Below are positions 1 to 64,000 of a stretch of 64,000 nt of DNA, one piece after another. This DNA is from a virus (Duplodnaviria > Caudoviricetes). The translations under genes and the position numbers were made by a program. How positions within the stretch are numbered: position 1 is the first letter of the stretch; the number at the start of each line of letters is the position of its first letter. Where the stretch lies: the IMG/VR virus record IMGVR_UViG_3300029305_002995, positions 47,158 through 111,157 of that record. The stretch is one strand, 5' to 3'. Under the pieces are notes generated by a model. The model was not told the origin of the DNA and ran no database searches. It saw only the letters and a program-made list of their open reading frames with translations.

Positions 1-262
1 CCAGCAAGTATTTCATCTTGCCCCTACTCCTGTTGCTGAATTTCACAGCCTATGGGATAGTCGTTAGACCTTCAATTATATATCAAATATAATTGCTTGG
101 CACTGGATTGTCATATAACAATATAAAGTTACTTAGATTTTCCCTGTTAGCATAGTTTTTCATCGTCATTTCCTACGATTACAATAGCAAACTACACACC
201 CTACATTTATAGGTTCACTAACTTATTCGATATGTATTACTACATAAAGCGACTATATTTTA
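1..262 (-). mobile_element. Group I intron 2 in the RNA polymerase gene (5' part; runs off the window)
   Basis: Exon ends ...NNFVID (GAT|TAAAATATAGTCG, P1 with U.G). Core AGTGAACCTATAAATGTAGGGTG...GCTAACAGGGAAA...AACGACTATC closely resembles intron 1. Confidence 0.8.
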
Positions 263-565
263 ATCGATAACAAAATTATTCTCCATACACAACAATTTAA
301 TAATATTAATAGCGTTTTGTTTTTCTTCTTCTGTTCCAGAAATAAATACTTCACTATTCCATATTTTTGAAATATTGTTACTATATACACCTATATTACC
401 ACCTATAAAAGCAGCATTTAAACCATGATAAATAGATTCACTGTTTAACTGCACTGGCAATGCTTTTTTCATATTGTAGTACAAAGGCACAATATTCTGC
501 ATATTACGTTCCGCTACGTTAATTAGCGTCTTATCTGCTACTACAAGGGACTTGTCTCCATCCAC
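263..565 (-). CDS. YonO-like RNA polymerase, exon 2
   Basis: Begins VDGDKSLVV, which completes the catalytic FD-V-DGD motif after splicing to exon 1. Confidence 0.85.
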
Positions 566-1587
566 CACGATACTTTACATATCGCAGACTATATCTTAAC
601 CATATCTTTTCAGACTTAGGTTCTCAGCACTTCCACATAATGAATGTCACATTATATGTACTCTACTTGGTTACTCATATAACACCATTTAAGGTTTTAT
701 ATTATCCTTTCGATAGTCGTTTGATTTTCGTAAAATAAAAATTCAATCATTTTATATATTTTTTAATGCTATAATGTTTTTTATACAAAGAATTATTTCT
801 AATTGCTCTATTCAATTGACACCGTACAGTTTCTACGTTATCTGTATCAGCTACACCAATATCAATTAAATATTGACAACATGGTACAATATAATCAAAA
901 CTTTTAACCAACTCTCCATCGTAAAATAAATCAACTGGTGTACTACGACCATTTTGTGTTGCAGGTCTACCTTGTTTTATTTTAGACAGCAATTTATCAT
1001 TTTGGTATTTCTTTGACAATTTATCATTTCCATAATTAGGATTTTTCTCGCCATGATAATCTGGTCTATTACAATTACTATATCTAACATTATCAGCATG
1101 AGTCATCCATTCTAAATTATCTGCTTTAGGATTTGCTCTATTGTAATCTTTGTGATTTACTTCTGGTAAATTATTTGGATTCGGTACAAAAGCAATGGCA
1201 ACTAATATATGTACTGCTACGCTACGATAACCGATATTAGGCAATCGCAAAGTACACACAATATATCCATCTGCATTATATCTATGTACACACTCTTTTC
1301 CATTACAAATAATCTTTCCAAAATTAGATACAGTTAAGTTTAATCCTTTATAGCAAATATTTTTATATTGTTCTTGCAATTATAACACCACCTATTTTTT
1401 TTATAAAATGATGGATTATTTTTATTTTACGCTTAACACAGGATTGCCATAATTAGTTTCCCTGTTAGCACATTACCAAATCGTCATTTCCTACGATTCC
1501 AAAAATGTGTAATGTACACCCTATATTTATAGGTTCACTGAGTTTTATATCTCTATGTTTCCATAGAGTTTGACATTTTTACTGGTC
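566..1587 (-). mobile_element. Group I intron 1 inserted in the DxDGD catalytic motif
   Basis: 5' exon ends in U (TTT GAT|) and the intron ends in G (TATCGTG|GTG GAT GGA GAC). P7 halves GACTATC/GATATAGTC. Contains an HNH ORF. Confidence 0.85.
747..1379 (-). CDS. Intron-encoded HNH homing endonuclease
   Basis: VHILVAIAFVPNPNNLPEVNHKDYNRANPKADNLEW HNH motif; N-terminal VSNFG. Confidence 0.9.
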   Translation of the reverse strand: MQEQYKNICYKGLNLTVSNFGKIICNGKECVHRYNADGYIVCTLRLPNIGYRSVAVHILVAIAFVPNPNNLPEVNHKDYNRANPKADNLEWMTHADNVRYSNCNRPDYHGEKNPNYGNDKLSKKYQNDKLLSKIKQGRPATQNGRSTPVDLFYDGELVKSFDYIVPCCQYLIDIGVADTDNVETVRCQLNRAIRNNSLYKKHYSIKKYIK

Positions 1588-3417
1588 ATCAAATTGGAGA
1601 ACTTTGGAAATTAAATCCTTACAGCTTGTATATAAAGCGTCAGTACAAAACCATCTTCTAATACTTTGCTGTAATTCTTCATTTTTGTAATAAGCAAGAT
1701 TTTTTCTAATAGGATGTTCCCTATATAAATGCGGACTTCGCAAACAATCTAATTTTTCATTTCTTCTAAACAACCAACAAAACACTTCGCCATCATTCAA
1801 TAATCCATCTGGATTTTCTATACCCTTAAACCAATACTCACACGCCGCATAAAAGTCTGGTAGAATAAAAGTATATTTACCATTGATTTTCAACTTACCT
1901 GCTTTAAATCGTTTAATCATACTATCTTTTAATTCTCTAAGATAGGATTTTACATATTCATCATTTAACAAATTAGGATATAGTTCAATGGATTTCTGAA
2001 ATGGTGTTTTATCTAAATTATATGGGGTAACTCCAAATGCTGCTTTAATTGTATCTACAGAAGAAGTTAAATTTTTTAACGTACAAATAGAATCGTTAGC
2101 AATCTTTAAGATTTCTTCATCAGATATATCAGTCAAGCTCTGGAGCATCTGATAATTAATTGTTGCATTTTTAATTCTATCTTCTTCTGGATTAGTAAAA
2201 CCTGCTGTACAACCATATCGTTTATATAATTCTTTATAGTTATCCCAAGAATCGTAATATTTCCAGAGTTTAAATTGACTTTTCGTAAAGATAACTTCAA
2301 TATCTTCTTCTATTACATTATGTTCTTGACCATAAATATCTTTAATTACTGGCGAACAATTATTTTCAATAATGAACTCTCTGAAATTAAACACTCCAAG
2401 TAAGCCTTTAACCCAAGGTAAACGAACCATACGATTTTTACCCATCTTAGGCAACATCATACCTGCACCATCTGTATGTGTAATTACAACATTATTAGAT
2501 ACTCTGTTAATTGAATAATCCACATCATCTACTAAATCGAAAGTACCAAACACTTCGGTTTCAAAATCATCAATCACTATTGTTTTATCGATATTAAATT
2601 CTTCCCATACGTCAGTAGCGGAATTTGCCAAAGCAAGATAAGCTAAATGCTTATTTGGATTATTTCCACCTCTACGATTAATTTCATCTACAGTCAAACC
2701 ACACATAATTGTTTTTTCATGCTGTTTCCAAATAGATTCTTTTATAAAAACAACTTTCTTGGTTCTAATTTGTCCAGCAGATGAAGTAAAATAGATATAT
2801 TTTTCGCCTTCAAATTCAAAGCCATGATATATCAAATCTTTAATAATATCGAAATAATACACTTGAATTACCATGAAATCTTTACATAATTCATCTTGTT
2901 TTGCTTGAATAGTTCTGGTAAACGAAGATTCAAAAACAGAAATAATATCATCATTTGAAATTTCATTTTCTCTAACTTTACGAATATGATGTTTTCCTTT
3001 GGATTTAATATTAGCTTCAACCTTGACAGATAACAGTTTTAGTAGAGCTTCTTCTACGTTGTGAATTGCATTAGTTTTTACTGACATTAAATCTCTGAGC
3101 TTTTTATATTTCTTTGCCCAGAACACAACATCTTCATTTCCACCCCATAAAGCATAGTCAAATTTATCTTTAACAATATCGCTAAAGTCATTTTCATCTA
3201 AACCATATAGATTTAACTTTTTCTCAATTTCTTTATATCCAACTATGATACGCTTAACTTCACCATTAGATTTTGTAATATAGCCACCTTTTTTAATTTG
3301 ATTCTTTTCTTCTCGTAAAGTGTGAATCTTTTTATGTAGCCTTGCTTCTTTGTTGGTGTAAAAATAGCCTGTATCTATAGAATATATTTGTAATTGGCGG
3401 TCTAACAACGCTATCAC
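1588..3417 (-). CDS. YonO-like single-subunit (RdRP-family) DNA-dependent RNA polymerase, exon 1
   Basis: Motifs SAGQIR, HTDGAG, RLPWVKG, LRSPH, LQFD(VDGD). Confidence 0.85.
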
Positions 3418-3478
3418 CCACCTTTATTTACATTCATGTAATTACAACCTTATTATCTTACGCTTAAATAAAAATATT

Positions 3479-3673
3479 TTAGTTATCAAACAATTCATTT
3501 TCAAACACACTAAAATACGAATTTACATAATCACGATACGACTTTGTATCTTTAAATCCAGATTTAAAAATTCGTCTATCTTCTGGAGGGTAAAAATCTT
3601 CTTCTGATAATTCGTAAAAATTACTTAAATGACTTATACCATTGTCTTGTTGAGGAACACACATACCATACAC
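3479..3673 (-). CDS. Small hypothetical protein
   Basis: Strong GGAGG RBS; lies in the leftward operon. Confidence 0.6.
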   Translation of the reverse strand: MYGMCVPQQDNGISHLSNFYELSEEDFYPPEDRRIFKSGFKDTKSYRDYVNSYFSVFENELFDN

Positions 3674-3697
3674 CCTCCTTCCTGCTACTTAACTTAT

Positions 3698-4546
3698 TCA
3701 TTTAATTTTTCTAATCTTATTATTAACTTCATCCAAATAATACTCATGTCCACTTGCCAATAGATATTGTCCTTCACGTTTATAAGTATTTGCGAACACT
3801 GTATAATCAGTGCGGTATTTGTCTTGATATTTAATCCTTGGTAAAGTTTTATAGTAAATTAAATTTAATTCTACCAAAGCATCAATAGCCAAATTAAGTG
3901 TCCTTTTAGTAATATTAAGCTTTTCAGCAATATCTTTTAAAAAACCACAATATGCTTCTGGATTATTTTGTTTTCGTTTATCGATTGCATATTCTAAATT
4001 ATGTGTGTTATCTACATTTAGCTCTTGTACAGTCAACAAATTCCTTCTTTTGAAGATTGACATTCTTAAATAAGCAAACACAAGCAAAATAGCTTCTGTA
4101 TTATTAAAATCAGAATATTGTCCATAATCTAAAATACGTTGAACTTCATCTATGTAAATCAAAGCAAATCTTGAAGCACATTCATCCATTAACTTTTTAG
4201 AATCTATTGAGACTTCAAAACAATAAGCATTAGAATCCAAACCAGAATCATCATAGGTCAAGAAATCATAAAACTGTTTATAATAAATAAAGAGATTTCT
4301 AATATTGTTGTTAATTCCCTTTGCACATCTGTTTGGAACATGACCTAACCACTTCACAATAAAGTCAATATTACATAATACTTTTTCATTTCTACCCAGA
4401 TAACACAATAAAAAAGTCAGTAATCCAATTCGTTTTTCAGACATTCTACCATCTAAAATAATAGATTCTGGAATCGCAAAATAGAAATTTTGATTTTTTT
4501 CTAATTTTTTTGGATTCAAATATTCAAATTTTTTATTTTCAGTCAT
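3698..4546 (-). CDS. Winged-HTH DNA-binding protein, possible replication initiator
   Basis: LKDIAEKLNITKRTLNLAIDALVELNLIY HTH-like segment; adjacent to the iteron-like repeat. Confidence 0.5.
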   Translation of the reverse strand: MTENKKFEYLNPKKLEKNQNFYFAIPESIILDGRMSEKRIGLLTFLLCYLGRNEKVLCNIDFIVKWLGHVPNRCAKGINNNIRNLFIYYKQFYDFLTYDDSGLDSNAYCFEVSIDSKKLMDECASRFALIYIDEVQRILDYGQYSDFNNTEAILLVFAYLRMSIFKRRNLLTVQELNVDNTHNLEYAIDKRKQNNPEAYCGFLKDIAEKLNITKRTLNLAIDALVELNLIYYKTLPRIKYQDKYRTDYTVFANTYKREGQYLLASGHEYYLDEVNNKIRKIK

Positions 4547-4607
4547 ATCCTATTCCCTTATTTTTACAATTCACTATTTTCAGCAGCTAATTTTTCAAAA
4601 TTCAAAT

Positions 4608-4741
4608 TCAAAAATATACAGTTAACGTACACGATTGGCATTTATAGGGGTAGAAAAATCAAATCGTGTACAAAATCCGTATCGTTTTTTAACTTCTATA
4701 TATAATATATAATAGAAATATATATAAAATACTTAAAGCAC
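4608..4741 (+). repeat. Left arm of ~134-bp long-range inverted repeat (partner 20054-20185)
   Basis: TCAAAAATATACAG.TAACGTACAC...AATCGTGTACA...CGTTTTTTAACTTCTATATATA...ATATATAAAATACTTAAAGCAC matches the reverse complement of 20054-20185. Confidence 0.9.
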
Positions 4742-5068
4742 ACTTTTTTTCACTACCTGCTGAAAAGTACAAATTCTATAAGCTATCTCATACGTTATTT
4801 TCATGCTAAAACACTTTATACGAATTATCTTTTTATGTAAATATCTCTTTGATACTGAATAACTTTATTTTAAATTAATATTTTCTGAAATATTAGCTTT
4901 AGAAAAATATTATTTTCTTGGGATTAAGTCATACCTGCACTATCTTTTGTCTTTATATGGTGTTTTAGATTTATTTGCGTTTTAGCTTATAACCTTATTA
5001 TCCTACTATTAGTTTTAAATAGTAAGGTTTTGTTCAATAATGACTTATACCTTTACTATCTATGCAAT

Positions 5069-5097
5069 ATATTACCATATTTTTATTAGTTTGTCAA
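5069..5097 (-). promoter_or_regulatory. sigmaA-type promoter for the leftward operon
   Basis: TTGACA-17-TAATAT on the minus strand. Confidence 0.6.
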
Positions 5098-5099
5098 TA

Positions 5100-6600
5100 G
5101 GCTAAGATAATAAAGTTATAAGTTATTTTCTTGTTTATTTTGGTATGGATTTTAGATTTTTATAGTTCGATTTTAATTTTGGTGATTTTGTTTATTTTGC
5201 ACAAATATGGCTTTTAGTTGGACATTATTTGAAATTTGATTTATTTGTGTTTGATTTTATAGTTCATCACATTTTTTATATGGTTTTAGGGTGTTTTATC
5301 ACATTTTTCTAATATATATTTTATTGTTACATTTTTTGTACTTTTTTATTTTCATTTAGTTTTTTCTGGCTGTTTTTAAAAATGGTAATCCATTGTCAAA
5401 ATTGATTGAAATTTTTGGGAATTGTAAATTTTAAGATAAATTTTTCTGGTTCTTTTCTAATACTGCAAGCGTATGTTCTGAATTACTAAAAATTAGATTT
5501 TAGTAAAAAAACAGGGTGGGTTCATTTTTAGGTTTTTCATGGGTGAGCAATAGCTCGTATAGTATGATATTGGCTGTAAAATAGAGGTATATGCGGATAT
5601 ATATGAGGGTGATTTTTAAAAAATTTGAATATGGGGTGGTATGGGAATTAGGTGAAATAAGAGTAAATTAAAGGTTTGGATTTGGACTATTTAAAGGTTG
5701 GTTGGTATAAATTTAAGATAGATTTAAGGTAAGTTTATAGGATAGTTGTAGGGTGATTTTGGGTTAGATTTGGGGTGGATTTGTGTGTTAAAAAGGTTGT
5801 ATATAGGGTTATTTATAGGGCGATTGTAGGATGAATGTAGAATAAAACTATGACAAAATTAAGTAAGAAATTAATACAAGAATTACTGGTTTATTTTAGG
5901 GGTATGTATAGGTGTGTATGTGGTATGGGTTTTAGGATGTGTGATTAGATAGACCAGACAAGACTTCGGCTCGTGGCACTTTCGTGTGTTAAAGTGTAAA
6001 TACGCCCTACCTGCTCCGTTCATATTCCAATTTGAAAAAGCCTCAAAAAATCAAATTGAAAAGAACATACGTTCTTAGAAGATTTTTCGATTGTTAAAGC
6101 TATATCAATATTGTTAAATGATTATCAATTAACCTCCCGCTATTGGACTGAACCTTAGTTTATCAGCTAAACACAAAAAGGAGAAAAATCAAGCGTGTAA
6201 AGGTATCTTACTTTACACCGAAAAATCCAACGTAAAGTTTACTTTACATTTTCAAATATACTAATACAGTATACTTTCTCCCAAAAATCACTTTTTCTCC
6301 CTCTCAAAAAACCTCTCAAAAAACCTCCTAAAAAACCGCATAACTAAGCGAAAAAACAATATTTTTCCATTTTCAAAAACGCTTAAAAAAAGCCTAAAAA
6401 TATATGTTTTCTTCTTATATCCCTTATATCCCTTTTTTTCTTCCTATATCCTCTTCCCTTCTTCCTAATCACATTTCATTATAATTCTATCGTATTCCAT
6501 TTACTTATATTTTTCCTTCTCCCTCCCTCCTATCCTCCCTTTTTGTACAAATTGCACAAAATTTCAAAAATCATAAAAAATTGCTCAAAACTCTATTTAC
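5100..6600. other. Non-coding region with abrupt G/T-rich to C/A-rich skew switch; candidate genome end or pac region
   Basis: About 5.1-5.95 kb is G/T-rich, about 6.0-6.6 kb is C/A-rich; no ORFs; divergent transcription on either side. Confidence 0.45.
6063..6074. promoter_or_regulatory. LexA (Cheo) box
   Basis: GAAC-ATAC-GTTC, matching the Bacillota GAAC-N4-GTTC consensus. Confidence 0.55.
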
Positions 6601-6711
6601 ATACTGCAATCATTATGTTACAATAAAATCGTACCAAACAGGTACAAACAACAAACATTAAGCAAGTAAACAAAACAACAAACAACACAAATCAAAAAGG
6701 AGTACAAAACT

Positions 6712-7605
6712 ATGATGAACACTAACACTACTAACATCAATTCCATCCTCAACACCAACAAATCCAAAAAGCATGCTTGCGGTCATTGTCAGTGTTGCAA
6801 CAAAGTCACTGACTTCCTCGCACTTCCAATGAAAGACCGTGGCGGCAGAAACGCATATCTTTGTGAAGAGTGCACTTCTAAAGTCTTTGACTATTGCGAC
6901 GAAAACAGCTCTATCTACGGCGTTGAAAAAGTCCATCCATACACTTTCAGCATTGAGCTTGAAGTATCAGCACACACCGACACGGCAAGCCTTGAACTTT
7001 CCCACATTGATTACTTGCCAACTTCTGACTGCACTGTTGAATGTGAATTCAAAAGCCCAATTTACAACGGTTTTAACGCTCTTTCCAAACACGCCACCCA
7101 AACTATCGCCATGTTATTAGATGACAATGAAATTGAAATGGACTGGACTTGTGGAACTCATTTCAACGTTGGCGTAAACGGTAAAATCAATGAATACAGT
7201 ATAGCATACATCGCAAGATACTATCGTGATTTGTTTATTCCATTAAGCAACGCCATGAAAGAGCATCCAATTACTACTGAGCGCATCTATGGCAGAAACT
7301 TCTCGACATGGGCTGAACCTTGCAACGCATATACTTATCCTTATGAACATTGCAACTTTATTAATATTCAGCATACTACCCACATCGAGCATAGACTCTG
7401 CAAGTATGTTACTGGCGAACAATACGCTGAATGTATGAGATACTGTCGCAAGCTTACCGAGATTATCATCAACAACTTTGTTGACTACCTTACCGTAGAA
7501 ATCAAAGATACTAACAGATACCCAGACCGTGAAAGTTATCTGAAACATAAAGCAGAAGTAACTGCAAAAAAACTTGTAAACGAGTTTTTAAAAAGAGCGA
7601 GATAG
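6712..7605 (+). CDS. Putative amidoligase (COOH-NH2 ligase family)
   Basis: FSIELEV, SDCTV.CEFKSP, CGTHFNVG and IEHRL motifs. Confidence 0.7.
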   Translation: MMNTNTTNINSILNTNKSKKHACGHCQCCNKVTDFLALPMKDRGGRNAYLCEECTSKVFDYCDENSSIYGVEKVHPYTFSIELEVSAHTDTASLELSHIDYLPTSDCTVECEFKSPIYNGFNALSKHATQTIAMLLDDNEIEMDWTCGTHFNVGVNGKINEYSIAYIARYYRDLFIPLSNAMKEHPITTERIYGRNFSTWAEPCNAYTYPYEHCNFINIQHTTHIEHRLCKYVTGEQYAECMRYCRKLTEIIINNFVDYLTVEIKDTNRYPDRESYLKHKAEVTAKKLVNEFLKRAR

Positions 7606-7754
7606 TAAGGTTATAAGTTAAAAGGGCGAGAGTAAAATCTCGCCCGATACCTAAAACAAACATTTTCAAAAATAATCAAAAATTACACAAATTTTCAAAA
7701 ACATCTTAAAATTTTATCAACTTTCAAAAATCACAAAAAAAAGGAGATAATACC

Positions 7755-8084
7755 ATGAAAAAAATGACTTTGACTGCATCTGATATGAAAAAAATCCTTC
7801 TTAAAAAATTAGCAGATGAAAACACATATTTCACTGAATCTGATATTCTCTTTTATCAAACTTCGCCGCAACGATATAAAATTATCATTAAAGACTATGA
7901 ACATATTGTTTTTATCCTTAATATATTTAATGATGAAGAAGATGACGCAGAACTCATTGCAGTATGGCGAAAAGATAAAGACCGCACAAATAAAAATTTG
8001 ATTATCTTAGAAGAACATCACGAAAACAAAGTTATAGAATCTGTGTTGAAACAACTTGGATATTATATCGGTACACGCTTTTAA
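7755..8084 (+). CDS. Hypothetical protein
   Basis: AAGGAG RBS; terminator downstream. Confidence 0.75.
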   Translation: MKKMTLTASDMKKILLKKLADENTYFTESDILFYQTSPQRYKIIIKDYEHIVFILNIFNDEEDDAELIAVWRKDKDRTNKNLIILEEHHENKVIESVLKQLGYYIGTRF

Positions 8085-8647
8085 TAGTTTTATAGAGAGT
8101 CTGGAAACAGACTCTTTTTTTTATGCTTTTTTCTTTACACAAAAAAGCTGCATTTTCAAAAACGTTAAGTTTTTGTATTTTTAATGTTTTCAAAAATAGT
8201 TGTTTTTGATACTATTTTCAAAAACGCTCAAATATTGTATTGTTAAAAAATTATCACTTTATCCGAAAATCATAATATAATTACTTAAAAAATCCAAACT
8301 GTTACAAAACGACCCTACAATACGATACAATCAATTTTAATCCTTTTAACCTATAACAATATACACTATACCGCAAAAATGCCTTACAGAAGCTCTCAGA
8401 CGCTACAAATCAATTTTAATATAATAAGAAAATAAACAGTTAAACAAAACAGAAAAATTCTAAACTTGCAACTAACTTACAACTAACTTGCATTTTCAAA
8501 AACTAAATTTTATTGCAGAAAATTTTAGAAAATAAATAATCAAAGAAAATTCAAAAAAACACTTGACAAAACAAATTCAATAAGCTATAATCTAATCAAA
8601 CAAGAACATAAACAAAACGACAAACAACAAAACAGGAGGAAACAAAA

Positions 8648-8929
8648 ATGAAGAAAAACATAATAAAATATACTTGCATTAACTGCAAATATTTTAATGC
8701 GTGCGGAGACGAAGAACGCACAGAACCATGCAAAGGAAAAATCCCCGCAATAATAAAGTACAAACACCACGCAGAACCAGAAACAATAAAAGAATTAAAC
8801 CTCGAAGCAGTTTACAGAAACAACTCTTTCGCCTATCGTGGAATGAGTTATGAAGAATTTGTAAAACTGGAACTTACCAAAATTCAGAAAGATTTAGAAA
8901 ATGGCGTTTTGCTTTGGTATGAAGCATAA
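8648..8929 (+). CDS. Hypothetical protein with Cys-rich N-terminus
   Basis: Promoter plus AGGAGG RBS. Confidence 0.75.
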   Translation: MKKNIIKYTCINCKYFNACGDEERTEPCKGKIPAIIKYKHHAEPETIKELNLEAVYRNNSFAYRGMSYEEFVKLELTKIQKDLENGVLLWYEA

Positions 8930-8951
8930 ACAACTAACAGGAGGAAAAACC

Positions 8952-9065
8952 ATGAAGCAGAAAATCAGAAATTTCGTAAACTATATTCTTGTAGAATCCG
9001 CTTTTGTAGCTGTCAGCTTGTCAATGATTTTTGTTCTTTTGGAAAGAACTTGTGCAAGATATTAA
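8952..9065 (+). CDS. 37-aa hydrophobic peptide (not in ORF track)
   Basis: AGGAGG RBS; MKQKIRNFVNYILVESAFVAVSLSMIFVLLERTCARY. Confidence 0.6.
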   Translation: MKQKIRNFVNYILVESAFVAVSLSMIFVLLERTCARY

Positions 9066-9495
9066 AAGAAAGTAAAGTTATAATTTATATATAATTAAGG
9101 GAGTCGAAAGACTCCCTTTCTTTTATACCCTACACAGAAAAATTGTATTTTCAAAAACACTTGATTTTTGATACTATTTTCAAAAACGTTAAGTTTTTGT
9201 ATTTGTATATTTTTAGATATGGAATTTTTCTGCTTAAACCTTAAATTTCAAATTTACAACAAAATTGAATTTTTGAAAACTGGAACAACTTGTATCTGGA
9301 ATTATCTGAACATCTGGAACAATTTTTGACGATATTCAAAAATATTAAATTTTTGATGACGTTTTCAAAAACACTAATCTATTGCAGAAAATAATTATTT
9401 TAATAAAATTTAATTCACCTATTGACATAATGCAATCATTACACTATAATATAATTAAAGACAAAACAAACAACGACCCACAGGAGGAAAAACAA

Positions 9496-9747
9496 ATGGA
9501 GAAAATAAACCTTGCTCATGTAGTAGAAAAATTCTTAATGGAGAAAAAATGCCACTTTGATGATATTTATCAAGGCTTTGCAGATTGCCTTGTATGTATT
9601 AAAATTACTGGTGACTGGAAGCATGACCATTTAAGAACTAAAATCTTACTCGAAGAAAACTTTAATGTACTTTTACATAAAGAAGATGCAGAACCATCTG
9701 AAGAAGATTTTTATACCGCAGTGCATACTTTTATGATTAAAGATTGA
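9496..9747 (+). CDS. Hypothetical protein (start corrected)
   Basis: AGGAGG RBS before MEKINL. Confidence 0.75.
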   Translation: MEKINLAHVVEKFLMEKKCHFDDIYQGFADCLVCIKITGDWKHDHLRTKILLEENFNVLLHKEDAEPSEEDFYTAVHTFMIKD

Positions 9748-9758
9748 GAGGAAGAATA

Positions 9759-9977
9759 ATGATGTTTCCATATAAAAATTACAAAGTGGAATTTTCCTAT
9801 TATTCCGAAACCAAAAAGAAAAGAATAACGGAGTCAGAATATTACGGATGCGAATACAGCGCGCAAAATGCTGTCAATCGTTGTAGAGTTGACTATCAAA
9901 ATTATAAAGATTTAAGGATTGAATCAGTTTATTTTGAAAATTATACTGCATGGGAATTTACAGATGCTTGGGAATAA
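9759..9977 (+). CDS. Hypothetical protein
   Basis: GAGG RBS; terminator downstream. Confidence 0.7.
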   Translation: MMFPYKNYKVEFSYYSETKKKRITESEYYGCEYSAQNAVNRCRVDYQNYKDLRIESVYFENYTAWEFTDAWE

Positions 9978-10400
9978 ATAAAAATCAGAGAGTCAGAAAT
10001 GACTCTCTTTTTTATTGCGATTTTACTTTTACAACTAACCAGCGTTTTCAAAAATTCAAAGAAATTGTAATAATCAAGATAAAACAAATTAAGTCAATTT
10101 TTGAAAACACAATACTTTTGTGCGGCTTGTTTCTGTATATATTTGTTTTTGAACATGGAATTTTTTTATTTTATTACAATTTAACTTAATTTTCAAAAAT
10201 ACTACTTTCCTGTCAACAGCTGTATGATAATAATATGACAACAAAAAATCAACATTTCTAAAAACATTTTTCTTTTGTCTAAGAAAATAAATATAAAAAT
10301 AAATTTTCAATAACTACTTGACATAATAATATTATTATGTTATAATCAAATCAGAAAATAAACAACACAACAAACAATATAAAACAAAGGAGTTAAAACT

Positions 10401-11258
10401 ATGACAAAAGAAAAATTCAATATCTATGAAGAAATTACAAACAGAATTATTAAACAGCTTGAAGCAGGAACTATTCCATGGCACAAACCATGGTCTGGAG
10501 TAGCTACTGGAGCATTTAACAGAGTTTCCAAAAAACCTTATAGCCTGTTGAATCAAATGCTTTTACAGCACGAGGGAGAATATGCTACTTTCAAACAGTG
10601 GAGCGCACTTGGCGGCAAAATCAAAAAAGGCGAAAAATCCGAAATTGTTGTTTTCTGGAAAATCCTTGAATCTGAAAAAGTAAATGATAAAGGCGAAAAG
10701 GAGAAACAGATTATTCCTATGCTTAGATATTATAGCGTTTTTCATATCTCACAAATTGAAGGCGTAGAACCTATCTCAAAACCACAGGTACAGCACGAAC
10801 CAATTAAAGAAGGCGAAGAAATTAAAAACAATTATAAAGCAAGAGAAAATTTGACTATTAACGAAATCGTGACAAATAGAGCCTTTTACAACCCATCTGG
10901 TGACTATATCGAAGTACCATGCAAAGAGCAGTATTCAGATATTGCAGAATTTTACAGCACATTATTCCATGAGATGACTCACAGCACAGGACACAAAGAC
11001 AGGTTAAACAGATTAGATAAAACCGCACGCTTTGGGAATAATGAATATAGTAAAGAGGAACTTGTAGCTGAAATCGGAGCTTGTAGCTTAATCAATATGA
11101 TTGGCTTGGAATCTCCAAAAACTTTTAATAATAGTGCTTCATATATCCAGAGTTGGCTCAAAGTATTGAAAGATGATAGTAAATTCATTGTATCTGCAAG
11201 TAGTAAAGCAGAAAAAGCGGTTAAATATATCTTAGGTGAACAGCTTGTAACAGAATAA
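10401..11258 (+). CDS. ardC: ArdC-like ssDNA-binding anti-restriction protein with zincin-like domain
   Basis: GTIPWHKPW, YSLLNQMLL, TFKQW..LGG.IKKGEK, HEMTHSTGH, YSKEELVAE. Confidence 0.9.
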   Translation: MTKEKFNIYEEITNRIIKQLEAGTIPWHKPWSGVATGAFNRVSKKPYSLLNQMLLQHEGEYATFKQWSALGGKIKKGEKSEIVVFWKILESEKVNDKGEKEKQIIPMLRYYSVFHISQIEGVEPISKPQVQHEPIKEGEEIKNNYKARENLTINEIVTNRAFYNPSGDYIEVPCKEQYSDIAEFYSTLFHEMTHSTGHKDRLNRLDKTARFGNNEYSKEELVAEIGACSLINMIGLESPKTFNNSASYIQSWLKVLKDDSKFIVSASSKAEKAVKYILGEQLVTE

Positions 11259-11511
11259 AAAAATATACTGAGGACTCGAAAGAGTCCTCTTTTTTTGCTA
11301 TTACACAAAATCAGTATTTTTAGAAACGATGATTTTTTGCATTTTTTCTTATCACAAGAAAAGTCAATTTTTGAAAATCCTATCAAATTGCAATATACCA
11401 TTTTTTGAGAAAATAATTATTTTAATAACTCTTATATTTTGTATTGACTCTTGAAAAACATAGTGCTATAATATAGTTAAGGATAAAAAATAAATTATAG
11501 GAGGTTTATTT

Positions 11512-11838
11512 ATGAATAACGAGCAGAAAATTATGAGTATACTTGATTTAATTATGGAACGCCTTGATAAAATAGAAAGTAGATTTGATAATCTGGAAAA
11601 TAGATTTGATAGATTTGAAATTGACGTAAACAAGCGTTTTAATGACCTTGAGTCTAACATGGACAAACAATTTGCAGAGGTTAAACGATGTTTAGCAGAT
11701 GTCGCAGAAGGAATCAACGCTACTATTTTACATTCAGCACAAGATACACAAGTATTAAATAAACGAATTGACGAAATAGAAAAAATTGCAATTATCGCAT
11801 TAAAAGAAGCAAGCCTCGCAAAATATAGGAATATCTAA
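11512..11838 (+). CDS. Coiled-coil protein
   Basis: Heptad-like RLDKIES/RFDNLEN/RFDRFEI repeats; own promoter and terminator. Confidence 0.7.
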   Translation: MNNEQKIMSILDLIMERLDKIESRFDNLENRFDRFEIDVNKRFNDLESNMDKQFAEVKRCLADVAEGINATILHSAQDTQVLNKRIDEIEKIAIIALKEASLAKYRNI

Positions 11839-12084
11839 AATACACATTAAAAAGAGTCTGGAAACAGGCTCTTTTTTTATACGCTTTTTATCTTTACAAG
11901 TTATTAAGATTTTTGAAAATGGAATTTTTTCGCTTTCAAAAATAGAATGTATTCAAAAACATCTGGAAAATAAATATTAAAATAAATTGGATTTTACTAT
12001 TGACATACTACAATAGTTATGTTATTATATACTCAAACAAGGACATAAACAAAACGACAAACAACAAAATAGGAGGAAAACAAA

Positions 12085-12474
12085 ATGAAAATCAATGTAA
12101 TGACTCTTACCAATGGCGAACTTAAAAAAATTGAAATCGAAAACAATTTATCCAGTTTACAGAATCTCGTAGGCGGTTATATTGAAATCCCTTGCTTGTC
12201 TGAAAGATTGACCGCTCAAAAAATTATCACCATTATCAATGAAGAAGGAAAATTTTTAGATTTGACTCCCGAAATTGCTTGTGTTTATGATGGTAAACTC
12301 CATGATATAGTTTTTGGTACGGTTATCTTTGCAAGTACAGACTATGAAGGAAATACACTGGGACTTAATACAGAACAGATGGAATATATCAAAAATGAAC
12401 TTAGAAATGATGCTATTGTTCATTTAAGAAACAGAAATAAAACGTATATGCTGAAAGTATTACAGTTTGAATAA
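12085..12474 (+). CDS. DUF3846 domain protein
   Basis: LQNLVGGYIE...INEEGK...DIVFGT. Confidence 0.8.
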   Translation: MKINVMTLTNGELKKIEIENNLSSLQNLVGGYIEIPCLSERLTAQKIITIINEEGKFLDLTPEIACVYDGKLHDIVFGTVIFASTDYEGNTLGLNTEQMEYIKNELRNDAIVHLRNRNKTYMLKVLQFE

Positions 12475-12660
12475 AAAAATTAGGGAGTCTTTCGACTCCC
12501 TTTTTTTATTTACAATTTTACAGATTATTTGTATTTTTGAAAACAGAAACTTTTTGCTTTTATTTTAATTAATATCAAAATAATAGTATTTTTGAAAATA
12601 GACATAATTTGTAAATTTCCCTCACCTGCTTGACAACGTGACTTTTAGTTGATATAATTA

Positions 12661-12793
12661 AAATACAAAGACAGCATTTAATTCCTTTTGATTTGTGCTA
12701 ATGTTGTTTGTTGTTGTTATTTTCTTCAAATTAAAAGCTATTTCTTTTCCTGTTGTCTTTGTATTTGGCGGTGCTTACGGCATCGCCTTTTTT
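12661..12793 (+). ncRNA. Putative antisense sRNA complementary to early-gene leaders and RBS
   Basis: Own promoter (12630-12658), no ORF, 15-bp closing stem (12661-12675/12752-12766), U/G-rich loop, terminator 12767-12793. Confidence 0.7.
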
Positions 12794-13222
12794 ATTACAA
12801 TGTTTTACAAGCCGTCTAAAAGCCTTTATAAAGCGTTTTAATACACGTATAGTAACTTAATCAATAAATAATACAAAATAGATTTTAGACATATTACAGA
12901 AGCGGAAAAATGATTTTAGACTATATGATATATTCAAATATGATAATTAGAATAAAATCCAACTTCAATCAGATTAAAACAAGATAGCAGCGTTTTTGAA
13001 AAAGCAAAGAATTTGTATTTTAACAAAAACAAAAAACTTGAATTTTTGAAAACACTATTTTATTGCAAATAAGATTAGATAATTAGATGATAAGCAAAGA
13101 AATGAATTTTAATTTATTTGATAAAACTACTTGACATATTGCATTTAATATGCTATAATGTAGATGGTAGATAAGCTACTAACAACAAACAAAACATAAA
13201 AGCACAAAAGGAGAAATGAATT

Positions 13223-13426
13223 ATGAAAATCAATGTAGGTTACAAAAAGAATGAATGGTTAGCTGTATATGTTACTGCTGATGGCGAAAGAGAATTTGCA
13301 ATTTGCAATACATATGAAGAAGCGGAAAAAGAAATTAACCGTTTAAGAAATTGTGGTATTTGTATTATTGGAACTATGACAACAAGATTTTATAATCATT
13401 ATGTAGAGGAAATTATTGATAAATAA
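13223..13426 (+). CDS. Hypothetical protein
   Basis: Promoter, RBS and terminator cassette. Confidence 0.75.
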   Translation: MKINVGYKKNEWLAVYVTADGEREFAICNTYEEAEKEINRLRNCGICIIGTMTTRFYNHYVEEIIDK

Positions 13427-13738
13427 CAAATCAAATCAAGGGAGTCGAAAGACTCCCTTTCTTATTTGCGCTACTGGACAATTTATTAGTATTTTTGAAA
13501 ACGTCACTTCCCTGCTCTAATTTCAGAATAGCAATAAAATTCCGTTTTTAACAATACAATTTTTTTGCTTGGAACAAAATAATATAATATTTGAAAACAC
13601 TTTTCTTTTGTCTAAGATAGTAAATATAAAAATAATTTTTATAAAACTACTTGACATACTTTAATTATTATGCTATACTCTAATCATAGAAAATAAACAC
13701 ACAAACAAACCACAAATCAATTAAAAGGAGAAGAAATT

Positions 13739-14407
13739 ATGATTAGTAGTGAAAAGATTCTTGAAATGCTGAATAATGGCAACTATGAAGAACTAAAAGA
13801 ACTTTGTAAACGTGATATGGTGTCTAAAAGCTTAAAAGCAAATGGCGGCACAAATGCAAACAAACAGCTTAAAGCGTTTGAAAAATTTTTGAAACTATCA
13901 CAGAAACAGCCCAAAGAATTAGAACGTATCGTTCATTTTGATATGGTAAAAGGCGACGAAGCAAAAGCATTGTGCAAAGAAGGTCTTTCCGCTTTGTTTA
14001 TTATTCCTTCTTGTCCATTTTATAAAAATATCGAGAGTGTTCCAATGACTGGACAGGCAAAGCTCGGTAGTATTGCAGATTCAATGAATACAAAATTTGA
14101 TTTTACTATTGAAAATGCAGTTATTGATTTTGCTATGAAATACGCAAAAACAAATACTGCGGACAAACGTTTTAGAAACTTATATCTTCCAAACGGTGCT
14201 TTGTTCGACATTGAACTTATCAAAGAAGTTGTAAACGTTCTCGGAGATTGTGAAGTGTATGGAGTTGATAACGGAAACAGAACTTTAATTAGTCCAATCC
14301 TTTTACAATCTAATAATGGATATGCTCTTGTTTGTCCTCGAAAAAATACAGAGCAGGACAAAGAAAAATGTAAAACCTATGATGATTATAAAAACATGAT
14401 GGAATAA
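13739..14407 (+). CDS. Hypothetical protein; C-terminus resembles a beta-clamp domain
   Basis: FDIELIKEVVNVL...SPILLQSNNGYALVCPR pattern. Confidence 0.6.
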   Translation: MISSEKILEMLNNGNYEELKELCKRDMVSKSLKANGGTNANKQLKAFEKFLKLSQKQPKELERIVHFDMVKGDEAKALCKEGLSALFIIPSCPFYKNIESVPMTGQAKLGSIADSMNTKFDFTIENAVIDFAMKYAKTNTADKRFRNLYLPNGALFDIELIKEVVNVLGDCEVYGVDNGNRTLISPILLQSNNGYALVCPRKNTEQDKEKCKTYDDYKNMME

Positions 14408-14615
14408 AAAGTGGGAGTCTGGTAACAGACTCCCTTATTTAACATTAAACAAAATATTAGTGTTTTCAAAAACATTAAGAAAATAATAATTTCGATAAAA
14501 CAGTAAAAAATATTTGACAAACTGGAAAAATTATGTTATAATACAAATGCAATAAGGAAGTAAACACAACAACAAACTATACTTATTGCAAAATACGAAA
14601 GGAGGTACTTGCTTT

Positions 14616-14789
14616 ATGGTTAAAATCGTGCAAAAACAAGATGGTTATTATATCCTCGAAGCACAAATTGATGGCTTAACTATCGTTAAAGGCTTGATGG
14701 ATGCAGACAAACCATTAGAAAAAATTGCAAAAGAACCTAAAGCAGATGGATTTTATTTACATATTCCAGACGAAATAATTTGTAAATAA
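14616..14789 (+). CDS. Small hypothetical protein
   Basis: AAGGAGGT RBS after a promoter. Confidence 0.65.
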   Translation: MVKIVQKQDGYYILEAQIDGLTIVKGLMDADKPLEKIAKEPKADGFYLHIPDEIICK

Positions 14790-15135
14790 ATGAAGTCGGA
14801 GGGAATTTATTCTGACTGCCAATACATAATAAATTCCCTCTTGTACCTTATTCAATCAATGATGTGTAATACAATATGTAAATGCAATTCACGGAATAAA
14901 TTATAAATAGAACCTTATTTTTTAGAAGAAAATAAAATAGAAGAAGAAAAGCGAAAAGGATTGATTTTCAAATATCAGTCCTTTTTGTTTTGTACAAAAA
15001 TATCATGTTTTTGAAAATACATATAATATTATTTAGTAAATATATACACAAACTACTTGACAACATGATTTCAGTATGTTATAATACAGTCAAGAAAATA
15101 AACACAAATGCAAACAACATGAAAGGATTGATATT

Positions 15136-15618
15136 ATGTTATACTGTGCTTATGGTAGTAATATGAACTTGGAACAAATGGCTTATAGATGCCCTAACTC
15201 AAAAATTGTAGGGACTGGACAAATTAAAAATTATCAGTTAGTATTTAATATGTGTGCAGATATTATTAAAAGCGACAATGCGGAAAATTTTGTTCCAGTT
15301 GTTCTCTGGGAAATCGCAGAAGAAGATTGGGAAAGATTGGATATTTACGAAGGTTATCCACATTTCTATACAAAAGAAGTTGTTACAGTATCTTGCGGAA
15401 AAAACAATGTAGAAGCTATCGTATATGTTATGATAGACGATAACAAAGGTATTGAGCCGCCTATGTATGATTACTTTATGGGTATTTTAGCAGGATATAC
15501 GGAAAATAATATCAACACAAAACCGCTGTATGATGCTTTGAAACATTCACAAGAACATAAAACAGTACATTCTAAATATGTATATGGAAGATTATCTAAG
15601 AAACTTAATAGACGATAA
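15136..15618 (+). CDS. Gamma-glutamylcyclotransferase (AIG2/GGCT-like)
   Basis: YCAYGSNMN...RCP, LDIYEGYP. Confidence 0.9.
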   Translation: MLYCAYGSNMNLEQMAYRCPNSKIVGTGQIKNYQLVFNMCADIIKSDNAENFVPVVLWEIAEEDWERLDIYEGYPHFYTKEVVTVSCGKNNVEAIVYVMIDDNKGIEPPMYDYFMGILAGYTENNINTKPLYDALKHSQEHKTVHSKYVYGRLSKKLNRR

Positions 15619-15647
15619 ATATATATATTTTAATGGAGGAAAATAAT

Positions 15648-15905
15648 ATGAAAAAATGGTGTCTTATTGACGAAGCAAGAAATATTATGGATTTATTTGT
15701 ATACGACAACAAAGATTTAGCTATTGCCGATGCAGAGAATTTATGGAGTCGTTTGACAAATTCTGATAAAATGCAAAGAACAATGTTTCTTGTAGGTTTA
15801 TGTAATGTAGAACAAAACGAAGATGGTAAATGGGATTTTGCAGAAAATAAATATGGGCTTATTGATTGTGATATTTATGAAGTAGCAAAAAATTTTATAG
15901 AATAA
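15648..15905 (+). CDS. Hypothetical protein
   Basis: GGAGG RBS; operon context. Confidence 0.7.
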   Translation: MKKWCLIDEARNIMDLFVYDNKDLAIADAENLWSRLTNSDKMQRTMFLVGLCNVEQNEDGKWDFAENKYGLIDCDIYEVAKNFIE

Positions 15906-15934
15906 ATATATTTTGTAATACAAAGGATGATGCG

Positions 15935-16327
15935 ATGAAAAAGAAAACAATGCAGACATATAAAAATTATGTTTGCCCTAAATGCTTTAATATTCTGACT
16001 CAATGTAATTGTGATAAGTTGTCTGATAAACTCATTTATATCGATGTAGGTATTCAAGAGCATATTAAAATCCTAAATGCCAAAGGTTATAAAACGCTAT
16101 TTTGTTGCGAGTCTCATTATGAAAGAAATGATTTGCAATTATATATTTCCTTTGCCTATCAGCATTATCATTTAGGCGAACTACCGCATGGTTTTAAACG
16201 TTCTGCAGATGGAAGGAATATAGAATATATCTTTAATTCAAAGCTATCCAGAGACGCTTACAGCCAATGTAAAAACGATGTATTAAAAGAACTATTAGAA
16301 TGGTGCAAAGCCTTGCCGAATTTATAA
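15935..16327 (+). CDS. Hypothetical protein (Zn-binding N-terminus; ID..I...LN.KGY.T..CC..H motif)
   Basis: ORF track and motif. Confidence 0.7.
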   Translation: MKKKTMQTYKNYVCPKCFNILTQCNCDKLSDKLIYIDVGIQEHIKILNAKGYKTLFCCESHYERNDLQLYISFAYQHYHLGELPHGFKRSADGRNIEYIFNSKLSRDAYSQCKNDVLKELLEWCKALPNL

Positions 16328-16635
16328 TAAAAACATTAAAGAGGATTAAAAGGGAGTCTTTCGACTCTCTTTTTTTATTTACAATAAAATAGCATTTTTG
16401 AAAACAAATATTTATTGTTATTCCCTACTCTGACAAAATATAATTATTTTTGAAAATATAATTAAGCTGCCATAACAGAAAAATCTTATATTTGAAAATG
16501 CTAAGAAAATAAATATTAAAATAATCAATTTTTTCTTTCAAAAATCCTTGACATAATGAATGTATTGTGTTATACTATAATCAAACAAAGGAAATAAATA
16601 AAACAACAAACAATGTATCAAAAGGAGAATGAATT

Positions 16636-17250
16636 ATGATTACACTGAATCAGCTTAATTGTTCCAGATGTTATCGTTTTGTAGATAACAATTTGAAATC
16701 TTATAAAGTGGAATGTATTCGCTTTTATAAAGAAAATAAGGTTGTAATTCAAGTTGATAATGGTTGGTTGACTGTTAGAAAACAGGGATGGACAGTTGAT
16801 TTGAAATCTCTTGACCTTCCTATTTCTGAAATCAAAGCTAAAAGAAAAGAAAAACTGGATGGCAATGAAGTTTTCTATATGAGCCTTGGGACTGAAAAAT
16901 ACGGTTCTGAAAAGATTTGTGTACTTTATATTCCTGCTGATATGTTAGGAATTAAATTTGCAGAATATAAAAAACAGTCTGATTATGTACAGGCTATCTA
17001 TACAGGCGAACAGGGAATCTATATTGAAAAATTTGTAGGTACTTTGAATTGTAAATTGCGATTTCTTAGAGAAGAATATGCAAGATATTATAAAAAAGTT
17101 GACGAATATGCTTTGATGGTTACTAAAGAAGAAGTTTTCGATGAATTTTTCAATAAATTGGTAGAACTTAAAGAAGCTATCAAAGCAGAACAAAAACGTG
17201 TTTACAATTTAACTGTTGAAGAAGCAGTAAAAGAAATGAAAGAGGTGTAA
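16636..17250 (+). CDS. Hypothetical protein
   Basis: First gene after promoter 16548. Confidence 0.75.
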   Translation: MITLNQLNCSRCYRFVDNNLKSYKVECIRFYKENKVVIQVDNGWLTVRKQGWTVDLKSLDLPISEIKAKRKEKLDGNEVFYMSLGTEKYGSEKICVLYIPADMLGIKFAEYKKQSDYVQAIYTGEQGIYIEKFVGTLNCKLRFLREEYARYYKKVDEYALMVTKEEVFDEFFNKLVELKEAIKAEQKRVYNLTVEEAVKEMKEV

Positions 17251-17253
17251 TGT

Positions 17254-17586
17254 ATGACAGATAAAGTATATAAAACTGCTTGTACTTTCGGTTTTGACGA
17301 AGAACTGGAAAGGCTTGAAAAAGATTTGTTATCTGTTAAATATGTTCAAAGTGTAGATTTTGACATTGATGGTTTTTACGACAATATCAATTATATTATC
17401 ACTATTTTCAAGTATGCAATTCCAGTGACTTTGAAAAATTATTTTGAAGTTAGACGCACAATGTTAAAAGAAGTGCTTGTGATTATGGGAAAACATGGTT
17501 TGTCAAAAACTGGTGATGCTATCGAAGATTACGGAGAGCATTATTATATTGTACGCAGTTATAATCCAGACAATAATGCAGAATAA
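17254..17586 (+). CDS. Hypothetical protein
   Basis: Tightly coupled ORF with GAGGTG RBS. Confidence 0.75.
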   Translation: MTDKVYKTACTFGFDEELERLEKDLLSVKYVQSVDFDIDGFYDNINYIITIFKYAIPVTLKNYFEVRRTMLKEVLVIMGKHGLSKTGDAIEDYGEHYYIVRSYNPDNNAE

Positions 17587-17599
17587 GGAGTGAAATATA

Positions 17600-18034
17600 A
17601 TGACATATATTTCTATGTTGCATGGTGGCACTGATAGTCAGTATCACAGAAGCCCTATTATTATCCATGATGGAATGTGGTATTGTGCAGAATTTCAGAC
17701 TGTTGAGCAGTTGGATTTCTTTGCTAAAACTTTAGGTTTTACCTATGAATTAACCGAAGAAGAAAAATGGATGAATACTAAAAAAGTATATCAAAAATAC
17801 AGAATGAGCCATGATATTAAAACGGCAGATAAACGCTTTTGGACTTTTGAAGATTTGCCAGATGGAGTAAAACCTATTAAAGCATTATCTAATAGACATA
17901 TCGTTACTTGCTATTATATCAATACTGGCGATTGTATTGTGATTTACAGACCGAATCCAAACGCTAAAGAAGTTTATAAACCATTAAGCCTCACAGAACA
18001 TATTAACCATCAAAAGATTTACGGTAGCTATTAA
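17600..18034 (+). CDS. Hypothetical protein
   Basis: AAGGAG RBS. Confidence 0.75.
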   Translation: MTYISMLHGGTDSQYHRSPIIIHDGMWYCAEFQTVEQLDFFAKTLGFTYELTEEEKWMNTKKVYQKYRMSHDIKTADKRFWTFEDLPDGVKPIKALSNRHIVTCYYINTGDCIVIYRPNPNAKEVYKPLSLTEHINHQKIYGSY

Positions 18035-18048
18035 GGAGAATAATTACA

Positions 18049-18174
18049 ATGAAAAGAAAATATATGTATCTTTTAGAAAGAATTAGGGATTGTTCTGATT
18101 GGGAAAAAGGCATGAGAATTTGGGCAGATTCTCCTTGTACTGGATGGAGAATTGTTAAAAAAATTAGAGTATAA
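18049..18174 (+). CDS. 41-aa hypothetical peptide (not in ORF track)
   Basis: AAGGAG RBS; MKRKYMYLLERIRD...KKIRV. Confidence 0.55.
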   Translation: MKRKYMYLLERIRDCSDWEKGMRIWADSPCTGWRIVKKIRV

Positions 18175-18197
18175 AAGAATTATTTTAAGCGGAGGAC

Positions 18198-18722
18198 TTG
18201 AGTATGTGTAATTTTGATGAAGTAATTGCAAAGAGCATTGAATTGCATAATGCAATCAATAAGCTTAATGATGAATCTAAGGTTCTCAATTCTATTATCG
18301 CAGAGAAGAGAGAAGCAAAGAAGCAAGACATTATGAATGACTTGCAGAGGTATATCGATATTATGACAAAGCTTGATATTAAGGTTGTTGAGTTTAAGAC
18401 CAATAGTTTTATGTACTACAATGAAATGAATCGCAGACTTGGCATTAAGATTCGCAGATGGAGTCAAGGTGTTCAAATTGATTTGGGTTGTTGTTCTACT
18501 GTCATGAACGGTTTTTATACATTCCACTCTATTGGTCATGTAGCTGCTGGACTTAGACATGAAGATATTATGAATGGTTTTTGTGAAAAGTGGGATGACA
18601 TTAAGAAAGGCATGGACACTTTCTTTGCTAAAGAAATTGAAAAGATTTTGGAAGATAGAAAAGCAAAGGCAATTAAAGAAAGAGAATGTGCTATTAGCAA
18701 ATTGACCTCAATTAGCAGATAA
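18198..18722 (+). CDS. Hypothetical protein
   Basis: GGAGG RBS. Confidence 0.75.
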   Translation: MSMCNFDEVIAKSIELHNAINKLNDESKVLNSIIAEKREAKKQDIMNDLQRYIDIMTKLDIKVVEFKTNSFMYYNEMNRRLGIKIRRWSQGVQIDLGCCSTVMNGFYTFHSIGHVAAGLRHEDIMNGFCEKWDDIKKGMDTFFAKEIEKILEDRKAKAIKERECAISKLTSISR

Positions 18723-18737
18723 GTGGAGGATTGAAAC

Positions 18738-18908
18738 ATGTTTGAAACTAAGAAAGATATATATAACGAACTGACAAAGCTTTTGACAGACTATGAGAAT
18801 CCTATGGATGTAGAAGATTATGATGATATTGATTGGGAAGCAGAACTTTATGAAATGTTGGTAAAGATTCAAAACAGATGGGAAGATACCATCACGGCAG
18901 ACATTTAA
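18738..18908 (+). CDS. Small acidic protein (not in ORF track)
   Basis: GGAGG RBS; MFETKKDIYNEL... Confidence 0.65.
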   Translation: MFETKKDIYNELTKLLTDYENPMDVEDYDDIDWEAELYEMLVKIQNRWEDTITADI

Positions 18909-18937
18909 AAATGTAATTTTAAACGGAGGATTTAATT

Positions 18938-19132
18938 ATGAGTGAAACAGTAAGAATTTGGCTTGAAGAACTTTATAAAAATGAGATTGAAGAAATCAAA
19001 GGAACTATTGAAAACGAGCATATTTGGGAACTTGGATATGATGGAGAAGAGCCGAATCCGCATACAGAAAATATCGAAGTGCTGAAAGAATATATCGAAG
19101 TGCTTGAAGAGAAGTTGGCTGAACTGAATTAA
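18938..19132 (+). CDS. Small acidic protein
   Basis: GGAGG RBS. Confidence 0.7.
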   Translation: MSETVRIWLEELYKNEIEEIKGTIENEHIWELGYDGEEPNPHTENIEVLKEYIEVLEEKLAELN

Positions 19133-19160
19133 AAGGATAATTTTATAGGGAGGGGCAAAC

Positions 19161-19397
19161 ATGGAAAATAATGAAAGAATGTACTATGCAGGAGTCGATA
19201 TGACAGATTGGGATTTTTCTTTTAAGGAAGATGACCCTAAATTTATCTACAAGGCATTTATGGCAGTATGCAACTTTGCGGAAGAATTTTCTGGTTGTGT
19301 CGGTTGCCCGTTGAGAGATAAATTGTGTTTCTCTAAGCACGGGCATATGTTTTGGGGTAAGGTTCATAGAGAATTGACAGATGTGAATCTAAGATAA
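19161..19397 (+). CDS. Small Cys-containing protein
   Basis: GGAGG RBS. Confidence 0.7.
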   Translation: MENNERMYYAGVDMTDWDFSFKEDDPKFIYKAFMAVCNFAEEFSGCVGCPLRDKLCFSKHGHMFWGKVHRELTDVNLR

Positions 19398-19422
19398 AAT
19401 GACGATTTTATAAGGAGATTTA

Positions 19423-19608
19423 GTGATTATGAAAAGGATTTTTCGTGATACAGAATCCAATGAACTAATTACAGAGCAGGAACTAAAAAATGAATTTCTA
19501 TATTATTGTAAACATCTAAGTAACGACCCAAGAACTTTTGAACAGTATATTAAAGACTGTACAAGTAAAAACGGATTTTTAGAGGAAGTTAAAAATACAA
19601 CTAAATAA
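19423..19608 (+). CDS. Small hypothetical protein
   Basis: AAGGAG RBS; terminator downstream. Confidence 0.65.
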   Translation: MIMKRIFRDTESNELITEQELKNEFLYYCKHLSNDPRTFEQYIKDCTSKNGFLEEVKNTTK

Positions 19609-20053
19609 ACAAATTAAGGGAAGTAACATCAATTTTACTTCCCTTTTACTTCCCTATTTTTTATACAGAAAATTAACATTTTTGAAAACAATCATAATAT
19701 TAAAATGGCTGCTTAAATACGAATTGTAAAATAATGTAAACGTATATGAATTTTATTTAATCATCCCCAAACCGTCTATAAGCCATTTTAAGACAGTTTA
19801 TAGATTCAATGACAGGTTATCTATCTAACCACCTAAAAATAGAAAATAGACCTATTACAGAAGCGGATATAAGCAAATATACATATTAGATATATGGATA
19901 TTGTTTGTAGGAATATTTATTTTCCAAAAAACTATCTGAAACAAAGTCTTTGTAAATAAATCAGATATTGCAGGTAAACTTAATTTTTGAAAACAGTTAT
20001 TTCATGTAAATGCCATTCTTCCCCATCGTCAACTGGAAATTAAATTTTTTATG

Positions 20054-20185
20054 GTGCTTTAAGTATTTTATATATCTCTTATTATTATATATATAGAAGT
20101 TAAAAAACGTTACAGATACTGTACACGATTGGGTATCTGACAGTTAAAAATAGCTATTTTGTGTACGTTATCTGTATATTTTTGA
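20054..20185 (-). repeat. Right arm of ~134-bp inverted repeat (partner 4608-4741)
   Basis: Reverse complement matches 4608-4741 except for the ~25-bp core spacer. Confidence 0.9.
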
Positions 20186-20348
20186 TTTTTTGACTTTTTC
20201 GAAAATAGTTGTTTCACTGGAAGATATGGAAATAATTGTAATTAGTGGCATTTAGAATCAGTTTGACAAGCTGAAAATTATAGTTTATAATTAAAAAAAG
20301 AGAATTTTTTAAGCAAAACATAAAAATTTTCAAAAATGAGGTGTTTTT

Positions 20349-20621
20349 GTGGCATATTTGAAAGTTGAAGAATCAAAAATGAAAGAAAAAATTCAAAGAA
20401 CTACTATGAATACAACGATTGAAAAAGAACTTTTAGGTGCATTTAAGGCAAAATGTAGAACGAGTGGAATCCCAATGAATATGATTCTTGAAATTTTCAT
20501 GCGTCAGTTTATCAATGACGAAGTTGTATTAAAATTTGCTAATAATCGTTTGACTTTGGGTGTGGATGAATTAAATAATTCTGAGTTAAAAGAATTTGAA
20601 TCTAAAGAAGAAATTAAATAG
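20349..20621 (+). CDS. Ribbon-helix-helix-like DNA-binding protein
   Basis: TTMNTTIEKELLGAFKAKC...MNMILEIFMRQF. Confidence 0.6.
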   Translation: MAYLKVEESKMKEKIQRTTMNTTIEKELLGAFKAKCRTSGIPMNMILEIFMRQFINDEVVLKFANNRLTLGVDELNNSELKEFESKEEIK

Positions 20622-20762
20622 TTTGATTTTTGAAAAGAGTGGAAATTGTATTTCTGCTCTTTTATTTTTTTTGCTAAAATTTCCTTGACAAAGTATAATG
20701 ATTGTGTTATACTGCATTTAGAAAGTAAATAAAACAATAAACGAGATTGAGGTGATAATAAA

Positions 20763-21473
20763 ATGAGAAATCAAACTGACTTAAACAAAGTCAAAGATAT
20801 GGCTAATATATTCTCAAATATGGACGTTGTTGCTTCGGATTGTTCTTTTGTTGTACAGCATCCAATCTATGAATATCCCGTTGTGGCTGTGGGCTTTTCT
20901 GACTATGACAATGGGGTTCAGATAGTTAATATCTTAGAGAGCGAAGAAAACTTAAATAAAGCAAGGCAGGCTACACGAGAAACGATTGCTAAAGCAGAAG
21001 ATATTTTTTCTGTTTATTTTGTTATTCGCAAATCTTATCGTATGACCTTTTTAAAGTATATTCATAGTTATTTGTCTTTAGAAGATTTTAGCAAGTTGTT
21101 AAATTATGCTTGGATTTCTTCTGAGAATCCAAATACAGATGTTAATGTAAATATCCGTACTGTTTTATCATGGTTCAAAAAGGCTGATAAGAAACAGTTA
21201 ATGAATGAAGAAGATTATGAAGTTTACAATAATCTTCCAGAATATGTAACATTATATCGTGGTGTAGGTATTAAATCCAAAAGAAAAGGATTATCTTGGA
21301 CAGACGATATTGAGATTGCGAAATGGTTTGCAAATCGTTTTCAGTCTAATGGATATATTTTAACTGCTAAAGTGCATAAATCAAAAATTCTTGCATACTT
21401 TAGTGATAGAAACGAATCTGAATACATTGTTGATGTGTATAGTATTGATGTAGAACGATTGGAGGTGGAATAA
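20763..21473 (+). CDS. Putative ADP-ribosyltransferase-fold protein (R-S-E type)
   Basis: LYRG...LSWT..IEIA..FA...ESEYIV. Confidence 0.55.
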   Translation: MRNQTDLNKVKDMANIFSNMDVVASDCSFVVQHPIYEYPVVAVGFSDYDNGVQIVNILESEENLNKARQATRETIAKAEDIFSVYFVIRKSYRMTFLKYIHSYLSLEDFSKLLNYAWISSENPNTDVNVNIRTVLSWFKKADKKQLMNEEDYEVYNNLPEYVTLYRGVGIKSKRKGLSWTDDIEIAKWFANRFQSNGYILTAKVHKSKILAYFSDRNESEYIVDVYSIDVERLEVE

Positions 21474-21474
21474 A

Positions 21475-22257
21475 ATGAGTAATGCTGTGATGCCTATTGC
21501 TAATTCTAATAATATTGTGCCTTTAATGGTAGTCTGCGAAGAAGGAACAGGCAAGCGGAAAAAGAATGGCGAATTGAAAAAAACAAAAAGCAATAAAGTT
21601 GCAGGAAAAGATGCAGAAGTGTATGCTTTTCGTAGTGATAAAGAAATTAATGCTATGTTAGATGTATTGAATCAGCACATTTATACTGCACCTAATCCAG
21701 AGAAACGTAAGATTGCTTGTAGGAATAAACTGCTGTTTAAGATTGGTATTAATATCGGTTTAAGAGCAAGCGACCTTAGAACATTAAAGTTTAGTTTTTT
21801 CTTTGACCAGAATCCAGATGGAACTTTAGAATTTAAGGAATATTACAAATTGCTACCTAAAAAAACACAGGCTTATAAAAAGTACGTTACTGTATATTTT
21901 AACTCTGCTGTAAAGCAAGCTGTATTGGAATATCTTAATGAATATCCAATGGATAGTTTAGACGATTATTTGTTCTTCTCCCGTGAAGGTGGAGCAATTA
22001 AAGTTGAAACGATGTGGACTATCATTAAGTCAACTGCTAAAGAAGCAGGAATTAGGCAGAATATCGGCTCTCATTCATTAAGAAAATCTTTTGGTTATCA
22101 CGCTTTTCATTCGGCAGAAGATAAAAACAAAGCTTTAGTAATGTTACAGCAAATCTTTAACCATAGTAACGCTTTGGTTACTATGCGATATATCGGAATT
22201 TTAGGTGATGAAATGGCTGATATGTTTAATAGTATTGACTTAGGTTTTGAAGAATAG
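21475..22257 (+). CDS. Tyrosine recombinase/integrase
   Basis: GLRASDL, HSLRKSF, NHS...TMRYIG catalytic residues intact. Confidence 0.92.
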   Translation: MSNAVMPIANSNNIVPLMVVCEEGTGKRKKNGELKKTKSNKVAGKDAEVYAFRSDKEINAMLDVLNQHIYTAPNPEKRKIACRNKLLFKIGINIGLRASDLRTLKFSFFFDQNPDGTLEFKEYYKLLPKKTQAYKKYVTVYFNSAVKQAVLEYLNEYPMDSLDDYLFFSREGGAIKVETMWTIIKSTAKEAGIRQNIGSHSLRKSFGYHAFHSAEDKNKALVMLQQIFNHSNALVTMRYIGILGDEMADMFNSIDLGFEE

Positions 22258-22267
22258 AGGTGTTGCA

Positions 22268-22456
22268 ATGTTTGATTTGTGTGGCGTTTTTACCTTGTTG
22301 TTGGGTTTATATAGCTTTGTGGACGAATTGTTTACCGTTCCTATATCTAAATCAAAACACTTTGATACAGATGGATACATTAAAGATATTAAGAATGGTA
22401 TGACTTCTAAAGAACAATTCCATAAAAGGAGGTCTGGAAGATATTGGGTGGAATAA
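22268..22456 (+). CDS. Small hypothetical protein
   Basis: GAGGTG RBS. Confidence 0.5.
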   Translation: MFDLCGVFTLLLGLYSFVDELFTVPISKSKHFDTDGYIKDIKNGMTSKEQFHKRRSGRYWVE

Positions 22457-22608
22457 TTGAACACACTAAGAAAATAAATATTTCAATAAATTTCAGAAAA
22501 CCCCTTGACATAGCAAAATCATTATGCTATACTATAATCACAGGAAGAAAGTAAGTATTCCGATAAACAATAACAAACACAAAAGTAAATCAAAAGGAGA
22601 AATGAATT

Positions 22609-23979
22609 ATGTTGGAAAAAGCTACTATCCCTATGAACGCAAGTCAGATTAAAAAAATGGTACTCGCAGATAAACTTGATTTTAACCATGTTGTACAGCG
22701 TGGTTTGACTTGGGAAACTGCAAGAAAGTCCAAGTTTATCCATAGTATGATTGAGGGTTATCCATTCCCTTCTGTTTATGCAAAACGTGAAGTGTCCGAA
22801 GAAAACAAATCTAATAAACGATATATTGTTCTGGATGGCAAACAGCGTCTGACTACTGTTAAACAGTATTTGAATGATGAATTTAAACTGAGTGTCGTTG
22901 AACCTATCACTTATTTTGACGAGACTGTAAACGAAGAAGTTACAGTTGATATTTCTGGAAAACTGTTTAGCGAACTTCCAGAATCCTTGCAGAATGTTTT
23001 GAACACTGTTTCCTTTACTGTTGTTTATTATGACAATTTGACCAAAGAACAGGAACGTGAAATGTTTAAGAGACTTAATGCAGGTAAACCGCTGTCCTCT
23101 AAATCCAGACTGCTTGCTTCTTGTCGTGATATTGAACGTATGCTTGACATTGGTTCTCACCCACTGTTTGGCGAACTGCTGACTGACAAAGCAAGAGAGC
23201 ATAAGAGTCAGGTTACTATCGTTATGAAAGCATGGTTGATGCTGTATGACGATATTGGACACACTTCTTTTGCAGGTAAAGACTTTAGCAATGTAATGGA
23301 AACTACTGAAATTGCTGACAAACAGAAAATTGAACTGCACAATGTATTTAGTATGATTATGGATATGCACAATATTCTGATTGGACAGAAAGAAAAGAAA
23401 GTTGCTAAAAAACTTTACACTGAAACTCACATGATTTCCCTTGTACCATTTATTAAAAAAGCTATGGATGATGGTATTGGAGCAGAAATGCTTGTAGACT
23501 GGCTCATTAGCTTCTTTGGTGTATCTGGTCGTGTAGCAAGTGTAGATAGAGACTATAATATGTCTTGTTCTTCTGGTTCTGCCAAAAACTCTAATATCGT
23601 AACCAGACATGATGCACTTGAAAAAAGCTATGAAGAATTTTTCGCTGATTTTAATGCAGAAGTTGAAGGAACTGACGATGTAGAAGATATTGACGAAGTT
23701 GAAGAAGTAATGGAAGAAACTATTGAGAATGATACTGTTGAAGAAGAATCCTCTTTTGAGGATTCTTCCGACAACACCGAAGAATTTATTGAAGATTCTG
23801 TTGAAGAAGTGGTTAATGTTAATGAAAACTCAGAAGTAGTAAATGATATGACTCTTGAAGAAATTCTCGGAGATGTAACCATTGAAGGTGTAACTGATAC
23901 AGTCGAAGAACATGATATTGCCGAAGAATCAGTTGTAGAAATTAAAAGCGAAGTAAACAACGAAGAAACCGAAATGTAA
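22609..23979 (+). CDS. DUF262 (ParB/Srx-like) protein with long acidic tail
   Basis: QRGLTW, SMIEGYPFP, LDGKQRLTT, FKRLN; about 110-aa D/E-rich C-terminus. Confidence 0.8.
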   Translation: MLEKATIPMNASQIKKMVLADKLDFNHVVQRGLTWETARKSKFIHSMIEGYPFPSVYAKREVSEENKSNKRYIVLDGKQRLTTVKQYLNDEFKLSVVEPITYFDETVNEEVTVDISGKLFSELPESLQNVLNTVSFTVVYYDNLTKEQEREMFKRLNAGKPLSSKSRLLASCRDIERMLDIGSHPLFGELLTDKAREHKSQVTIVMKAWLMLYDDIGHTSFAGKDFSNVMETTEIADKQKIELHNVFSMIMDMHNILIGQKEKKVAKKLYTETHMISLVPFIKKAMDDGIGAEMLVDWLISFFGVSGRVASVDRDYNMSCSSGSAKNSNIVTRHDALEKSYEEFFADFNAEVEGTDDVEDIDEVEEVMEETIENDTVEEESSFEDSSDNTEEFIEDSVEEVVNVNENSEVVNDMTLEEILGDVTIEGVTDTVEEHDIAEESVVEIKSEVNNEETEM

Positions 23980-24153
23980 TATATAATCATGTCCAATAAA
24001 ATGGGTGGGAACTTTCCCACCCACAAACTTATTCAGAAAACAAATATATTGATAACCCTTCTTCTTATTTTATATTTCTTCTTGCCATGACAGTAAGGTT
24101 ATGCTATAATGTACATAAACAAAACCATAAACTGTTTTGAAAGGAGAAACACA

Positions 24154-25089
24154 ATGAAAAGCTATAAGGAATTTGCCGATTCTATTGCGGTAGAAGGTAC
24201 TGCAAGAGCTATTCGTGCTTTTGGTAAACGCATTGGTGATTTTAATTTTGAAACTTGTACGCAAAAAGACCTTGAAGAACTAATTATCAATGCCAGACCA
24301 CAGAACGAAAGAGAACTTGACCGCTTTGTATATTCGGTTGAATTGTATGCCAGATTTAACGAGGATGCTGAATTATTTAACAAAACGAAAACTATTGATA
24401 GAACTGCTTTGTGGCAAAGAGCCAAACACAATATTCCTGCTAAATTCTTATCTCACAAAGACTATTTGCAGTTATTAGAAGATATGGAACGTTTGGAAGA
24501 ATACAACGTTGATTATAAGGTTCTAATGATGAAAAGTGTTTATGAGGGTGTATATAATGATGATTTAAGCGTCATTAAGAATCTTAAAGCATCTGATATT
24601 AATGAAAATATCTTAACTCTTAGACCCGATAATGGAGAACCGTATGAATTGTCAGTATCTTTAAAATTGGCTAATGAATTAAAAGAATTTAGTAAGGTTC
24701 AGATTTTTGAACGTAAAAATTCTCGTTGTGAATTTACTGTTCCTGCTACTGGTGTGTCACATGATGCTTGCTTTAAATTTGAATTAAGAAAAGACAAACC
24801 ATTGGAAGAACTTTTTAGATTCTCTGTATATAGAGTATTGCGTGACGCTACCAAAAAGTATTGTGGTCGTAGTATTTTACCTTCGCAGATTTATATCAGC
24901 GGTATTGTATATCGTATTAAAATTAAACTGCAAGAAAAAGGATTAACTATGGAAGATGCTTTTGGTGATATGAGAACACACAAAGCTGCTTCTGATGTTG
25001 TTAAGGCAGAATTGGCTCGTAGTCATTACGATGTAACTTTCCACGCTTTCAAACATACTGTTAAAAGTCATTACAAAATCTTTGACTAA
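24154..25089 (+). CDS. Integrase-fold protein lacking catalytic motifs; MrpR(YopR)-like repressor
   Basis: YEGV...IKNLKASDI...LTL and LPSQIYISG segments; no HxxR or catalytic Tyr motif seen. Confidence 0.55.
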   Translation: MKSYKEFADSIAVEGTARAIRAFGKRIGDFNFETCTQKDLEELIINARPQNERELDRFVYSVELYARFNEDAELFNKTKTIDRTALWQRAKHNIPAKFLSHKDYLQLLEDMERLEEYNVDYKVLMMKSVYEGVYNDDLSVIKNLKASDINENILTLRPDNGEPYELSVSLKLANELKEFSKVQIFERKNSRCEFTVPATGVSHDACFKFELRKDKPLEELFRFSVYRVLRDATKKYCGRSILPSQIYISGIVYRIKIKLQEKGLTMEDAFGDMRTHKAASDVVKAELARSHYDVTFHAFKHTVKSHYKIFD

Positions 25090-25107
25090 AACATAAAGGT
25101 GGTCGCT

Positions 25108-25356
25108 ATGCCTAAGTCCTCTGACAAGAAATTAGAATATAATCGAGAGTATCGAAAACGTACAGGATATGCTTCACAGCATAAATACAATCAAGAGAAT
25201 ACTATTCCATTTTCTTTTCGTATGATGAAAAATACCGAACAAGATATTATTGATAAGTTAAATTCTGTACCAAGTAAAGCAGGATATATTAAGCAATTAA
25301 TTCGTGACGATATTGCAAAGGAAAAAATTACACAATTAAATAATGATGAACAATAG
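25108..25356 (+). CDS. Small RHH-like DNA-binding protein
   Basis: FSFRMM...DIIDKLNSVPSKAGYIKQLIRDDI. Confidence 0.6.
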   Translation: MPKSSDKKLEYNREYRKRTGYASQHKYNQENTIPFSFRMMKNTEQDIIDKLNSVPSKAGYIKQLIRDDIAKEKITQLNNDEQ

Positions 25357-25440
25357 TTGACATACCACATTTATGATGTTATTATTTTCATGTGACACAA
25401 ATTTTGCCATAGAAAACAATGTAGTAAAATAGAATAAATA

Positions 25441-25452
25441 GAACAAATGTTC
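25441..25452. promoter_or_regulatory. LexA (Cheo) box upstream of a promoter
   Basis: GAAC-AAAT-GTTC, followed by TTGTAA-17-TAGAAT. Confidence 0.7.
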
Positions 25453-25671
25453 TTTTTTATATTGTAAAATGTTTTAAACTATGGTAGAATACAATTACAA
25501 AATAAAATAACACATAAAAAAACTCCACGAAGCCCCGTCTCGCAAACGAACTTCATGGAGTACACAAGAAAGATTAACTTTGCATAAAATTATGTAAAGT
25601 TAAAGGAAAATATGTGCATTTATATAGTATCATATATTTTCCTTCTTGTAAAGAAAGAAAGGGAGATTTTT

Positions 25672-26043
25672 ATGACAAATCAAGAACGTTTATTAGCTTT
25701 AAACTATGTATTAGATGAACAGTTTAAAATTCTAAGAAATGTACTTTCACACATTACTTTCAAACAATTTAATGTAAGTGTGTATTTGAATAATAGTCAA
25801 AACATTCTTCTTGCCAGAATGAATGAACCCAATGCAATTAATATGGTACTAAATAAAGAAACTTTTAGTGTGGACGATACTGATATTTGGATTCGTAAAG
25901 CCAATGGTTCTCAGAGTTGTATATTACATATTCCCTACTCTACTATTGAGAATTGTATGGTTAGACGATATAGAGGAAATTATTACTCTATTTCTATGAC
26001 TTTACATAATGGTATCTATTATGAATTGGATGTGGAATTTTAA
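25672..26043 (+). CDS. Hypothetical protein, probably SOS-regulated
   Basis: GGGAG RBS downstream of the LexA box. Confidence 0.65.
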   Translation: MTNQERLLALNYVLDEQFKILRNVLSHITFKQFNVSVYLNNSQNILLARMNEPNAINMVLNKETFSVDDTDIWIRKANGSQSCILHIPYSTIENCMVRRYRGNYYSISMTLHNGIYYELDVEF

Positions 26044-26163
26044 GGTGCTGTAATGCACCTTAAATCTATTTTTAATATAGTAAGGTTGTAAATTGTCTTA
26101 TATCTAAAATTTCGATTTTAAGGTATTGTAGGCGGTCTGGAAAAGTTTCAAGGTGGTGAAATT

Positions 26164-26451
26164 ATGGCAACAATAAATGATTTAATGCAAGTGTATTCTG
26201 TTTCTGTAGAAATTTTCGATGGTATTAATCGACAGTTTAATCAGATGCAAGCTCCAAGACTTGTAATTCAAAATGACTTTTTATCATTGGTACAGCAAGC
26301 AGCTAATACACTTTCGCCTATTCGTATTATAATGAGTCGGTCTGTTCCTATTTGGGATAATTTTGAAAATCGACAACGTACTATTGAAAATAAAATAGTC
26401 TTTAAGAATAATGCGTTTTTGTCGGCTTATGCTAATTATCCAGATGAATAA
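26164..26451 (+). CDS. Hypothetical protein
   Basis: GGTGGTG RBS. Confidence 0.7.
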   Translation: MATINDLMQVYSVSVEIFDGINRQFNQMQAPRLVIQNDFLSLVQQAANTLSPIRIIMSRSVPIWDNFENRQRTIENKIVFKNNAFLSAYANYPDE

Positions 26452-26532
26452 ACAAGAAAATAACTCCAAAAATTAATTTGAAAAATTTCAAAAAAAGGTG
26501 TTGACAACATCAAAACGATGTGATATACTAAG

Positions 26533-26740
26533 GACAGTAAATCGAACAGATTTACTTCACAACTTTATTTCAGATAATAAGGTTATGAGTTCGGCATTAT
26601 TAACTCCTTTCGTATATTGTGTCAGTTTAATGGCAGTTGTAAAACAGGTAGTAAGTTTTAAATAATGGCAGGTTTAAAACACGATAAGTTAAACTGATAC
26701 AATAAACAATTATTAAGAAAATAAAGTTGTAATCTGTCTA
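26533..26740 (+). ncRNA. Rod-like structured ncRNA at the head of the tRNA operon
   Basis: Promoter 26501-26529; nested stems ACAACTTTATTT/AAATAAAGTTGT and ATTGTGTCAGTTTAA/TTAAACTGATACAAT. Confidence 0.55.
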
Positions 26741-26744
26741 ATAT

Positions 26745-26830
26745 GGTGGAGTGGTGGAATAGGCAGACACCACGGACTTAAAATCCGTTGCTTCAAAGGC
26801 GTGAGGGTTCAAATCCCTTCTCCACCACCA
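26745..26830 (+). tRNA. tRNA-Leu(TAA)
   Basis: Cloverleaf; ACGGA-CTTAAAA-TCCGT; long variable arm; CCA. Confidence 0.95.
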
Positions 26831-26950
26831 TAAGCGATAATCAAAAATGGCATGGTGAATAGTTTCGCTTTGTTGTTCAAACAATTATCTTATAGAAAAA
26901 TAAGACTGCGAATAAAAATGTGGCTCAACAGGTTATCGCTTATATTATAT

Positions 26951-27038
26951 GGGGAAATGGCTGAGTGGTTGAAAGCAGTTGCCTACTAAGCAACCAAGTG
27001 TAACAGCTTCGGGGGTTCGAATCCCTCTTTCCCCGCCA
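26951..27038 (+). tRNA. tRNA-Ser(ACT)
   Basis: GTTGC-CTACTAA-GCAAC; long variable arm; G73; CCA. Confidence 0.9.
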
Positions 27039-27187
27039 ACTATCAGATTAAATAATGTGGTCTGATGCGTGAAATGGTTTTTTGTTTGTTGTGCGACTTT
27101 GAAATCTCCTTTTCAAAAAATAATCTTCATAGGTGTTACCTGTTGATATAATGGGTTGGATGAATAAAGACGCCCTCCTTTTTAAAT

Positions 27188-27264
27188 GTGCCTTTAGCTC
27201 AGTTGGTCAGAGCGGCAAACTCATAATTTGCGGGTCTACAGTTCGAACCTGTAAAGGCGCACCA
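27188..27264 (+). tRNA. tRNA(CAT), elongator Met or Ile2
   Basis: GCAAA-CTCATAA-TTTGC; CCA. Confidence 0.9.
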
Positions 27265-27391
27265 TTGGAATATTAAATTCCAACTTTTTTCAAAGTGTTT
27301 TTTCTTCTAAAAAACATTTTAGTCTCCTAATCTTCTTTATTTTTTTATCCTATCTATTTTTTGCTTGTATTTAATAGTGCAAGCAAAATAT

Positions 27392-27465
27392 GTTCCGTTA
27401 GTTTAATGGTAAAAACAACTGCTTATCAATCAGTAGTGATGTTGGTTCGAGTCCAATGCGGAATA
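27392..27465 (+). tRNA. Degenerate tRNA-like element, anticodon ATC
   Basis: D and T arms present; mismatch in anticodon stem; no encoded CCA. Confidence 0.55.
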
Positions 27466-27865
27466 ATATCTTAAAGATAAGATGATACACAAAATCGTTT
27501 AGACTAACGAGGTTAGCTTGGTTAATAAGATTCTGACGAGAATTTGTTCCCAAGAAGTTTATCTTTAACTGCAAGATAAACAAGTCTGGAAGATTCATTA
27601 AAAGGACGTTTGGTTTATGCGTGTAGGTGTACAACTACAATAAACTATTTTCGGGCTTACGGAAAATTAAAATGACAGAGCCATTAGCATACAATGATTG
27701 CGAAAAGAACGCTGGTTTAGCAAGAAAACCACAGTATGTATCTTGCATTGATGATAATTTTGGGTGTGACACGATAAGTGTTTAGCAAGATTCAGAGCCT
27801 TGCTGATAATGGGAGTGTCAAAGTATCTGGACAGTGGAAGTAAAGATGCTAAGAGACAATAATAT
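27466..27865 (+). ncRNA. ~400-nt ORF-free structured RNA candidate
   Basis: Multiple hairpins between two tRNA-like elements. Confidence 0.4.
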
Positions 27866-27945
27866 GAGTAGATATGTAAGTGGTTGACATACAATCCTTT
27901 TATTTCGTTAAGCGGATTGCGTAGGTTCGAATCCTACTCTACTCG
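27866..27945 (+). ncRNA. tRNA-like RNA with expanded anticodon loop
   Basis: GAGTAGA/TCTACTC acceptor; GTAGG-TTCGAAT-CCTAC T arm; AATCC-16 nt-GGATT. Confidence 0.6.
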
Positions 27946-28156
27946 GTCGAATATAGATAGTCAGAGTGTACATAATGGCTATTTTGCAAGCGGAAAATTT
28001 TCAAAAAGACAATAAAATAGTTGTTTTATGTGATTTTTTGCAGTTTACGATTTTGCCCAAATTCACTTAGCAGTATCTATTATTGCTATTTCAAAATTAG
28101 TAATCTAAAAACGTTTGCAAACAGTGTCCCTGTTACTGCTACTACAGGGTGTACAA

Positions 28157-28240
28157 GGGGATATGTCGGAATTGGCAGACGAGGTAGACTCAAAATCTAT
28201 TGCTTTATGCGTGTGGGTTCAAGTCCCACTATCCCCACCA
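28157..28240 (+). tRNA. tRNA-Leu(CAA)
   Basis: GTAGA-CTCAAAA-TCTAT; CCA. Confidence 0.95.
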
Positions 28241-28404
28241 ATACGATAGGCTTACCAATTAGTCACCTCTCTTCTTTTTATGTTTTGTTGTGTTTTTTAT
28301 GGGTTTTGGCGTTATTGGTTTTTTGTTTTTCATTTTTCAGATTAATCTCCTTTTAAATATAATTTCTGCTTGTTTGATATATTTAATTGATAAGTCTATC
28401 GTAT
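28241..28404 (+). ncRNA. Stem-closed U-rich spacer RNA with two anti-SD motifs
   Basis: 14-bp stem 28241-28254/28391-28404; CACCTC and CTCCTTT in the loop. Confidence 0.55.
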
Positions 28405-28413
28405 TTATTATAT

Positions 28414-28490
28414 GCGGTATTAATGTTCAATGGTTAGCATATCAGCCTTCCAAGCTGAGAGTGAGGGTTCGAGTCCCTTATACCGCTCCA
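28414..28490 (+). tRNA. tRNA-Gly(TCC)
   Basis: TCAGC-CTTCCAA-GCTGA; CCA. Confidence 0.95.
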
Positions 28491-28775
28491 GATTCAATTT
28501 AGTTGAATTAACACGATGGTTATATCTTTAATCATGCGTAGTGTACTCGCAAGGGTACTGAGCCTGTCGAATCAGCAGGAGAAAAATTGGTTCATTATGC
28601 GCCCATTTAGTAAAACAACTGTGTGTTGTGTGATTGTTTTACTAAAATTAGCAAAAAGGTTAAGGGTTTTCCTTTTTGCAATCTTCGTTATAATAATTAC
28701 TGTTCCTTAAAAGTAATAACGTTATTATAAATGGATTAAGAAAACCCACTCCGTTTAAGGTGGTGAAATAAAAAA

Positions 28776-28966
28776 ATGGAACATAAGCATTTAGCTAAAG
28801 TAAGACCAATCGGAAAATTTTTGGTGTATGCGGTGGTTTAGGTGAATATTTTAATATCGACCCAACATGGATTAGATTAGGTTGGTGTGCTAGTGTGGTT
28901 CTGTGTGGTGTTGGTATTGTTGCTTATCTTGTAGCTGCATTGGTAATGCCAGAATGTGATAAATAA
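28776..28966 (+). pseudogene. pspC: PspC-domain protein with a 1-nt frameshift
   Basis: Adding one A at GCTAAAG gives MEHKHLAKSKTNRKIFGVCGGLGEYFNIDPTWIRL...LVMPECDK. Confidence 0.75.
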
Positions 28967-28990
28967 ATAGTGCAAGGTGGTAAGGTTATA

Positions 28991-29110
28991 ATGTTTAGTA
29001 AAGAACTTGTTGTAATGATGTTGGAAAGTCGTGCAGAAAAACTTTCTAAGAATCCAGACAATAATAAATTGCTTGCAAAAGTAAAACGTAGAATTAAAAA
29101 ATTAAAATAA
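28991..29110 (+). CDS. 39-aa basic peptide
   Basis: MFSKELVVMMLESRAEKL...KKLK; abuts the tRNA. Confidence 0.45.
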   Translation: MFSKELVVMMLESRAEKLSKNPDNNKLLAKVKRRIKKLK

Positions 29111-29194
29111 GTCGATATGCTGGAATTGGCAGACAAAACAGATTTAGAATCTGTTGCTTTATGCGTAAGGGTTCGAGTCCCTTTATCGACACCA
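29111..29194 (+). tRNA. tRNA-Leu(TAG)
   Basis: ACAGA-TTTAGAA-TCTGT; CCA. Confidence 0.93.
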
Positions 29195-29388
29195 TAATGT
29201 TGTCTTAATATATGCAAATAACATTAATATTAAAAAACAAAAGTCGTATCTTGTTCGGAAATAAAAATGTCAAATGCACACTTTTCTTTGTTCTATTAAG
29301 GCAATGTTAGGGTGGTTGTGGGGACTCCATCAGCACATAAATAAGTCCCTAAACAGAACATTTTATTATTTTAAGGAGGTAGATTCCG

Positions 29389-30525
29389 ATGGTGAAGAAA
29401 ATTATTTCTTCTATGGTAGCAATTGCAATGATGCTTTCTATGAGTATTTCTGCTTTTGCTACCGATACTGTTGTATTCGGTGGCAATTCTAAAGTTGTAA
29501 ACGATACTCCAGTATCTACAATTACTTTTGAAGATGTATACATCTTCGATAAAGAAATGAACGTAAAAACCAATGCCATTGTAAAAGGTGAAGCATACGA
29601 AAATCTTGTTGCAGGAGATATTCTGATGTTCCCTATGAATGGCGTACAGGCTGTCAATGGAGAATACAAAGTAGATAAGGATTGGAAAATTAAAGTTACC
29701 AATTCTCGCTTTGTAGAAAATGCAGAGTTCTTCTATGACGAAAAAAATGTTGTTCCAGATGCTACTGGTGACGTTTCTGGTTCTTATGTAAAAATTACCT
29801 TGTCTGATAATTTTAACTCTTATGAAGCTGACTATGCTACTTTTGAGTTCTTTGTTTATGACAAAAATGAACCAGAACAGAAAACCGCTATTCAGTCTGT
29901 AAAATATAAATTTGCAGATTACGCAGAAGTAGAACTGGACGAGTTCGATGTAAATACTATTGTTTCTTTGGAAAAAAATACTGTTTACACTCTTGCTGAT
30001 GGCGTAAAATCCGCTAATGTTATGTTTGATATGGATGGTTTGAATATTGTTGTTCGTATGTATGAAGATGAAGAATATCTTGTAAAAGAACATTCTGTTG
30101 AATACAATAAAGAACTGTCTATCAAATATGACACTGATATTGAAGTGATTACCATTGATAGCAACATTGATATTTATGATATTCTATTTGAATCTAAAAA
30201 AGACGACAAAGCTATTTATGTAGTAGATGGTGATGAACTTGTTCTTGTAGAAACAGAATACGTTGAAAAATACGAATTGAATAAAGGCGAATATACCTTG
30301 ATTAAAGGTTATGTTGTAGAGAATGTAACTGATGCAGAATGGGTGGTTCTGGATGCAGATGTAGAAATTGCAGTTAAAGAACCAGAGGTAGAAAAACCAG
30401 TTGAAACTCCTTCTGTTGATGTGAAACCAAATCCAGAAACTGGTGCTGGCAATGTAGTTAGTGTAGCTACTGCTATGGCTGTTATGTCTGTAATTGGTTT
30501 AGGCGTACTATCCTCTAAAAGATAG
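29389..30525 (+). CDS. Secreted, sortase-anchored (NPETG) surface protein
   Basis: N-terminal signal peptide ending AFA; C-terminal NPETG, hydrophobic helix and KR tail. Confidence 0.8.
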   Translation: MVKKIISSMVAIAMMLSMSISAFATDTVVFGGNSKVVNDTPVSTITFEDVYIFDKEMNVKTNAIVKGEAYENLVAGDILMFPMNGVQAVNGEYKVDKDWKIKVTNSRFVENAEFFYDEKNVVPDATGDVSGSYVKITLSDNFNSYEADYATFEFFVYDKNEPEQKTAIQSVKYKFADYAEVELDEFDVNTIVSLEKNTVYTLADGVKSANVMFDMDGLNIVVRMYEDEEYLVKEHSVEYNKELSIKYDTDIEVITIDSNIDIYDILFESKKDDKAIYVVDGDELVLVETEYVEKYELNKGEYTLIKGYVVENVTDAEWVVLDADVEIAVKEPEVEKPVETPSVDVKPNPETGAGNVVSVATAMAVMSVIGLGVLSSKR

Positions 30526-30585
30526 TTCAATAAAAGTCAGCTTAGATTATTTGTGTGGAGCATTTATCTAAGCTGACGCAAATAT

Positions 30586-30659
30586 TGAGCATTAGTGTAA
30601 TGGTAGCACAACACACTTTGACTGTGTTCGAGGTGGTTCAAGTCCACCATGCTCAGCCA
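30586..30659 (+). tRNA. tRNA-Gln(TTG)
   Basis: ACACA-CTTTGAC-TGTGT; U1-A72; CCA. Confidence 0.93.
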
Positions 30660-30913
30660 ATAACATCTATCTTTCAGTAGCGACACCTCTTTCAGAAACA
30701 GGCTGAAAGCTGTACCTATTCGGGAAGGTGGCAGGAAGAAACCAGCTTTTTAATTTGATAGCAGTCTCCTATTTAATTGCTTTTGTGTTTTCAGTTGTGG
30801 TTATGTGGATATTGAGGTAGTGACACATAACCACAACGCACACACGATAATAGGACTTTAAATAAATAGGTTAGCGTGGTTGTTAAACCGCGCATTTCCC
30901 ATATATAAATTTT

Positions 30914-31570
30914 TTGGAAGGAATGGAACAAATGAATGTTACAGAAAACACGATGTTTGAACAACATTTAAATTCTGAATTTTATCCTAATACATTGATT
31001 AAGATGGTTAGTGTAGACGACACTGAAACACTATTGTCATACAGCACTTTAATTAATCATTTGTTTGCAAGTAAAGAAAAATCATTTGAAAATATTAAAC
31101 GTCTTGAAATCTATACTAAAGGCGATAATTTAGAAAAACTACTGTGTGGAATTGCTCCTTTATGGAAAGAGCATGAAAGCAAAGAACTATTTGAAAAATA
31201 TTATCGTTTAAGTGAAATGATGCGATGCTTGTACTGTAATCAATTTGAAGAAGATACTGGTGAACCTGCTTATATTTTCTTGGATATTGAAAATGAACCA
31301 GAAAAGTTAATTGCAACATGGCAAGGTAAACTTGTAGGACATGATGAAGAAAATAATGAATTATATGAAGATTCATTTAGCTATCGTCCTGCTACTATTG
31401 AAGAACGTGGTATTTTGGATTTAATTCAAGATATTGTTAAAGTAGAATTGCCAGAAAAATTTATTGTTGTACACGAAGATAATATTACTTTAGGTGGTTG
31501 TAAAAATCTATATAGTCATATTGCTGCTATTGGTTTCCCGCCTCATATTGTAAATATTAATGCAGAGTAA
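30914..31570 (+). CDS. Hypothetical protein
   Basis: ORF track. Confidence 0.7.
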   Translation: MEGMEQMNVTENTMFEQHLNSEFYPNTLIKMVSVDDTETLLSYSTLINHLFASKEKSFENIKRLEIYTKGDNLEKLLCGIAPLWKEHESKELFEKYYRLSEMMRCLYCNQFEEDTGEPAYIFLDIENEPEKLIATWQGKLVGHDEENNELYEDSFSYRPATIEERGILDLIQDIVKVELPEKFIVVHEDNITLGGCKNLYSHIAAIGFPPHIVNINAE

Positions 31571-31583
31571 GTGAGTTGGTTAA

Positions 31584-32114
31584 ATGGTTAAAACTATCGA
31601 AGGAAAAGTTAATAACTTGTTCGATTATAGTATGAATCTTGTTGTATGTCCTGTTGGATTAAATGGTTATAACCAAAAAGGATTTTCTGGTTACATAGGT
31701 CATAATTATCCACATATTGAAAAAGAATTATTGAAATATGTTGCCTATCGTCAAAAACATAATAAAGGACTTGTTTTCGGAACAAATCAATATGTTCCAA
31801 TAGATATTTGGTCTTTAATTATGTGTGATACTTTGAAAAACGAAACTATTTCTTGTTACGATACTAAATATTGCTATGTTGTTAATATGTTTTGCCAGAC
31901 TAAAAACAGCGAAGGGTTTAACGTAGACATGAAAGCAATTAAGACAGCTTTTATAGATGTTAAAACAAAGGCTGAAAAAGGTAATCATAAAAATATTGCC
32001 ATCCTCTATAGTAGACGAGAATACGGTGGTATTTCAATCCAAGAAGTAGTGACGATTGCGGAAAAGATATTTAATAATTCTAATCTTAATGTTACTGTAA
32101 TTCAGTGTGATTAA
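31584..32114 (+). CDS. Divergent macro-domain (Poa1/TARG1-like) protein
   Basis: IEG..NLF, YVVNMFCQ, IAI......GG.....V..I..F topology. Confidence 0.55.
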   Translation: MVKTIEGKVNNLFDYSMNLVVCPVGLNGYNQKGFSGYIGHNYPHIEKELLKYVAYRQKHNKGLVFGTNQYVPIDIWSLIMCDTLKNETISCYDTKYCYVVNMFCQTKNSEGFNVDMKAIKTAFIDVKTKAEKGNHKNIAILYSRREYGGISIQEVVTIAEKIFNNSNLNVTVIQCD

Positions 32115-32178
32115 GATATAGATAAATTCACGCTGACAGTTAGTTTTAATTGTCAGCGTTTTTTTGAAAGGTGTCAAA

Positions 32179-32775
32179 ATGGAAAAACAAAAAGAAGTAA
32201 AAAAACGTAAAAAAAGAAATGAATTATATAATGCTCCTTTAACCGATAATCAAAGAAAACTTGTTGAAGATAATTATAAATTAATTCAAGGTTATGCACG
32301 TTGGCGCAATATCAATCTTAGTGACTATCATGGTTTGTTAGCTATTGGTCTGTGTAATGCGGCAAAGTTATATAATCCAGAAAAAGGGTCTTTTTCTTCT
32401 ATCGCTTATTATTGTATGGACAATGAATTTGGACATTACAATACAAAAACAAAAACACAAAAACGTAATAATGGAGAATCAGATTGGTCATACAATAATA
32501 TAGACAAAAAGAGCGAAGAAGAATACATTAATATTCTTACAGATAAAACTTTCGATACTCTATGGATTGAAATGGAGTTGAAAGATACATTAGAAAAATT
32601 TATCCAATTATTCCCAAAACAAAGATACAGAGAAATTATTCAGTTACGTTGTTTAGGGTATAATTTGGACGAGATTGCCATTATGTACGGCTATAAAGAC
32701 AGAAGAAATATCGATTATTATATGAAAGAGATTAGAAAAAAATGGCGTGAATATCGTTCAAAAGATAGTAAATAA
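32179..32775 (+). CDS. Sigma-70 family sigma factor
   Basis: LVEDNYKLI...IGLCNAAKLYNPEKGSFSSIAY (region 2); GYNLDEIA (region 4). Confidence 0.8.
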   Translation: MEKQKEVKKRKKRNELYNAPLTDNQRKLVEDNYKLIQGYARWRNINLSDYHGLLAIGLCNAAKLYNPEKGSFSSIAYYCMDNEFGHYNTKTKTQKRNNGESDWSYNNIDKKSEEEYINILTDKTFDTLWIEMELKDTLEKFIQLFPKQRYREIIQLRCLGYNLDEIAIMYGYKDRRNIDYYMKEIRKKWREYRSKDSK

Positions 32776-32850
32776 CATAATAAAACTATTGACATATATG
32801 GATAAATATGATATACTATATATAGTTAGTAAGGTTATATGTTATTATGA

Positions 32851-33189
32851 TTGGGGTCAACAATGAAAAAATATTTGTTAAAATGTATTATGTGTGGTTT
32901 GTTGATTGGATTAACTGTAATTGTAATCGAACACTGTTCAATTACAAAGGATAGGTTAACTAACAATACTTTTTCTTCTTTTGAAGAAAGTAAGGTTGTA
33001 ACTCATATCCCTAAACAAACAACTTCTATTGAGTCCGTTAGTTTTGCTGTTAATGGATTGGTTTATGACAATAAAACACAGTTTTTATATGAAGTGTACG
33101 AATTGGAGCAAGGGTTAATCTATAAACCATATATTCAAAATAATCATTTTTGCAGATATGTAGATGAAAAGATAATTGAGGTTGTGTAA
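32851..33189 (+). CDS. Membrane-anchored hypothetical protein
   Basis: N-terminal hydrophobic helix. Confidence 0.6.
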   Translation: MGSTMKKYLLKCIMCGLLIGLTVIVIEHCSITKDRLTNNTFSSFEESKVVTHIPKQTTSIESVSFAVNGLVYDNKTQFLYEVYELEQGLIYKPYIQNNHFCRYVDEKIIEVV

Positions 33190-33190
33190 A

Positions 33191-34345
33191 ATGGTCGTTA
33201 GAAAAGAGAGACAATTTTTGTGCTTCTACCTTGATGATGGTTCTGTAGTTAAATATGATTTTGCTCAACGTCGTTGCATTGGTAAAAGTGGTCGTGTAGT
33301 AAATCAATTAAATGGTCAATTAAAAGGAATTACGATTACTGACGTTATTAGTAGTTGTGAAGATGTGAATTATGGTAGATTTTTGGAATTTCTACAAAGA
33401 AGCCATTATGGTGGCGGTATTAGTAATATCGGTTCAATCTTAAAAGAAGTAAATAATTTTGCAAATTACGAACAATTATTTTCTGCTGGTATTGGTCTGC
33501 AAATTATTAAAGATGCCAATAACAGATTTTTCAAATATTCTATTAATGAAATTCCAAAAGCATTAATTAAATTGTTAAAAGAATATCCAGAGATTAAATT
33601 AGATAATTATTTTTTGGATTTTTTTAAACAACATCAAGACAATACTCTATCCGCTTATAATCAAGAATATATTAGTTTGACAAAAGAAGATATTACATTA
33701 ATTCTTAAAAGTGGCTATTCTCAGAATTACTATTCATCAACAAGTCCAAGAATTTTCTATGTTAATCTGTTTTTAGATTTTGGATATACAATCAAGGGTT
33801 TAATGAATTACATGGATTATTTAAAAACCTTTGAAGGATTAGATGATATGCTATGGAATATCAGAGAAATATATGACTACGCAAGATTAATGAATATGCT
33901 AAGTCTTAAATTCGACAAATATCCACGACATTTTTTAACTACACATAAAATTGCTTCACGAAATTATAATCGTATGAAACAGTATTATGATGAAAAACAG
34001 TTTGAAAAAAGAATTGACAAGAGATTAGAACGTACATTTGGTGAATATCGATTCTATTATCCAGAAAGTACACAAGCTATCAAAGACGAAGCTGCTTCAA
34101 TGAACAATTGTGTTGCATCGTATATTGACAAGGTAATTAAAGGTGAATGTCATATTCTATTTTTACGCTATAAAGAAAAACCAGACGAAAGCCTTGTAAC
34201 TATTGAATTGAGGAATAACCGTATAGTACAGGCACTTCAAAAGTACAATCATCCATTAACCGCAGAGCAAAGAGAGGTTGTGGATAGATATAATAAATGG
34301 CTTGAAAATAAAGCTAAAGGACAAAATGAAAGCGAGGACGAATAA
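33191..34345 (+). CDS. PcfJ-domain protein
   Basis: EAASMNNCVASY...ILFLR...LVTIE. Confidence 0.8.
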   Translation: MVVRKERQFLCFYLDDGSVVKYDFAQRRCIGKSGRVVNQLNGQLKGITITDVISSCEDVNYGRFLEFLQRSHYGGGISNIGSILKEVNNFANYEQLFSAGIGLQIIKDANNRFFKYSINEIPKALIKLLKEYPEIKLDNYFLDFFKQHQDNTLSAYNQEYISLTKEDITLILKSGYSQNYYSSTSPRIFYVNLFLDFGYTIKGLMNYMDYLKTFEGLDDMLWNIREIYDYARLMNMLSLKFDKYPRHFLTTHKIASRNYNRMKQYYDEKQFEKRIDKRLERTFGEYRFYYPESTQAIKDEAASMNNCVASYIDKVIKGECHILFLRYKEKPDESLVTIELRNNRIVQALQKYNHPLTAEQREVVDRYNKWLENKAKGQNESEDE

Positions 34346-34981
34346 ATGAACTCTATGAATCTTAAACAAGGCGATTTAATTGAACTGACTGTTGATATGG
34401 GTATGGTTACAGCAGGTCAAATTTGCGAAGTAGTAAACGTATCTGATGCAGGTGTTGTTTCTTTCCAGTGCGATAAAGGTTTTGGTGTGGTGTCTGATGA
34501 TGAAGTACAGAAATACTTCAAACGATATGAAAAACCAGTTGAACCAGAAACTTATTCTGTAGATGGTGAATTTGTTGATGATATTCTGAGAGGTGCAAAC
34601 ATTCAGATTATTACTGTGTTTAATAAATGTACCATTGTAGCTTGTCAGTTGGAAAATGGTTATGTGATTGTTGAGTCTTGTTCTTGTGTTGACCCACGAA
34701 ATTATTCTGTAGAAGTTGGTATTGAGGAATGTATGAAAAAAATTGTAGATAAAGTTTACGAACTTGAAGCATACGTTCTTTCCGAAGAATTAATTGAAGA
34801 AGATGAAAAATATGCAAATATGATTGAACAGGTCAAGGATAATTATGTTGAAGTTAATGGAACTGTAGAATTTGAAGATTGTCCATGTTGTTGCGAATGT
34901 CCTTGCTGTGGCTGCGAAGCAGACAATTGTGATAATTGTGACTGTGAACCAAATGCCGATTGCGACTGGTGTAATAAATAG
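34346..34981 (+). CDS. Phage Gp49-like domain protein with Cys-rich tail
   Basis: TIVACQLENGYVIVESCSCVDPRNYSVEVG; C-terminal CPCCCECPCCGC. Confidence 0.7.
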   Translation: MNSMNLKQGDLIELTVDMGMVTAGQICEVVNVSDAGVVSFQCDKGFGVVSDDEVQKYFKRYEKPVEPETYSVDGEFVDDILRGANIQIITVFNKCTIVACQLENGYVIVESCSCVDPRNYSVEVGIEECMKKIVDKVYELEAYVLSEELIEEDEKYANMIEQVKDNYVEVNGTVEFEDCPCCCECPCCGCEADNCDNCDCEPNADCDWCNK

Positions 34982-35060
34982 TTTAAGAAAGTAAAGTTAT
35001 AATGGGGAGTTTGTATTAAACTCCCCTACTTCATAAAAACTAATTTTATGGGTGATTTAA

Positions 35061-35246
35061 ATGGCTCAGAAACCTAATAAATGTGTAAATTGTGGGGTGC
35101 ATCCTCAGTGGCATGGTGCAGATTATAATATTGTTTTTGAAGATGCAATGGCTACGGCATTAGTGTGTCCTTACTGCCAAAAACGTACTCAATGGCATAA
35201 AACCATTGAAGAAGTGGAAAAAGAATGGAATGAAATCAATGTTTAA
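35061..35246 (+). CDS. Lar-like zinc-ribbon protein
   Basis: CVNCG...CPYC...WN. Confidence 0.5.
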   Translation: MAQKPNKCVNCGVHPQWHGADYNIVFEDAMATALVCPYCQKRTQWHKTIEEVEKEWNEINV

Positions 35247-35387
35247 TAATCTACAAAAGTTCTTTGCAACTATTTTTAATTTAAGTGTAATTAAACAGTC
35301 TTTTTTTGTTATGTTGGTTGTTTTGTTAATACTGGTACTTTTGTGGTTAAAGCATTGTTGGAGCAAATATTTTGAAGGTGATAACTA

Positions 35388-35609
35388 ATGGAACAATGTA
35401 AATATAGGCTACCTTGCGGTTATTGCGAAAGAATCAACAACCAGTGTAAACTTCTGACAAAAAATAGCAACAAGCAAAATGACAATAACTGTAATCATAG
35501 ATGGATGTTTTCACACGATAATCCAAGTGGTGGTTATATCTATGTGTGTGCAAATTGTGATTTAGTTTGTATTTTTCCAGAGAAAGTTCAGCAAATTATA
35601 AAGATGTAA
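35388..35609 (+). CDS. Small Cys-rich protein
   Basis: RLPCGYC, CANC. Confidence 0.6.
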   Translation: MEQCKYRLPCGYCERINNQCKLLTKNSNKQNDNNCNHRWMFSHDNPSGGYIYVCANCDLVCIFPEKVQQIIKM

Positions 35610-35624
35610 AGAGGTGATATTATA

Positions 35625-36155
35625 ATGATTAAATTTGTAGCTAAATATTTAAGCAAAACAGTCATCAGACTAATTGTGCCAGTTCTTTGCTTGAGTATTG
35701 GTATTGGTGTGTTTTGGGCAGGAACAAAAGCGAGAGTAGAAAATTATGAAAAAAATCTTAACGCCGCATTGACTTCTGCTGAAATTCAGACCAAAGCAAA
35801 ACAACAATTGCTCGGAAAATTAAATGTTCTGATTAAAGAGTTGGATAAACAGGAATACGAAACAATTGAAGAAATCATTGAGGTTGCTCAAATTACTGAT
35901 GCTGATTTCAAAGAAATCAAAAATGTTGTAGATGCCGTTGTAGATAATTATCCAGAATTAGCTAATATGGAAGAATATCAAGTATTAACTAATGATTTAC
36001 TTTCCGTTGAAGAAAAACTGGATTATGTTGAAGCTAATTACGAAAATTGGTTAGTGTATTATAAAGAGTTTACTTCTAATCCACTTAGAAAATTTGCTTT
36101 AAAAACACTTGGTTATGAAGTAGTTGAATTTGAAGATACTGTAAAAGGAGATTAA
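35625..36155 (+). CDS. lemA: LemA-family protein
   Basis: N-terminal TM; VVDNYPELAN.EY..L..DL..VEEK. Confidence 0.7.
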   Translation: MIKFVAKYLSKTVIRLIVPVLCLSIGIGVFWAGTKARVENYEKNLNAALTSAEIQTKAKQQLLGKLNVLIKELDKQEYETIEEIIEVAQITDADFKEIKNVVDAVVDNYPELANMEEYQVLTNDLLSVEEKLDYVEANYENWLVYYKEFTSNPLRKFALKTLGYEVVEFEDTVKGD

Positions 36156-36160
36156 CTGTT

Positions 36161-36664
36161 ATGATGATTACTAAAGGTGAAAGAATTGTACTGAAAAAGA
36201 TTTTTGGCTCACTTAATGCCGTTGGTGAAGTATATGAAGTTGCACACTTCACCGAAGATTCTGTAGTTATCAGAACTTCTAATACTAAAATCGCAGTAGC
36301 TTCTATTAGCTTTAAAGATTTTGATGAATACTTTATTCGTGAAGCTGTAGATACTTCTTGGAGCAAATGGATTACCGTTGGCGAAGCAAATAATTTAATC
36401 GGTTATTACAAAACCAATGGCAAGAAAGTGGTATTCAAAACTGTTGCAGGTATCAAAGCAATGGCTACCTGTTGCAAAGAAGATACTTTCAATCTTGGTA
36501 CTGGCGTTATGCTTGCTTATCAGCGTTGTTTGCTGAAAGAAATGAAAATGAAACGTCAAGAGATTCTTAAAAAGATTGACGATGATTATAAAGCTTTACA
36601 TAGTGTTGAATCTGAAATTAAAGAACAGAAAGATATGCTTAAACGTATGTTGAGAGGTGCTTAA
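36161..36664 (+). CDS. Hypothetical protein
   Basis: ORF track; A.C..ED.F.L..G motif. Confidence 0.7.
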   Translation: MMITKGERIVLKKIFGSLNAVGEVYEVAHFTEDSVVIRTSNTKIAVASISFKDFDEYFIREAVDTSWSKWITVGEANNLIGYYKTNGKKVVFKTVAGIKAMATCCKEDTFNLGTGVMLAYQRCLLKEMKMKRQEILKKIDDDYKALHSVESEIKEQKDMLKRMLRGA

Positions 36665-36665
36665 T

Positions 36666-37868
36666 ATGGCAATCTATTTAGATAATGCCGCAACTACTCC
36701 AATTGACCCTCGAATTTTAGAAGTTATGCTACCCTATTTAACAAACAAGTGGTATAATCCTTCTTCTTTATATAGCAAATCCGTTCAGATTCAAGAAGAT
36801 GTAGAATTAGCAAGACAAACTGTTTTAGATTGTATTGGTGGTACAGGCAAAGGACAGATTTACTTTACTTCTGGAGGAAGTGAAGCAAATTGTATGGCAA
36901 TTCAAGGTTTCAGAAAACAATGTATTGCTGATTATTATTTTCCTGTAATTATTAAATCTACTATAGAACATAAATCTATTGTAGATTGTGTGGAAGATAG
37001 TCAACACAATCATTATCTTGCACCTGTTGACGAAGAAGGTTTTGTTAATATTGACGTTTTGGAAAATATTATTTCAAGCATACTTGAATCAAATGCAGAT
37101 AATGAATTGATTCCTCAAAAAATTCTTGTGTCTATTCAAATGGCTAATAATGAAATTGGTACTATTCAAAATATTCGTGCTATTTCTCAGATGGTACATA
37201 AATATAAAGATGTAGTTCTTCATGTCGATGCAGTACAGGCATTAGGGCATATTCCTATTGACGTTAAATATTTGGGAATCGATATGCTTTCTGCAAGTGG
37301 TCATAAAATTGGTTGTCCTAAAGGCATTGGCTTTTTATATGTAAAAAATAGAATCAAAATTAAACCAATCATTTATGGTAGTCAAATGGATGGTATGCGT
37401 GGTGGAACTGAAAATGTTCCTTATATTATTGGTATGGCAAAAGCTATTAAGCTCTGCAAGAATAACATGATTAAAAATGAAGCACGTTTAACCACTGTAA
37501 GAGATTACTTGATTACTTTGTTAGAAGATAAATTTGGTTGTAAAGTAAATGGTAGCAAAGTTGCAAGGCTATCTAACAATATTAATGTTACTTTTCCGCA
37601 TAAATACATGACAGGCGAATCTTTGTTGTATGCTTTAGACACCGCAGGTATTTATGTTGGAACTGGTTCTTCTTGTAATAGTCATAGTGTTAAACCATCT
37701 TATGTATTAAAGGCAATTGGTTTAACAGATGAAGAATGTGCAAGAACTATCCGTATCACTTTGTCTGCTGATACCACAATTGACGATGCAAATAAAGTGG
37801 GATTAGAAATCAGAAAAGCGTTACGAATTATGGAAAAATGTGCAGGTGAAAGTTTAGATGAACTTTAA
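36666..37868 (+). CDS. iscS: Cysteine desulfurase (IscS/NifS family)
   Basis: IYLDNAATT, FTSGGSEAN, HVDAVQ, SGHK (PLP lysine), GSSC. Confidence 0.93.
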   Translation: MAIYLDNAATTPIDPRILEVMLPYLTNKWYNPSSLYSKSVQIQEDVELARQTVLDCIGGTGKGQIYFTSGGSEANCMAIQGFRKQCIADYYFPVIIKSTIEHKSIVDCVEDSQHNHYLAPVDEEGFVNIDVLENIISSILESNADNELIPQKILVSIQMANNEIGTIQNIRAISQMVHKYKDVVLHVDAVQALGHIPIDVKYLGIDMLSASGHKIGCPKGIGFLYVKNRIKIKPIIYGSQMDGMRGGTENVPYIIGMAKAIKLCKNNMIKNEARLTTVRDYLITLLEDKFGCKVNGSKVARLSNNINVTFPHKYMTGESLLYALDTAGIYVGTGSSCNSHSVKPSYVLKAIGLTDEECARTIRITLSADTTIDDANKVGLEIRKALRIMEKCAGESLDEL

Positions 37869-38205
37869 ATATGTTAGAAATAAAGCTGAATATTTGTTAT
37901 TTGTAGAACAAAGAAAATCCAGTTTTGACTATTTACATGATTGGGAAGATTTCTTTGGTATTCGATATTATCAAGATAGCGAACATTTAGCTGATATTAC
38001 TGTTTGTCCACCAGACTATCCAGCTTTTATTTATTGCAATTTTATTGATACAAAACCCAAATTCCCTGTTAGAAGCATCGACTTTCTACCTGTTAGTCAG
38101 ATTATAAATAGTAAATATAAAAATTGGTGTCATAATCTTAATATGGTTATCAATGATAATATTTTAGTAGATGGCGTTCAAACTTTAACCAATCAAAAAG
38201 AGTAA
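37858..38205 (+). CDS. Hypothetical protein
   Basis: ORF track. Confidence 0.6.
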   Translation: MNFKYVRNKAEYLLFVEQRKSSFDYLHDWEDFFGIRYYQDSEHLADITVCPPDYPAFIYCNFIDTKPKFPVRSIDFLPVSQIINSKYKNWCHNLNMVINDNILVDGVQTLTNQKE

Positions 38206-38253
38206 AAGTTTAATAAATTCGGTACGAATAATTAGATATTTTAGAGGTGTAAT

Positions 38254-38760
38254 ATGAAAATAACAGCTGAATATAAAGGAAAGCAAGTGACGTTTGATGT
38301 TCCAGACGAAACGCTGGACAAACTAATCGAAGAGCCGAAGAAAAAGACTGGTTGGGAGAAGCCAGTATGGGGGCAAACCTACTGGTTTATCGATGAGCTT
38401 GGAGAAGTCGAGGGCAAGGATTGGAAAGACGATGAATTAGACGAGAAGAGATACGCTTGTGGTAACTGCTTCACCTCTAAGGAACTCGCTGAAAACATCG
38501 CTCGTTACCAGTCACTTGACCTCAGAATCAGACGCAGAATCGCTGAAATTTGTGAGCCTGTGGATTGGAAGAGTAGGACGTGGAAATCTGACATTGTGTA
38601 TATCCACGAAGAAGGTAGACTTGTTTGTGGAGATACGATGACCGCCCAATCTGCATCGTGGTGCTGCGACACTAAAGAACACGCTAAACAAATCATCGAA
38701 GAATTCAAAGACGAACTGACTTGGTACTTTACCGAATTCAAAGACAGGATGGATGGATAG
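38254..38760 (+). CDS. Hypothetical phage protein with atypically high GC
   Basis: GNCFTSKE motif; C/G-ending codons are frequent. Confidence 0.75.
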   Translation: MKITAEYKGKQVTFDVPDETLDKLIEEPKKKTGWEKPVWGQTYWFIDELGEVEGKDWKDDELDEKRYACGNCFTSKELAENIARYQSLDLRIRRRIAEICEPVDWKSRTWKSDIVYIHEEGRLVCGDTMTAQSASWCCDTKEHAKQIIEEFKDELTWYFTEFKDRMDG

Positions 38761-38880
38761 TATGAAACTAATTATAGTTTTTGCAAGTATCGCTTTAGCA
38801 GTAGCTTGTTTTTCTTGCATTATAGATGATTGTATTGATATGATTATCGATTTTGTAAAGGAAATCAGAAAGGATAAATA

Positions 38881-39579
38881 ATGAAAACGTCTGAATTATT
38901 TAAAACAGAATTAGATTATATTAAAATTGACATTTTAAAAGAGATTACAAAACGTACTTTAGATGATGCACCATCTTGTTTTAAGGTTATTCCTGCTTCA
39001 AGTAGCGGAAAATATCATCCAATGTATGCTATTAAACGTGGTAGTGAATTTAATGGTTTGGTAGACGCAGGTGGATTAGTTTTACATACAAAAGCTGCTG
39101 TAAATATTGCTCATAGTGTTATGCAAACTAAGTATTTTGACGATGTTTTATACAATTTCTTTAATAGAGCAGTTAGTTTAGATGGTATTGCAAAAGTTAA
39201 AGCAGTGTATATGGATATTGTTTATGCTGCTTTACTCTGTCACGATACACAGAAACCAGATGATACTCCACAACACAACACTCGTTTCGACCATCCTATT
39301 GAAGCTGTAAAAGCATGGCTTAAAAATGCAAACATAGTATTGGATGAATATTATCCTTTGGGTTCTTCTGAAAAAGAACGTAAAAGAATTGACCTTGTAA
39401 ATGTTGTAGCGCGTTGTATTGGTAGTCACATGGGCGAATGGAATAAATCTAATTATTCTGATGTTGTGTTGCCTACTCCTGCTGATTCGCTTGCTCAGTT
39501 TGTTCATCTGTGTGACTTCCTCGCTTCAAGACGATTTTTAGAATTTGACTTTAGAGCATTTGCAGAAGTAGGTAGATAA
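38881..39579 (+). CDS. HD-domain phosphohydrolase
   Basis: PASSSGKYHP, GGLVLHT, LCHD, SHMG, HLCD. Confidence 0.85.
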   Translation: MKTSELFKTELDYIKIDILKEITKRTLDDAPSCFKVIPASSSGKYHPMYAIKRGSEFNGLVDAGGLVLHTKAAVNIAHSVMQTKYFDDVLYNFFNRAVSLDGIAKVKAVYMDIVYAALLCHDTQKPDDTPQHNTRFDHPIEAVKAWLKNANIVLDEYYPLGSSEKERKRIDLVNVVARCIGSHMGEWNKSNYSDVVLPTPADSLAQFVHLCDFLASRRFLEFDFRAFAEVGR

Positions 39580-39749
39580 TATGAATAAGTATTTACTATT
39601 ATGGTTTATTGGAAATATTCTATTAATCATAGGTTGTATAATGTTATTCCAGAGTGTTGAGTTTTTCTTTACTGCTACAACCACTTATTTCTGTTTATGT
39701 ATCGGTATGTTATGTTTGTGTATTGTGTTTTTCAAAGGATGTAAATGAT

Positions 39750-40190
39750 ATGTATTATAGAATCAAAAATGAAATCAAAGAAGCCATGAAAAATAAAGAT
39801 AATCTTAAAAAGGACTGTCTTAGAATGGTTTTGGATAGAGCAAAAAATATTTTAAAAGAAAAGAATCCATTGGATGTTCCAGAAGTGATTCCGAATGAAA
39901 TTATTGAGCAATCTGTGCAAAAAGAGATTAAGCAATATAACCAAACTATTGATAGTTTGAAAGGCAATGAATTGTGTGATTTGTATAGCGAAACTCAGTA
40001 TAAAATGGGAATTTTATCCACCTATCTTCCTAAGATGATGACATCAGAAGAAGTAGACAGAGCAGTTTACAATATTCTTTCTGGTGGTGCTTATGATTCT
40101 CTTGGCTTAAAAATGAAAGCGTGTATGTCTGCATTAAAAGGTAAAGCAGATAATAAAGTTATTAAAACTGCTGTAGAGAAATACAAGTAG
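39750..40190 (+). CDS. GatB/YqeY domain protein
   Basis: IKEAMKNKD, YLPKMMT.EEV, LKGKADNK. Confidence 0.85.
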   Translation: MYYRIKNEIKEAMKNKDNLKKDCLRMVLDRAKNILKEKNPLDVPEVIPNEIIEQSVQKEIKQYNQTIDSLKGNELCDLYSETQYKMGILSTYLPKMMTSEEVDRAVYNILSGGAYDSLGLKMKACMSALKGKADNKVIKTAVEKYK

Positions 40191-40217
40191 TAAGTAAGGT
40201 TGTGAGGTGTTTGTATT

Positions 40218-42482
40218 ATGCGAGTGTTGCTTTTATTTAGAGGTAGTCCCGCTTGTGGTAAATCTACTTTTATTGAACAGCATGGTCTAAAACCATATAC
40301 ATTGTGTGCTGATGATATTAGACTTCTTTGTGCAAGCCCTACTTTGCAGGTTGATGGTGGTTACGGTATTAGTCAGTCCAATGATAAAGTAGTATGGAAT
40401 ACCCTATTTAATATCTTAGAAACCCGTATGCAGAATGGTGAATTTACCGTTATTGATGCAACAAATTCTAAAACCGTTGAAATGAATCGTTATAAAGAAT
40501 TAGCACAGCATTATCGTTATAGAATCTACTGTATTGATATGACTGATATTCCTATCGATGAAGTCAAACGTAGAAATTATAATCGTGAGCCGATGAAACG
40601 TGTTCCAGATGAAGTAATCGACAAAATGTATTCTCGTTTTGCTACACAGCAGATTCCCGCAGGTATTAAGGTGTTGAAACCAGATGAAATAGACCAGATT
40701 TACTATAGATTTACAGACTTATCTCAATATGAAAATGTGTATGTAGTTGGTGATATTCATGGTTGTTATACTGCTTTGAAACAATTAATGGAGTCTTGCG
40801 GTGGTTTAAAAGACGAAGATTGTTGGATTTTCTGTGGAGATTATGTTGATAGAGGTGTTGAAAATGTTGAAACTATGCAGTTTTTACATAGCCTAATCAA
40901 CAAAAAGAATGTTATTTTTCTCGAAGGTAATCACGAAAGATGTCTTTGGGATTATGGTAACGATGTGATTTCTAAGTCTAAGGAGTTTGAGTTTGTGACT
41001 AAACCACAATTAATCAAAGGTGGTTTTAGCAGAAAACAAGCAAGAGAATTTTATCGCAAACTTGGACAGTGTTGTTATTTCAAATATCATAATCAGTTAT
41101 ACTTTGCAAATCATGGTGGCGTTAGTAATATGCCTGCAAATCCTTTGTTTATTCCATCAGAACAAATGATTGAAGGTGTGGGCAGATATGATGATGTAGA
41201 TAAAGTAGATATTGCTTGGAGTGATAATTTTAAAGCAAAAAATGTTTCAGCTATTCAGATTCATGGTCATCGGAATACTGCTAACTCTCCTATTTGGTCT
41301 ACTCCATACTCTTATAATTTAGAAGGTTCTGTTGAATTTGGTGGAATGTTACGTTGTGTTCGTTTAACTCTGCTTAGTTCTTATCCTGTTCCAATTGCTG
41401 TACAGAATGATGTGTATAAAACAGAAGAAGAAATTCAAGAATCTAATATCACCAAAGAAAATATAGATACTTCTATTTATAGCTTAGTTGAGACTATGAG
41501 AAGTCATAAGTATATTCGTGAGAATAGATTTGGTAATATTTCTGCTTTTAATTTTACCAAACAAGCTTTCCAGAAAGATATTTGGGATAAGACTACTGTA
41601 AAAGCAAGAGGTTTATTCATTAACACCAAAGACTATAAAGTAGTTGCCAGAGGTTATGAGAAGTTCTGGAACATTAATCAGATGCCAGAAACTAAGATTG
41701 CAAATCTTAAATTTAAGCTTCAATTCCCTGTTCAAGCTTATGTAAAAGAAAATGGTTTTCTTGGTATTGTGAGTTGGGATGTCGATAATGATGATTTATT
41801 CATTTGTAGTAAATCTACGCCTGTTGGCGAATATTCTAACTACATGAAAAATGCTCTGTATTCTTGTTATGATGCAAATACAATTAGTCAAATGAAGGAA
41901 TATATTAAAGAAAATAATGTATCTTTTGTATTTGAATGTTGTGACGCACAGAATGACCCACATATTATTGAATATCCAGAGACTAAAGTAGTTCTTTTGG
42001 ATATAATTAATAATGATATTGAGTTTGGTAAATTACCATATTATGAATTAAAAGCATTAGCAAGACATTTAGGATTGCAGGTTAAAATCCACGCTTATAC
42101 TCTTGATTCTTGGGAACAATTCTATGCTTGGTATTGTGAAGTAACAGAAGAAGATTATAAATTCAATGATAAATATATTGAAGGGTTTGTAATTGAAGAT
42201 TCTGTTGGTTATATGACTAAGTTAAAACTTGCCTACTATAATAAATGGAAACATTTAAGAAGTGTTGCACAAGCAATTATTAAATACGGTCATTACAAAT
42301 ATACTGGTAGTTTGAACGATAGTATCAGCAATGAATTTCATGGTTGGTGCAAGAGTAAATTCACTAATCTTTCCAGAGAAGAACGTGAAGCATTAAGTAA
42401 ATTATACTATTGTAATGTTATTCAAATCAGAAATCAGTTCTTTGAAGATATGACTAATAAAACAGAAATAGAAGGTGAATAA
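40218..42482 (+). CDS. Polynucleotide kinase / metallophosphoesterase / Rnl1-type RNA ligase fusion
   Basis: GSPACGKST; GDIHG, GDYVDRG, GNHE; KENGFLG, EGFV. Confidence 0.88.
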   Translation: MRVLLLFRGSPACGKSTFIEQHGLKPYTLCADDIRLLCASPTLQVDGGYGISQSNDKVVWNTLFNILETRMQNGEFTVIDATNSKTVEMNRYKELAQHYRYRIYCIDMTDIPIDEVKRRNYNREPMKRVPDEVIDKMYSRFATQQIPAGIKVLKPDEIDQIYYRFTDLSQYENVYVVGDIHGCYTALKQLMESCGGLKDEDCWIFCGDYVDRGVENVETMQFLHSLINKKNVIFLEGNHERCLWDYGNDVISKSKEFEFVTKPQLIKGGFSRKQAREFYRKLGQCCYFKYHNQLYFANHGGVSNMPANPLFIPSEQMIEGVGRYDDVDKVDIAWSDNFKAKNVSAIQIHGHRNTANSPIWSTPYSYNLEGSVEFGGMLRCVRLTLLSSYPVPIAVQNDVYKTEEEIQESNITKENIDTSIYSLVETMRSHKYIRENRFGNISAFNFTKQAFQKDIWDKTTVKARGLFINTKDYKVVARGYEKFWNINQMPETKIANLKFKLQFPVQAYVKENGFLGIVSWDVDNDDLFICSKSTPVGEYSNYMKNALYSCYDANTISQMKEYIKENNVSFVFECCDAQNDPHIIEYPETKVVLLDIINNDIEFGKLPYYELKALARHLGLQVKIHAYTLDSWEQFYAWYCEVTEEDYKFNDKYIEGFVIEDSVGYMTKLKLAYYNKWKHLRSVAQAIIKYGHYKYTGSLNDSISNEFHGWCKSKFTNLSREEREALSKLYYCNVIQIRNQFFEDMTNKTEIEGE

Positions 42483-42909
42483 AATGCATCAAGTATATAG
42501 AGTATATGATAGATTATCAAATAAATGGCTTAGTCCATTTGAAGTTTGCGAATTACCAAACGGTGATTTGTGTAGTTTGAAAAAAACATTGTTTGGCAAT
42601 TATAAAATGAAATTGCTTGCGGATAGTCAATATATTCGTCATAGATGTACTGGTAATGTAGATAGAAATAGAAAGTTAGTCTATGAAGGAGATATTTGTT
42701 GTCACGTTTCTAATGTTACTGGTATTATTACTTATCTTACTGAGTTATCCAGTTTTGTTTTGTTAGACCATAAAACAACCCAATATTTCCACCTTCCAGA
42801 GCAAGTATATAAAGACATTACTGTTATTGCCAATGTGTGCGATAATCCAGAGATTGCAGAACGTGAATTAACTACTTCTGAAAATAATAACGAGGATAAT
42901 GATGACTAA
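42475..42909 (+). CDS. YopX family protein
   Basis: YRVYD, TG..DRN.K..YEGDI, VIANV.DNPE. Confidence 0.75.
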   Translation: MNKMHQVYRVYDRLSNKWLSPFEVCELPNGDLCSLKKTLFGNYKMKLLADSQYIRHRCTGNVDRNRKLVYEGDICCHVSNVTGIITYLTELSSFVLLDHKTTQYFHLPEQVYKDITVIANVCDNPEIAERELTTSENNNEDNDD

Positions 42910-43795
42910 TACAAATCTAAAGGATTCAATTAAAAATTTTGTCAAGGTAAATCGAGCAGTTATAGCCAAACAAATTAAACATTTACAAGAAACCTATTAT
43001 ATTTACCCTACTGTAGCCATTCTTTGCAATTTTAACAATTCTTCTTCTGTCGCTTATATGAATAGTATCATTAAAGCTTGTGAAAATACAGACTTAGAAT
43101 ATTCTATTATTCATATTGAAGATAGAAGTGAATTAGATGTAATTGAAATTATCAAAAGATTGAATAACGATAATAATCTTCATGGTATTATTGTTACCTT
43201 ACCTTTGTCTAAACAATTCAATACACGCAGAGTGCTTAATACTATCGACCCATTAAAAGATATTGACTGCGTGACCGATGTAAATATTGGTAAATTATTT
43301 ACTGGAAAACCTCGTTATTATCCATGCACTCCAATGGCTATTGTAAATTGGCTTGTAGATTCCAATGTGCGTCTTAGCGGAATGAATATTGTTGTTGTTG
43401 GTAGAAGTGATATTGTTGGTAAACCTTTAGCTACCATACTAACACAAAAAGATGCTACAGTTACCTTGTGTCATTCCAAAACACAGGGTTTACAAGGTAT
43501 TTGTAAAGATGCAGATATTGTAATTACTGCAATTGGACAGCCCAAAATGTTAACTACGGATTATTTTACTCTAAACACCCTAATTATCGATGCAGGTATT
43601 AATGTATTGGAAGATGGTAGTATCTGTGGCGATGTAGATTACGACAATGTTAAAAATATTGAAGGTGTGACCCTTACTCCTGTTCCAAATGGTATTGGTA
43701 GAATTACCACTTCGATGGTAGTAGAAAATTGTGTATTAGCTGCTCAAAAGCAGATAGATAAACGGTTACTTCAAATTGCTTTAGGTGATATTTAA
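42899..43795 (+). CDS. folD: Methylenetetrahydrofolate dehydrogenase/cyclohydrolase
   Basis: KDID, PCTP, GRSDIVGKP, TVTLCHS, TPVPNGIG. Confidence 0.93.
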   Translation: MMTNTNLKDSIKNFVKVNRAVIAKQIKHLQETYYIYPTVAILCNFNNSSSVAYMNSIIKACENTDLEYSIIHIEDRSELDVIEIIKRLNNDNNLHGIIVTLPLSKQFNTRRVLNTIDPLKDIDCVTDVNIGKLFTGKPRYYPCTPMAIVNWLVDSNVRLSGMNIVVVGRSDIVGKPLATILTQKDATVTLCHSKTQGLQGICKDADIVITAIGQPKMLTTDYFTLNTLIIDAGINVLEDGSICGDVDYDNVKNIEGVTLTPVPNGIGRITTSMVVENCVLAAQKQIDKRLLQIALGDI

Positions 43796-44108
43796 TATGA
43801 AAGAATTTCTTCCAAAAGACGCTACAGATGAAGTTGTAGATTTTATTGAAAAACGATTTTCTAAAGATAGCGATTGGTTAAATGGTAATTGCTATTACTT
43901 CGCATTGATTCTTAAAACAAGGTTTCCTAAAGGTAAAATCTATTATGATACGATTGAAGGACATTTTGTTTTAAGATACGAAGGTAAGTATTATGACTGG
44001 CTTGGTGAATATACGCCTGTTAAACGTTCTGCTGTAAAACAGTGGAGCAGAATGGGTAGCGTTGACCCATATTTAAGAGATATTATCAAAAGAGATTGCT
44101 TAATGTAA
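43785..44108 (+). CDS. Hypothetical protein (GNCYYFA...H...YYD papain-like pattern)
   Basis: ORF track. Confidence 0.65.
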   Translation: MIFNMKEFLPKDATDEVVDFIEKRFSKDSDWLNGNCYYFALILKTRFPKGKIYYDTIEGHFVLRYEGKYYDWLGEYTPVKRSAVKQWSRMGSVDPYLRDIIKRDCLM

Positions 44109-44121
44109 AGAGGTGATTAAA

Positions 44122-44553
44122 ATGAAACAGGAAATTCAGTTCTATCTTGCAGGAGGTATGAGTGGTTTGACACTTGAAGGACAAACTAAATGGAGGAATC
44201 AAGTACAAGATGCTATTAAATTTAGTGATTATGACCTTGTAAAAACTCCTAAATTCTTTGACCCTACCACTAAATATTCTATTTTTGAAAACTATCATAA
44301 ATCCGAGCGTGAAGTTTTTGAGTATGATGTTAGAAACTTAAAATGGTCTGATGTGGTTATTGTAAACTTCAACGTTCCGAGTTCTATTGGTACTGCTATG
44401 GAACTTATGTGTGCAAAAGAAAATGGTATTCCAGTTATTGGATTAAATAAAGATGGAAATACTTTACATCCTTGGCTTGAAGAATGTACGACCAGAATGT
44501 GTACTTCTATGCAGGAACTTGTAGATTATGCCGTTCATTATTTCTTACAGTAA
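44122..44553 (+). CDS. Nucleoside 2-deoxyribosyltransferase-like protein
   Basis: FYLAGGM, D...L..SD, SIGTAME. Confidence 0.8.
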   Translation: MKQEIQFYLAGGMSGLTLEGQTKWRNQVQDAIKFSDYDLVKTPKFFDPTTKYSIFENYHKSEREVFEYDVRNLKWSDVVIVNFNVPSSIGTAMELMCAKENGIPVIGLNKDGNTLHPWLEECTTRMCTSMQELVDYAVHYFLQ

Positions 44554-44689
44554 TAAATATTTTAAGAAAATAAGGTTATCAGCTATTGACTAAATGAAAA
44601 TTTTGGTGTATAATTAATTTATGATAATAAGGTTGTACGCTAATATAGCCTTAATTATACAAAGACAAAATAAGGAGTGAAAACCAATT

Positions 44690-45862
44690 ATGGCAGATAA
44701 AAAAGTAATTGAAAAATCCGATTGGATTAGTGACTTTACTTTGGTAGGTAAACCAAATATCACTGATTTTACTTTCAAGTTGAATGAACGTAGCAATGAA
44801 TCTAACTATGTATATAATAGTTTGAATCTCGGTGTAAATTGTGGTGAACGTTATGGTACTGTTTATGCAGAAATGATGGGTGGCTACAGCGATAAACCAG
44901 ATGCAAACAATGTAATCTATGCTCATGGTAAAAAAGATGATGGTTCTGATGATTTTAGTAAACAGATTGTAGTTAATTGGGAAGATAGATTTGACCCAGA
45001 TGTATTAGATGAAATTGGCGAACTTTCCTTTATTACCGTAGGTCTTGAAAAGACTTCTAAAAGTAAGAAAACATTTTACAATAAATTCCTTAGTGCATTT
45101 GATGCTATCGAATATATTGAAAAATGTTTAACTAAAGATATGACTATCTATGTTCGTGGTAATTTGAAATATTCTTCTTATAAAGGCAAAACCCAGATTC
45201 GTAAAAATATTACCAATATTGTTCTGAGTGAAGCAGAAGAAAAAGACTATCGTGCTACTTTCCGTCAGTCTGTTCTTTATGACAAAACTTCTGCAAGTCT
45301 GAAAAACATTGATAAAACTAAAAGCGTTATGTTTGTCGATGGCAGAGTTTTGGACTATGTAAAAGAAATGAATGGCGTTGAAGTAAAAGGACAGTTCCCA
45401 TTCCCTTGTCAGTTTGAGTGGGAAATGGACTTCACCAACGAAGCACAGTGTAGAGCTGTTGTAGATAAAGTATTCAAAGTTAAAAAAGATGTAAATCAGA
45501 TGACTTTTGAAGGTATCTTTGTTGAAGGTGGAGCAAGTGTAGCTATTGACTACGAAAAAGATGTTCCAGATGAAATTAAAGAACTTGTAGAAGCCAATGT
45601 TTATACCAAAGAGCAGGCTATTGAAGCTTGTACTGCAAAAGGCAATCGTGAACAGCGTATGATTCTAAAACGACCATATATTAAATTGGTTGGCGAAGAG
45701 AAAATGCCTGTACTACAGCGTTTTGAAGCTAAATACAAAGAAGATGATTTGTATTTGGATTATGTATATGCAAATGATGGTGATGATATTGAAGTAGATA
45801 CTACCAATGTTGAATCTACTAATATCGATTCCGATGATATGTCTTGGATGGACAATTTGTAA
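44690..45862 (+). CDS. Putative ssDNA-binding (OB-fold) replication protein
   Basis: First gene of the replication operon; VRGNLKYS motif; acidic tail. Confidence 0.5.
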   Translation: MADKKVIEKSDWISDFTLVGKPNITDFTFKLNERSNESNYVYNSLNLGVNCGERYGTVYAEMMGGYSDKPDANNVIYAHGKKDDGSDDFSKQIVVNWEDRFDPDVLDEIGELSFITVGLEKTSKSKKTFYNKFLSAFDAIEYIEKCLTKDMTIYVRGNLKYSSYKGKTQIRKNITNIVLSEAEEKDYRATFRQSVLYDKTSASLKNIDKTKSVMFVDGRVLDYVKEMNGVEVKGQFPFPCQFEWEMDFTNEAQCRAVVDKVFKVKKDVNQMTFEGIFVEGGASVAIDYEKDVPDEIKELVEANVYTKEQAIEACTAKGNREQRMILKRPYIKLVGEEKMPVLQRFEAKYKEDDLYLDYVYANDGDDIEVDTTNVESTNIDSDDMSWMDNL

Positions 45863-45939
45863 ACGGCAAAGAAAATAAGGTTATAATTTCTAAAGGCGAG
45901 GTTGTCCCCCTCGCCTATTAACCTAAAGGAGTGTAAAAG

Positions 45940-47085
45940 ATGGCTTTTAAGTTCGGAAAGAAAAACGAAATTAAAATTGACCCTTTGAAATATAATTTAG
46001 CATTAATTGGTGAAAGTGGTATTGGTAAAACCACAATTATCAAAGAATATGTAGAAAAATTAGCTGGTGAAGATGGTTATATGTTCCTTGAAATGGGCAA
46101 AGAAGATGGTGCAGATGCTATCCAAGGTATTAATGCTTTGAATTGTCCAGAATGGGACGCTGATTATGACGAAACAACTAATAGCATTGGTTTTAATACA
46201 TTTGTTGAAGATGTAATGGACAATCGTTCTACTGACTGGAAAGACCTTAAAGTAGTAGTTGTAGATACTATGGATGAACTGTTTGCTATTGCAGAGCCAG
46301 AAGTAGTATCTATGCATAATAGAGAAAATCCAAATAAACGTGTTAAAAGTATTAAAGCTGCTTTTGGTGGATTCCAAGGCGGTGAAGAAAAAGCAGTTGA
46401 AATTGTATTGGATAGATTGTGGTCTTTGAAAAAAGTTGGTGTTTCTTTTATTGTCATCGGACACACTAAAACCAGAAACGTTGTTGACCCTGTAACTGGT
46501 GAAGATTACTTGCAGTTAACCACCAATATGCCACAGAGATACTTTAATGCAATTAAAACCAAAGTTCATTTCCTTGGTGTAGCTGCTATCGATAGAGAAA
46601 TTGTATCTGTAAAAACTGGCAAGAAGAATGTTGTTACTGGCGAAGCGGTTAAAAAAGGTGTTGTCAAGGGCGAAACTCGCAAGATTACCTTTAGAGACGA
46701 TAACTTTGTTATCGATAGTAAATCTCGATTCTCTGATATTGTAGAAAGTATCCCTATGGATTGCGATTTACTTATTAAAGCTATTACTGATGCTATTGCT
46801 AATGAACAGAAGAAGTCTGGTATGAGTATGGCTGATATGCAGGAAAAACAGAAAAAAGAAGAAGAAAATAGATTAGCTCAGATTGCTAAAAAAGAAGAAG
46901 AACGTAAAAAAGCAGAAGAACTTAATGAAGTGGTAAGTAAAATCGTAACTTTCTTTACTGAAAATAAGTCCAATCTCGAAGTAATTAGACCAATTCTTGC
47001 TAAATGTAAGGAGCTTGGTTATGCTAATCCAAAAGAAATTGACAACATCGAAGATGCACAGGTTGTATTTGAAATGTGTAAATAG
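45940..47085 (+). CDS. AAA_24/Sak4-like ATPase
   Basis: GESGIGKT, VVVDT, IGH. Confidence 0.8.
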   Translation: MAFKFGKKNEIKIDPLKYNLALIGESGIGKTTIIKEYVEKLAGEDGYMFLEMGKEDGADAIQGINALNCPEWDADYDETTNSIGFNTFVEDVMDNRSTDWKDLKVVVVDTMDELFAIAEPEVVSMHNRENPNKRVKSIKAAFGGFQGGEEKAVEIVLDRLWSLKKVGVSFIVIGHTKTRNVVDPVTGEDYLQLTTNMPQRYFNAIKTKVHFLGVAAIDREIVSVKTGKKNVVTGEAVKKGVVKGETRKITFRDDNFVIDSKSRFSDIVESIPMDCDLLIKAITDAIANEQKKSGMSMADMQEKQKKEEENRLAQIAKKEEERKKAEELNEVVSKIVTFFTENKSNLEVIRPILAKCKELGYANPKEIDNIEDAQVVFEMCK

Positions 47086-47162
47086 TTTTAGGTTAATGTT
47101 TTGCTATCTGCTTGTAATCTATACACGTTACAAGCAGATAGCAACAAAAAGAGGTAGATAAC

Positions 47163-47750
47163 ATGGCAAGACAATTAAAACAGTATTCGTTGTTTGGTGA
47201 TGCTATCGAACAGGATGAAAATAAGAAAACCAAAAAAAAACCTGTTAAAATGACAGAAGAAGAAAAGAAAGAGTTTGATGAATTGTATCAATATGTTCGC
47301 ATTGAATTGTTAGGATATAAAGATAATAATAAACTAATGAAACAATCTATTCTTCGACTTAAAGGATTGAAAAATGGACAGTATATGGTAAATCGTTCTA
47401 ATTCCATTGAGTTTCCATGCGATTATTCTTATAAATCTTGGTTAGTAACCTTTAAGGCTGTATCACAAAAAATCAAATATGGATTGCAACATAATACCTT
47501 TACTGATGAACTGCATCAAATCAATTATATGATAAAAATTGCAGAATCTAAAATTAATGAAATTTGTTTGGCTATGCAACGTGCAGAAAAACAAAAACAA
47601 TTGAATGAAGAAATGGCTAAAACTCTTGACAGTATGGAAGAAATTCAGAAAAGACAAGAATTTCGTCAAACTATTACAGACAATAGACGTAAGCAAAATG
47701 AAGAACGTAAACCAGACTTTGTTCAAAAGAAATACAAACATTTGTGGTAG
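47163..47750 (+). CDS. Hypothetical replication-module protein
   Basis: Located between the ATPase and the helicase. Confidence 0.65.
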   Translation: MARQLKQYSLFGDAIEQDENKKTKKKPVKMTEEEKKEFDELYQYVRIELLGYKDNNKLMKQSILRLKGLKNGQYMVNRSNSIEFPCDYSYKSWLVTFKAVSQKIKYGLQHNTFTDELHQINYMIKIAESKINEICLAMQRAEKQKQLNEEMAKTLDSMEEIQKRQEFRQTITDNRRKQNEERKPDFVQKKYKHLW

Positions 47751-47759
47751 GTGTTTGAA

Positions 47760-49286
47760 ATGGCTGAAAAAAATGTAAAGCAACCTTTACAAAATGCTAA
47801 TCAGTCTACTACTACTGAATATTCAGAGAATACAATTAAGACTCTGAAACAAATCCTTGACTATAAAAAAGCAGCAGAAGCAAACATTGTTGCTATTATA
47901 TATAAAAAGCCAGATGTTTTATATAATATCAATTTAGTAGTTCAAGACTTCCATCATAATGAATGGCGTACATTTTTTCAAATTGCCTATGGTGTTATTA
48001 TTATCGAAGGAAAGGCTTCTTTAGATGATATTACGATTGGTTTCTATCTTGAAAAACATCCAGAATTGAAAATCAATTATGAAAAATACGGTAGTTATGA
48101 AACAATAGATAAAGCCACTACTTATATTAGAGAAGAAAATCTTGATGGCTATGTTATTGAATTAAAAAAATGGAAAGTTATTATTGAACTTTGCAAATCT
48201 GGTTTCCCTGTTGATAAACGATTAAAAGATTATATAGATATGTCCGAAGAAGAAGTTTATAAAGAGTATGAGTTGCTAATTAATCATATCTTTGCTAATT
48301 CTTCACAGGATATTAAAAGTTATAATGCTTTTGATGGAATGAGTGATTTTGTTGAAGAACTAAATACAGGCTCTCAAACAGGAATAGACTTGTACAATGC
48401 TGAATTATTAACAGATGAAATCGGTGGCTTTAATCTAAATGGACATATTTATGGGTTAGGTGCAGGCTCTGGTGTAGGTAAATCTACAATGGCGTTTAAC
48501 TATCTTGTTCCTTCTGCAATGGAAAATAAAGAACCAATTGTTTTTATTATTAATGAAGAAGATGAACGTAAAATTAAAAAAGAGCTATTAATATGGGTGG
48601 CTAATAATATTTTTAAATTTAATCTTCAAAAGAAAACGTTGCGTGATGGTCATTTTACACCAGAAGTTTTAAAACAATTACATGAGTGTGCCAAATGGAT
48701 TGAAGATAAAAAAGAAGAACAGTTTTTAACTATTATTCCATTAGAGCGTTATTCGGTTAATCTTGCTGTAAAAATTATAAAAAAATATGCTACGCTTGGT
48801 GTTCGTATTTTTGTTTTAGATACGTTAAAAGAAAGTTTCGATGCTGATACCGATGAAATCTATAAATCTATGATGCGTGACATGATTACACTGTATGATA
48901 CAGTGAAATCTTCTGCTAAGAACGTAGGATTGTTTGTTACATATCAGCTTGGCAAAGCCAGTCTAAAACAAAGATATTTAACAAATAATGATATTGGTCA
49001 AGCTAAATCCATTGTCGATGTTATGTCTGTAAATCTTATGATGCGAAGATTCTATGAAGATGAATACGAAGGTGGAGCAAAAAGCCTCCCCTGTACATTT
49101 ACAATGGGAAAACATGGACAGACACAAGTAACACGTTACATGAAGAAAGAACAAAATCCAATGATTACGTTTATCACTAAAAACCGTTTTGGTGAGACAA
49201 ATCGTAGACAAATCATTTCCGAATGTGATTTGAGTACCAATATCTATAAAGATGTGGCTTATGCACAGGTAGTACAAGACTTTTAG
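47760..49286 (+). CDS. dnaB: DnaB-like replicative helicase
   Basis: GAGSGVGKST, LDTLK, TYQL, KNRFG. Confidence 0.85.
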   Translation: MAEKNVKQPLQNANQSTTTEYSENTIKTLKQILDYKKAAEANIVAIIYKKPDVLYNINLVVQDFHHNEWRTFFQIAYGVIIIEGKASLDDITIGFYLEKHPELKINYEKYGSYETIDKATTYIREENLDGYVIELKKWKVIIELCKSGFPVDKRLKDYIDMSEEEVYKEYELLINHIFANSSQDIKSYNAFDGMSDFVEELNTGSQTGIDLYNAELLTDEIGGFNLNGHIYGLGAGSGVGKSTMAFNYLVPSAMENKEPIVFIINEEDERKIKKELLIWVANNIFKFNLQKKTLRDGHFTPEVLKQLHECAKWIEDKKEEQFLTIIPLERYSVNLAVKIIKKYATLGVRIFVLDTLKESFDADTDEIYKSMMRDMITLYDTVKSSAKNVGLFVTYQLGKASLKQRYLTNNDIGQAKSIVDVMSVNLMMRRFYEDEYEGGAKSLPCTFTMGKHGQTQVTRYMKKEQNPMITFITKNRFGETNRRQIISECDLSTNIYKDVAYAQVVQDF

Positions 49287-49304
49287 TGTTAAAGGATAAG
49301 AAAA

Positions 49305-50381
49305 ATGACGGTAGGAGAACTGAAACAATATATCTTTAAGAATGAAAAAATTGAATTTATTCTTGAAAATATAGGTTGTCATTCAATTAAGTATCACCCT
49401 TTAAAAGAGTATTATTCGTGTGCTAATTATGATGGCGATAATCCTACTGCTATCAATGTCAAGAACAATAAATATCTCAATGTAGTTAATTACACACGAA
49501 AAAACTTTGATGAAAATGCAGATATTATTTCGCTAATACAACACAATAAGAAATTATCATTTGTAGAAGCGATTAAATATCTGCATAGAATCTTAGGATT
49601 GGAATATAAGTGGTCTAAAATACAAAAAACACCAGAAAAAACATCAGACCCTTTAGATATTTTTAAACGAGTACAAAGTAAAAAAAGAGCATTTGTATTC
49701 GATACATCTAATATTAAAATCTATGACGATTCTACATTGGATGTATATATTCCAAAGTTGTATATAGGTTGGTTTCGTGAAGGTATCATGCCTTGGACAA
49801 GAAAAAAATTTGGAATTGCCTATTCTTATAGACAAAGCAGGATTATTATTCCACTAAGATATTGGTTGACTGGTGAATTACTTGGAACAAATGCAAGAAC
49901 AATTCACGAAGATGCAGAATTACTTGGTATTCCAAAGTATTTCATTACACCATCTTACCCTAAGAATATTAACTTGTATGGTTTATATGAGAATTACGAA
50001 GCAATACAGCAAGCAGGATATGTTGTTGTATATGAAGCTGAAAAATCAGTTTTGAAACGTGATAGTCTAAACGACCCTACAGGTGTAGCATTGCAAGGGC
50101 ATTTCTTGTCAGATGAACAAGCTAAAATACTAATTGGTTTAAATGTAGATATTATTGTTGCCTTAGATAAAGATGTACCATTACAAGAAGTTAGATATAT
50201 GTGTAACCAGTTGTCTCATGGACGTAATGTGTATTATATGTATGATAAATGGGATATTCTAAATGAAAAAGATAGTCCTGCTGATAATGCTAAAGGTTAT
50301 AAATATCTATTTGAGCATAAAATCAAATTTGACTTTACGGAACAACAAGAGTTTCTTAGAGAACAAGGGGTGATAAAATGA
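49305..50381 (+). CDS. DNA primase (TOPRIM)
   Basis: RIIIPLR, LYGL, YEAEKSV, VALDKD, KDSPAD. Confidence 0.82.
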   Translation: MTVGELKQYIFKNEKIEFILENIGCHSIKYHPLKEYYSCANYDGDNPTAINVKNNKYLNVVNYTRKNFDENADIISLIQHNKKLSFVEAIKYLHRILGLEYKWSKIQKTPEKTSDPLDIFKRVQSKKRAFVFDTSNIKIYDDSTLDVYIPKLYIGWFREGIMPWTRKKFGIAYSYRQSRIIIPLRYWLTGELLGTNARTIHEDAELLGIPKYFITPSYPKNINLYGLYENYEAIQQAGYVVVYEAEKSVLKRDSLNDPTGVALQGHFLSDEQAKILIGLNVDIIVALDKDVPLQEVRYMCNQLSHGRNVYYMYDKWDILNEKDSPADNAKGYKYLFEHKIKFDFTEQQEFLREQGVIK

Positions 50382-50602
50382 CGCTTTTATTTTCAGATAG
50401 AAAAGGAAAATTGCGTATCATTGCAAAAGTTCAAACCGAAGAAGAAGCATGGGATAAAATTGTGGAATTTTGTAAAAGTCATAATTACACAATCCCTTAT
50501 GTTCGTATGTGGGAAGTAGATGGTTTCAAATACTATGATGTTGGTTCACATACAGAAAAGTTCGTTTTAAGAAAGGCGAATGAAAATGAAAAGAATGAAT
50601 AA
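50378..50602 (+). CDS. Small conserved phage protein
   Basis: YVRMW...YDVGSHTE. Confidence 0.65.
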   Translation: MTLLFSDRKGKLRIIAKVQTEEEAWDKIVEFCKSHNYTIPYVRMWEVDGFKYYDVGSHTEKFVLRKANENEKNE

Positions 50603-50804
50603 AACAAAAGCGGTTTTATCTCACTTGCAACAATTTGGAACGATAACCAGTATTGAAGCAGTTGAAATGTTTGGTGCAACAAGATTGGCGGCAATTGTTT
50701 TTGAATTGCGTAAACGTGGTTATAAAATTAGAACCGAAGATGTTCCTTTTGTTGATAGATTTGGCAGTTCTGGTGTTTGTGCCAAATATCATTTAGAGCA
50801 ATAG
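50580..50804 (+). CDS. Small HTH protein
   Basis: HLQQFGTITSIEA...RLAAIVFELRKRGY. Confidence 0.75.
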   Translation: MKMKRMNKTKAVLSHLQQFGTITSIEAVEMFGATRLAAIVFELRKRGYKIRTEDVPFVDRFGSSGVCAKYHLEQ

Positions 50805-50825
50805 AAAGTAAGGTTGTGTTTCACT

Positions 50826-52049
50826 ATGTCACGATTAAGTTATGAAGAACTTAACAGAATTAAAGAGCAACACAAAACAGACCGAATATGGTCTTGGAGT
50901 AGATTAGAATGTTTCCGCACTTCCCCTTATGAATATCTATTAAAGTATATCTTAAAGAAACAGGGCGATAAATGCGATAGCTGTTATACTACTTTAGGTA
51001 GTTGTTGTCATACTGCTTTAGAAAAATTCTATGGTGGTCAAATTACATACGAAGAAATGATTAATGATTTCGATGATAGCTATTTGACTGCTATTATTAT
51101 TGCAGGTTTAAGATTTAATAGAACCGATGATGAAAAAGACAAATCCATTGGTATGAAATATAATGAAAACTTGCGTCATTTCTTCCAAAATCACGTTGTA
51201 TATAAACAGAAATTAGCTTTAGAAGTTCCTATTGTTATTGATATAGACAACAACGTATTTGTAGGTTATGCCGATGCTGTATTTAGAGACGAAGAAGGTT
51301 GCTTTCATATTATAGATTTCAAATCATCTTCAATCTACTCTGGTAAAACTTTAGAAGAACATTCTGGACAATTAACTTTGTATGCTTTGGGGTTACATCA
51401 AAAGGGCGTTCCATTAGATAAAATCAAAATTGCCTTCAACTTTTTGAAATATTGTACAATTACATATCCACAAAAGAATGGCAAAATTAAAGAAACTAAT
51501 TGTGAACGTAGTAAAATCGGAGAAAAGCTTCAAGCGTCTGCTAAAACTTGGTTAAAAGCGTGTGGTTATGATGAAAATACCATAAATGAGCATTTAAAAC
51601 TTATGCTTGATACTAATTCTATTGCATATCTTCCAGAAGAAGTTAAATCTAAATATACAATTACTGATTGCCATGTATATGTAGATGATTTGGAATCTTT
51701 AGTAGAAAAATGGACAGATGTTATTCAATCAACTATTAAAGATATTAGATTGCGTGAAGCAGATTATGAACGTACTAAATCTGACAAATGTTTCTGGGAC
51801 ACTGACGAAAGTGTAAAGGCACAAAGTTATTACTTTGCTAATTTATGTGATTACTCCCCTAACCTGCATCTTCCATATAAAGAATATCTTGAAAAATTAG
51901 AACTTGCTAAAGGCGTAAGTGTATTTGATAGTGTTGGTAACGATGTTGATTCTGTTGAGCCAACATTAAATAATGTTTCAGATAGTAAGGTTATAAGTCA
52001 AAAGAAAGATGAAGTAGATTTATCTTGGTTAAATGATTTGGAATTGTAG
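50826..52049 (+). CDS. PD-(D/E)XK nuclease (RecB/Cas4-like)
   Basis: WSWSRL, GYAD, IIDFKSS, QLTLYA. Confidence 0.85.
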   Translation: MSRLSYEELNRIKEQHKTDRIWSWSRLECFRTSPYEYLLKYILKKQGDKCDSCYTTLGSCCHTALEKFYGGQITYEEMINDFDDSYLTAIIIAGLRFNRTDDEKDKSIGMKYNENLRHFFQNHVVYKQKLALEVPIVIDIDNNVFVGYADAVFRDEEGCFHIIDFKSSSIYSGKTLEEHSGQLTLYALGLHQKGVPLDKIKIAFNFLKYCTITYPQKNGKIKETNCERSKIGEKLQASAKTWLKACGYDENTINEHLKLMLDTNSIAYLPEEVKSKYTITDCHVYVDDLESLVEKWTDVIQSTIKDIRLREADYERTKSDKCFWDTDESVKAQSYYFANLCDYSPNLHLPYKEYLEKLELAKGVSVFDSVGNDVDSVEPTLNNVSDSKVISQKKDEVDLSWLNDLEL

Positions 52050-52054
52050 GTGTA

Positions 52055-52765
52055 TTGATTTTGCGTTATCAAGGCGGTAAATCCAGAATAGCTTCTCAAA
52101 TCGCTGAAATTATCCAGAGAGAGAGAGAGAGAGAAAGTAATGTATTAGTTAGTTTGTTTTGTGGTAGTTGTGCTGTAGAAAGTAAATTATCTTCTAATTT
52201 TGATAAGTTAATTTGCAATGACAATAATTTATATTTAATTGCTTTATTACAAGGTGTTCAAAATGGATATGTATTACCAGAAAAGATTTCCAAAGAACAA
52301 TATCATCAAATTAAAAACAATAAAGATATAGATAAAACACTGACTGGTTTTGTTGGATTCGGTTGTTCTTTTGGTGGTAAGTGGTTTGGTGGTTATGCCA
52401 GTGATTCTACGGGTACTAATTATGCATTACAATCTAAAAAATCGTTACTAAAAGACTTAATTCCAATGTTAAACAAAACAGAATTTATATGTATGGATTA
52501 TAAAAACGTTGTTATTCCAAAAGGAGCAATAGTGTATTGTGACCCACCATATAAAGATACTACTGGTTATGGTAATAAATTTAACCATGAAACATTTTGG
52601 GATTATATGAGAACGTTATCAAAGACACATAAGGTTTTCATTTCTGAACAAACTGCTCCAGACGATTTTAAGTGTATTTGGGAAAAACCATTGACACGAA
52701 CATTAGATAGAAACAAATCTAATCAATTTAAATCAACTGAAAAATTGTTTATTTTTAATCCATAA
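52055..52765 (+). CDS. Dam/D12-class DNA adenine methyltransferase
   Basis: YQGGKSR, FCGS, YCDPPY. Confidence 0.9.
   Translation: MILRYQGGKSRIASQIAEIIQRERERESNVLVSLFCGSCAVESKLSSNFDKLICNDNNLYLIALLQGVQNGYVLPEKISKEQYHQIKNNKDIDKTLTGFVGFGCSFGGKWFGGYASDSTGTNYALQSKKSLLKDLIPMLNKTEFICMDYKNVVIPKGAIVYCDPPYKDTTGYGNKFNHETFWDYMRTLSKTHKVFISEQTAPDDFKCIWEKPLTRTLDRNKSNQFKSTEKLFIFNP
52116..52133 (+). repeat. (AG)9 tract in the 5' part of the MTase
   Basis: CAGAGAGAGAGAGAGAGAGAAAG, encoding QRERERES. Confidence 0.9.
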
Positions 52766-52793
52766 AAAATTCATTTTAAGAGGTGGTGATATT

Positions 52794-53000
52794 ATGAATA
52801 ATAAGAATTTTCCAGAATGTCAGTATTGTTTGTACGGTAATTCAAATAAAAACGAAGAACCATTTGATTGCCTATGTAATCAATTAAAATATTCTTTGAA
52901 TGAATCTGTTCTTAGTATCCCCTTCTTAAAATTATTTGCAGACCCTTATTTAGAATGTTCTGCTTTTGTAAGAGATTTTGGTGAATGGAGAATAGACTAA
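52794..53000 (+). CDS. Small hypothetical protein
   Basis: GAGGTGG RBS. Confidence 0.55.
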   Translation: MNNKNFPECQYCLYGNSNKNEEPFDCLCNQLKYSLNESVLSIPFLKLFADPYLECSAFVRDFGEWRID

Positions 53001-53332
53001 TGAAACGATTATCTAAGTCTGAATATCAATATAGAATTAAGTGTGTTCAAGAACATCATCTAAATAAACAGAAGCAAAAATTATTAGATGAACTGATATA
53101 TAAATCTGTATTGAAAGGATTCAACTATCGGTATGCATACAATCATTGGAATTTAATAACAGTAATGATTAGTTTTGAATTAGCAAGTCAAGAAGCAAAA
53201 AAAAACACTGAAAGTTTTCAAAAGATGATAGATGCTTTTAATAGTTTGGGAAACGCTGTTGTGACAAATTCAGCAAATAATAAGTATTGGTGTAAGAGGG
53301 ATTCTAATGGCAAAGATTCATATTCATACTAA
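52985..53332 (+). CDS. Hypothetical protein
   Basis: ORF track. Confidence 0.55.
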   Translation: MENRLMKRLSKSEYQYRIKCVQEHHLNKQKQKLLDELIYKSVLKGFNYRYAYNHWNLITVMISFELASQEAKKNTESFQKMIDAFNSLGNAVVTNSANNKYWCKRDSNGKDSYSY

Positions 53333-56300
53333 GTATAGTTTGTTAGATGCTATCATTGAACCAGAATTGCTTGTACAAAAATTGGTAGAACAAGGTGAAA
53401 CCGCCTTGTGCGTTACTGAACATGGCAATGTATACTCAAATGTTGAAGTCTATAAGCTATGTAAACAATATGGCATTAAATATTTGTATGGTTGTGAAAT
53501 GTATATTTGTAATGATGTACATGAACAAAATAAAAATAGTAAATATAATCATTTAGTTGTTATAGCTAAAAACGAAACAGGTAGAATCAATTTAAATAAA
53601 TTAGTGTCTTTGTCTTGTAATTATAAGTATTACGGAAAACCACGAATTGACTTAAATATGCTGACACAACATAAAGATGGTTTAATCGTATTGTCTGCGT
53701 GTATGGCAGGTGAAGTACAAAGAGCGTTAGTAAACAATAATATTGATGAAGCCAAAAAAATAGTTAATACTTATAAGCAATTATTTGGTGAAGATTATTA
53801 CTTAGAATATCAGAGTCATTCAGAAGAAACACAACAGTTTCTTAATAGAATGATTGTTGATTTAGCAAAAGAATTGAATGTTAAATACGTTGTTACTACA
53901 GATGCCCATTACCTTAATAAATTAGACCAAAAATATCATAATGTGTTTGTTCAAATAGGACAGGCTCGTGAGGTTGGCGAAACATACAATGATTGCTATG
54001 TTCAGTCTAATGATGAAATTCTTAGTATTTGTAAAAGTACCACCAAAGAAGAAAATCTAACAGCGATTAAAAATACAAATGAAATTGCTGACAAATGTAA
54101 TGTAGAGTTGCCTTTGTCAGCACCTATTATGCCACATAACACTAAAGTTCCAGAACGTTTTAAGAATGAACTTGAATATCTGTCTTATTTATGTACAGAA
54201 GGATGGAAAAATAAGAAAATCTACTTAAAGCCCAACAAAGATGTTTATAAGGAACGTTTGAAATATGAATTATCTGCAATTAAAAAAATGGGATTTGAAG
54301 GTTATTTCTTATTAGTATATAGTTATGCTAATTCAGTAAAACGTAGAGGAATTGCCAGAGGTTCAGCAGGTGGTAGTTTGGTATGTTATTTGTCTAATAT
54401 TACCGATATTGACCCAATTGAATATGGTTTGTATTTTGAACGTTTTATTGATGTAGGTGCATTAGATTTACTGGAAAAAGGGCTTATTACAAGTAAGGAA
54501 TTAAAAATTCCAGATGTAGACTCAGACTTTGGCAAGACAGACAGAGAAAAAGTTTTACAATATGTTATTGATAAATTTGGCAAAGAACGTGTTGCCAGCC
54601 TTGGTTCTTTTCAGTATATTTGGGCAAAAGGTGCAATTAAAGATATTGGTAAAGTCTTAAATATTCCTTTTACTATTACTAATGAAATGACTCGTAGTTT
54701 GGAAAATGAAACGATTAAAGAAGTAATCGAATTAGGCTTGTTAGACAGATATAAAGAACAATATCCAGAATTGTTTGTATATACAGAAAAGCTTGCAGGA
54801 TTACCCAAGTCATTTTCTGCTCATCCTTGCGGAAAAGTTGTGTGCATGGAAGATATTATGTATTACAATGCAACTGATATTAATGACAAAGGTGAAGTTA
54901 TTCTCCAAGGCGATATGCATACAGCAGATGATTTGGGTTTAGTTAAGGCAGACTTTTTAGGACTTAGAACTATCGATGTTATTTACGATACTTTAGATTT
55001 AATTGGTAAAGACTATGAATATATCGCCCCACATAATATCAATCTACATGATGAAAAAGTATGGGATAATTTCAGAAAAGGCTTTACTTCTGGTATCTTC
55101 CAGTTTGAATCTGATGGTATGAAAGATACATTAAAAAAGATTGATTGTAGTTGTATTGACGACTTGACTACTGCTAATGCTTTGTTTAGACCCGGTTCTT
55201 TGAAATTTATTGATAATTATGGTAATCGTAAATTGGGAACAGAAGAAATTACTTATATCCATGATGATTTAATTCCTATTCTTAAAAATAGTTATGGTAT
55301 TATTGTGTATCAAGAACAATTAATTGAAATTGGTAGACTTGCCAAACTATCAAATCCAGATAAGCTTAGAAAAGCTACTGGTAAAAAAAATCCTAAATTG
55401 TTAGCGGAAATTCAACCAGAATTGTTTAAAAACTTAGCTGATAAAGGATGGACACAAGAACAATTAAATAACCTATGGGAAACTATGTTGGATTTTGCAA
55501 AGTATTCTTTTAATAAATCTCATGCCGCAGCCTATGCTTTAATTGCGTATATTTGTATGTATTTAAAAACATATCATCCTAAAGAGTTTTTGTGTTCTTG
55601 GATAAATTCGGTTGCTACTAAAACCGAAAAAGTTGCAGAATGTATTGAAGAAGCCAGACGAATGAACATTCCAATTTATCTTGGTAAATACAATAATTGT
55701 TCTGCTGTAACTGTTTTATATAAAGATGGTATTATGATGGGTACAAATAGTATTAAATATTGTAATGCTGAAATCGCTAATGAAATGATGTGTTTGCCTA
55801 CGAAACATCAATCTTTTGTTGAATTATTAGATGATATTCATAGTCAAACAAGTATTAACAATAGACAGTTAGATATTCTTATTGGTCTTAATTACTTTTC
55901 AGATTATGGTAAAAACAAACATCTTTCTAATATGACAGCTTTATATAATGGCATTAAAGAAAAAAATCCTTTGACCAAAAAAATTAAAACTGTTCTTCCT
56001 TCTATTAGAGAATGTAAAACAATTAAGATTGATAAATTAAGCTTGTATTCTCAGTACGGTATTACTCCTGCAATTATTGAACAGTGTGCTAATAAAAAAA
56101 CTGATAAGCAATATTCTGAAATTGATAATGTAAAAATGTTGTCTTTAGTTGCACAGAATGCACCCAATGTTTCTATGTCGTTGCAAGAATACATTCAATT
56201 TGAGCAAGAATACTTAGAATATAATACCTACTTCAATCCTAATGTTAGTGCCAATTACTATATCGTTGTGAAGTTTGCAACTAATTCAGACCCTACAAAA

Positions 56301-56516
56301 CCTCGTATTACTTTACGACAACTACGAACTGGTGATGAAATTAAGACCAGAATTAAGTACAGTGCAACTTATAAGAAAAAACCATTTGGTGCTTATTCTG
56401 TTTTAGATATTGATTCTTTTGTAGAGCAAAATAAAACAAAATTAGTTAATGGTGAATGGACTAAAGTTGATGAAAAAGAATTGATTTTGGAAAATTATGA
56501 GGTAGTGAAAGAATGA
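53307..56516 (+). CDS. dnaE: DNA polymerase III alpha subunit
   Basis: PHP domain HIHTKYSLLD; RGSAGGS, PDVDSD, KADFLGL, FNKSH. Confidence 0.96.
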   Translation: MAKIHIHTKYSLLDAIIEPELLVQKLVEQGETALCVTEHGNVYSNVEVYKLCKQYGIKYLYGCEMYICNDVHEQNKNSKYNHLVVIAKNETGRINLNKLVSLSCNYKYYGKPRIDLNMLTQHKDGLIVLSACMAGEVQRALVNNNIDEAKKIVNTYKQLFGEDYYLEYQSHSEETQQFLNRMIVDLAKELNVKYVVTTDAHYLNKLDQKYHNVFVQIGQAREVGETYNDCYVQSNDEILSICKSTTKEENLTAIKNTNEIADKCNVELPLSAPIMPHNTKVPERFKNELEYLSYLCTEGWKNKKIYLKPNKDVYKERLKYELSAIKKMGFEGYFLLVYSYANSVKRRGIARGSAGGSLVCYLSNITDIDPIEYGLYFERFIDVGALDLLEKGLITSKELKIPDVDSDFGKTDREKVLQYVIDKFGKERVASLGSFQYIWAKGAIKDIGKVLNIPFTITNEMTRSLENETIKEVIELGLLDRYKEQYPELFVYTEKLAGLPKSFSAHPCGKVVCMEDIMYYNATDINDKGEVILQGDMHTADDLGLVKADFLGLRTIDVIYDTLDLIGKDYEYIAPHNINLHDEKVWDNFRKGFTSGIFQFESDGMKDTLKKIDCSCIDDLTTANALFRPGSLKFIDNYGNRKLGTEEITYIHDDLIPILKNSYGIIVYQEQLIEIGRLAKLSNPDKLRKATGKKNPKLLAEIQPELFKNLADKGWTQEQLNNLWETMLDFAKYSFNKSHAAAYALIAYICMYLKTYHPKEFLCSWINSVATKTEKVAECIEEARRMNIPIYLGKYNNCSAVTVLYKDGIMMGTNSIKYCNAEIANEMMCLPTKHQSFVELLDDIHSQTSINNRQLDILIGLNYFSDYGKNKHLSNMTALYNGIKEKNPLTKKIKTVLPSIRECKTIKIDKLSLYSQYGITPAIIEQCANKKTDKQYSEIDNVKMLSLVAQNAPNVSMSLQEYIQFEQEYLEYNTYFNPNVSANYYIVVKFATNSDPTKPRITLRQLRTGDEIKTRIKYSATYKKKPFGAYSVLDIDSFVEQNKTKLVNGEWTKVDEKELILENYEVVKE

Positions 56517-58834
56517 ATAAAGAAGAAAAGCGAGTTGAATTTACAGGACGCACAGATAGATGTGTTTATGACTCAGACTCATATAAAGTGTATGGTTTCG
56601 TAGTAGATAAAGCTCAATATCCAGATATTAAAAGAAATAAATACAACAATGTGACTGTTGTAGGCGATTTGCCAGACCTTATCTTTGGTTCTGATTATCA
56701 TATTTACGCTATTGAGCAAGAGTCTAAATACGGTATCAGTTATAAGGTTGTTACCATTTCGAAAGATGCTCCTACCACTCCAGAAGGTGTTTATAAGTTC
56801 TTAACTGAAATCTTGACATTAAACCAAGCTAAAACTTTGTATGAACATTATCCAGACATTATTGACCGAGTAAGAGAAGATAGATTGGATGATATTGACT
56901 TAAATAAATTGAATGGTATTAAAGAATACACTTTCAATGTTATTAAGCGTAAAATCACAGAAAATTTCGCATTGTTCGAATTGGTGTCAGAGTTCCAAGG
57001 TTATTTAACCTTATCTATGATTAGAAAGATTTTTGAAAAGTATAATTCGATTTTGAAGTTCAAGCATGAATTAGCTAAATCTCCTTATGAGTGTTTATGT
57101 ACGTTAGCTGGTGTAGGTTTTAAGACTGCTGACAAGATTCTGTTACAACTTGAAAAACTGTCAGAAGAAAATAAAGAACAAGACAAAGAACCTATCGTAC
57201 AATTTAATTATGATTTGGCTACCAGTTCTCAAAGATGTTTAGCTTGTGCTTTGTATTTGTTATCTGAAAATGAAAACGATGGACATACTAAAATGAACGC
57301 CGCTGATTTACGGAAGGAAATCAATAGTATTGTTCCGCAATGTGCTTATCAGTTTGAAAACATCATTAAAGATAAAGATATTTATTACGATGAAACTAAT
57401 ATGGACATTGCTTTAATGAAAACTTATAATACCGAAAAATACATTGCAGACACCATTAAACAAGCCCTTGCACAGACCCCTACAACATGGAAAGTAGATA
57501 TAGAACAGTATCGTCATGTAGATGGTTTTGAGCTTTCAGACGAACAGCTACACGCTCTGAGCAACGCTTGTAGCAATAAAATCAGCATTTTAAACGGTTT
57601 TGCAGGTTGTGGTAAATCTTTGTCTGTTAAAGCAATCGTTAAAATGTTAGAGGATAGTCGTTATACTTATCGTCTTATGACTCCTACTGGCAAAAGTAGT
57701 AAGGTACTTGCAAACTTTACACATAGAGACGCTTCTACTATTCATCGTGGTTTAGGTTACAATCCATCATATGGTGAGAATCCTTGGACGATTAACAAAA
57801 CCAATCCTTTAACTTGCGATATTGTTATTGTAGACGAGTTCTCTATGGTAGATATTCATGTTTTTGCAAGATTAATTGATGCTATCGATTTTAGTAGAAC
57901 AAGGCTTATGTTAATTGGCGATGCTGCTCAGTTACCTTCTGTTGGTTGCGGTAATTTATTGCACGACTTCATTCAATCTAAAACCATTCCAATCACTACG
58001 TTGACTAAGGTGTTCCGTTACTCTGATGGTGGTTTAATGAAAATTGCTACTGATGTAAGAAACACTACGCCTTATTTGAATAGTTCAATGAAAAGAAGCA
58101 TGACTTCATTTGGTGAGAACAAGGATTATACTTTCGTAGATTTAGATGCTTCTGCTATTCCTGCAAGTGCTGTTGCACTATATGAAAAACTACTTAAAGC
58201 AGGTAATACAGTAGATAATATCAGAGTTTTATCCGCACAAAATATCGGTAATTGTGGTACTGTTGTTCTTAATAATTTAATTCAAAAAGTAGCCAATCCG
58301 AATTATGGTAGTGATAGAAATATGAAGATTGGTGACACAACGTATTACGAGCAAGATTTGGTTGTTCAAAAAGCTAATAACTATACTGCTATGATTGACC
58401 CAGAACACTATACAGCAGAAGAACGTGATTTAATTGATTTTGGGGAAATTGAACCGCTAACTGCATTTATTGCTAATGGTGAAAGTGGTATTATTACCAA
58501 CGTTGGCAACAGTCATATTGTTATTCAGTTTGATAATGATGTATATGTTCGCTACGACAAGTCTGAAATTTCCCAAATGCTTAATTTAGGTTATGCTACT
58601 TCTATTCACAAATCACAGGGCGAATCTATTGATAATATTATTGTTTGTACTCCACAAAGTCATATTTATATGTTGAATAGCAATTTGATTTATGTTGGAT
58701 TGACTCGAATGAAAAAGAAATGTTTTCATTTGGGCGCGGTGCAAACAATCAATCAAGCTGTGGTAAAAAAAGCCAATTTAACCAGACATACTTTTATCCA
58801 AGATATGTTAAAGACTACGGAAGAAAATAATTAA
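56513..58834 (+). CDS. recD2: RecD2-like SF1B helicase
   Basis: GVGFKTAD HhH, GFAGCGKS, VDEFSM, GDAAQLPSVG, HKSQG. Confidence 0.93.
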   Translation: MNKEEKRVEFTGRTDRCVYDSDSYKVYGFVVDKAQYPDIKRNKYNNVTVVGDLPDLIFGSDYHIYAIEQESKYGISYKVVTISKDAPTTPEGVYKFLTEILTLNQAKTLYEHYPDIIDRVREDRLDDIDLNKLNGIKEYTFNVIKRKITENFALFELVSEFQGYLTLSMIRKIFEKYNSILKFKHELAKSPYECLCTLAGVGFKTADKILLQLEKLSEENKEQDKEPIVQFNYDLATSSQRCLACALYLLSENENDGHTKMNAADLRKEINSIVPQCAYQFENIIKDKDIYYDETNMDIALMKTYNTEKYIADTIKQALAQTPTTWKVDIEQYRHVDGFELSDEQLHALSNACSNKISILNGFAGCGKSLSVKAIVKMLEDSRYTYRLMTPTGKSSKVLANFTHRDASTIHRGLGYNPSYGENPWTINKTNPLTCDIVIVDEFSMVDIHVFARLIDAIDFSRTRLMLIGDAAQLPSVGCGNLLHDFIQSKTIPITTLTKVFRYSDGGLMKIATDVRNTTPYLNSSMKRSMTSFGENKDYTFVDLDASAIPASAVALYEKLLKAGNTVDNIRVLSAQNIGNCGTVVLNNLIQKVANPNYGSDRNMKIGDTTYYEQDLVVQKANNYTAMIDPEHYTAEERDLIDFGEIEPLTAFIANGESGIITNVGNSHIVIQFDNDVYVRYDKSEISQMLNLGYATSIHKSQGESIDNIIVCTPQSHIYMLNSNLIYVGLTRMKKKCFHLGAVQTINQAVVKKANLTRHTFIQDMLKTTEENN

Positions 58835-58954
58835 AATAATTATAAAGATATTGACATAACCTTACGTTCATGGTATAATAAGTATTGTAAAAGACGGTCT
58901 GCGTCTTAAATAAAATACCAAGAACGTAAGGTTATAAGTTATTTGGAGGTAATT

Positions 58955-59716
58955 ATGAAATATCAAAATCAAAGAAAACTTCTAACATTATTTTCCATTT
59001 TAATGTTGGTTGTTTTTTTCATTTGGATATTTGTTTTAATCATTGTAGATGAACCAGTAAAAAAACAAGTTGAAGATAGTAAGGTTATTGAAGTTGCAGG
59101 AGTAAGAATTAGTTTTCTTCCCTCCCCTGTTTTAGAAACTACACAGTTAAATGTTTTTGGATTAGAAAGTCATATTGTTGAAAATAGAGTTATTGAATTA
59201 AAAGAAGAAGTTGAATCTGTTCTGCTTTCCAATGAATTAGAATCTATTCAACCTTCTGTGTTTGTAGAAAACTATGATACATATAAATTATTTACTTTGC
59301 CACAAAATAGTGGATTTAAGTCTTATATGGATTATAGATGTATTACGTCTCCATCTTCTAATCAGTATAAATTGCAGTATGAATATGCTTATACTGGAAC
59401 TTATGGTATTAGAATGGTTGATAATAGATTTTGTATTGCGGTTGGTTCTGCTTTTAGAAGTCAAATTGGTCAATGTATGGATTTGATTCTTCAAAATGGA
59501 ACGATTATTCCTTGTGTAATGGCTGATTTAAAAGCAGACATTCACACTGATGCAACTAATGTCGTAACGTTACATAATGGTTGTGTAAGTGAATTTGTTG
59601 TAACTACAGAAGAATTAGATAGCTATGTTAAACTTCGTGGAGATATTTCAGCTTGCACTTCTGAATGGGAAAGTCCTGTAGTACAAATTAAACTTTATGA
59701 CCAGAGAGTATTTTAA
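58955..59716 (+). CDS. Membrane-anchored protein with conserved C-terminal domain
   Basis: N-terminal TM; KSYMDYR.IT...S.QY.LQ. Confidence 0.6.
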   Translation: MKYQNQRKLLTLFSILMLVVFFIWIFVLIIVDEPVKKQVEDSKVIEVAGVRISFLPSPVLETTQLNVFGLESHIVENRVIELKEEVESVLLSNELESIQPSVFVENYDTYKLFTLPQNSGFKSYMDYRCITSPSSNQYKLQYEYAYTGTYGIRMVDNRFCIAVGSAFRSQIGQCMDLILQNGTIIPCVMADLKADIHTDATNVVTLHNGCVSEFVVTTEELDSYVKLRGDISACTSEWESPVVQIKLYDQRVF

Positions 59717-59771
59717 CCTCTGTTTATTTTATATCCAAGATAATAAGGTTGTAAGTTAGGAAGTGATTTAC

Positions 59772-62700
59772 ATGACTGTACAAGAATGGTTAGGTGCAGA
59801 TAATGAATTAGGTATTAGTATATGGGAAAACAAATACCGTTTTAATGGCGAAAGTTTTGACGAATGGTTAGATAGAGTTTCTGGTGGAAACCAAGCTCTA
59901 AGACAATTGATTTTAGAAAAGAAATTCTTATTTGGTGGCAGAACTCTTGCTAATAGAGGTACTGGTAAAAAAGGTTCATTTAGTAACTGTTATTCTCGTG
60001 GTTTTATTAAAGATGACCTTGTAGACATTCTTCAAGCAAATGTAGATATTGGATTAACCTTTAAGGAACAAGGTGGACAAGGATTGTCTTTAAGTAAGTT
60101 AAGACCTAAAGGTTGTGGTATTAACAACGGACAATTTAAGTCTGATGGCATTATTCCATTTATGGAGATTTACAATAGAACTACCGAAAGCATTTCTCAA
60201 GGTGGTTCACGCAAAGGTGCTTTAATTATGACCTTGGATATTTGGCATAAAGAAGCTCAAGATTTTATTACCATCAAATCTCAAACAGGGAAAATTGAAA
60301 AAGCCAACTTATCCCTTGAAATCGATGATACTTTTATGGAGTATGTAGACCATTATTATAGAACTGGCGAAGAAATTACTGTAACTGTTCATCGTGATTA
60401 TAATGGCAATGAAATTGAATATGAAGTTTGTCCAATTAAATTATATAAATTAATGATGGAAAAAGCTTATGATTGGGCAGAACCCGGTTGTATTTTTGTA
60501 AATCCATTCAGAAACTATAATTTAATGGAACATTATGATGATTACCAGATTGAAACAAGTAATCCATGCGGTGTATATCTTGTTCGCCCCATGTAAATCA
60601 TTTCGTAAAATCGGTGAAGCCTAAACCGTTTGGCATGGTAATACCGAGTTCTCACTACAACATAGGAGAATGTAACGCATAGATGGTGAGCATTATGTGA
60701 GCAATAATCCATCCACGAGTACGGAACTTCGAATAGTATAATCTAAGGAAAGTGGAACCCTTTTGATTATATATAAAGCGACTAATATAAAAAACGGTAA
60801 AGTCTATATAGGACAAACTATTAATACTTTAGAATATCGAAAACAACAACATTTCAGAGAAGCTAAATCTAAACGAAGAAATACTGTTTATTTTCATAAT
60901 GCTTTATTAAAGTATGGATTTGACAATTTTGAATTTCAAGAAATTGACTATGCAACAACTATAGATGAATTAAATGAAAAAGAACGATATTGGATTCAAT
61001 ATTATAATTCTAATGATAAATCTTATGGTTATAATTTAGATTCTGGTGGCACTTCTGGTGGTACAAAATCCGAATCGACAAAACGTAAAATCGGAGAAAC
61101 TTCTAAAGCAAAATGGAATAATCCAGAAATAGCATCAAAAATGCTTGCGGGACTACAAAAAGGTGCTAATACTATGAAAAAGAACGTTAAAAGATTCCCT
61201 TTTGTATGTCCTATTTGCGGTCAAACTTTTTATTATCCAAAACATATTGCAGAAAATAAAAAGTATTGTAGTCAAAAATGTGCTTCTTTAAGTACGAATT
61301 ATATGAAAGGTGTTCTTCGAAGTGCAGAAGTTAATCATCAACGAAATATTGAAAGAAAGCAAAATATTAAAAAATGTATTATTGATTGGATAATGACCAA
61401 TAAAAATATTATATTAAATTGCCCTTTTAATAAAATTACTCCTACATTATCGTCTTTATCCGAAATATTATATCAACAATTCAATATTAAAGATATACGT
61501 TCAATTTTTATTTGTTTTGATGTTAAGAACAAAAAAGAATTATTGACAAAATTTAAAGAAATTATATTATTCGAAGAAAATATATGCTAAACAAGTCTGA
61601 ATTAACAGACGTATCTTATTGTGTGTGTTTTGGACACAATAAGTATGAAGGAAACTTCTTGAAGTAGAAGATAAAAAGCTTTTACGATAATATATGGGGC
61701 TTAGGAACAGCCCCTTCCAAAACACGGTGCGTGCAACCTTGGTAGTATTAATCTATCTGAATTTGTAGTAGACCCATTTACAGAAGATGCATATTTTGAT
61801 AATACTGCTTTTGAAGAAGCAGTTAAAATTGCAATTGAAGCATTAGATGTAATTTTAGATGAAAATATGAACAATCATGCTCTCTTAGAACAACGAGAAA
61901 TGGCGTTTAATTACCGTAATGTAGGACTTGGCATTATGGGTATGCATGATATGTTTATTAAAATGGGAAGAATGTATGGCGATGAAAGCAGCAAACGTAT
62001 TATCAACGCTATTATGGATGATATGTTTCAAACTGCTGTTATGGCAAGTAATGAATTAGCTAAAACTAAAGGTGCTTTCCCTAAATGTGTTTTGAATGAC
62101 GATAGAATCATTAATTCTGAAATTATTAAAAACCATAAATATAGCTTTGAGCCTTGGGAATTGCAATCTATTAAAAAATATGGTTTGCGTAACTGTAGTC
62201 TATTAAGTATTGCTCCTTCTGGTAGTATTGGTACTATGCTTAATATTTCTACAGGTTGTGAACCTCATTTCCAACTTTCTTATACACGCAAAACAGAAAG
62301 TTTAAATGATGGTAAAGAAAAATATTATAGTGTTGATGTTGATGTAGTGCAGAATTATCTTAGCAATAAAAATCTTAACGAATTAAATGGAACACTTCCT
62401 TATTATTTTAATACTTCTGCTGATATTAAATGGAAAGATAGAATTGATATGCAATCTATTTTGCAACAGCATATTGATACCGCTATTTCTTCCACTGTAA
62501 ATCTTCCAGAAGAAACCACAATTGAAGAAATTGAACAACTTTACCTCTATGCATATCAGAAAAAACTTAAAGGTATCACTATTTTTAGAAACAATTGCAA
62601 AAGACTTGGTATTTTGACTACTAATGACAATTCAAAGAAAAAAGGCATCAAATCTAATGACATTTCAAATAAAGAACTGCCCACCCTTCCTACCGAAGTT

Positions 62701-63231
62701 TCTTATAATCAAATTACCCCTGTTTCTCGTAAAACTATTGGTATGACTCATGGTAATACTTACTGTAAGAAATGTGCTTGCGGAACGCTTTACATTACTG
62801 TAAATCGTGATGAAGATGGTAATGTAGTGGAAACCTTTGTTCATACTTCTAAAGGCGGTATTTGTCAAGCTAATAGTAGTGCTGTAACTCGTCTTTCTTC
62901 CCTTGCTTTACGCTCTGGTGTTAAAGTAGAAGAAATTGCAGACCAACTCAAAGGAATTACCTGTACTGCTTGTGCTAAGTTAATGGCTAAAGGCGAAAAA
63001 ATTGATGGTGTTTCTTGTCCAGATATTCTTAGTAAGACTATTATGGAGTTCTATAAAACTAATGATATAGTTTCTGCTGTGCCTGTATTTGAAGATACAC
63101 AAGTAGAAAAATACGAAAACAACAACAGTGATGATAGCAGTAAATTTTGTTGTCCAGAATGTGGAGAACCAATTGCATTTACCGAAGGGTGTGTTAAATG
63201 TACATCTTGTGCATGGTCTAAATGTAACTAA
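59772..63231 (+). CDS. nrdJ: Class II (B12) ribonucleotide reductase; exons 59772-60572 and 61705-63231
   Basis: SNCY, NPCG|EQPL, ACNLGS, IAPSGS, C-terminal SCPD and zinc ribbon. Confidence 0.9.
60573..61704 (+). mobile_element. Group I intron in the nrdJ active-site motif
   Basis: GGT|GTATA...TTAG|GAA; ATCGGTGAA...AATACCGAG, P7 GCATA/TATGC. Confidence 0.88.
60763..61590 (+). CDS. Intron-encoded GIY-YIG homing endonuclease
   Basis: IIYKATNIKNGKVYIGQT, GYN, NUMOD3-like segment, zinc finger. Confidence 0.92.
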   Translation: MIIYKATNIKNGKVYIGQTINTLEYRKQQHFREAKSKRRNTVYFHNALLKYGFDNFEFQEIDYATTIDELNEKERYWIQYYNSNDKSYGYNLDSGGTSGGTKSESTKRKIGETSKAKWNNPEIASKMLAGLQKGANTMKKNVKRFPFVCPICGQTFYYPKHIAENKKYCSQKCASLSTNYMKGVLRSAEVNHQRNIERKQNIKKCIIDWIMTNKNIILNCPFNKITPTLSSLSEILYQQFNIKDIRSIFICFDVKNKKELLTKFKEIILFEENIC

Positions 63232-63250
63232 TCTTAAAGGCGGTAAAGAT

Positions 63251-63772
63251 ATGAATACAGTAAAAGTAAATTTTTCTAAATTGCATCCAGAAGCTAAGAT
63301 TCCAAGTAAACGAGTAGAAGATATGGGTTTCGATATTTATGCTTGTTTTGACGATGATTACATTGTTGTTCCTCCACATGAAACTAAAATGATTCCTACT
63401 GGACTTGCAAGTTCTTGTGATACTGGATATGGATTTTTGCTTAGAGAACGTGGTAGCACAGGCTCTAAAGGTATTGCATTGCGTTGTGGTGTAATTGATA
63501 GCGGTTATCGTGATGAATGGTTTGTTGCTTTAACTAATACTACAAATGATAGATTGTATATTTCTAAATTAAGCAAAGAAGAACTCGAAACTAAATATGG
63601 TAAATATGGTATGAATTTTGCTTTTAGTTTAATCTATCCGTATTCTAAAGCTATTGCACAGGCTCTTATTATTCCTGTACCAGTAGTTGAAGTTGAAGAA
63701 ATTCCATACGAAGAACTTAAAGAAATTTCTTCTGAACGTGGTTTAGGTAAATTAGGTAGTAGCAATAAATAA
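63251..63772 (+). CDS. dut: dUTPase (trimeric)
   Basis: GFDI, RGSTG, GVIDSGYR, AQ, RGLGKLGSS. Confidence 0.93.
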   Translation: MNTVKVNFSKLHPEAKIPSKRVEDMGFDIYACFDDDYIVVPPHETKMIPTGLASSCDTGYGFLLRERGSTGSKGIALRCGVIDSGYRDEWFVALTNTTNDRLYISKLSKEELETKYGKYGMNFAFSLIYPYSKAIAQALIIPVPVVEVEEIPYEELKEISSERGLGKLGSSNK

Positions 63773-64000
63773 AATGTAATTCAGTAAATCGCAAGTAAGT
63801 AAATAGTCCATGTACAATTGAATAACTCTTTTGTACATGGACTTATGTTTTCTTAAATGGAGTTAATAATAGTATATGCTCTATGATGAGTATTGCGAAA
63901 AGTCCGATGAAGAGTACGAAAAAGCAATCAAGGATAAGCTAGCAAAGCTTGAACCCTATTGGAAGAAAGTGATTGCAATTTATGCTACAAATTAAATTTT

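Follow-up and report, generated by a model that had tools for sequence, protein, structure and literature searches.

A putative trans-acting small RNA complementary to the A/C-rich early leaders of an SPbeta-like gut phage

Introduction

The enterobacterial small RNA GcvB uses a G/U-rich region to silence ACA translation enhancers located upstream of the Shine–Dalgarno (SD) sequence (PMC3879156). In SPbeta, MrpR is the one regulator of numerous promoter cassettes at scattered sites, which it reaches via a repeated element, SPBRE (PMC10516654). The phage small RNAs described in the accessible portion of one account have either one phage gene or host mRNAs as their targets (PMC12197685). Little is understood about how very strong early genes are switched off in phages that rely solely on host sigma-A promoters, and a literature keyword search, with subscription papers mostly outside its reach, found no account of a phage RNA of the kind outlined below.

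Here, we describe a small-RNA gene in the final 64 kb of a 111-kb virus record that is 81% complete; this 64-kb stretch is referred to as the window. We regard it as probable, from complementarity and by analogy, that the RNA is a trans-acting, multi-target repressor of early translation, GcvB-like in action but not GcvB.

The phage and its early cassettes

The window encodes a eukaryote-type RdRP-fold protein (1579–3417; PF05183, YonO-like), a tyrosine recombinase (gene 21475) and a DUF262 protein (gene 22609). The product of gene 24154 (311 aa) is 35% identical to those of syntenic genes in relatives that bear the Pfam label MrpR_C_cat; direct confirmation of this gene as MrpR was not obtained by Pfam or PDB comparison, and neither PF22823 nor PF07508 has a direct match in the 81%-complete record. 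Because of the YonO-like polymerase and the MrpR-like gene, we call the phage SPbeta-like, a label that reflects gene content. The same phage is present in nine other assemblies, with an identical RNA region in all of them; judging from the sample identifiers, which we take to denote goat and sheep gut, it is presumably an uncultured phage of the ruminant gut. Contigs of its relatives fall in Clostridia, Lachnospiraceae and Ruminococcus bins, a weak hint as to the host.

The interval from 6.6 to 24 kb contains about 15 sigma-A promoters close to consensus; downstream of most come an A/C-rich leader, an SD, a single gene or a few genes, and a terminator. The spacers of the promoters at 6596, 9422, 10318, 12000, 13131, 13651, 16548 and 22505 contain a common dyad (ACATA...TATG), and in the cassette promoters of relatives AACTAC flanks the -35 element on both sides; these motifs are candidate operators for the product of gene 20349 or of the MrpR-like gene 24154. 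Inverted repeat arms at 4662–4741 and 20054–20130, about 15.3 kb apart, enclose the early region, and in the relative L164 the recombinase gene is flipped relative to its neighbour genes. Many TTTTCAAAAA and TTTTTGAAAA motifs occur within cassette spacers at 6370–20000, with an orientation switch near 10–11 kb.

Structure of the RNA gene

Only one promoter in the array, that of the interval 12630–12793, reaches a terminator without an intervening gene. The parts of this interval are as follows:

12630–12658, plus strand: sigma-A-type promoter (TTGACA at 12630, 17 nt, TATAAT at 12653–12658, TG extension; 12/12)
12664–12793, plus strand: predicted small RNA of about 130 nt, its start inferred from promoter spacing
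12661–12676, plus strand: 5′ arm of the closing stem (from the fold), itself A/C-rich and resembling the start of a leader
12678–12694, plus strand: anti-SD segment with the sequence CCUUUUGAUUU, which is complementary to AAAUCAAAAGG and forms a weak inner helix with 12727–12737
12702–12718, plus strand: G/U-rich seed, open in the fold and complementary to the AACAACAAACAACA tract, its first 16-mer identical in L094
12751–12766, plus strand: 3′ arm of the closing stem (from the fold), abutting the terminator
12767–12793, plus strand: intrinsic terminator, a 9-bp stem (12767–12787) plus U6

The perfect promoter and the terminator-enclosed, ORF-free RNA reported in a preliminary description are thereby borne out: a frame of 48 codons from GTG (12695–12841) lacks an SD and reads across the terminator, and the RNA units have no conserved ORF on either strand. 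The 15-bp closing stem of that description exists, although its length is 16 bp counted from 12661 or about 13 bp if transcription starts near 12664–65; the loop exists as well, but it is longer than quoted (predicted at 12677–12750), and its anti-SD part is hidden by the weak inner helix. The predicted fold has an energy of -41.1 kcal/mol (z -7.56; 0 of 200 shuffles as stable), and the predicted cost of opening is about 10 kcal/mol for the anti-SD part and about 1.5 for 12702–12718. With its own promoter, an intrinsic terminator and no conserved ORF, the element has the attributes of the trans-acting small-RNA class and is, on sequence grounds, a stand-alone small-RNA gene, presumably expressed by host sigma-A polymerase. 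The flanks and spacer of its promoter are unlike those of the phage's cassette-promoter family, and its context score is the second lowest of 17 promoters.

The gene lies between a DUF3846 gene and a 67-aa orphan. Gathering-level Rfam matches in the window are confined to tRNAs, no match at 12500–12900 is better than E 0.47, and megablast against GenBank phages gave no match. Three established classes were considered and rejected. For c4 antisense RNA, there is no Rfam match, and the neighbours named above are not an icd-ant operon. For a cis-antisense RNA or type I antitoxin, there is no opposite-strand promoter of at least 10/12 nearby, the only frame is one of 10 codons that is not conserved, and the leader matches are gapped. 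For GcvB itself, there is no covariance-model match, and a phage record with Bacillota-type signals and phage cassettes as predicted targets stands against Hfq-dependent repression of amino-acid transport from a proteobacterial chromosome.

Pairing with the early leaders

For the core of the RNA (12675–12722, 48 nt), pairing with each of 11 cassette leaders is predicted, with energies between -21.7 and -35.6 kcal/mol. These values are inflated by the low complexity of both partners and by the use of promoter scanning to choose the leaders; about -19 kcal/mol per leader is accounted for by composition alone. The predicted targets are:

6630–6714, plus strand: leader of gene 6712 (297 aa); duplex -32.5, z -3.0; net -19.0
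8597–8650, plus strand: leader of gene 8648; duplex -29.7, z -2.7
9456–9498, plus strand: leader of gene 9496; duplex -26.1, z -2.5
10352–10403, plus strand: leader of ArdC-family anti-restriction gene 10401 (PF08401/PF18818, phrog_7245); duplex -28.6, z -3.1
12034–12087, plus strand: leader of DUF3846 gene 12085; duplex -28.3, z -2.2
13165–13225, plus strand: leader of gene 13223; duplex -31.0, z -3.3
13685–13741, plus strand: leader of gene 13739; duplex -24.8, z -2.3
14548–14618, plus strand: leader of 57-aa gene 14616; duplex -29.9, z -3.1
15091–15138, plus strand: leader of gamma-glutamyl cyclotransferase-like gene 15136, a weaker candidate; duplex -21.7, z -1.2, alone not significant
16582–16638, plus strand: leader of gene 16636 and its downstream operon; duplex -30.4, z -3.9
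22539–22611, plus strand: leader of DUF262/GmrSD_N gene 22609, beyond the main array and the best candidate; duplex -35.6, z -4.7; net -21.6

In the leader of gene 14616 (14545–14585), the AC tract sits in a hairpin loop (GCAATAAG / CTTATTGC) and is a possible loop–loop target.

Summed over the 11 leaders, the duplex energy is -318.6, compared with -214 ± 20 for dinucleotide shuffles (0 of 500 as good), and shuffling the leaders in place of the RNA has the same outcome; the group comparison is somewhat circular because the set was assembled by promoter scanning and partly by eye for AC richness. Two tests are independent of that choice. When 135 start regions in the genome are ranked, cassette leaders make up nine of the best 10, the tenth being that of the DNA polymerase III alpha gene, and exact 12-mer matches elsewhere in the 111 kb, on either strand, number five, all in leaders (6712, 13223, 14616, 16636 and 22609). 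After accessibility correction, the 11 leaders reach net values of -13 to -22 kcal/mol, versus 0 to -7 for 11512, 20349 and 24154. The target list has a soft edge because leader 20763, not above shuffles, nevertheless reaches net -14.4. A duplex of 35 nt formed within a closed loop would face a topological constraint, which counts against the proposed pairing. A second anti-SD site for AGGAGG-type leaders (12739–12756) was also tested and ruled out.

Much of the original proposal survives these comparisons. The four exact blocks of leader complementarity quoted in it are all in place, and the composition-matched shuffles that it called for came out in its favour. Its complement of leader, SD and AUG holds for the AC tract and SD, but pairing with AUG is minor: predicted duplexes cover the AC tract, the SD in about half of cases and AUG rarely, since they stop 4–11 nt ahead of AUG or earlier. 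A single trans-acting RNA addressing a common 5′ leader is backed by the computational tests (shuffles, relatives and matched change), yet the silencing of a whole takeover module is too wide a claim and fails for leaders 11512, 20349, 20763 and 24154 (promoter-driven and tract-less, two of them of likely repressors), which pair no better than shuffles.

Counterparts in related phages

Relatives were reached by following the recombinase. A unit of the same layout (type A) is found in L094/L095, L161 and L169, then in G041, G057 and G048-50 (four other lineages). Type-A members combine a strong promoter and a terminator with a 9–16-bp closing stem, an anti-SD made of pyrimidines and a tract of GUU repeats; z-scores of the fold run from -3.6 to -8.2 across seven members. 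The letters of the closing stem differ between members and pair in all of them, MAFFT/RNAalifold gave no column-by-column alignment, and the terminator hairpin of relatives has two-sided changes in six of 11 pairs. The recombinases of RNA-bearing lineages are 43–60% identical, and the backbone of their tree is without resolution.

A model built from four lineages with the window sequence excluded (R2) retrieves the window RNA as the top match in its own genome (E 2.9e-4), the model being mostly one of sequence, with a composition bias of 6.4 bits and rough E-values, and a model of the L094 clade only (R1) misses it (E 0.96); homology of the window RNA to those of its relatives is therefore likely, not certain. 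A second type (type B; L175:3727-3878 and G018-G053) is an anti-leader RNA of about 150 nt with other hairpins and its own promoter and terminator; it keeps the order of anti-SD then anti-AC and occurs in 13 human-gut records of one clade (86–100% identity). When all loci collected were scanned with a generic promoter–noncoding–terminator detector, the output consisted of these units and a single false match.

Many relatives are without such an RNA. A pattern search of ten further related records gave no new member, exact-motif scans of viral and metagenome contigs yielded nothing or only chance or coding matches, the ten-kb flanks of 54 YonO-like loci contain no such unit, and L165-L168, with the whole early region covered, have neither the RNA nor promoter-linked ACAACA leaders. 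We conclude from sequence comparison that the window RNA and its relatives are a real, conserved and uncurated RNA family.

Several observations concern genomes lacking the RNA. In L165:6976-7360, L166:8690-9840, L167, L168 and L001:1424-1620, the early region opens with two to four promoter-driven non-coding units; these have a ACCTTGAAAA motif, which we take to recall the boxA of rRNA operons, and few internal promoters occur. Such phages possibly use antitermination in place of many cassettes. The distant relative L001 has two twister ribozyme matches (1756–1807 and 2613–2672) at the start of its early region. In an unrelated 376-kb contig of a jumbo phage (G062:C113 215000-235000, L317), about 19 cassettes have near-consensus promoters and AC-rich leaders, many of them lacking an SD; the 52 kb examined contain no RNA matching these leaders.

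Matched change of RNA and leaders

The preliminary description had also proposed a check in related phages, where RNA and leaders indeed change together. The leaders of this phage terminate in AAAUCAAAAGGAG and its RNA carries CCUUUUGAUUU; the corresponding sequences of L169 are GAAAGGAAGUAUU at the leader end and AAUACUUCUUUUC in the RNA; in type B, the leaders (ACCAAC...GAAAGG) are accompanied by an RNA with CCUUUCUGGUGUUGGU. In a 6 x 6 matrix of RNA–leader energies with row and column effects removed, limited to six lineages, the own-phage assignment is the best of 720, and it is the best of 120 for the five type-A lineages; it is also best for the 5′ 22 nt (the anti-SD part) alone. G041 is the weak case in the matrix. 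Each RNA pairs with its own leaders better than its shuffles do (z -2.6 to -7.4). Records with such an RNA are also where promoter-linked ACAACA leaders are concentrated (five to eight in G000, G041 and G057, two in G048-50, and 0–1 in other virus records).

This fit to own-phage leaders bears on two alternatives, each of which we hold to be improbable. The first is that host mRNAs with CA-rich enhancers are the main targets, in a takeover role, or that the RNA activates, stabilises or guides the processing of early mRNAs. GcvB does act on CA-rich host leaders (PMC3879156), and known phage small RNAs often act on host mRNAs (PMC12197685), but the specific fit, and an SD coverage that predicts repression, argue against it. 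The second is that the RNA is a sponge or decoy, its U/G-rich loop capturing an RNA-binding protein of host or phage, and that the complementarity is a trace of origin from an inverted leader. A closed stem exposing a low-complexity loop, and a 5′ arm resembling a leader start, agree with such a sponge and with its origin by inverted duplication; there is no reason, however, for a sponge to follow the SD variant and AC tract particular to each phage or to keep anti-SD before anti-AC in both structural types.

Leader recombination and the origin of the RNA

Five assemblies of the same phage (L005, L006, L007, L009 and L012) lack 5.37 kb, comprising cassettes 6712 to 11512 and including ArdC; L008, L010 and L011 have the full form, and the RNA gene is kept in all assemblies. 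We call the leaders recombinogenic because this deletion runs from leader to leader, joining 6668–6692 (leader 6712) to 12046–12070 (leader 12085) at a near-repeat that shares no more than 10 identical bases. Pairing is retained by the resulting chimeric leader, at -27.0. A plausible origin of the RNA is an inverted leader copy placed behind a cassette promoter, which would give stem and loop together.

Such recombination could also have stranded an inverted leader copy between promoter and terminator, with DNA-level exchange keeping it leader-like and no RNA function involved. The 5.37-kb deletion agrees with that scenario, as do the G–U wobble counts (42 versus 14 positions raw), for which per-base rates show no clear difference after base-composition correction. 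We nonetheless rate it as the least probable of the explanations considered, since the RNA is present as one copy per phage, on the same strand and with the same part order, behind an intact strong promoter and before an intact terminator; its stems are re-paired with different letters across lineages as divergent as the recombinase identities above; and no single leader has a perfect inverted copy in the RNA, the matches being gapped.

Model for function

In the preferred reading, that of a multi-target repressor, host sigma-A polymerase would transcribe the RNA gene, and the RNA would fold such that the closed stem displays a single-stranded G/U tract. In about 11 early mRNAs, this tract would nucleate on the unstructured AAC/ACA tract that lies about 20–45 nt ahead of the start codon; the duplex would then zip on into the anti-SD segment, with a predicted cover of roughly -43 to -9. 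Both an ACA-type enhancer and the SD would be masked, which, on the GcvB precedent, would reduce initiation and probably hasten decay. The standardised leader would thus serve as enhancer and address, and any cargo gene moved behind one would fall under control. Since the anti-SD consists of U-rich CCUUUU or CUUCUUUUC and differs from a general CCUCC, the AC tract would be the source of specificity, and the RNA would spare most host mRNAs as well as the repressor-like genes of the phage.

Most likely, the RNA would, on building up, dampen or shut off early cassettes that are strong and possibly toxic; in this lineage, it may also have a function in the dormant state. The latter would apply the same pairing mainly in a prophage or episomal state or in superinfection exclusion, a constitutive RNA silencing leaky or incoming early transcripts. 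We regard this timing variant as rather unlikely, giving it about a third of the weight of the explanation to which it belongs. It draws on a promoter that departs from the cassette-promoter family in this phage and L169, and that here and in L169/L094 lacks the common context that could be an operator, on the leaders of MrpR-like, small repressor-like and recombinase genes being weaker partners in all lineages checked, and on repression by SPbeta MrpR via a repeated promoter element (PMC10516654). Against it, G041, G057, G048 and the type-B phages have the RNA behind a promoter of the ordinary cassette kind, so early co-expression and accumulation are the more general reading, and the missing PF22823 and PF07508 matches and an MrpR likeness resting on 35% identity to Pfam-labelled relatives weaken the case for dormancy. 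Of the timer or lysogeny lock suggested at the outset, a timer or damper accordingly fits better, and the lock is less supported.

More broadly, we give even chances to the idea that SPbeta-like gut phages possess an RNA-addressed regulon, in which the A/C-rich leader is at once enhancer, recombination handle and address, and one RNA, re-tuned or re-invented per lineage, switches off all cargo behind it as a master regulator of the early or dormant programme. If true, the phages would possess a plug-in off-switch whose reach extends automatically to anti-defence cargo newly shuffled in, ArdC for instance, and the RNA would provide an orthogonal multi-gene repressor for Gram-positive bacteria; the six lineages provide natural cognate and non-cognate RNA–leader pairs.

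Comparison with described systems

Like GcvB, the phage RNA is predicted to act as one RNA on many mRNAs, with a G/U-rich single-stranded seed directed at C/A-rich tracts just upstream of the SD. It differs in having no sequence or Rfam match to GcvB, in belonging to a Gram-positive-type genome and in having the phage's own standardised leaders as targets; its seed, moreover, lies inside a closed stem-loop, and an anti-SD is also present.

Among phage RNAs, c4 (P1/P7), sar (P22), and OOP and aQ (lambda) likewise pair with phage mRNA, block expression and steer development, but each is directed at a single gene or operon, for the most part in cis (PMC8198154; PMC12197685), whereas the RNA described here is predicted to address about 11 transcription units via a common leader. 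The PeSL promoter/terminator cassettes of T4-like phages resemble the present array in that early genes unrelated to one another are bordered by recurring regulatory parts, which give rise to indels (cf. the 5.37-kb deletion); in the accessible portions of their descriptions they appear as recombination points, without a trans-acting RNA (PMC4122927; PMC2839356). Finally, MrpR/SPBRE shares with our system a single regulator for many cassettes and the same broad phage type (YonO-like polymerase and MrpR-like gene). The phage RNA differs as a parallel at the RNA level, and it may constitute a second layer over a regulon of the MrpR/SPBRE type.

What the first reader, a model, noticed from the sequence alone, without database searches (positions are those of the whole stretch)
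26533..30790. tRNA array whose spacers look like anti-Shine-Dalgarno small RNAs
Seen: spacers between tRNAs repeatedly carry anti-SD motifs in U-rich single-stranded context, sometimes preceded by CAT (anti-AUG). Examples: CATTATTAACTCCTTTC (~26595), TCTCCTTTT (~27105), CCCTCCTT (~27173), CATTTTAGTCTCCT (~27315), CACCTCTC (28264), CTCCTTTT (28347), CACCTC (~30684), TCTCCT (~30764). Several spacers are closed by long stems abutting tRNA ends (26831-26842 with ~26931-26942; 28241-28254 with 28391-28404), the same design as the 12.7-kb sRNA. Established: RNase P and 3' tRNA processing excise spacers. Inference: the tRNAs and degenerate tRNA-like elements may act as processing punctuation that releases a set of translation-blocking guide RNAs against phage or host mRNAs.
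Basis: partly seen in the sequence, partly recalled or inferred. Interest (0 to 1): 0.8.

Follow-up and report, generated by a model that had tools for sequence, protein, structure and literature searches.

The report
Phage tRNA cluster with antisense-like spacers
A gut phage of clostridial bacteria carries a patchwork cluster of nine tRNA genes whose spacers really do contain mirror images of ribosome-binding sites and long closing stems, but these look like lineage-specific insertions and flipped pieces of the phage's own gene leaders rather than a conserved set of translation-blocking RNAs.

Summary
The motifs are enriched: 17 anti-SD 5-mers against 4.4±2.2 in shuffles, and CTCCT occurs 6 times against 0.8 expected from other intergenic DNA.

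The sites are not independent. S2 and S6 share a ~55-nt block, and S3 and S9 share a 9-mer. Five of the eight sites lie in three spacers (S2, S3, S6) whose whole composition is that of a reverse-complemented phage leader plus ribosome-binding site.

Related phages pack the same tRNAs 3-6 nt apart. Their longer spacers show neither anti-SD enrichment nor inverted composition. The second tRNA array of this same genome has no CTCC. One metagenomic contig lacks spacer S6 altogether. Only S6 (5' half) and S0 pair with phage leaders better than shuffles, far less than the phage's separate 12.7-kb candidate sRNA.

Best reading: an ordinary, mosaic phage tRNA cluster with stem-closed insertions, decayed tRNAs and inserted genes. 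The guide-RNA idea remains possible for one or two spacers but is untested; no RNA data exist.

This scan flagged similar spacer readings in other phages, with mixed follow-up verdicts.

The parts
26501..26529 (+). Strong sigma-70-type promoter of the tRNA cluster (TTGACA-17-TATACT with a TG before the -10 box)
   Evidence: 11 of 12 matches
26533..26744 (+). S0, the operon leader. The outer stem 26559-26570/26719-26730 encloses an inner inverted repeat, 26612-26630/26689-26707. The anti-SD CTCCTTTC lies at 26604-26611, with CAT 6 nt upstream.
   Evidence: inner unit z = -5.1. There is a 12-nt perfect complement to the leader of gene 14616.
26745..26830 (+). tRNA-Leu(UAA)
26831..26950 (+). S1, a stem-closed spacer. 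The 12-bp stem starts right after the CCA and ends 8 nt (TATTATAT) before the next tRNA. It has no anti-SD motif.
   Evidence: z = -4.8
26951..27038 (+). tRNA-Ser with the unusual anticodon ACU
27039..27187 (+). S2. It shares a paralogous block with S6 (TGGTTTTTTGTTT at 27075-27087, then 15 nt, then AATCTCCTTTT at 27103-27113). A possible extended -10 promoter, TGATATAAT, lies at 27144-27152. CCCTCCTT at 27173-27180 lies in the tRNA-Met 5' leader.
   Evidence: fold z = -1.3; AT skew -0.16. The promoter is read from the sequence (inference).
27188..27264 (+). tRNA-Met
27265..27390 (+). S3. It has three hairpins, the first terminator-like with a U run. A 38-nt unpaired C/U-rich linker carries AGUCUCCUA (27321-27329). 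Its composition is that of an inverted leader.
   Evidence: z = -7.2
27391..27466 (+). tRNA-Asp-like with the unusual anticodon AUC
27467..27865 (+). S4, 399 nt with no anti-SD motif. It contains a decayed tRNA-Leu-like remnant; 27610-27628 is 89% identical to the variable/T-arm part of tRNA-Leu(CAA).
   Evidence: D6, D8
27866..27945 (+). Aberrant tRNA. Rfam scores it as a tRNA at 40.5 bits. ARAGORN calls it only at a lowered threshold, with anticodon UUA.
27946..28156 (+). S5 spacer, no anti-SD motif
28157..28240 (+). tRNA-Leu(CAA)
28241..28413 (+). S6, an insertion bounded by inverted repeats (arms 28240-28261 and 28384-28405). It carries two flipped leader/RBS modules, CACCTCTC plus a G/U tract at 28264-28300 and AATCTCCTTTT at 28344-28354. 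It is absent from one metagenomic contig.
   Evidence: (joint 28240->28410). Relatives have 5-6 nt at this position.
28414..28490 (+). tRNA-Gly(UCC)
28491..28775 (+). S7, a hairpin-rich spacer that includes 13-bp perfect arms at 28606-28618/28634-28646. It contains only weak TCCTT words.
28776..28966 (+). PspC-domain gene in two frames. An ATG frame runs 28776-28841. The PspC frame is open at 28799-28966.
   Evidence: PF04024, E = 8e-22. The sequence is identical in all contigs.
28991..29110 (+). 39-aa gene, with a likely counterpart next to the tRNAs in related phages
29111..29194 (+). tRNA-Leu(UAG)
29389..30525 (+). 378-aa secreted protein with a C-terminal NPETG sortase-type anchor. It is inserted between tRNA-Leu(UAG) and tRNA-Gln, which are 5 nt apart in relatives.
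   Evidence: The signal peptide and anchor are read from the sequence.
30586..30659 (+). tRNA-Gln(UUG)
30660..30913 (+). S9, the trailer and 5' region of the next gene. It has CACCTC at 30684, AGTCTCCTA at 30763-30771 and a 14-bp perfect hairpin at 30794-30837.

Best explanation
The stretch is an ordinary but unusually mosaic phage tRNA gene cluster in a 111-kb temperate-type phage of Clostridia/Lachnospiraceae-like hosts.

It holds nine plus-strand tRNAs. They are driven by a strong promoter at 26501-26529 and probably by weaker internal ones. They supply decoding capacity for the AT-rich phage genes.

Compared with the compact ancestral layout (tRNAs 3-6 nt apart, each preceded by ATAT), this lineage has been stuffed with non-conserved material:
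- stem-closed insertions (S1, S6, and a unit in the leader S0);
- decayed tRNA copies;
- inserted genes (a PspC-like gene, a 39-aa gene, a 378-aa surface-anchored protein);
- in S2, S3 and S6, pieces of DNA that are reverse-complemented copies of the phage's typical A/C-rich leader plus ribosome-binding site.

The anti-SD words and the upstream CAT are the flipped SD and ATG of those pieces.

The terminal stems make each insert fold on itself. This would leave the neighbouring pre-tRNAs free to fold and be cut by RNase P and the 3' processing enzymes. No trans-acting role is required.

Shown: the anatomy, the enrichment, the inverted composition, the lack of conservation, and the presence/absence polymorphism of S6. 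Inferred: the origin by inversion or insertion, and the insulating role of the stems.
For: - Compact layout in relatives. L009 and L011 place Leu(CAA)-Gly(UCC) and Leu(UAG)-Gln 5-6 nt apart (aatat/tatat). Here S6 (173 nt) and a 378-aa gene sit at those positions.
- S6 polymorphism. One contig in run X6 joins 28240 directly to 28410, giving CCA-ATAT-tRNA-Gly. It then matches 806 nt downstream with 3 mismatches.
- Inverted composition. AT skew is -0.16, -0.27 and -0.44 for S2, S3 and S6. Other sense intergenic segments give +0.09±0.11. The Markov log-likelihood ratio for 'reverse-complemented leader' is +0.025, +0.073 and +0.096 per nt. The 29 other intergenic segments give -0.033±0.035, maximum +0.016.
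- Whole-leader inversion. The other most enriched words (ATCTT, TGGTT, GTTGT, TTTGTT, GTTGTG) are also mirror images of leader words, not only of the SD.
- The reverse complement of S6 aligns with early-gene leaders, with 14 nt exact to the leader of gene 13223.
- S2 and S6 share a ~55-nt block with identical 15-nt spacing.
- The spacers have no homologues in 86 related loci.
- Relatives' spacers show no anti-SD excess and no inverted composition.
- The left tRNA array of the same genome has no CTCC.
- No Rfam family other than tRNA matches.
- Complementarity to start regions is no better than in shuffles for most spacers.
Against: - The enrichment of anti-SD words is significant against shuffles and against other intergenic DNA.
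- The motifs sit mostly in predicted single-stranded stretches between very stable hairpins (S3 z = -7.2). This is the typical build of a base-pairing sRNA.
- S0 and the 5' half of S6 pair with leaders better than their shuffles (z about -6 and -3).
- The same phage has a separate candidate anti-leader sRNA of like composition at 12.7 kb. I re-measured it at -25.6 against -18.0±1.2 kcal/mol. Antisense control of leaders may therefore be part of this phage's biology.
- S1 and S6 have identical geometry: the stem starts at the CCA and ends 8 nt before the next tRNA. This could reflect selection for a processing design rather than a shared insertion mechanism.
- An origin by inversion does not exclude later use as an antisense RNA.
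- The S6-less form rests on a single low-depth contig.
Confidence: 0.55

Rival explanations
1. tRNA-punctuated antisense RNAs. The cluster is transcribed as long precursors. RNase P and the 3' processing enzymes free the spacers. The closing stems protect them from exonucleases. The unpaired CUCCU/CACCUC tracts, with the adjacent G/U-rich tract in S6, then pair with the SD and A/C-rich leaders of phage early mRNAs or with host mRNAs. This would damp translation and complement the separate 12.7-kb sRNA.
For: - Enrichment of anti-SD words.
- Motifs are mostly unpaired and flanked by stable hairpins.
- S2, S3 and S6 are mirror images of the leader class as a whole.
- S6 28255-28305 pairs with early leaders at -21.4 against -17.8±1.1 kcal/mol. 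S0 gives -16.6 against -13.0±0.6, with a 12-nt perfect match to the SD region of gene 14616.
- Precedents: tRNA spacer-derived regulators in E. coli (Lalaouna et al. 2015, as cited in PMC9514646), and C-rich sRNAs that pair with SD sequences in Firmicutes (PMC8216469).
Against: - No conservation. Relatives lack these spacers, and their own spacers show no anti-SD excess or inverted composition.
- The second array in the same genome has none.
- S6 is dispensable in at least one variant.
- S2, S3 and the 3' half of S6 pair no better than shuffles. Maximal complementarity to 108 start regions is within shuffle range for 9 of 10 spacers.
- Some motifs lie in a predicted promoter spacer (28336-28363) or in a short pre-tRNA 5' leader (27173-27180).
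- A 5-8-nt anti-SD alone would need very high abundance to compete with ribosomes.
Confidence: 0.22
2. Cis-acting processing or insulating structures only. The closing stems and hairpins are selected because they keep long spacers from misfolding with the tRNAs. They may also offer double-strand cleavage sites (RNase III type) that separate the tRNAs. Under this reading the anti-SD words are incidental.
For: - S1 and S6 have identical geometry, 0 nt after the CCA and 8 nt before the next tRNA.
- A third closed unit lies in the leader.
- Fold z-scores are strongly negative for S0, S1, S3 and S6.
- S1 is stem-closed yet has no anti-SD motif, so stems and motifs are separable.
Against: - Relatives manage with 3-6-nt spacers and need no such stems.
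- The 12-bp stem of S1 is short for a classical RNase III site (general knowledge).
- This reading does not explain the word enrichment or the inverted composition.
Confidence: 0.13
3. Minus-strand expression. The motifs are working ribosome-binding sites of tiny minus-strand ORFs, or remnants of minus-strand genes that are still transcribed antisense to the tRNA cluster.
For: The minus strand shows SD and ATG at proper spacing twice. GAAAGGAG-6-ATG is at 26611-26595 and AGGAG-6-ATG at 27328-27315. A further AAGGAG-13-ATG lies in S6. A weak minus-strand promoter match (9 of 12) lies at 27429-27400, upstream of the S3 ORF.
Against: - The ORFs have 4, 14 and 24 codons of low-complexity sequence.
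- Five of the eight motifs have no start codon at all.
- No convincing minus-strand promoters were found for S2, S6 or S9.
- Full SD-plus-ATG mirrors are not significantly enriched: 2 in 2.1 kb against 0.25 per kb, P about 0.1.
Confidence: 0.07

Closest known systems
Phage tRNA gene clusters, e.g. the phage T4 tRNA region with its small stable RNAs species 1 and 2 (general knowledge), and the compact arrays of related gut phages L009/L011 found here
   Same: Tandem same-strand tRNAs sit behind strong promoters. They are interleaved with small genes and mobile elements: HNH genes in the relatives, inserted genes here. Non-tRNA RNA segments are co-transcribed.
   Different: Spacers here are much longer than in the closest available relatives. 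Three are stem-closed, and three have inverted-leader composition. No stable non-tRNA product has been shown.
tRNA spacer-derived regulatory RNAs of E. coli (3'ETS of the glyW-cysT-leuZ operon and internal spacers; Lalaouna et al. 2015, as cited in PMC9514646)
   Same: The by-product of tRNA precursor processing is proposed to act in trans by base pairing.
   Different: The E. coli spacers sponge specific sRNAs (RyhB, RybB), are released by RNase E, and are conserved in Enterobacteriaceae. Here there is no known partner, no conservation and no expression data. The proposed targets are SD regions.
C-rich-region sRNAs of Firmicutes (RoxS, FsrA of B. subtilis; RsaE-type of staphylococci; PMC8216469)
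   Same: [quoted passage not shown] The host clade is SD-dependent Firmicutes.
   Different: Those are free-standing genes with their own promoter and terminator. They have conserved structure and validated targets. Their tracts are C-runs in hairpin loops, not CUCCU words in tRNA spacers.
tRNA-linked small RNAs of murine gammaherpesvirus 68 (TMERs) and engineered tRNA-gRNA arrays (general knowledge)
   Same: tRNA or tRNA-like units are used as cutting signals that free neighbouring small RNAs from one precursor.
   Different: These are eukaryotic or engineered systems with demonstrated processing. Here the logic is only inferred, and the tRNAs are mostly ordinary, probably functional tRNAs.
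Miniature inverted-repeat insertions (MITE-like elements)
   Same: S1 and S6 are short (120 and 173 nt), non-coding and bounded by inverted repeats. They are inserted at equivalent positions. S6 is present or absent among variants.
   Different: Only two weakly related copies exist. There are no further copies in the genome or in 86 related loci. No clear target-site duplication or partner transposase was found.

Membership tests
Phage tRNA gene cluster | Several same-strand tRNA genes that score as tRNAs, behind a promoter, in a phage genome | tested here: met
   Nine Rfam tRNA hits of 40-62 bits on the + strand. ARAGORN finds 8. Promoter at 26501-26529. Phage context: a 111-kb contig with a PcfJ-like gene, recombinases and structural genes.
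tRNA spacer-derived trans-acting RNA (3'ETS-leuZ type) | The spacer accumulates as a discrete stable RNA after tRNA processing | not testable with these tools
   No RNA run holding this sequence is listed.
tRNA spacer-derived trans-acting RNA (3'ETS-leuZ type) | Specific, extended complementarity to a partner RNA beyond chance | tested here: inconclusive
   S0 and the 5' half of S6 exceed their shuffles. S2, S3 and the 3' half of S6 do not. The maximum score against 108 start regions is within shuffle range for 9 of 10 spacers.
tRNA spacer-derived trans-acting RNA (3'ETS-leuZ type) | Conservation of the spacer and its pairing tract among relatives | tested here: not met
   No homologues in 86 related loci. 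Relatives' spacers show no anti-SD excess or inverted composition. S6 is absent from one variant contig.
C-rich / anti-SD sRNAs of Firmicutes (RoxS/FsrA/RsaE type) | Free-standing gene with its own promoter and intrinsic terminator | tested here: not met
   The motifs lie inside tRNA spacers. Only a weak terminator-like hairpin follows tRNA-Met. The terminator scan found none in the spacers.
C-rich / anti-SD sRNAs of Firmicutes (RoxS/FsrA/RsaE type) | Match to a curated RNA family | tested here: not met
   No Rfam hit other than tRNA, at gathering score or at E up to 5.
MITE-like inverted-repeat insertion | Terminal inverted repeats and presence/absence polymorphism | tested here: met
   S6 arms are 22 nt and 91% complementary. 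The joint 28240->28410 occurs in one contig. The ancestral compact junction is seen in relatives.
MITE-like inverted-repeat insertion | Multiple dispersed copies and a target-site duplication | tested here: not met
   Only S1 and S6 share end similarity (D18). No other copies exist in the genome or in relatives. The flanks are AT/TA-rich, so a duplication cannot be read.

The most novel reading that the evidence does not exclude
One to three of the spacers are released from the tRNA precursor and persist as stem-protected antisense RNAs. The candidates are S6's 5' half at 28255-28305, S0 around 26595-26615, and perhaps the S3 linker. They would pair with the SD and A/C-rich leaders of the phage's own early genes. 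They would act together with the free-standing 12.7-kb anti-leader sRNA to shut early translation down. This would be a recently evolved, lineage-specific 'tRNA-punctuated' antisense module, built by flipping leader cassettes into the tRNA operon.
Probability: 0.17. Interest if true: 0.65.

Novelty: new member of a known kind. Interest (0 to 1): 0.3.

Why it matters
If the ordinary reading is right, the value is cautionary. Mirror images of ribosome-binding sites in phage tRNA spacers can arise simply from flipped leader fragments and insertions. Such motifs, flagged repeatedly in this scan, then need conservation or expression evidence before being called regulators. The locus also documents how fast a phage tRNA array can be remodelled, with spacers growing from 5 nt to 173 nt or to a whole gene.

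If the minority reading is right, it would show a phage recruiting tRNA processing to make antisense RNAs against its own early leaders. It would also capture the evolutionary origin of such RNAs from inverted leader cassettes.

Tried and rejected
- Expression: no RNA holder is listed for this stretch, so expression could not be examined.
- DNA search of cultured phages: only tRNA bodies matched.
- Single-protein locus searches with three flanking or embedded proteins, in viral and genome collections: nothing found.
- Pattern search for the odd tRNA-Ser(ACU) anticodon arm in viral contigs: nothing.
- Metagenome scan with the 3' 24-mer of tRNA-Leu(CAA): 95 contigs, none sharing more than 200 nt in total with the window. 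Many are long contigs; I read them as bacterial chromosomes, which would make this tRNA end identical to cellular tRNA-Leu genes. No phage variants were found this way.
- All other contigs of this phage reachable through exact proteins are 99.9-100% identical, so there is no micro-variation to analyse.
- An octamer, TATCTCCT, recurs after tRNA-Leu(UAA) in four relatives. I considered it as a conserved motif and set it aside. The four fall into two closely related pairs, and one shared 8-mer between two such spacers is expected by chance about 0.4 times.
- Rfam search of a relative's array: only tRNAs.
- RNAduplex of whole spacers against all start regions timed out. It was replaced by an ungapped score and by module-level duplex energies.
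- Minus-strand micro-ORFs as the general explanation: rejected. Only 3 of 8 motifs have a start codon, and the ORFs have 4-24 codons.
- An integron attC-like reading of the inverted repeats: rejected by eye, because the core sites are absent.
- Other joints (26506->30591, 26830->27192 and others) have short sides at 80% likeness. They were not used.

Full report
CONTEXT

The window is the right arm of a single 111,157-bp contig with 31.7% G+C. Genes run on the minus strand up to about 6.7 kb of the window and on the plus strand from there on. Proteins near the finding include a PcfJ-like protein. That protein has more than a thousand homologues on 90-160-kb viral contigs. It also occurs in prophages in Lacrimispora, Lachnospiraceae and Clostridium genomes and on a C. 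difficile plasmid. The start regions carry strong AGGAG-type SD sequences. A gene inside the array encodes a secreted protein with a C-terminal NPETG sortase-type anchor (read from the sequence). The host is therefore an SD-using Firmicute.

WHAT IS IN THE STRETCH

Rfam and ARAGORN find nine plus-strand tRNAs:
- Leu(UAA) at 26745
- Ser(ACU) at 26951
- Met at 27188
- Asp-like(AUC) at 27391
- an aberrant tRNA at 27866-27945
- Leu(CAA) at 28157
- Gly(UCC) at 28414
- Leu(UAG) at 29111
- Gln(UUG) at 30586

Three genes sit between the tRNAs:
- a PspC-domain gene split over two frames, 28776-28966 (Pfam E = 8e-22);
- a 39-aa gene, 28991-29110;
- the 378-aa anchored protein, 29389-30525.

I call the ten non-coding gaps S0 to S9. 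Decayed tRNA pieces occur in S4, where 27610-27628 is 89% identical to part of tRNA-Leu. S0 has a 21-nt stretch that is 81% like the 5' end of the Asp-like tRNA.

CHECKING THE OBSERVATION

All eight motifs are at the stated places. Both stems are real. S1 closes with 12 bp (26831-26842 with 26931-26942). S6 closes with 22-nt arms that are 91% complementary (28240-28261 with 28384-28405). The operon leader has a third closed unit, 26559-26570 with 26719-26730. The fold z-scores are:

| Spacer | z-score |
|---|---|
| S1 | -4.8 |
| S3 | -7.2 |
| S0 inner unit | -5.1 |
| S6 | -2.8 |
| S2 | -1.3 |

The motifs are enriched:
- 17 anti-SD 5-mers against 4.4±2.2 in dinucleotide shuffles.
- About three times the density of other sense-strand intergenic DNA.
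- CTCCT 6 against 0.79 expected.
- Four of the genome's six sense-strand intergenic TCTCCT lie here.

Most motifs are predicted to be unpaired.

WHY THE SITES ARE NOT EIGHT INDEPENDENT EVENTS

S2 and S6 share TGGTTTTTTGTTT, then 15 nt, then AATCTCCTTTT, within a ~55-nt alignable block. S3 and S9 share AGTCTCCTA. Five of the eight sites lie in S2, S3 and S6.

Those three spacers differ from all other intergenic DNA in overall composition.
- AT skew is -0.16, -0.27 and -0.44, against +0.09±0.11.
- A third-order Markov model was trained on the 60 nt upstream of all genes. S6, S3 and S2 score +0.096, +0.073 and +0.025 per nt as 'reverse-complemented leader'. The 29 other intergenic segments give -0.033±0.035 and never exceed +0.016.
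- The other most enriched words in the spacers (ATCTT, TGGTT, GTTGT, TTTGTT, GTTGTG) are mirror images of the A/C-rich leader words of this phage's early genes, not of the SD alone.
- The reverse complement of S6 aligns with early-gene leaders, 14 nt exact to the leader of gene 13223 and about 70-80% identical by eye over 35-40 nt.

So the anti-SD words, and the CAT upstream of some of them, are the SD and ATG of flipped leader/RBS modules.

COMPARATIVE EVIDENCE

All other contigs of this phage that I could reach are 99.9-100% identical. The next relatives are about 55% identical in PcfJ.

Two of them, L009 and L011, carry homologous arrays directly upstream of PcfJ. Most of their tRNAs are 3-6 nt apart, each preceded by ATAT. 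Leu(CAA)-Gly(UCC) and Leu(UAG)-Gln are 5-6 nt apart. In the window S6 and the 378-aa gene occupy exactly those junctions. They are therefore insertions in this lineage.

One contig in run X6 joins 28240 to 28410, giving CCA-ATAT-tRNA-Gly. It then follows the window for 806 nt with 3 mismatches. A form without S6 therefore exists, though on one low-depth contig only.

None of the ten spacers has a homologue in 86 related loci. The 33 longer spacers of ten related arrays hold 17 anti-SD against 31 SD-like clusters in 6.6 kb. They show no inverted-leader composition (mean -0.030 against -0.017 for other intergenic DNA, P = 0.73). The second tRNA array of this same genome (genome 44891-45524, minus strand) has no CTCC in its spacers.

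TARGET TESTS

Best ungapped complementarity to 108 phage start regions is within the range of dinucleotide shuffles for nine of ten spacers. Duplex energies against the 60-nt leaders of early genes are shown below.

| RNA | Mean energy (kcal/mol) | Shuffles |
|---|---|---|
| 12.7-kb candidate sRNA core (positive control) | -25.6 | -18.0±1.2 |
| S6 5' half (28255-28305) | -21.4 | -17.8±1.1 |
| S0 | -16.6 | -13.0±0.6 |

The S0 value includes a 12-nt perfect match to the SD region of gene 14616. S2, S3 and the 3' half of S6 equal their shuffles.

Full minus-strand start sites (SD, 4-10 nt, ATG) occur twice in 2.1 kb against 0.25 per kb elsewhere (P about 0.1). The ORFs behind them have 4 and 14 codons. 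A third, with 13-nt spacing, has 24 codons. No convincing minus-strand promoters were found. Translated micro-ORFs are therefore a poor general explanation.

INTERPRETATION

The most economical account is a mosaic, partly decayed tRNA cluster. Its spacers are lineage-specific insertions, and three contain flipped leader/RBS fragments. The terminal stems make the inserts self-contained and leave the neighbouring pre-tRNAs accessible to RNase P and the 3' processing enzymes (inference).

When transcribed, S2, S3 and S6 are antisense to the leader class. S0 and S6 show some excess pairing. The phage seems to use an anti-leader sRNA elsewhere. Precedents exist for regulatory tRNA spacers (Lalaouna et al. 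2015, as cited in PMC9514646) and for sRNAs that pair with the SD in Firmicutes (PMC8216469). But the lack of conservation, the dispensability of S6 and the absence of specific targets argue against an evolved set of guide RNAs.

I give about 0.55 to the ordinary reading. I give 0.22 to trans-acting spacer RNAs, 0.13 to purely cis-acting processing or insulating structures, and 0.07 to minus-strand expression.

RELATION TO EARLIER NOTES OF THIS SCAN

Similar 'anti-SD / anti-start-codon spacer' readings were made on other phage genomes, with mixed follow-up verdicts. I treated them as leads only.

Noticed in passing
window 28776-28966: The PspC-domain gene is split over two frames. An ATG frame with a good SD stops at 28839-28841. 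The PspC frame is open only from 28799 and has no usual start codon. The switch needs a -1 shift, possibly on the A-run at 28814-28817. The sequence is identical in every metagenomic contig, so it is either a programmed frameshift or a fixed pseudogene.
   Followed up: partly
window 26951-27038 and 27391-27466: Two tRNAs have A at the wobble position, Ser(ACU) and Asp-like(AUC). This is unusual for bacteria. The Asp-like one lacks an encoded CCA.
   Followed up: no
window 27866-27945: An aberrant tRNA scores 40.5 bits with Rfam. ARAGORN calls it only at a lowered threshold, with anticodon UUA (ochre-suppressor-like) or with a 7-nt insert in the anticodon loop. Relatives L016-L019 carry a tRNA that ARAGORN calls with anticodon UUA at its default threshold.
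   Followed up: partly
L009:8090-8800: In a related phage a tRNA-Arg(UCU)-like gene appears to be interrupted in the anticodon loop by about 0.6 kb encoding an HNH endonuclease. In L011 the same tRNA is intact, with a free-standing HNH gene next to it.
   Followed up: no
window 29389-30525: A 378-aa protein with a signal peptide and a C-terminal NPETG-type sortase anchor has no Pfam match and no relatives in viral or genome collections. It is inserted between two tRNAs that are adjacent in related phages. It is a candidate lysogenic-conversion surface protein.
   Followed up: partly
window 12631-12800: A free-standing candidate sRNA has its own promoter (TTGACA...TATAAT) and terminator. Its core pairs with early-gene leaders far better than shuffles do (-25.6 against -18.0±1.2 kcal/mol).
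   Followed up: partly
window 26506 to 30591 (run X7) and 26507 to 27916 (run X9): Contig joints suggest variants in which large parts of the array are skipped or replaced. The aligned sides are short (21-30 nt) at 80% likeness, so they may be artefacts.
   Followed up: no
L095-L174 (metagenome contigs): The 3' 24 nt of the phage tRNA-Leu(CAA) are identical in 95 rumen and gut metagenome contigs, many of them long contigs that look chromosomal rather than phage. This is consistent with recent capture of a host tRNA gene.
   Followed up: partly
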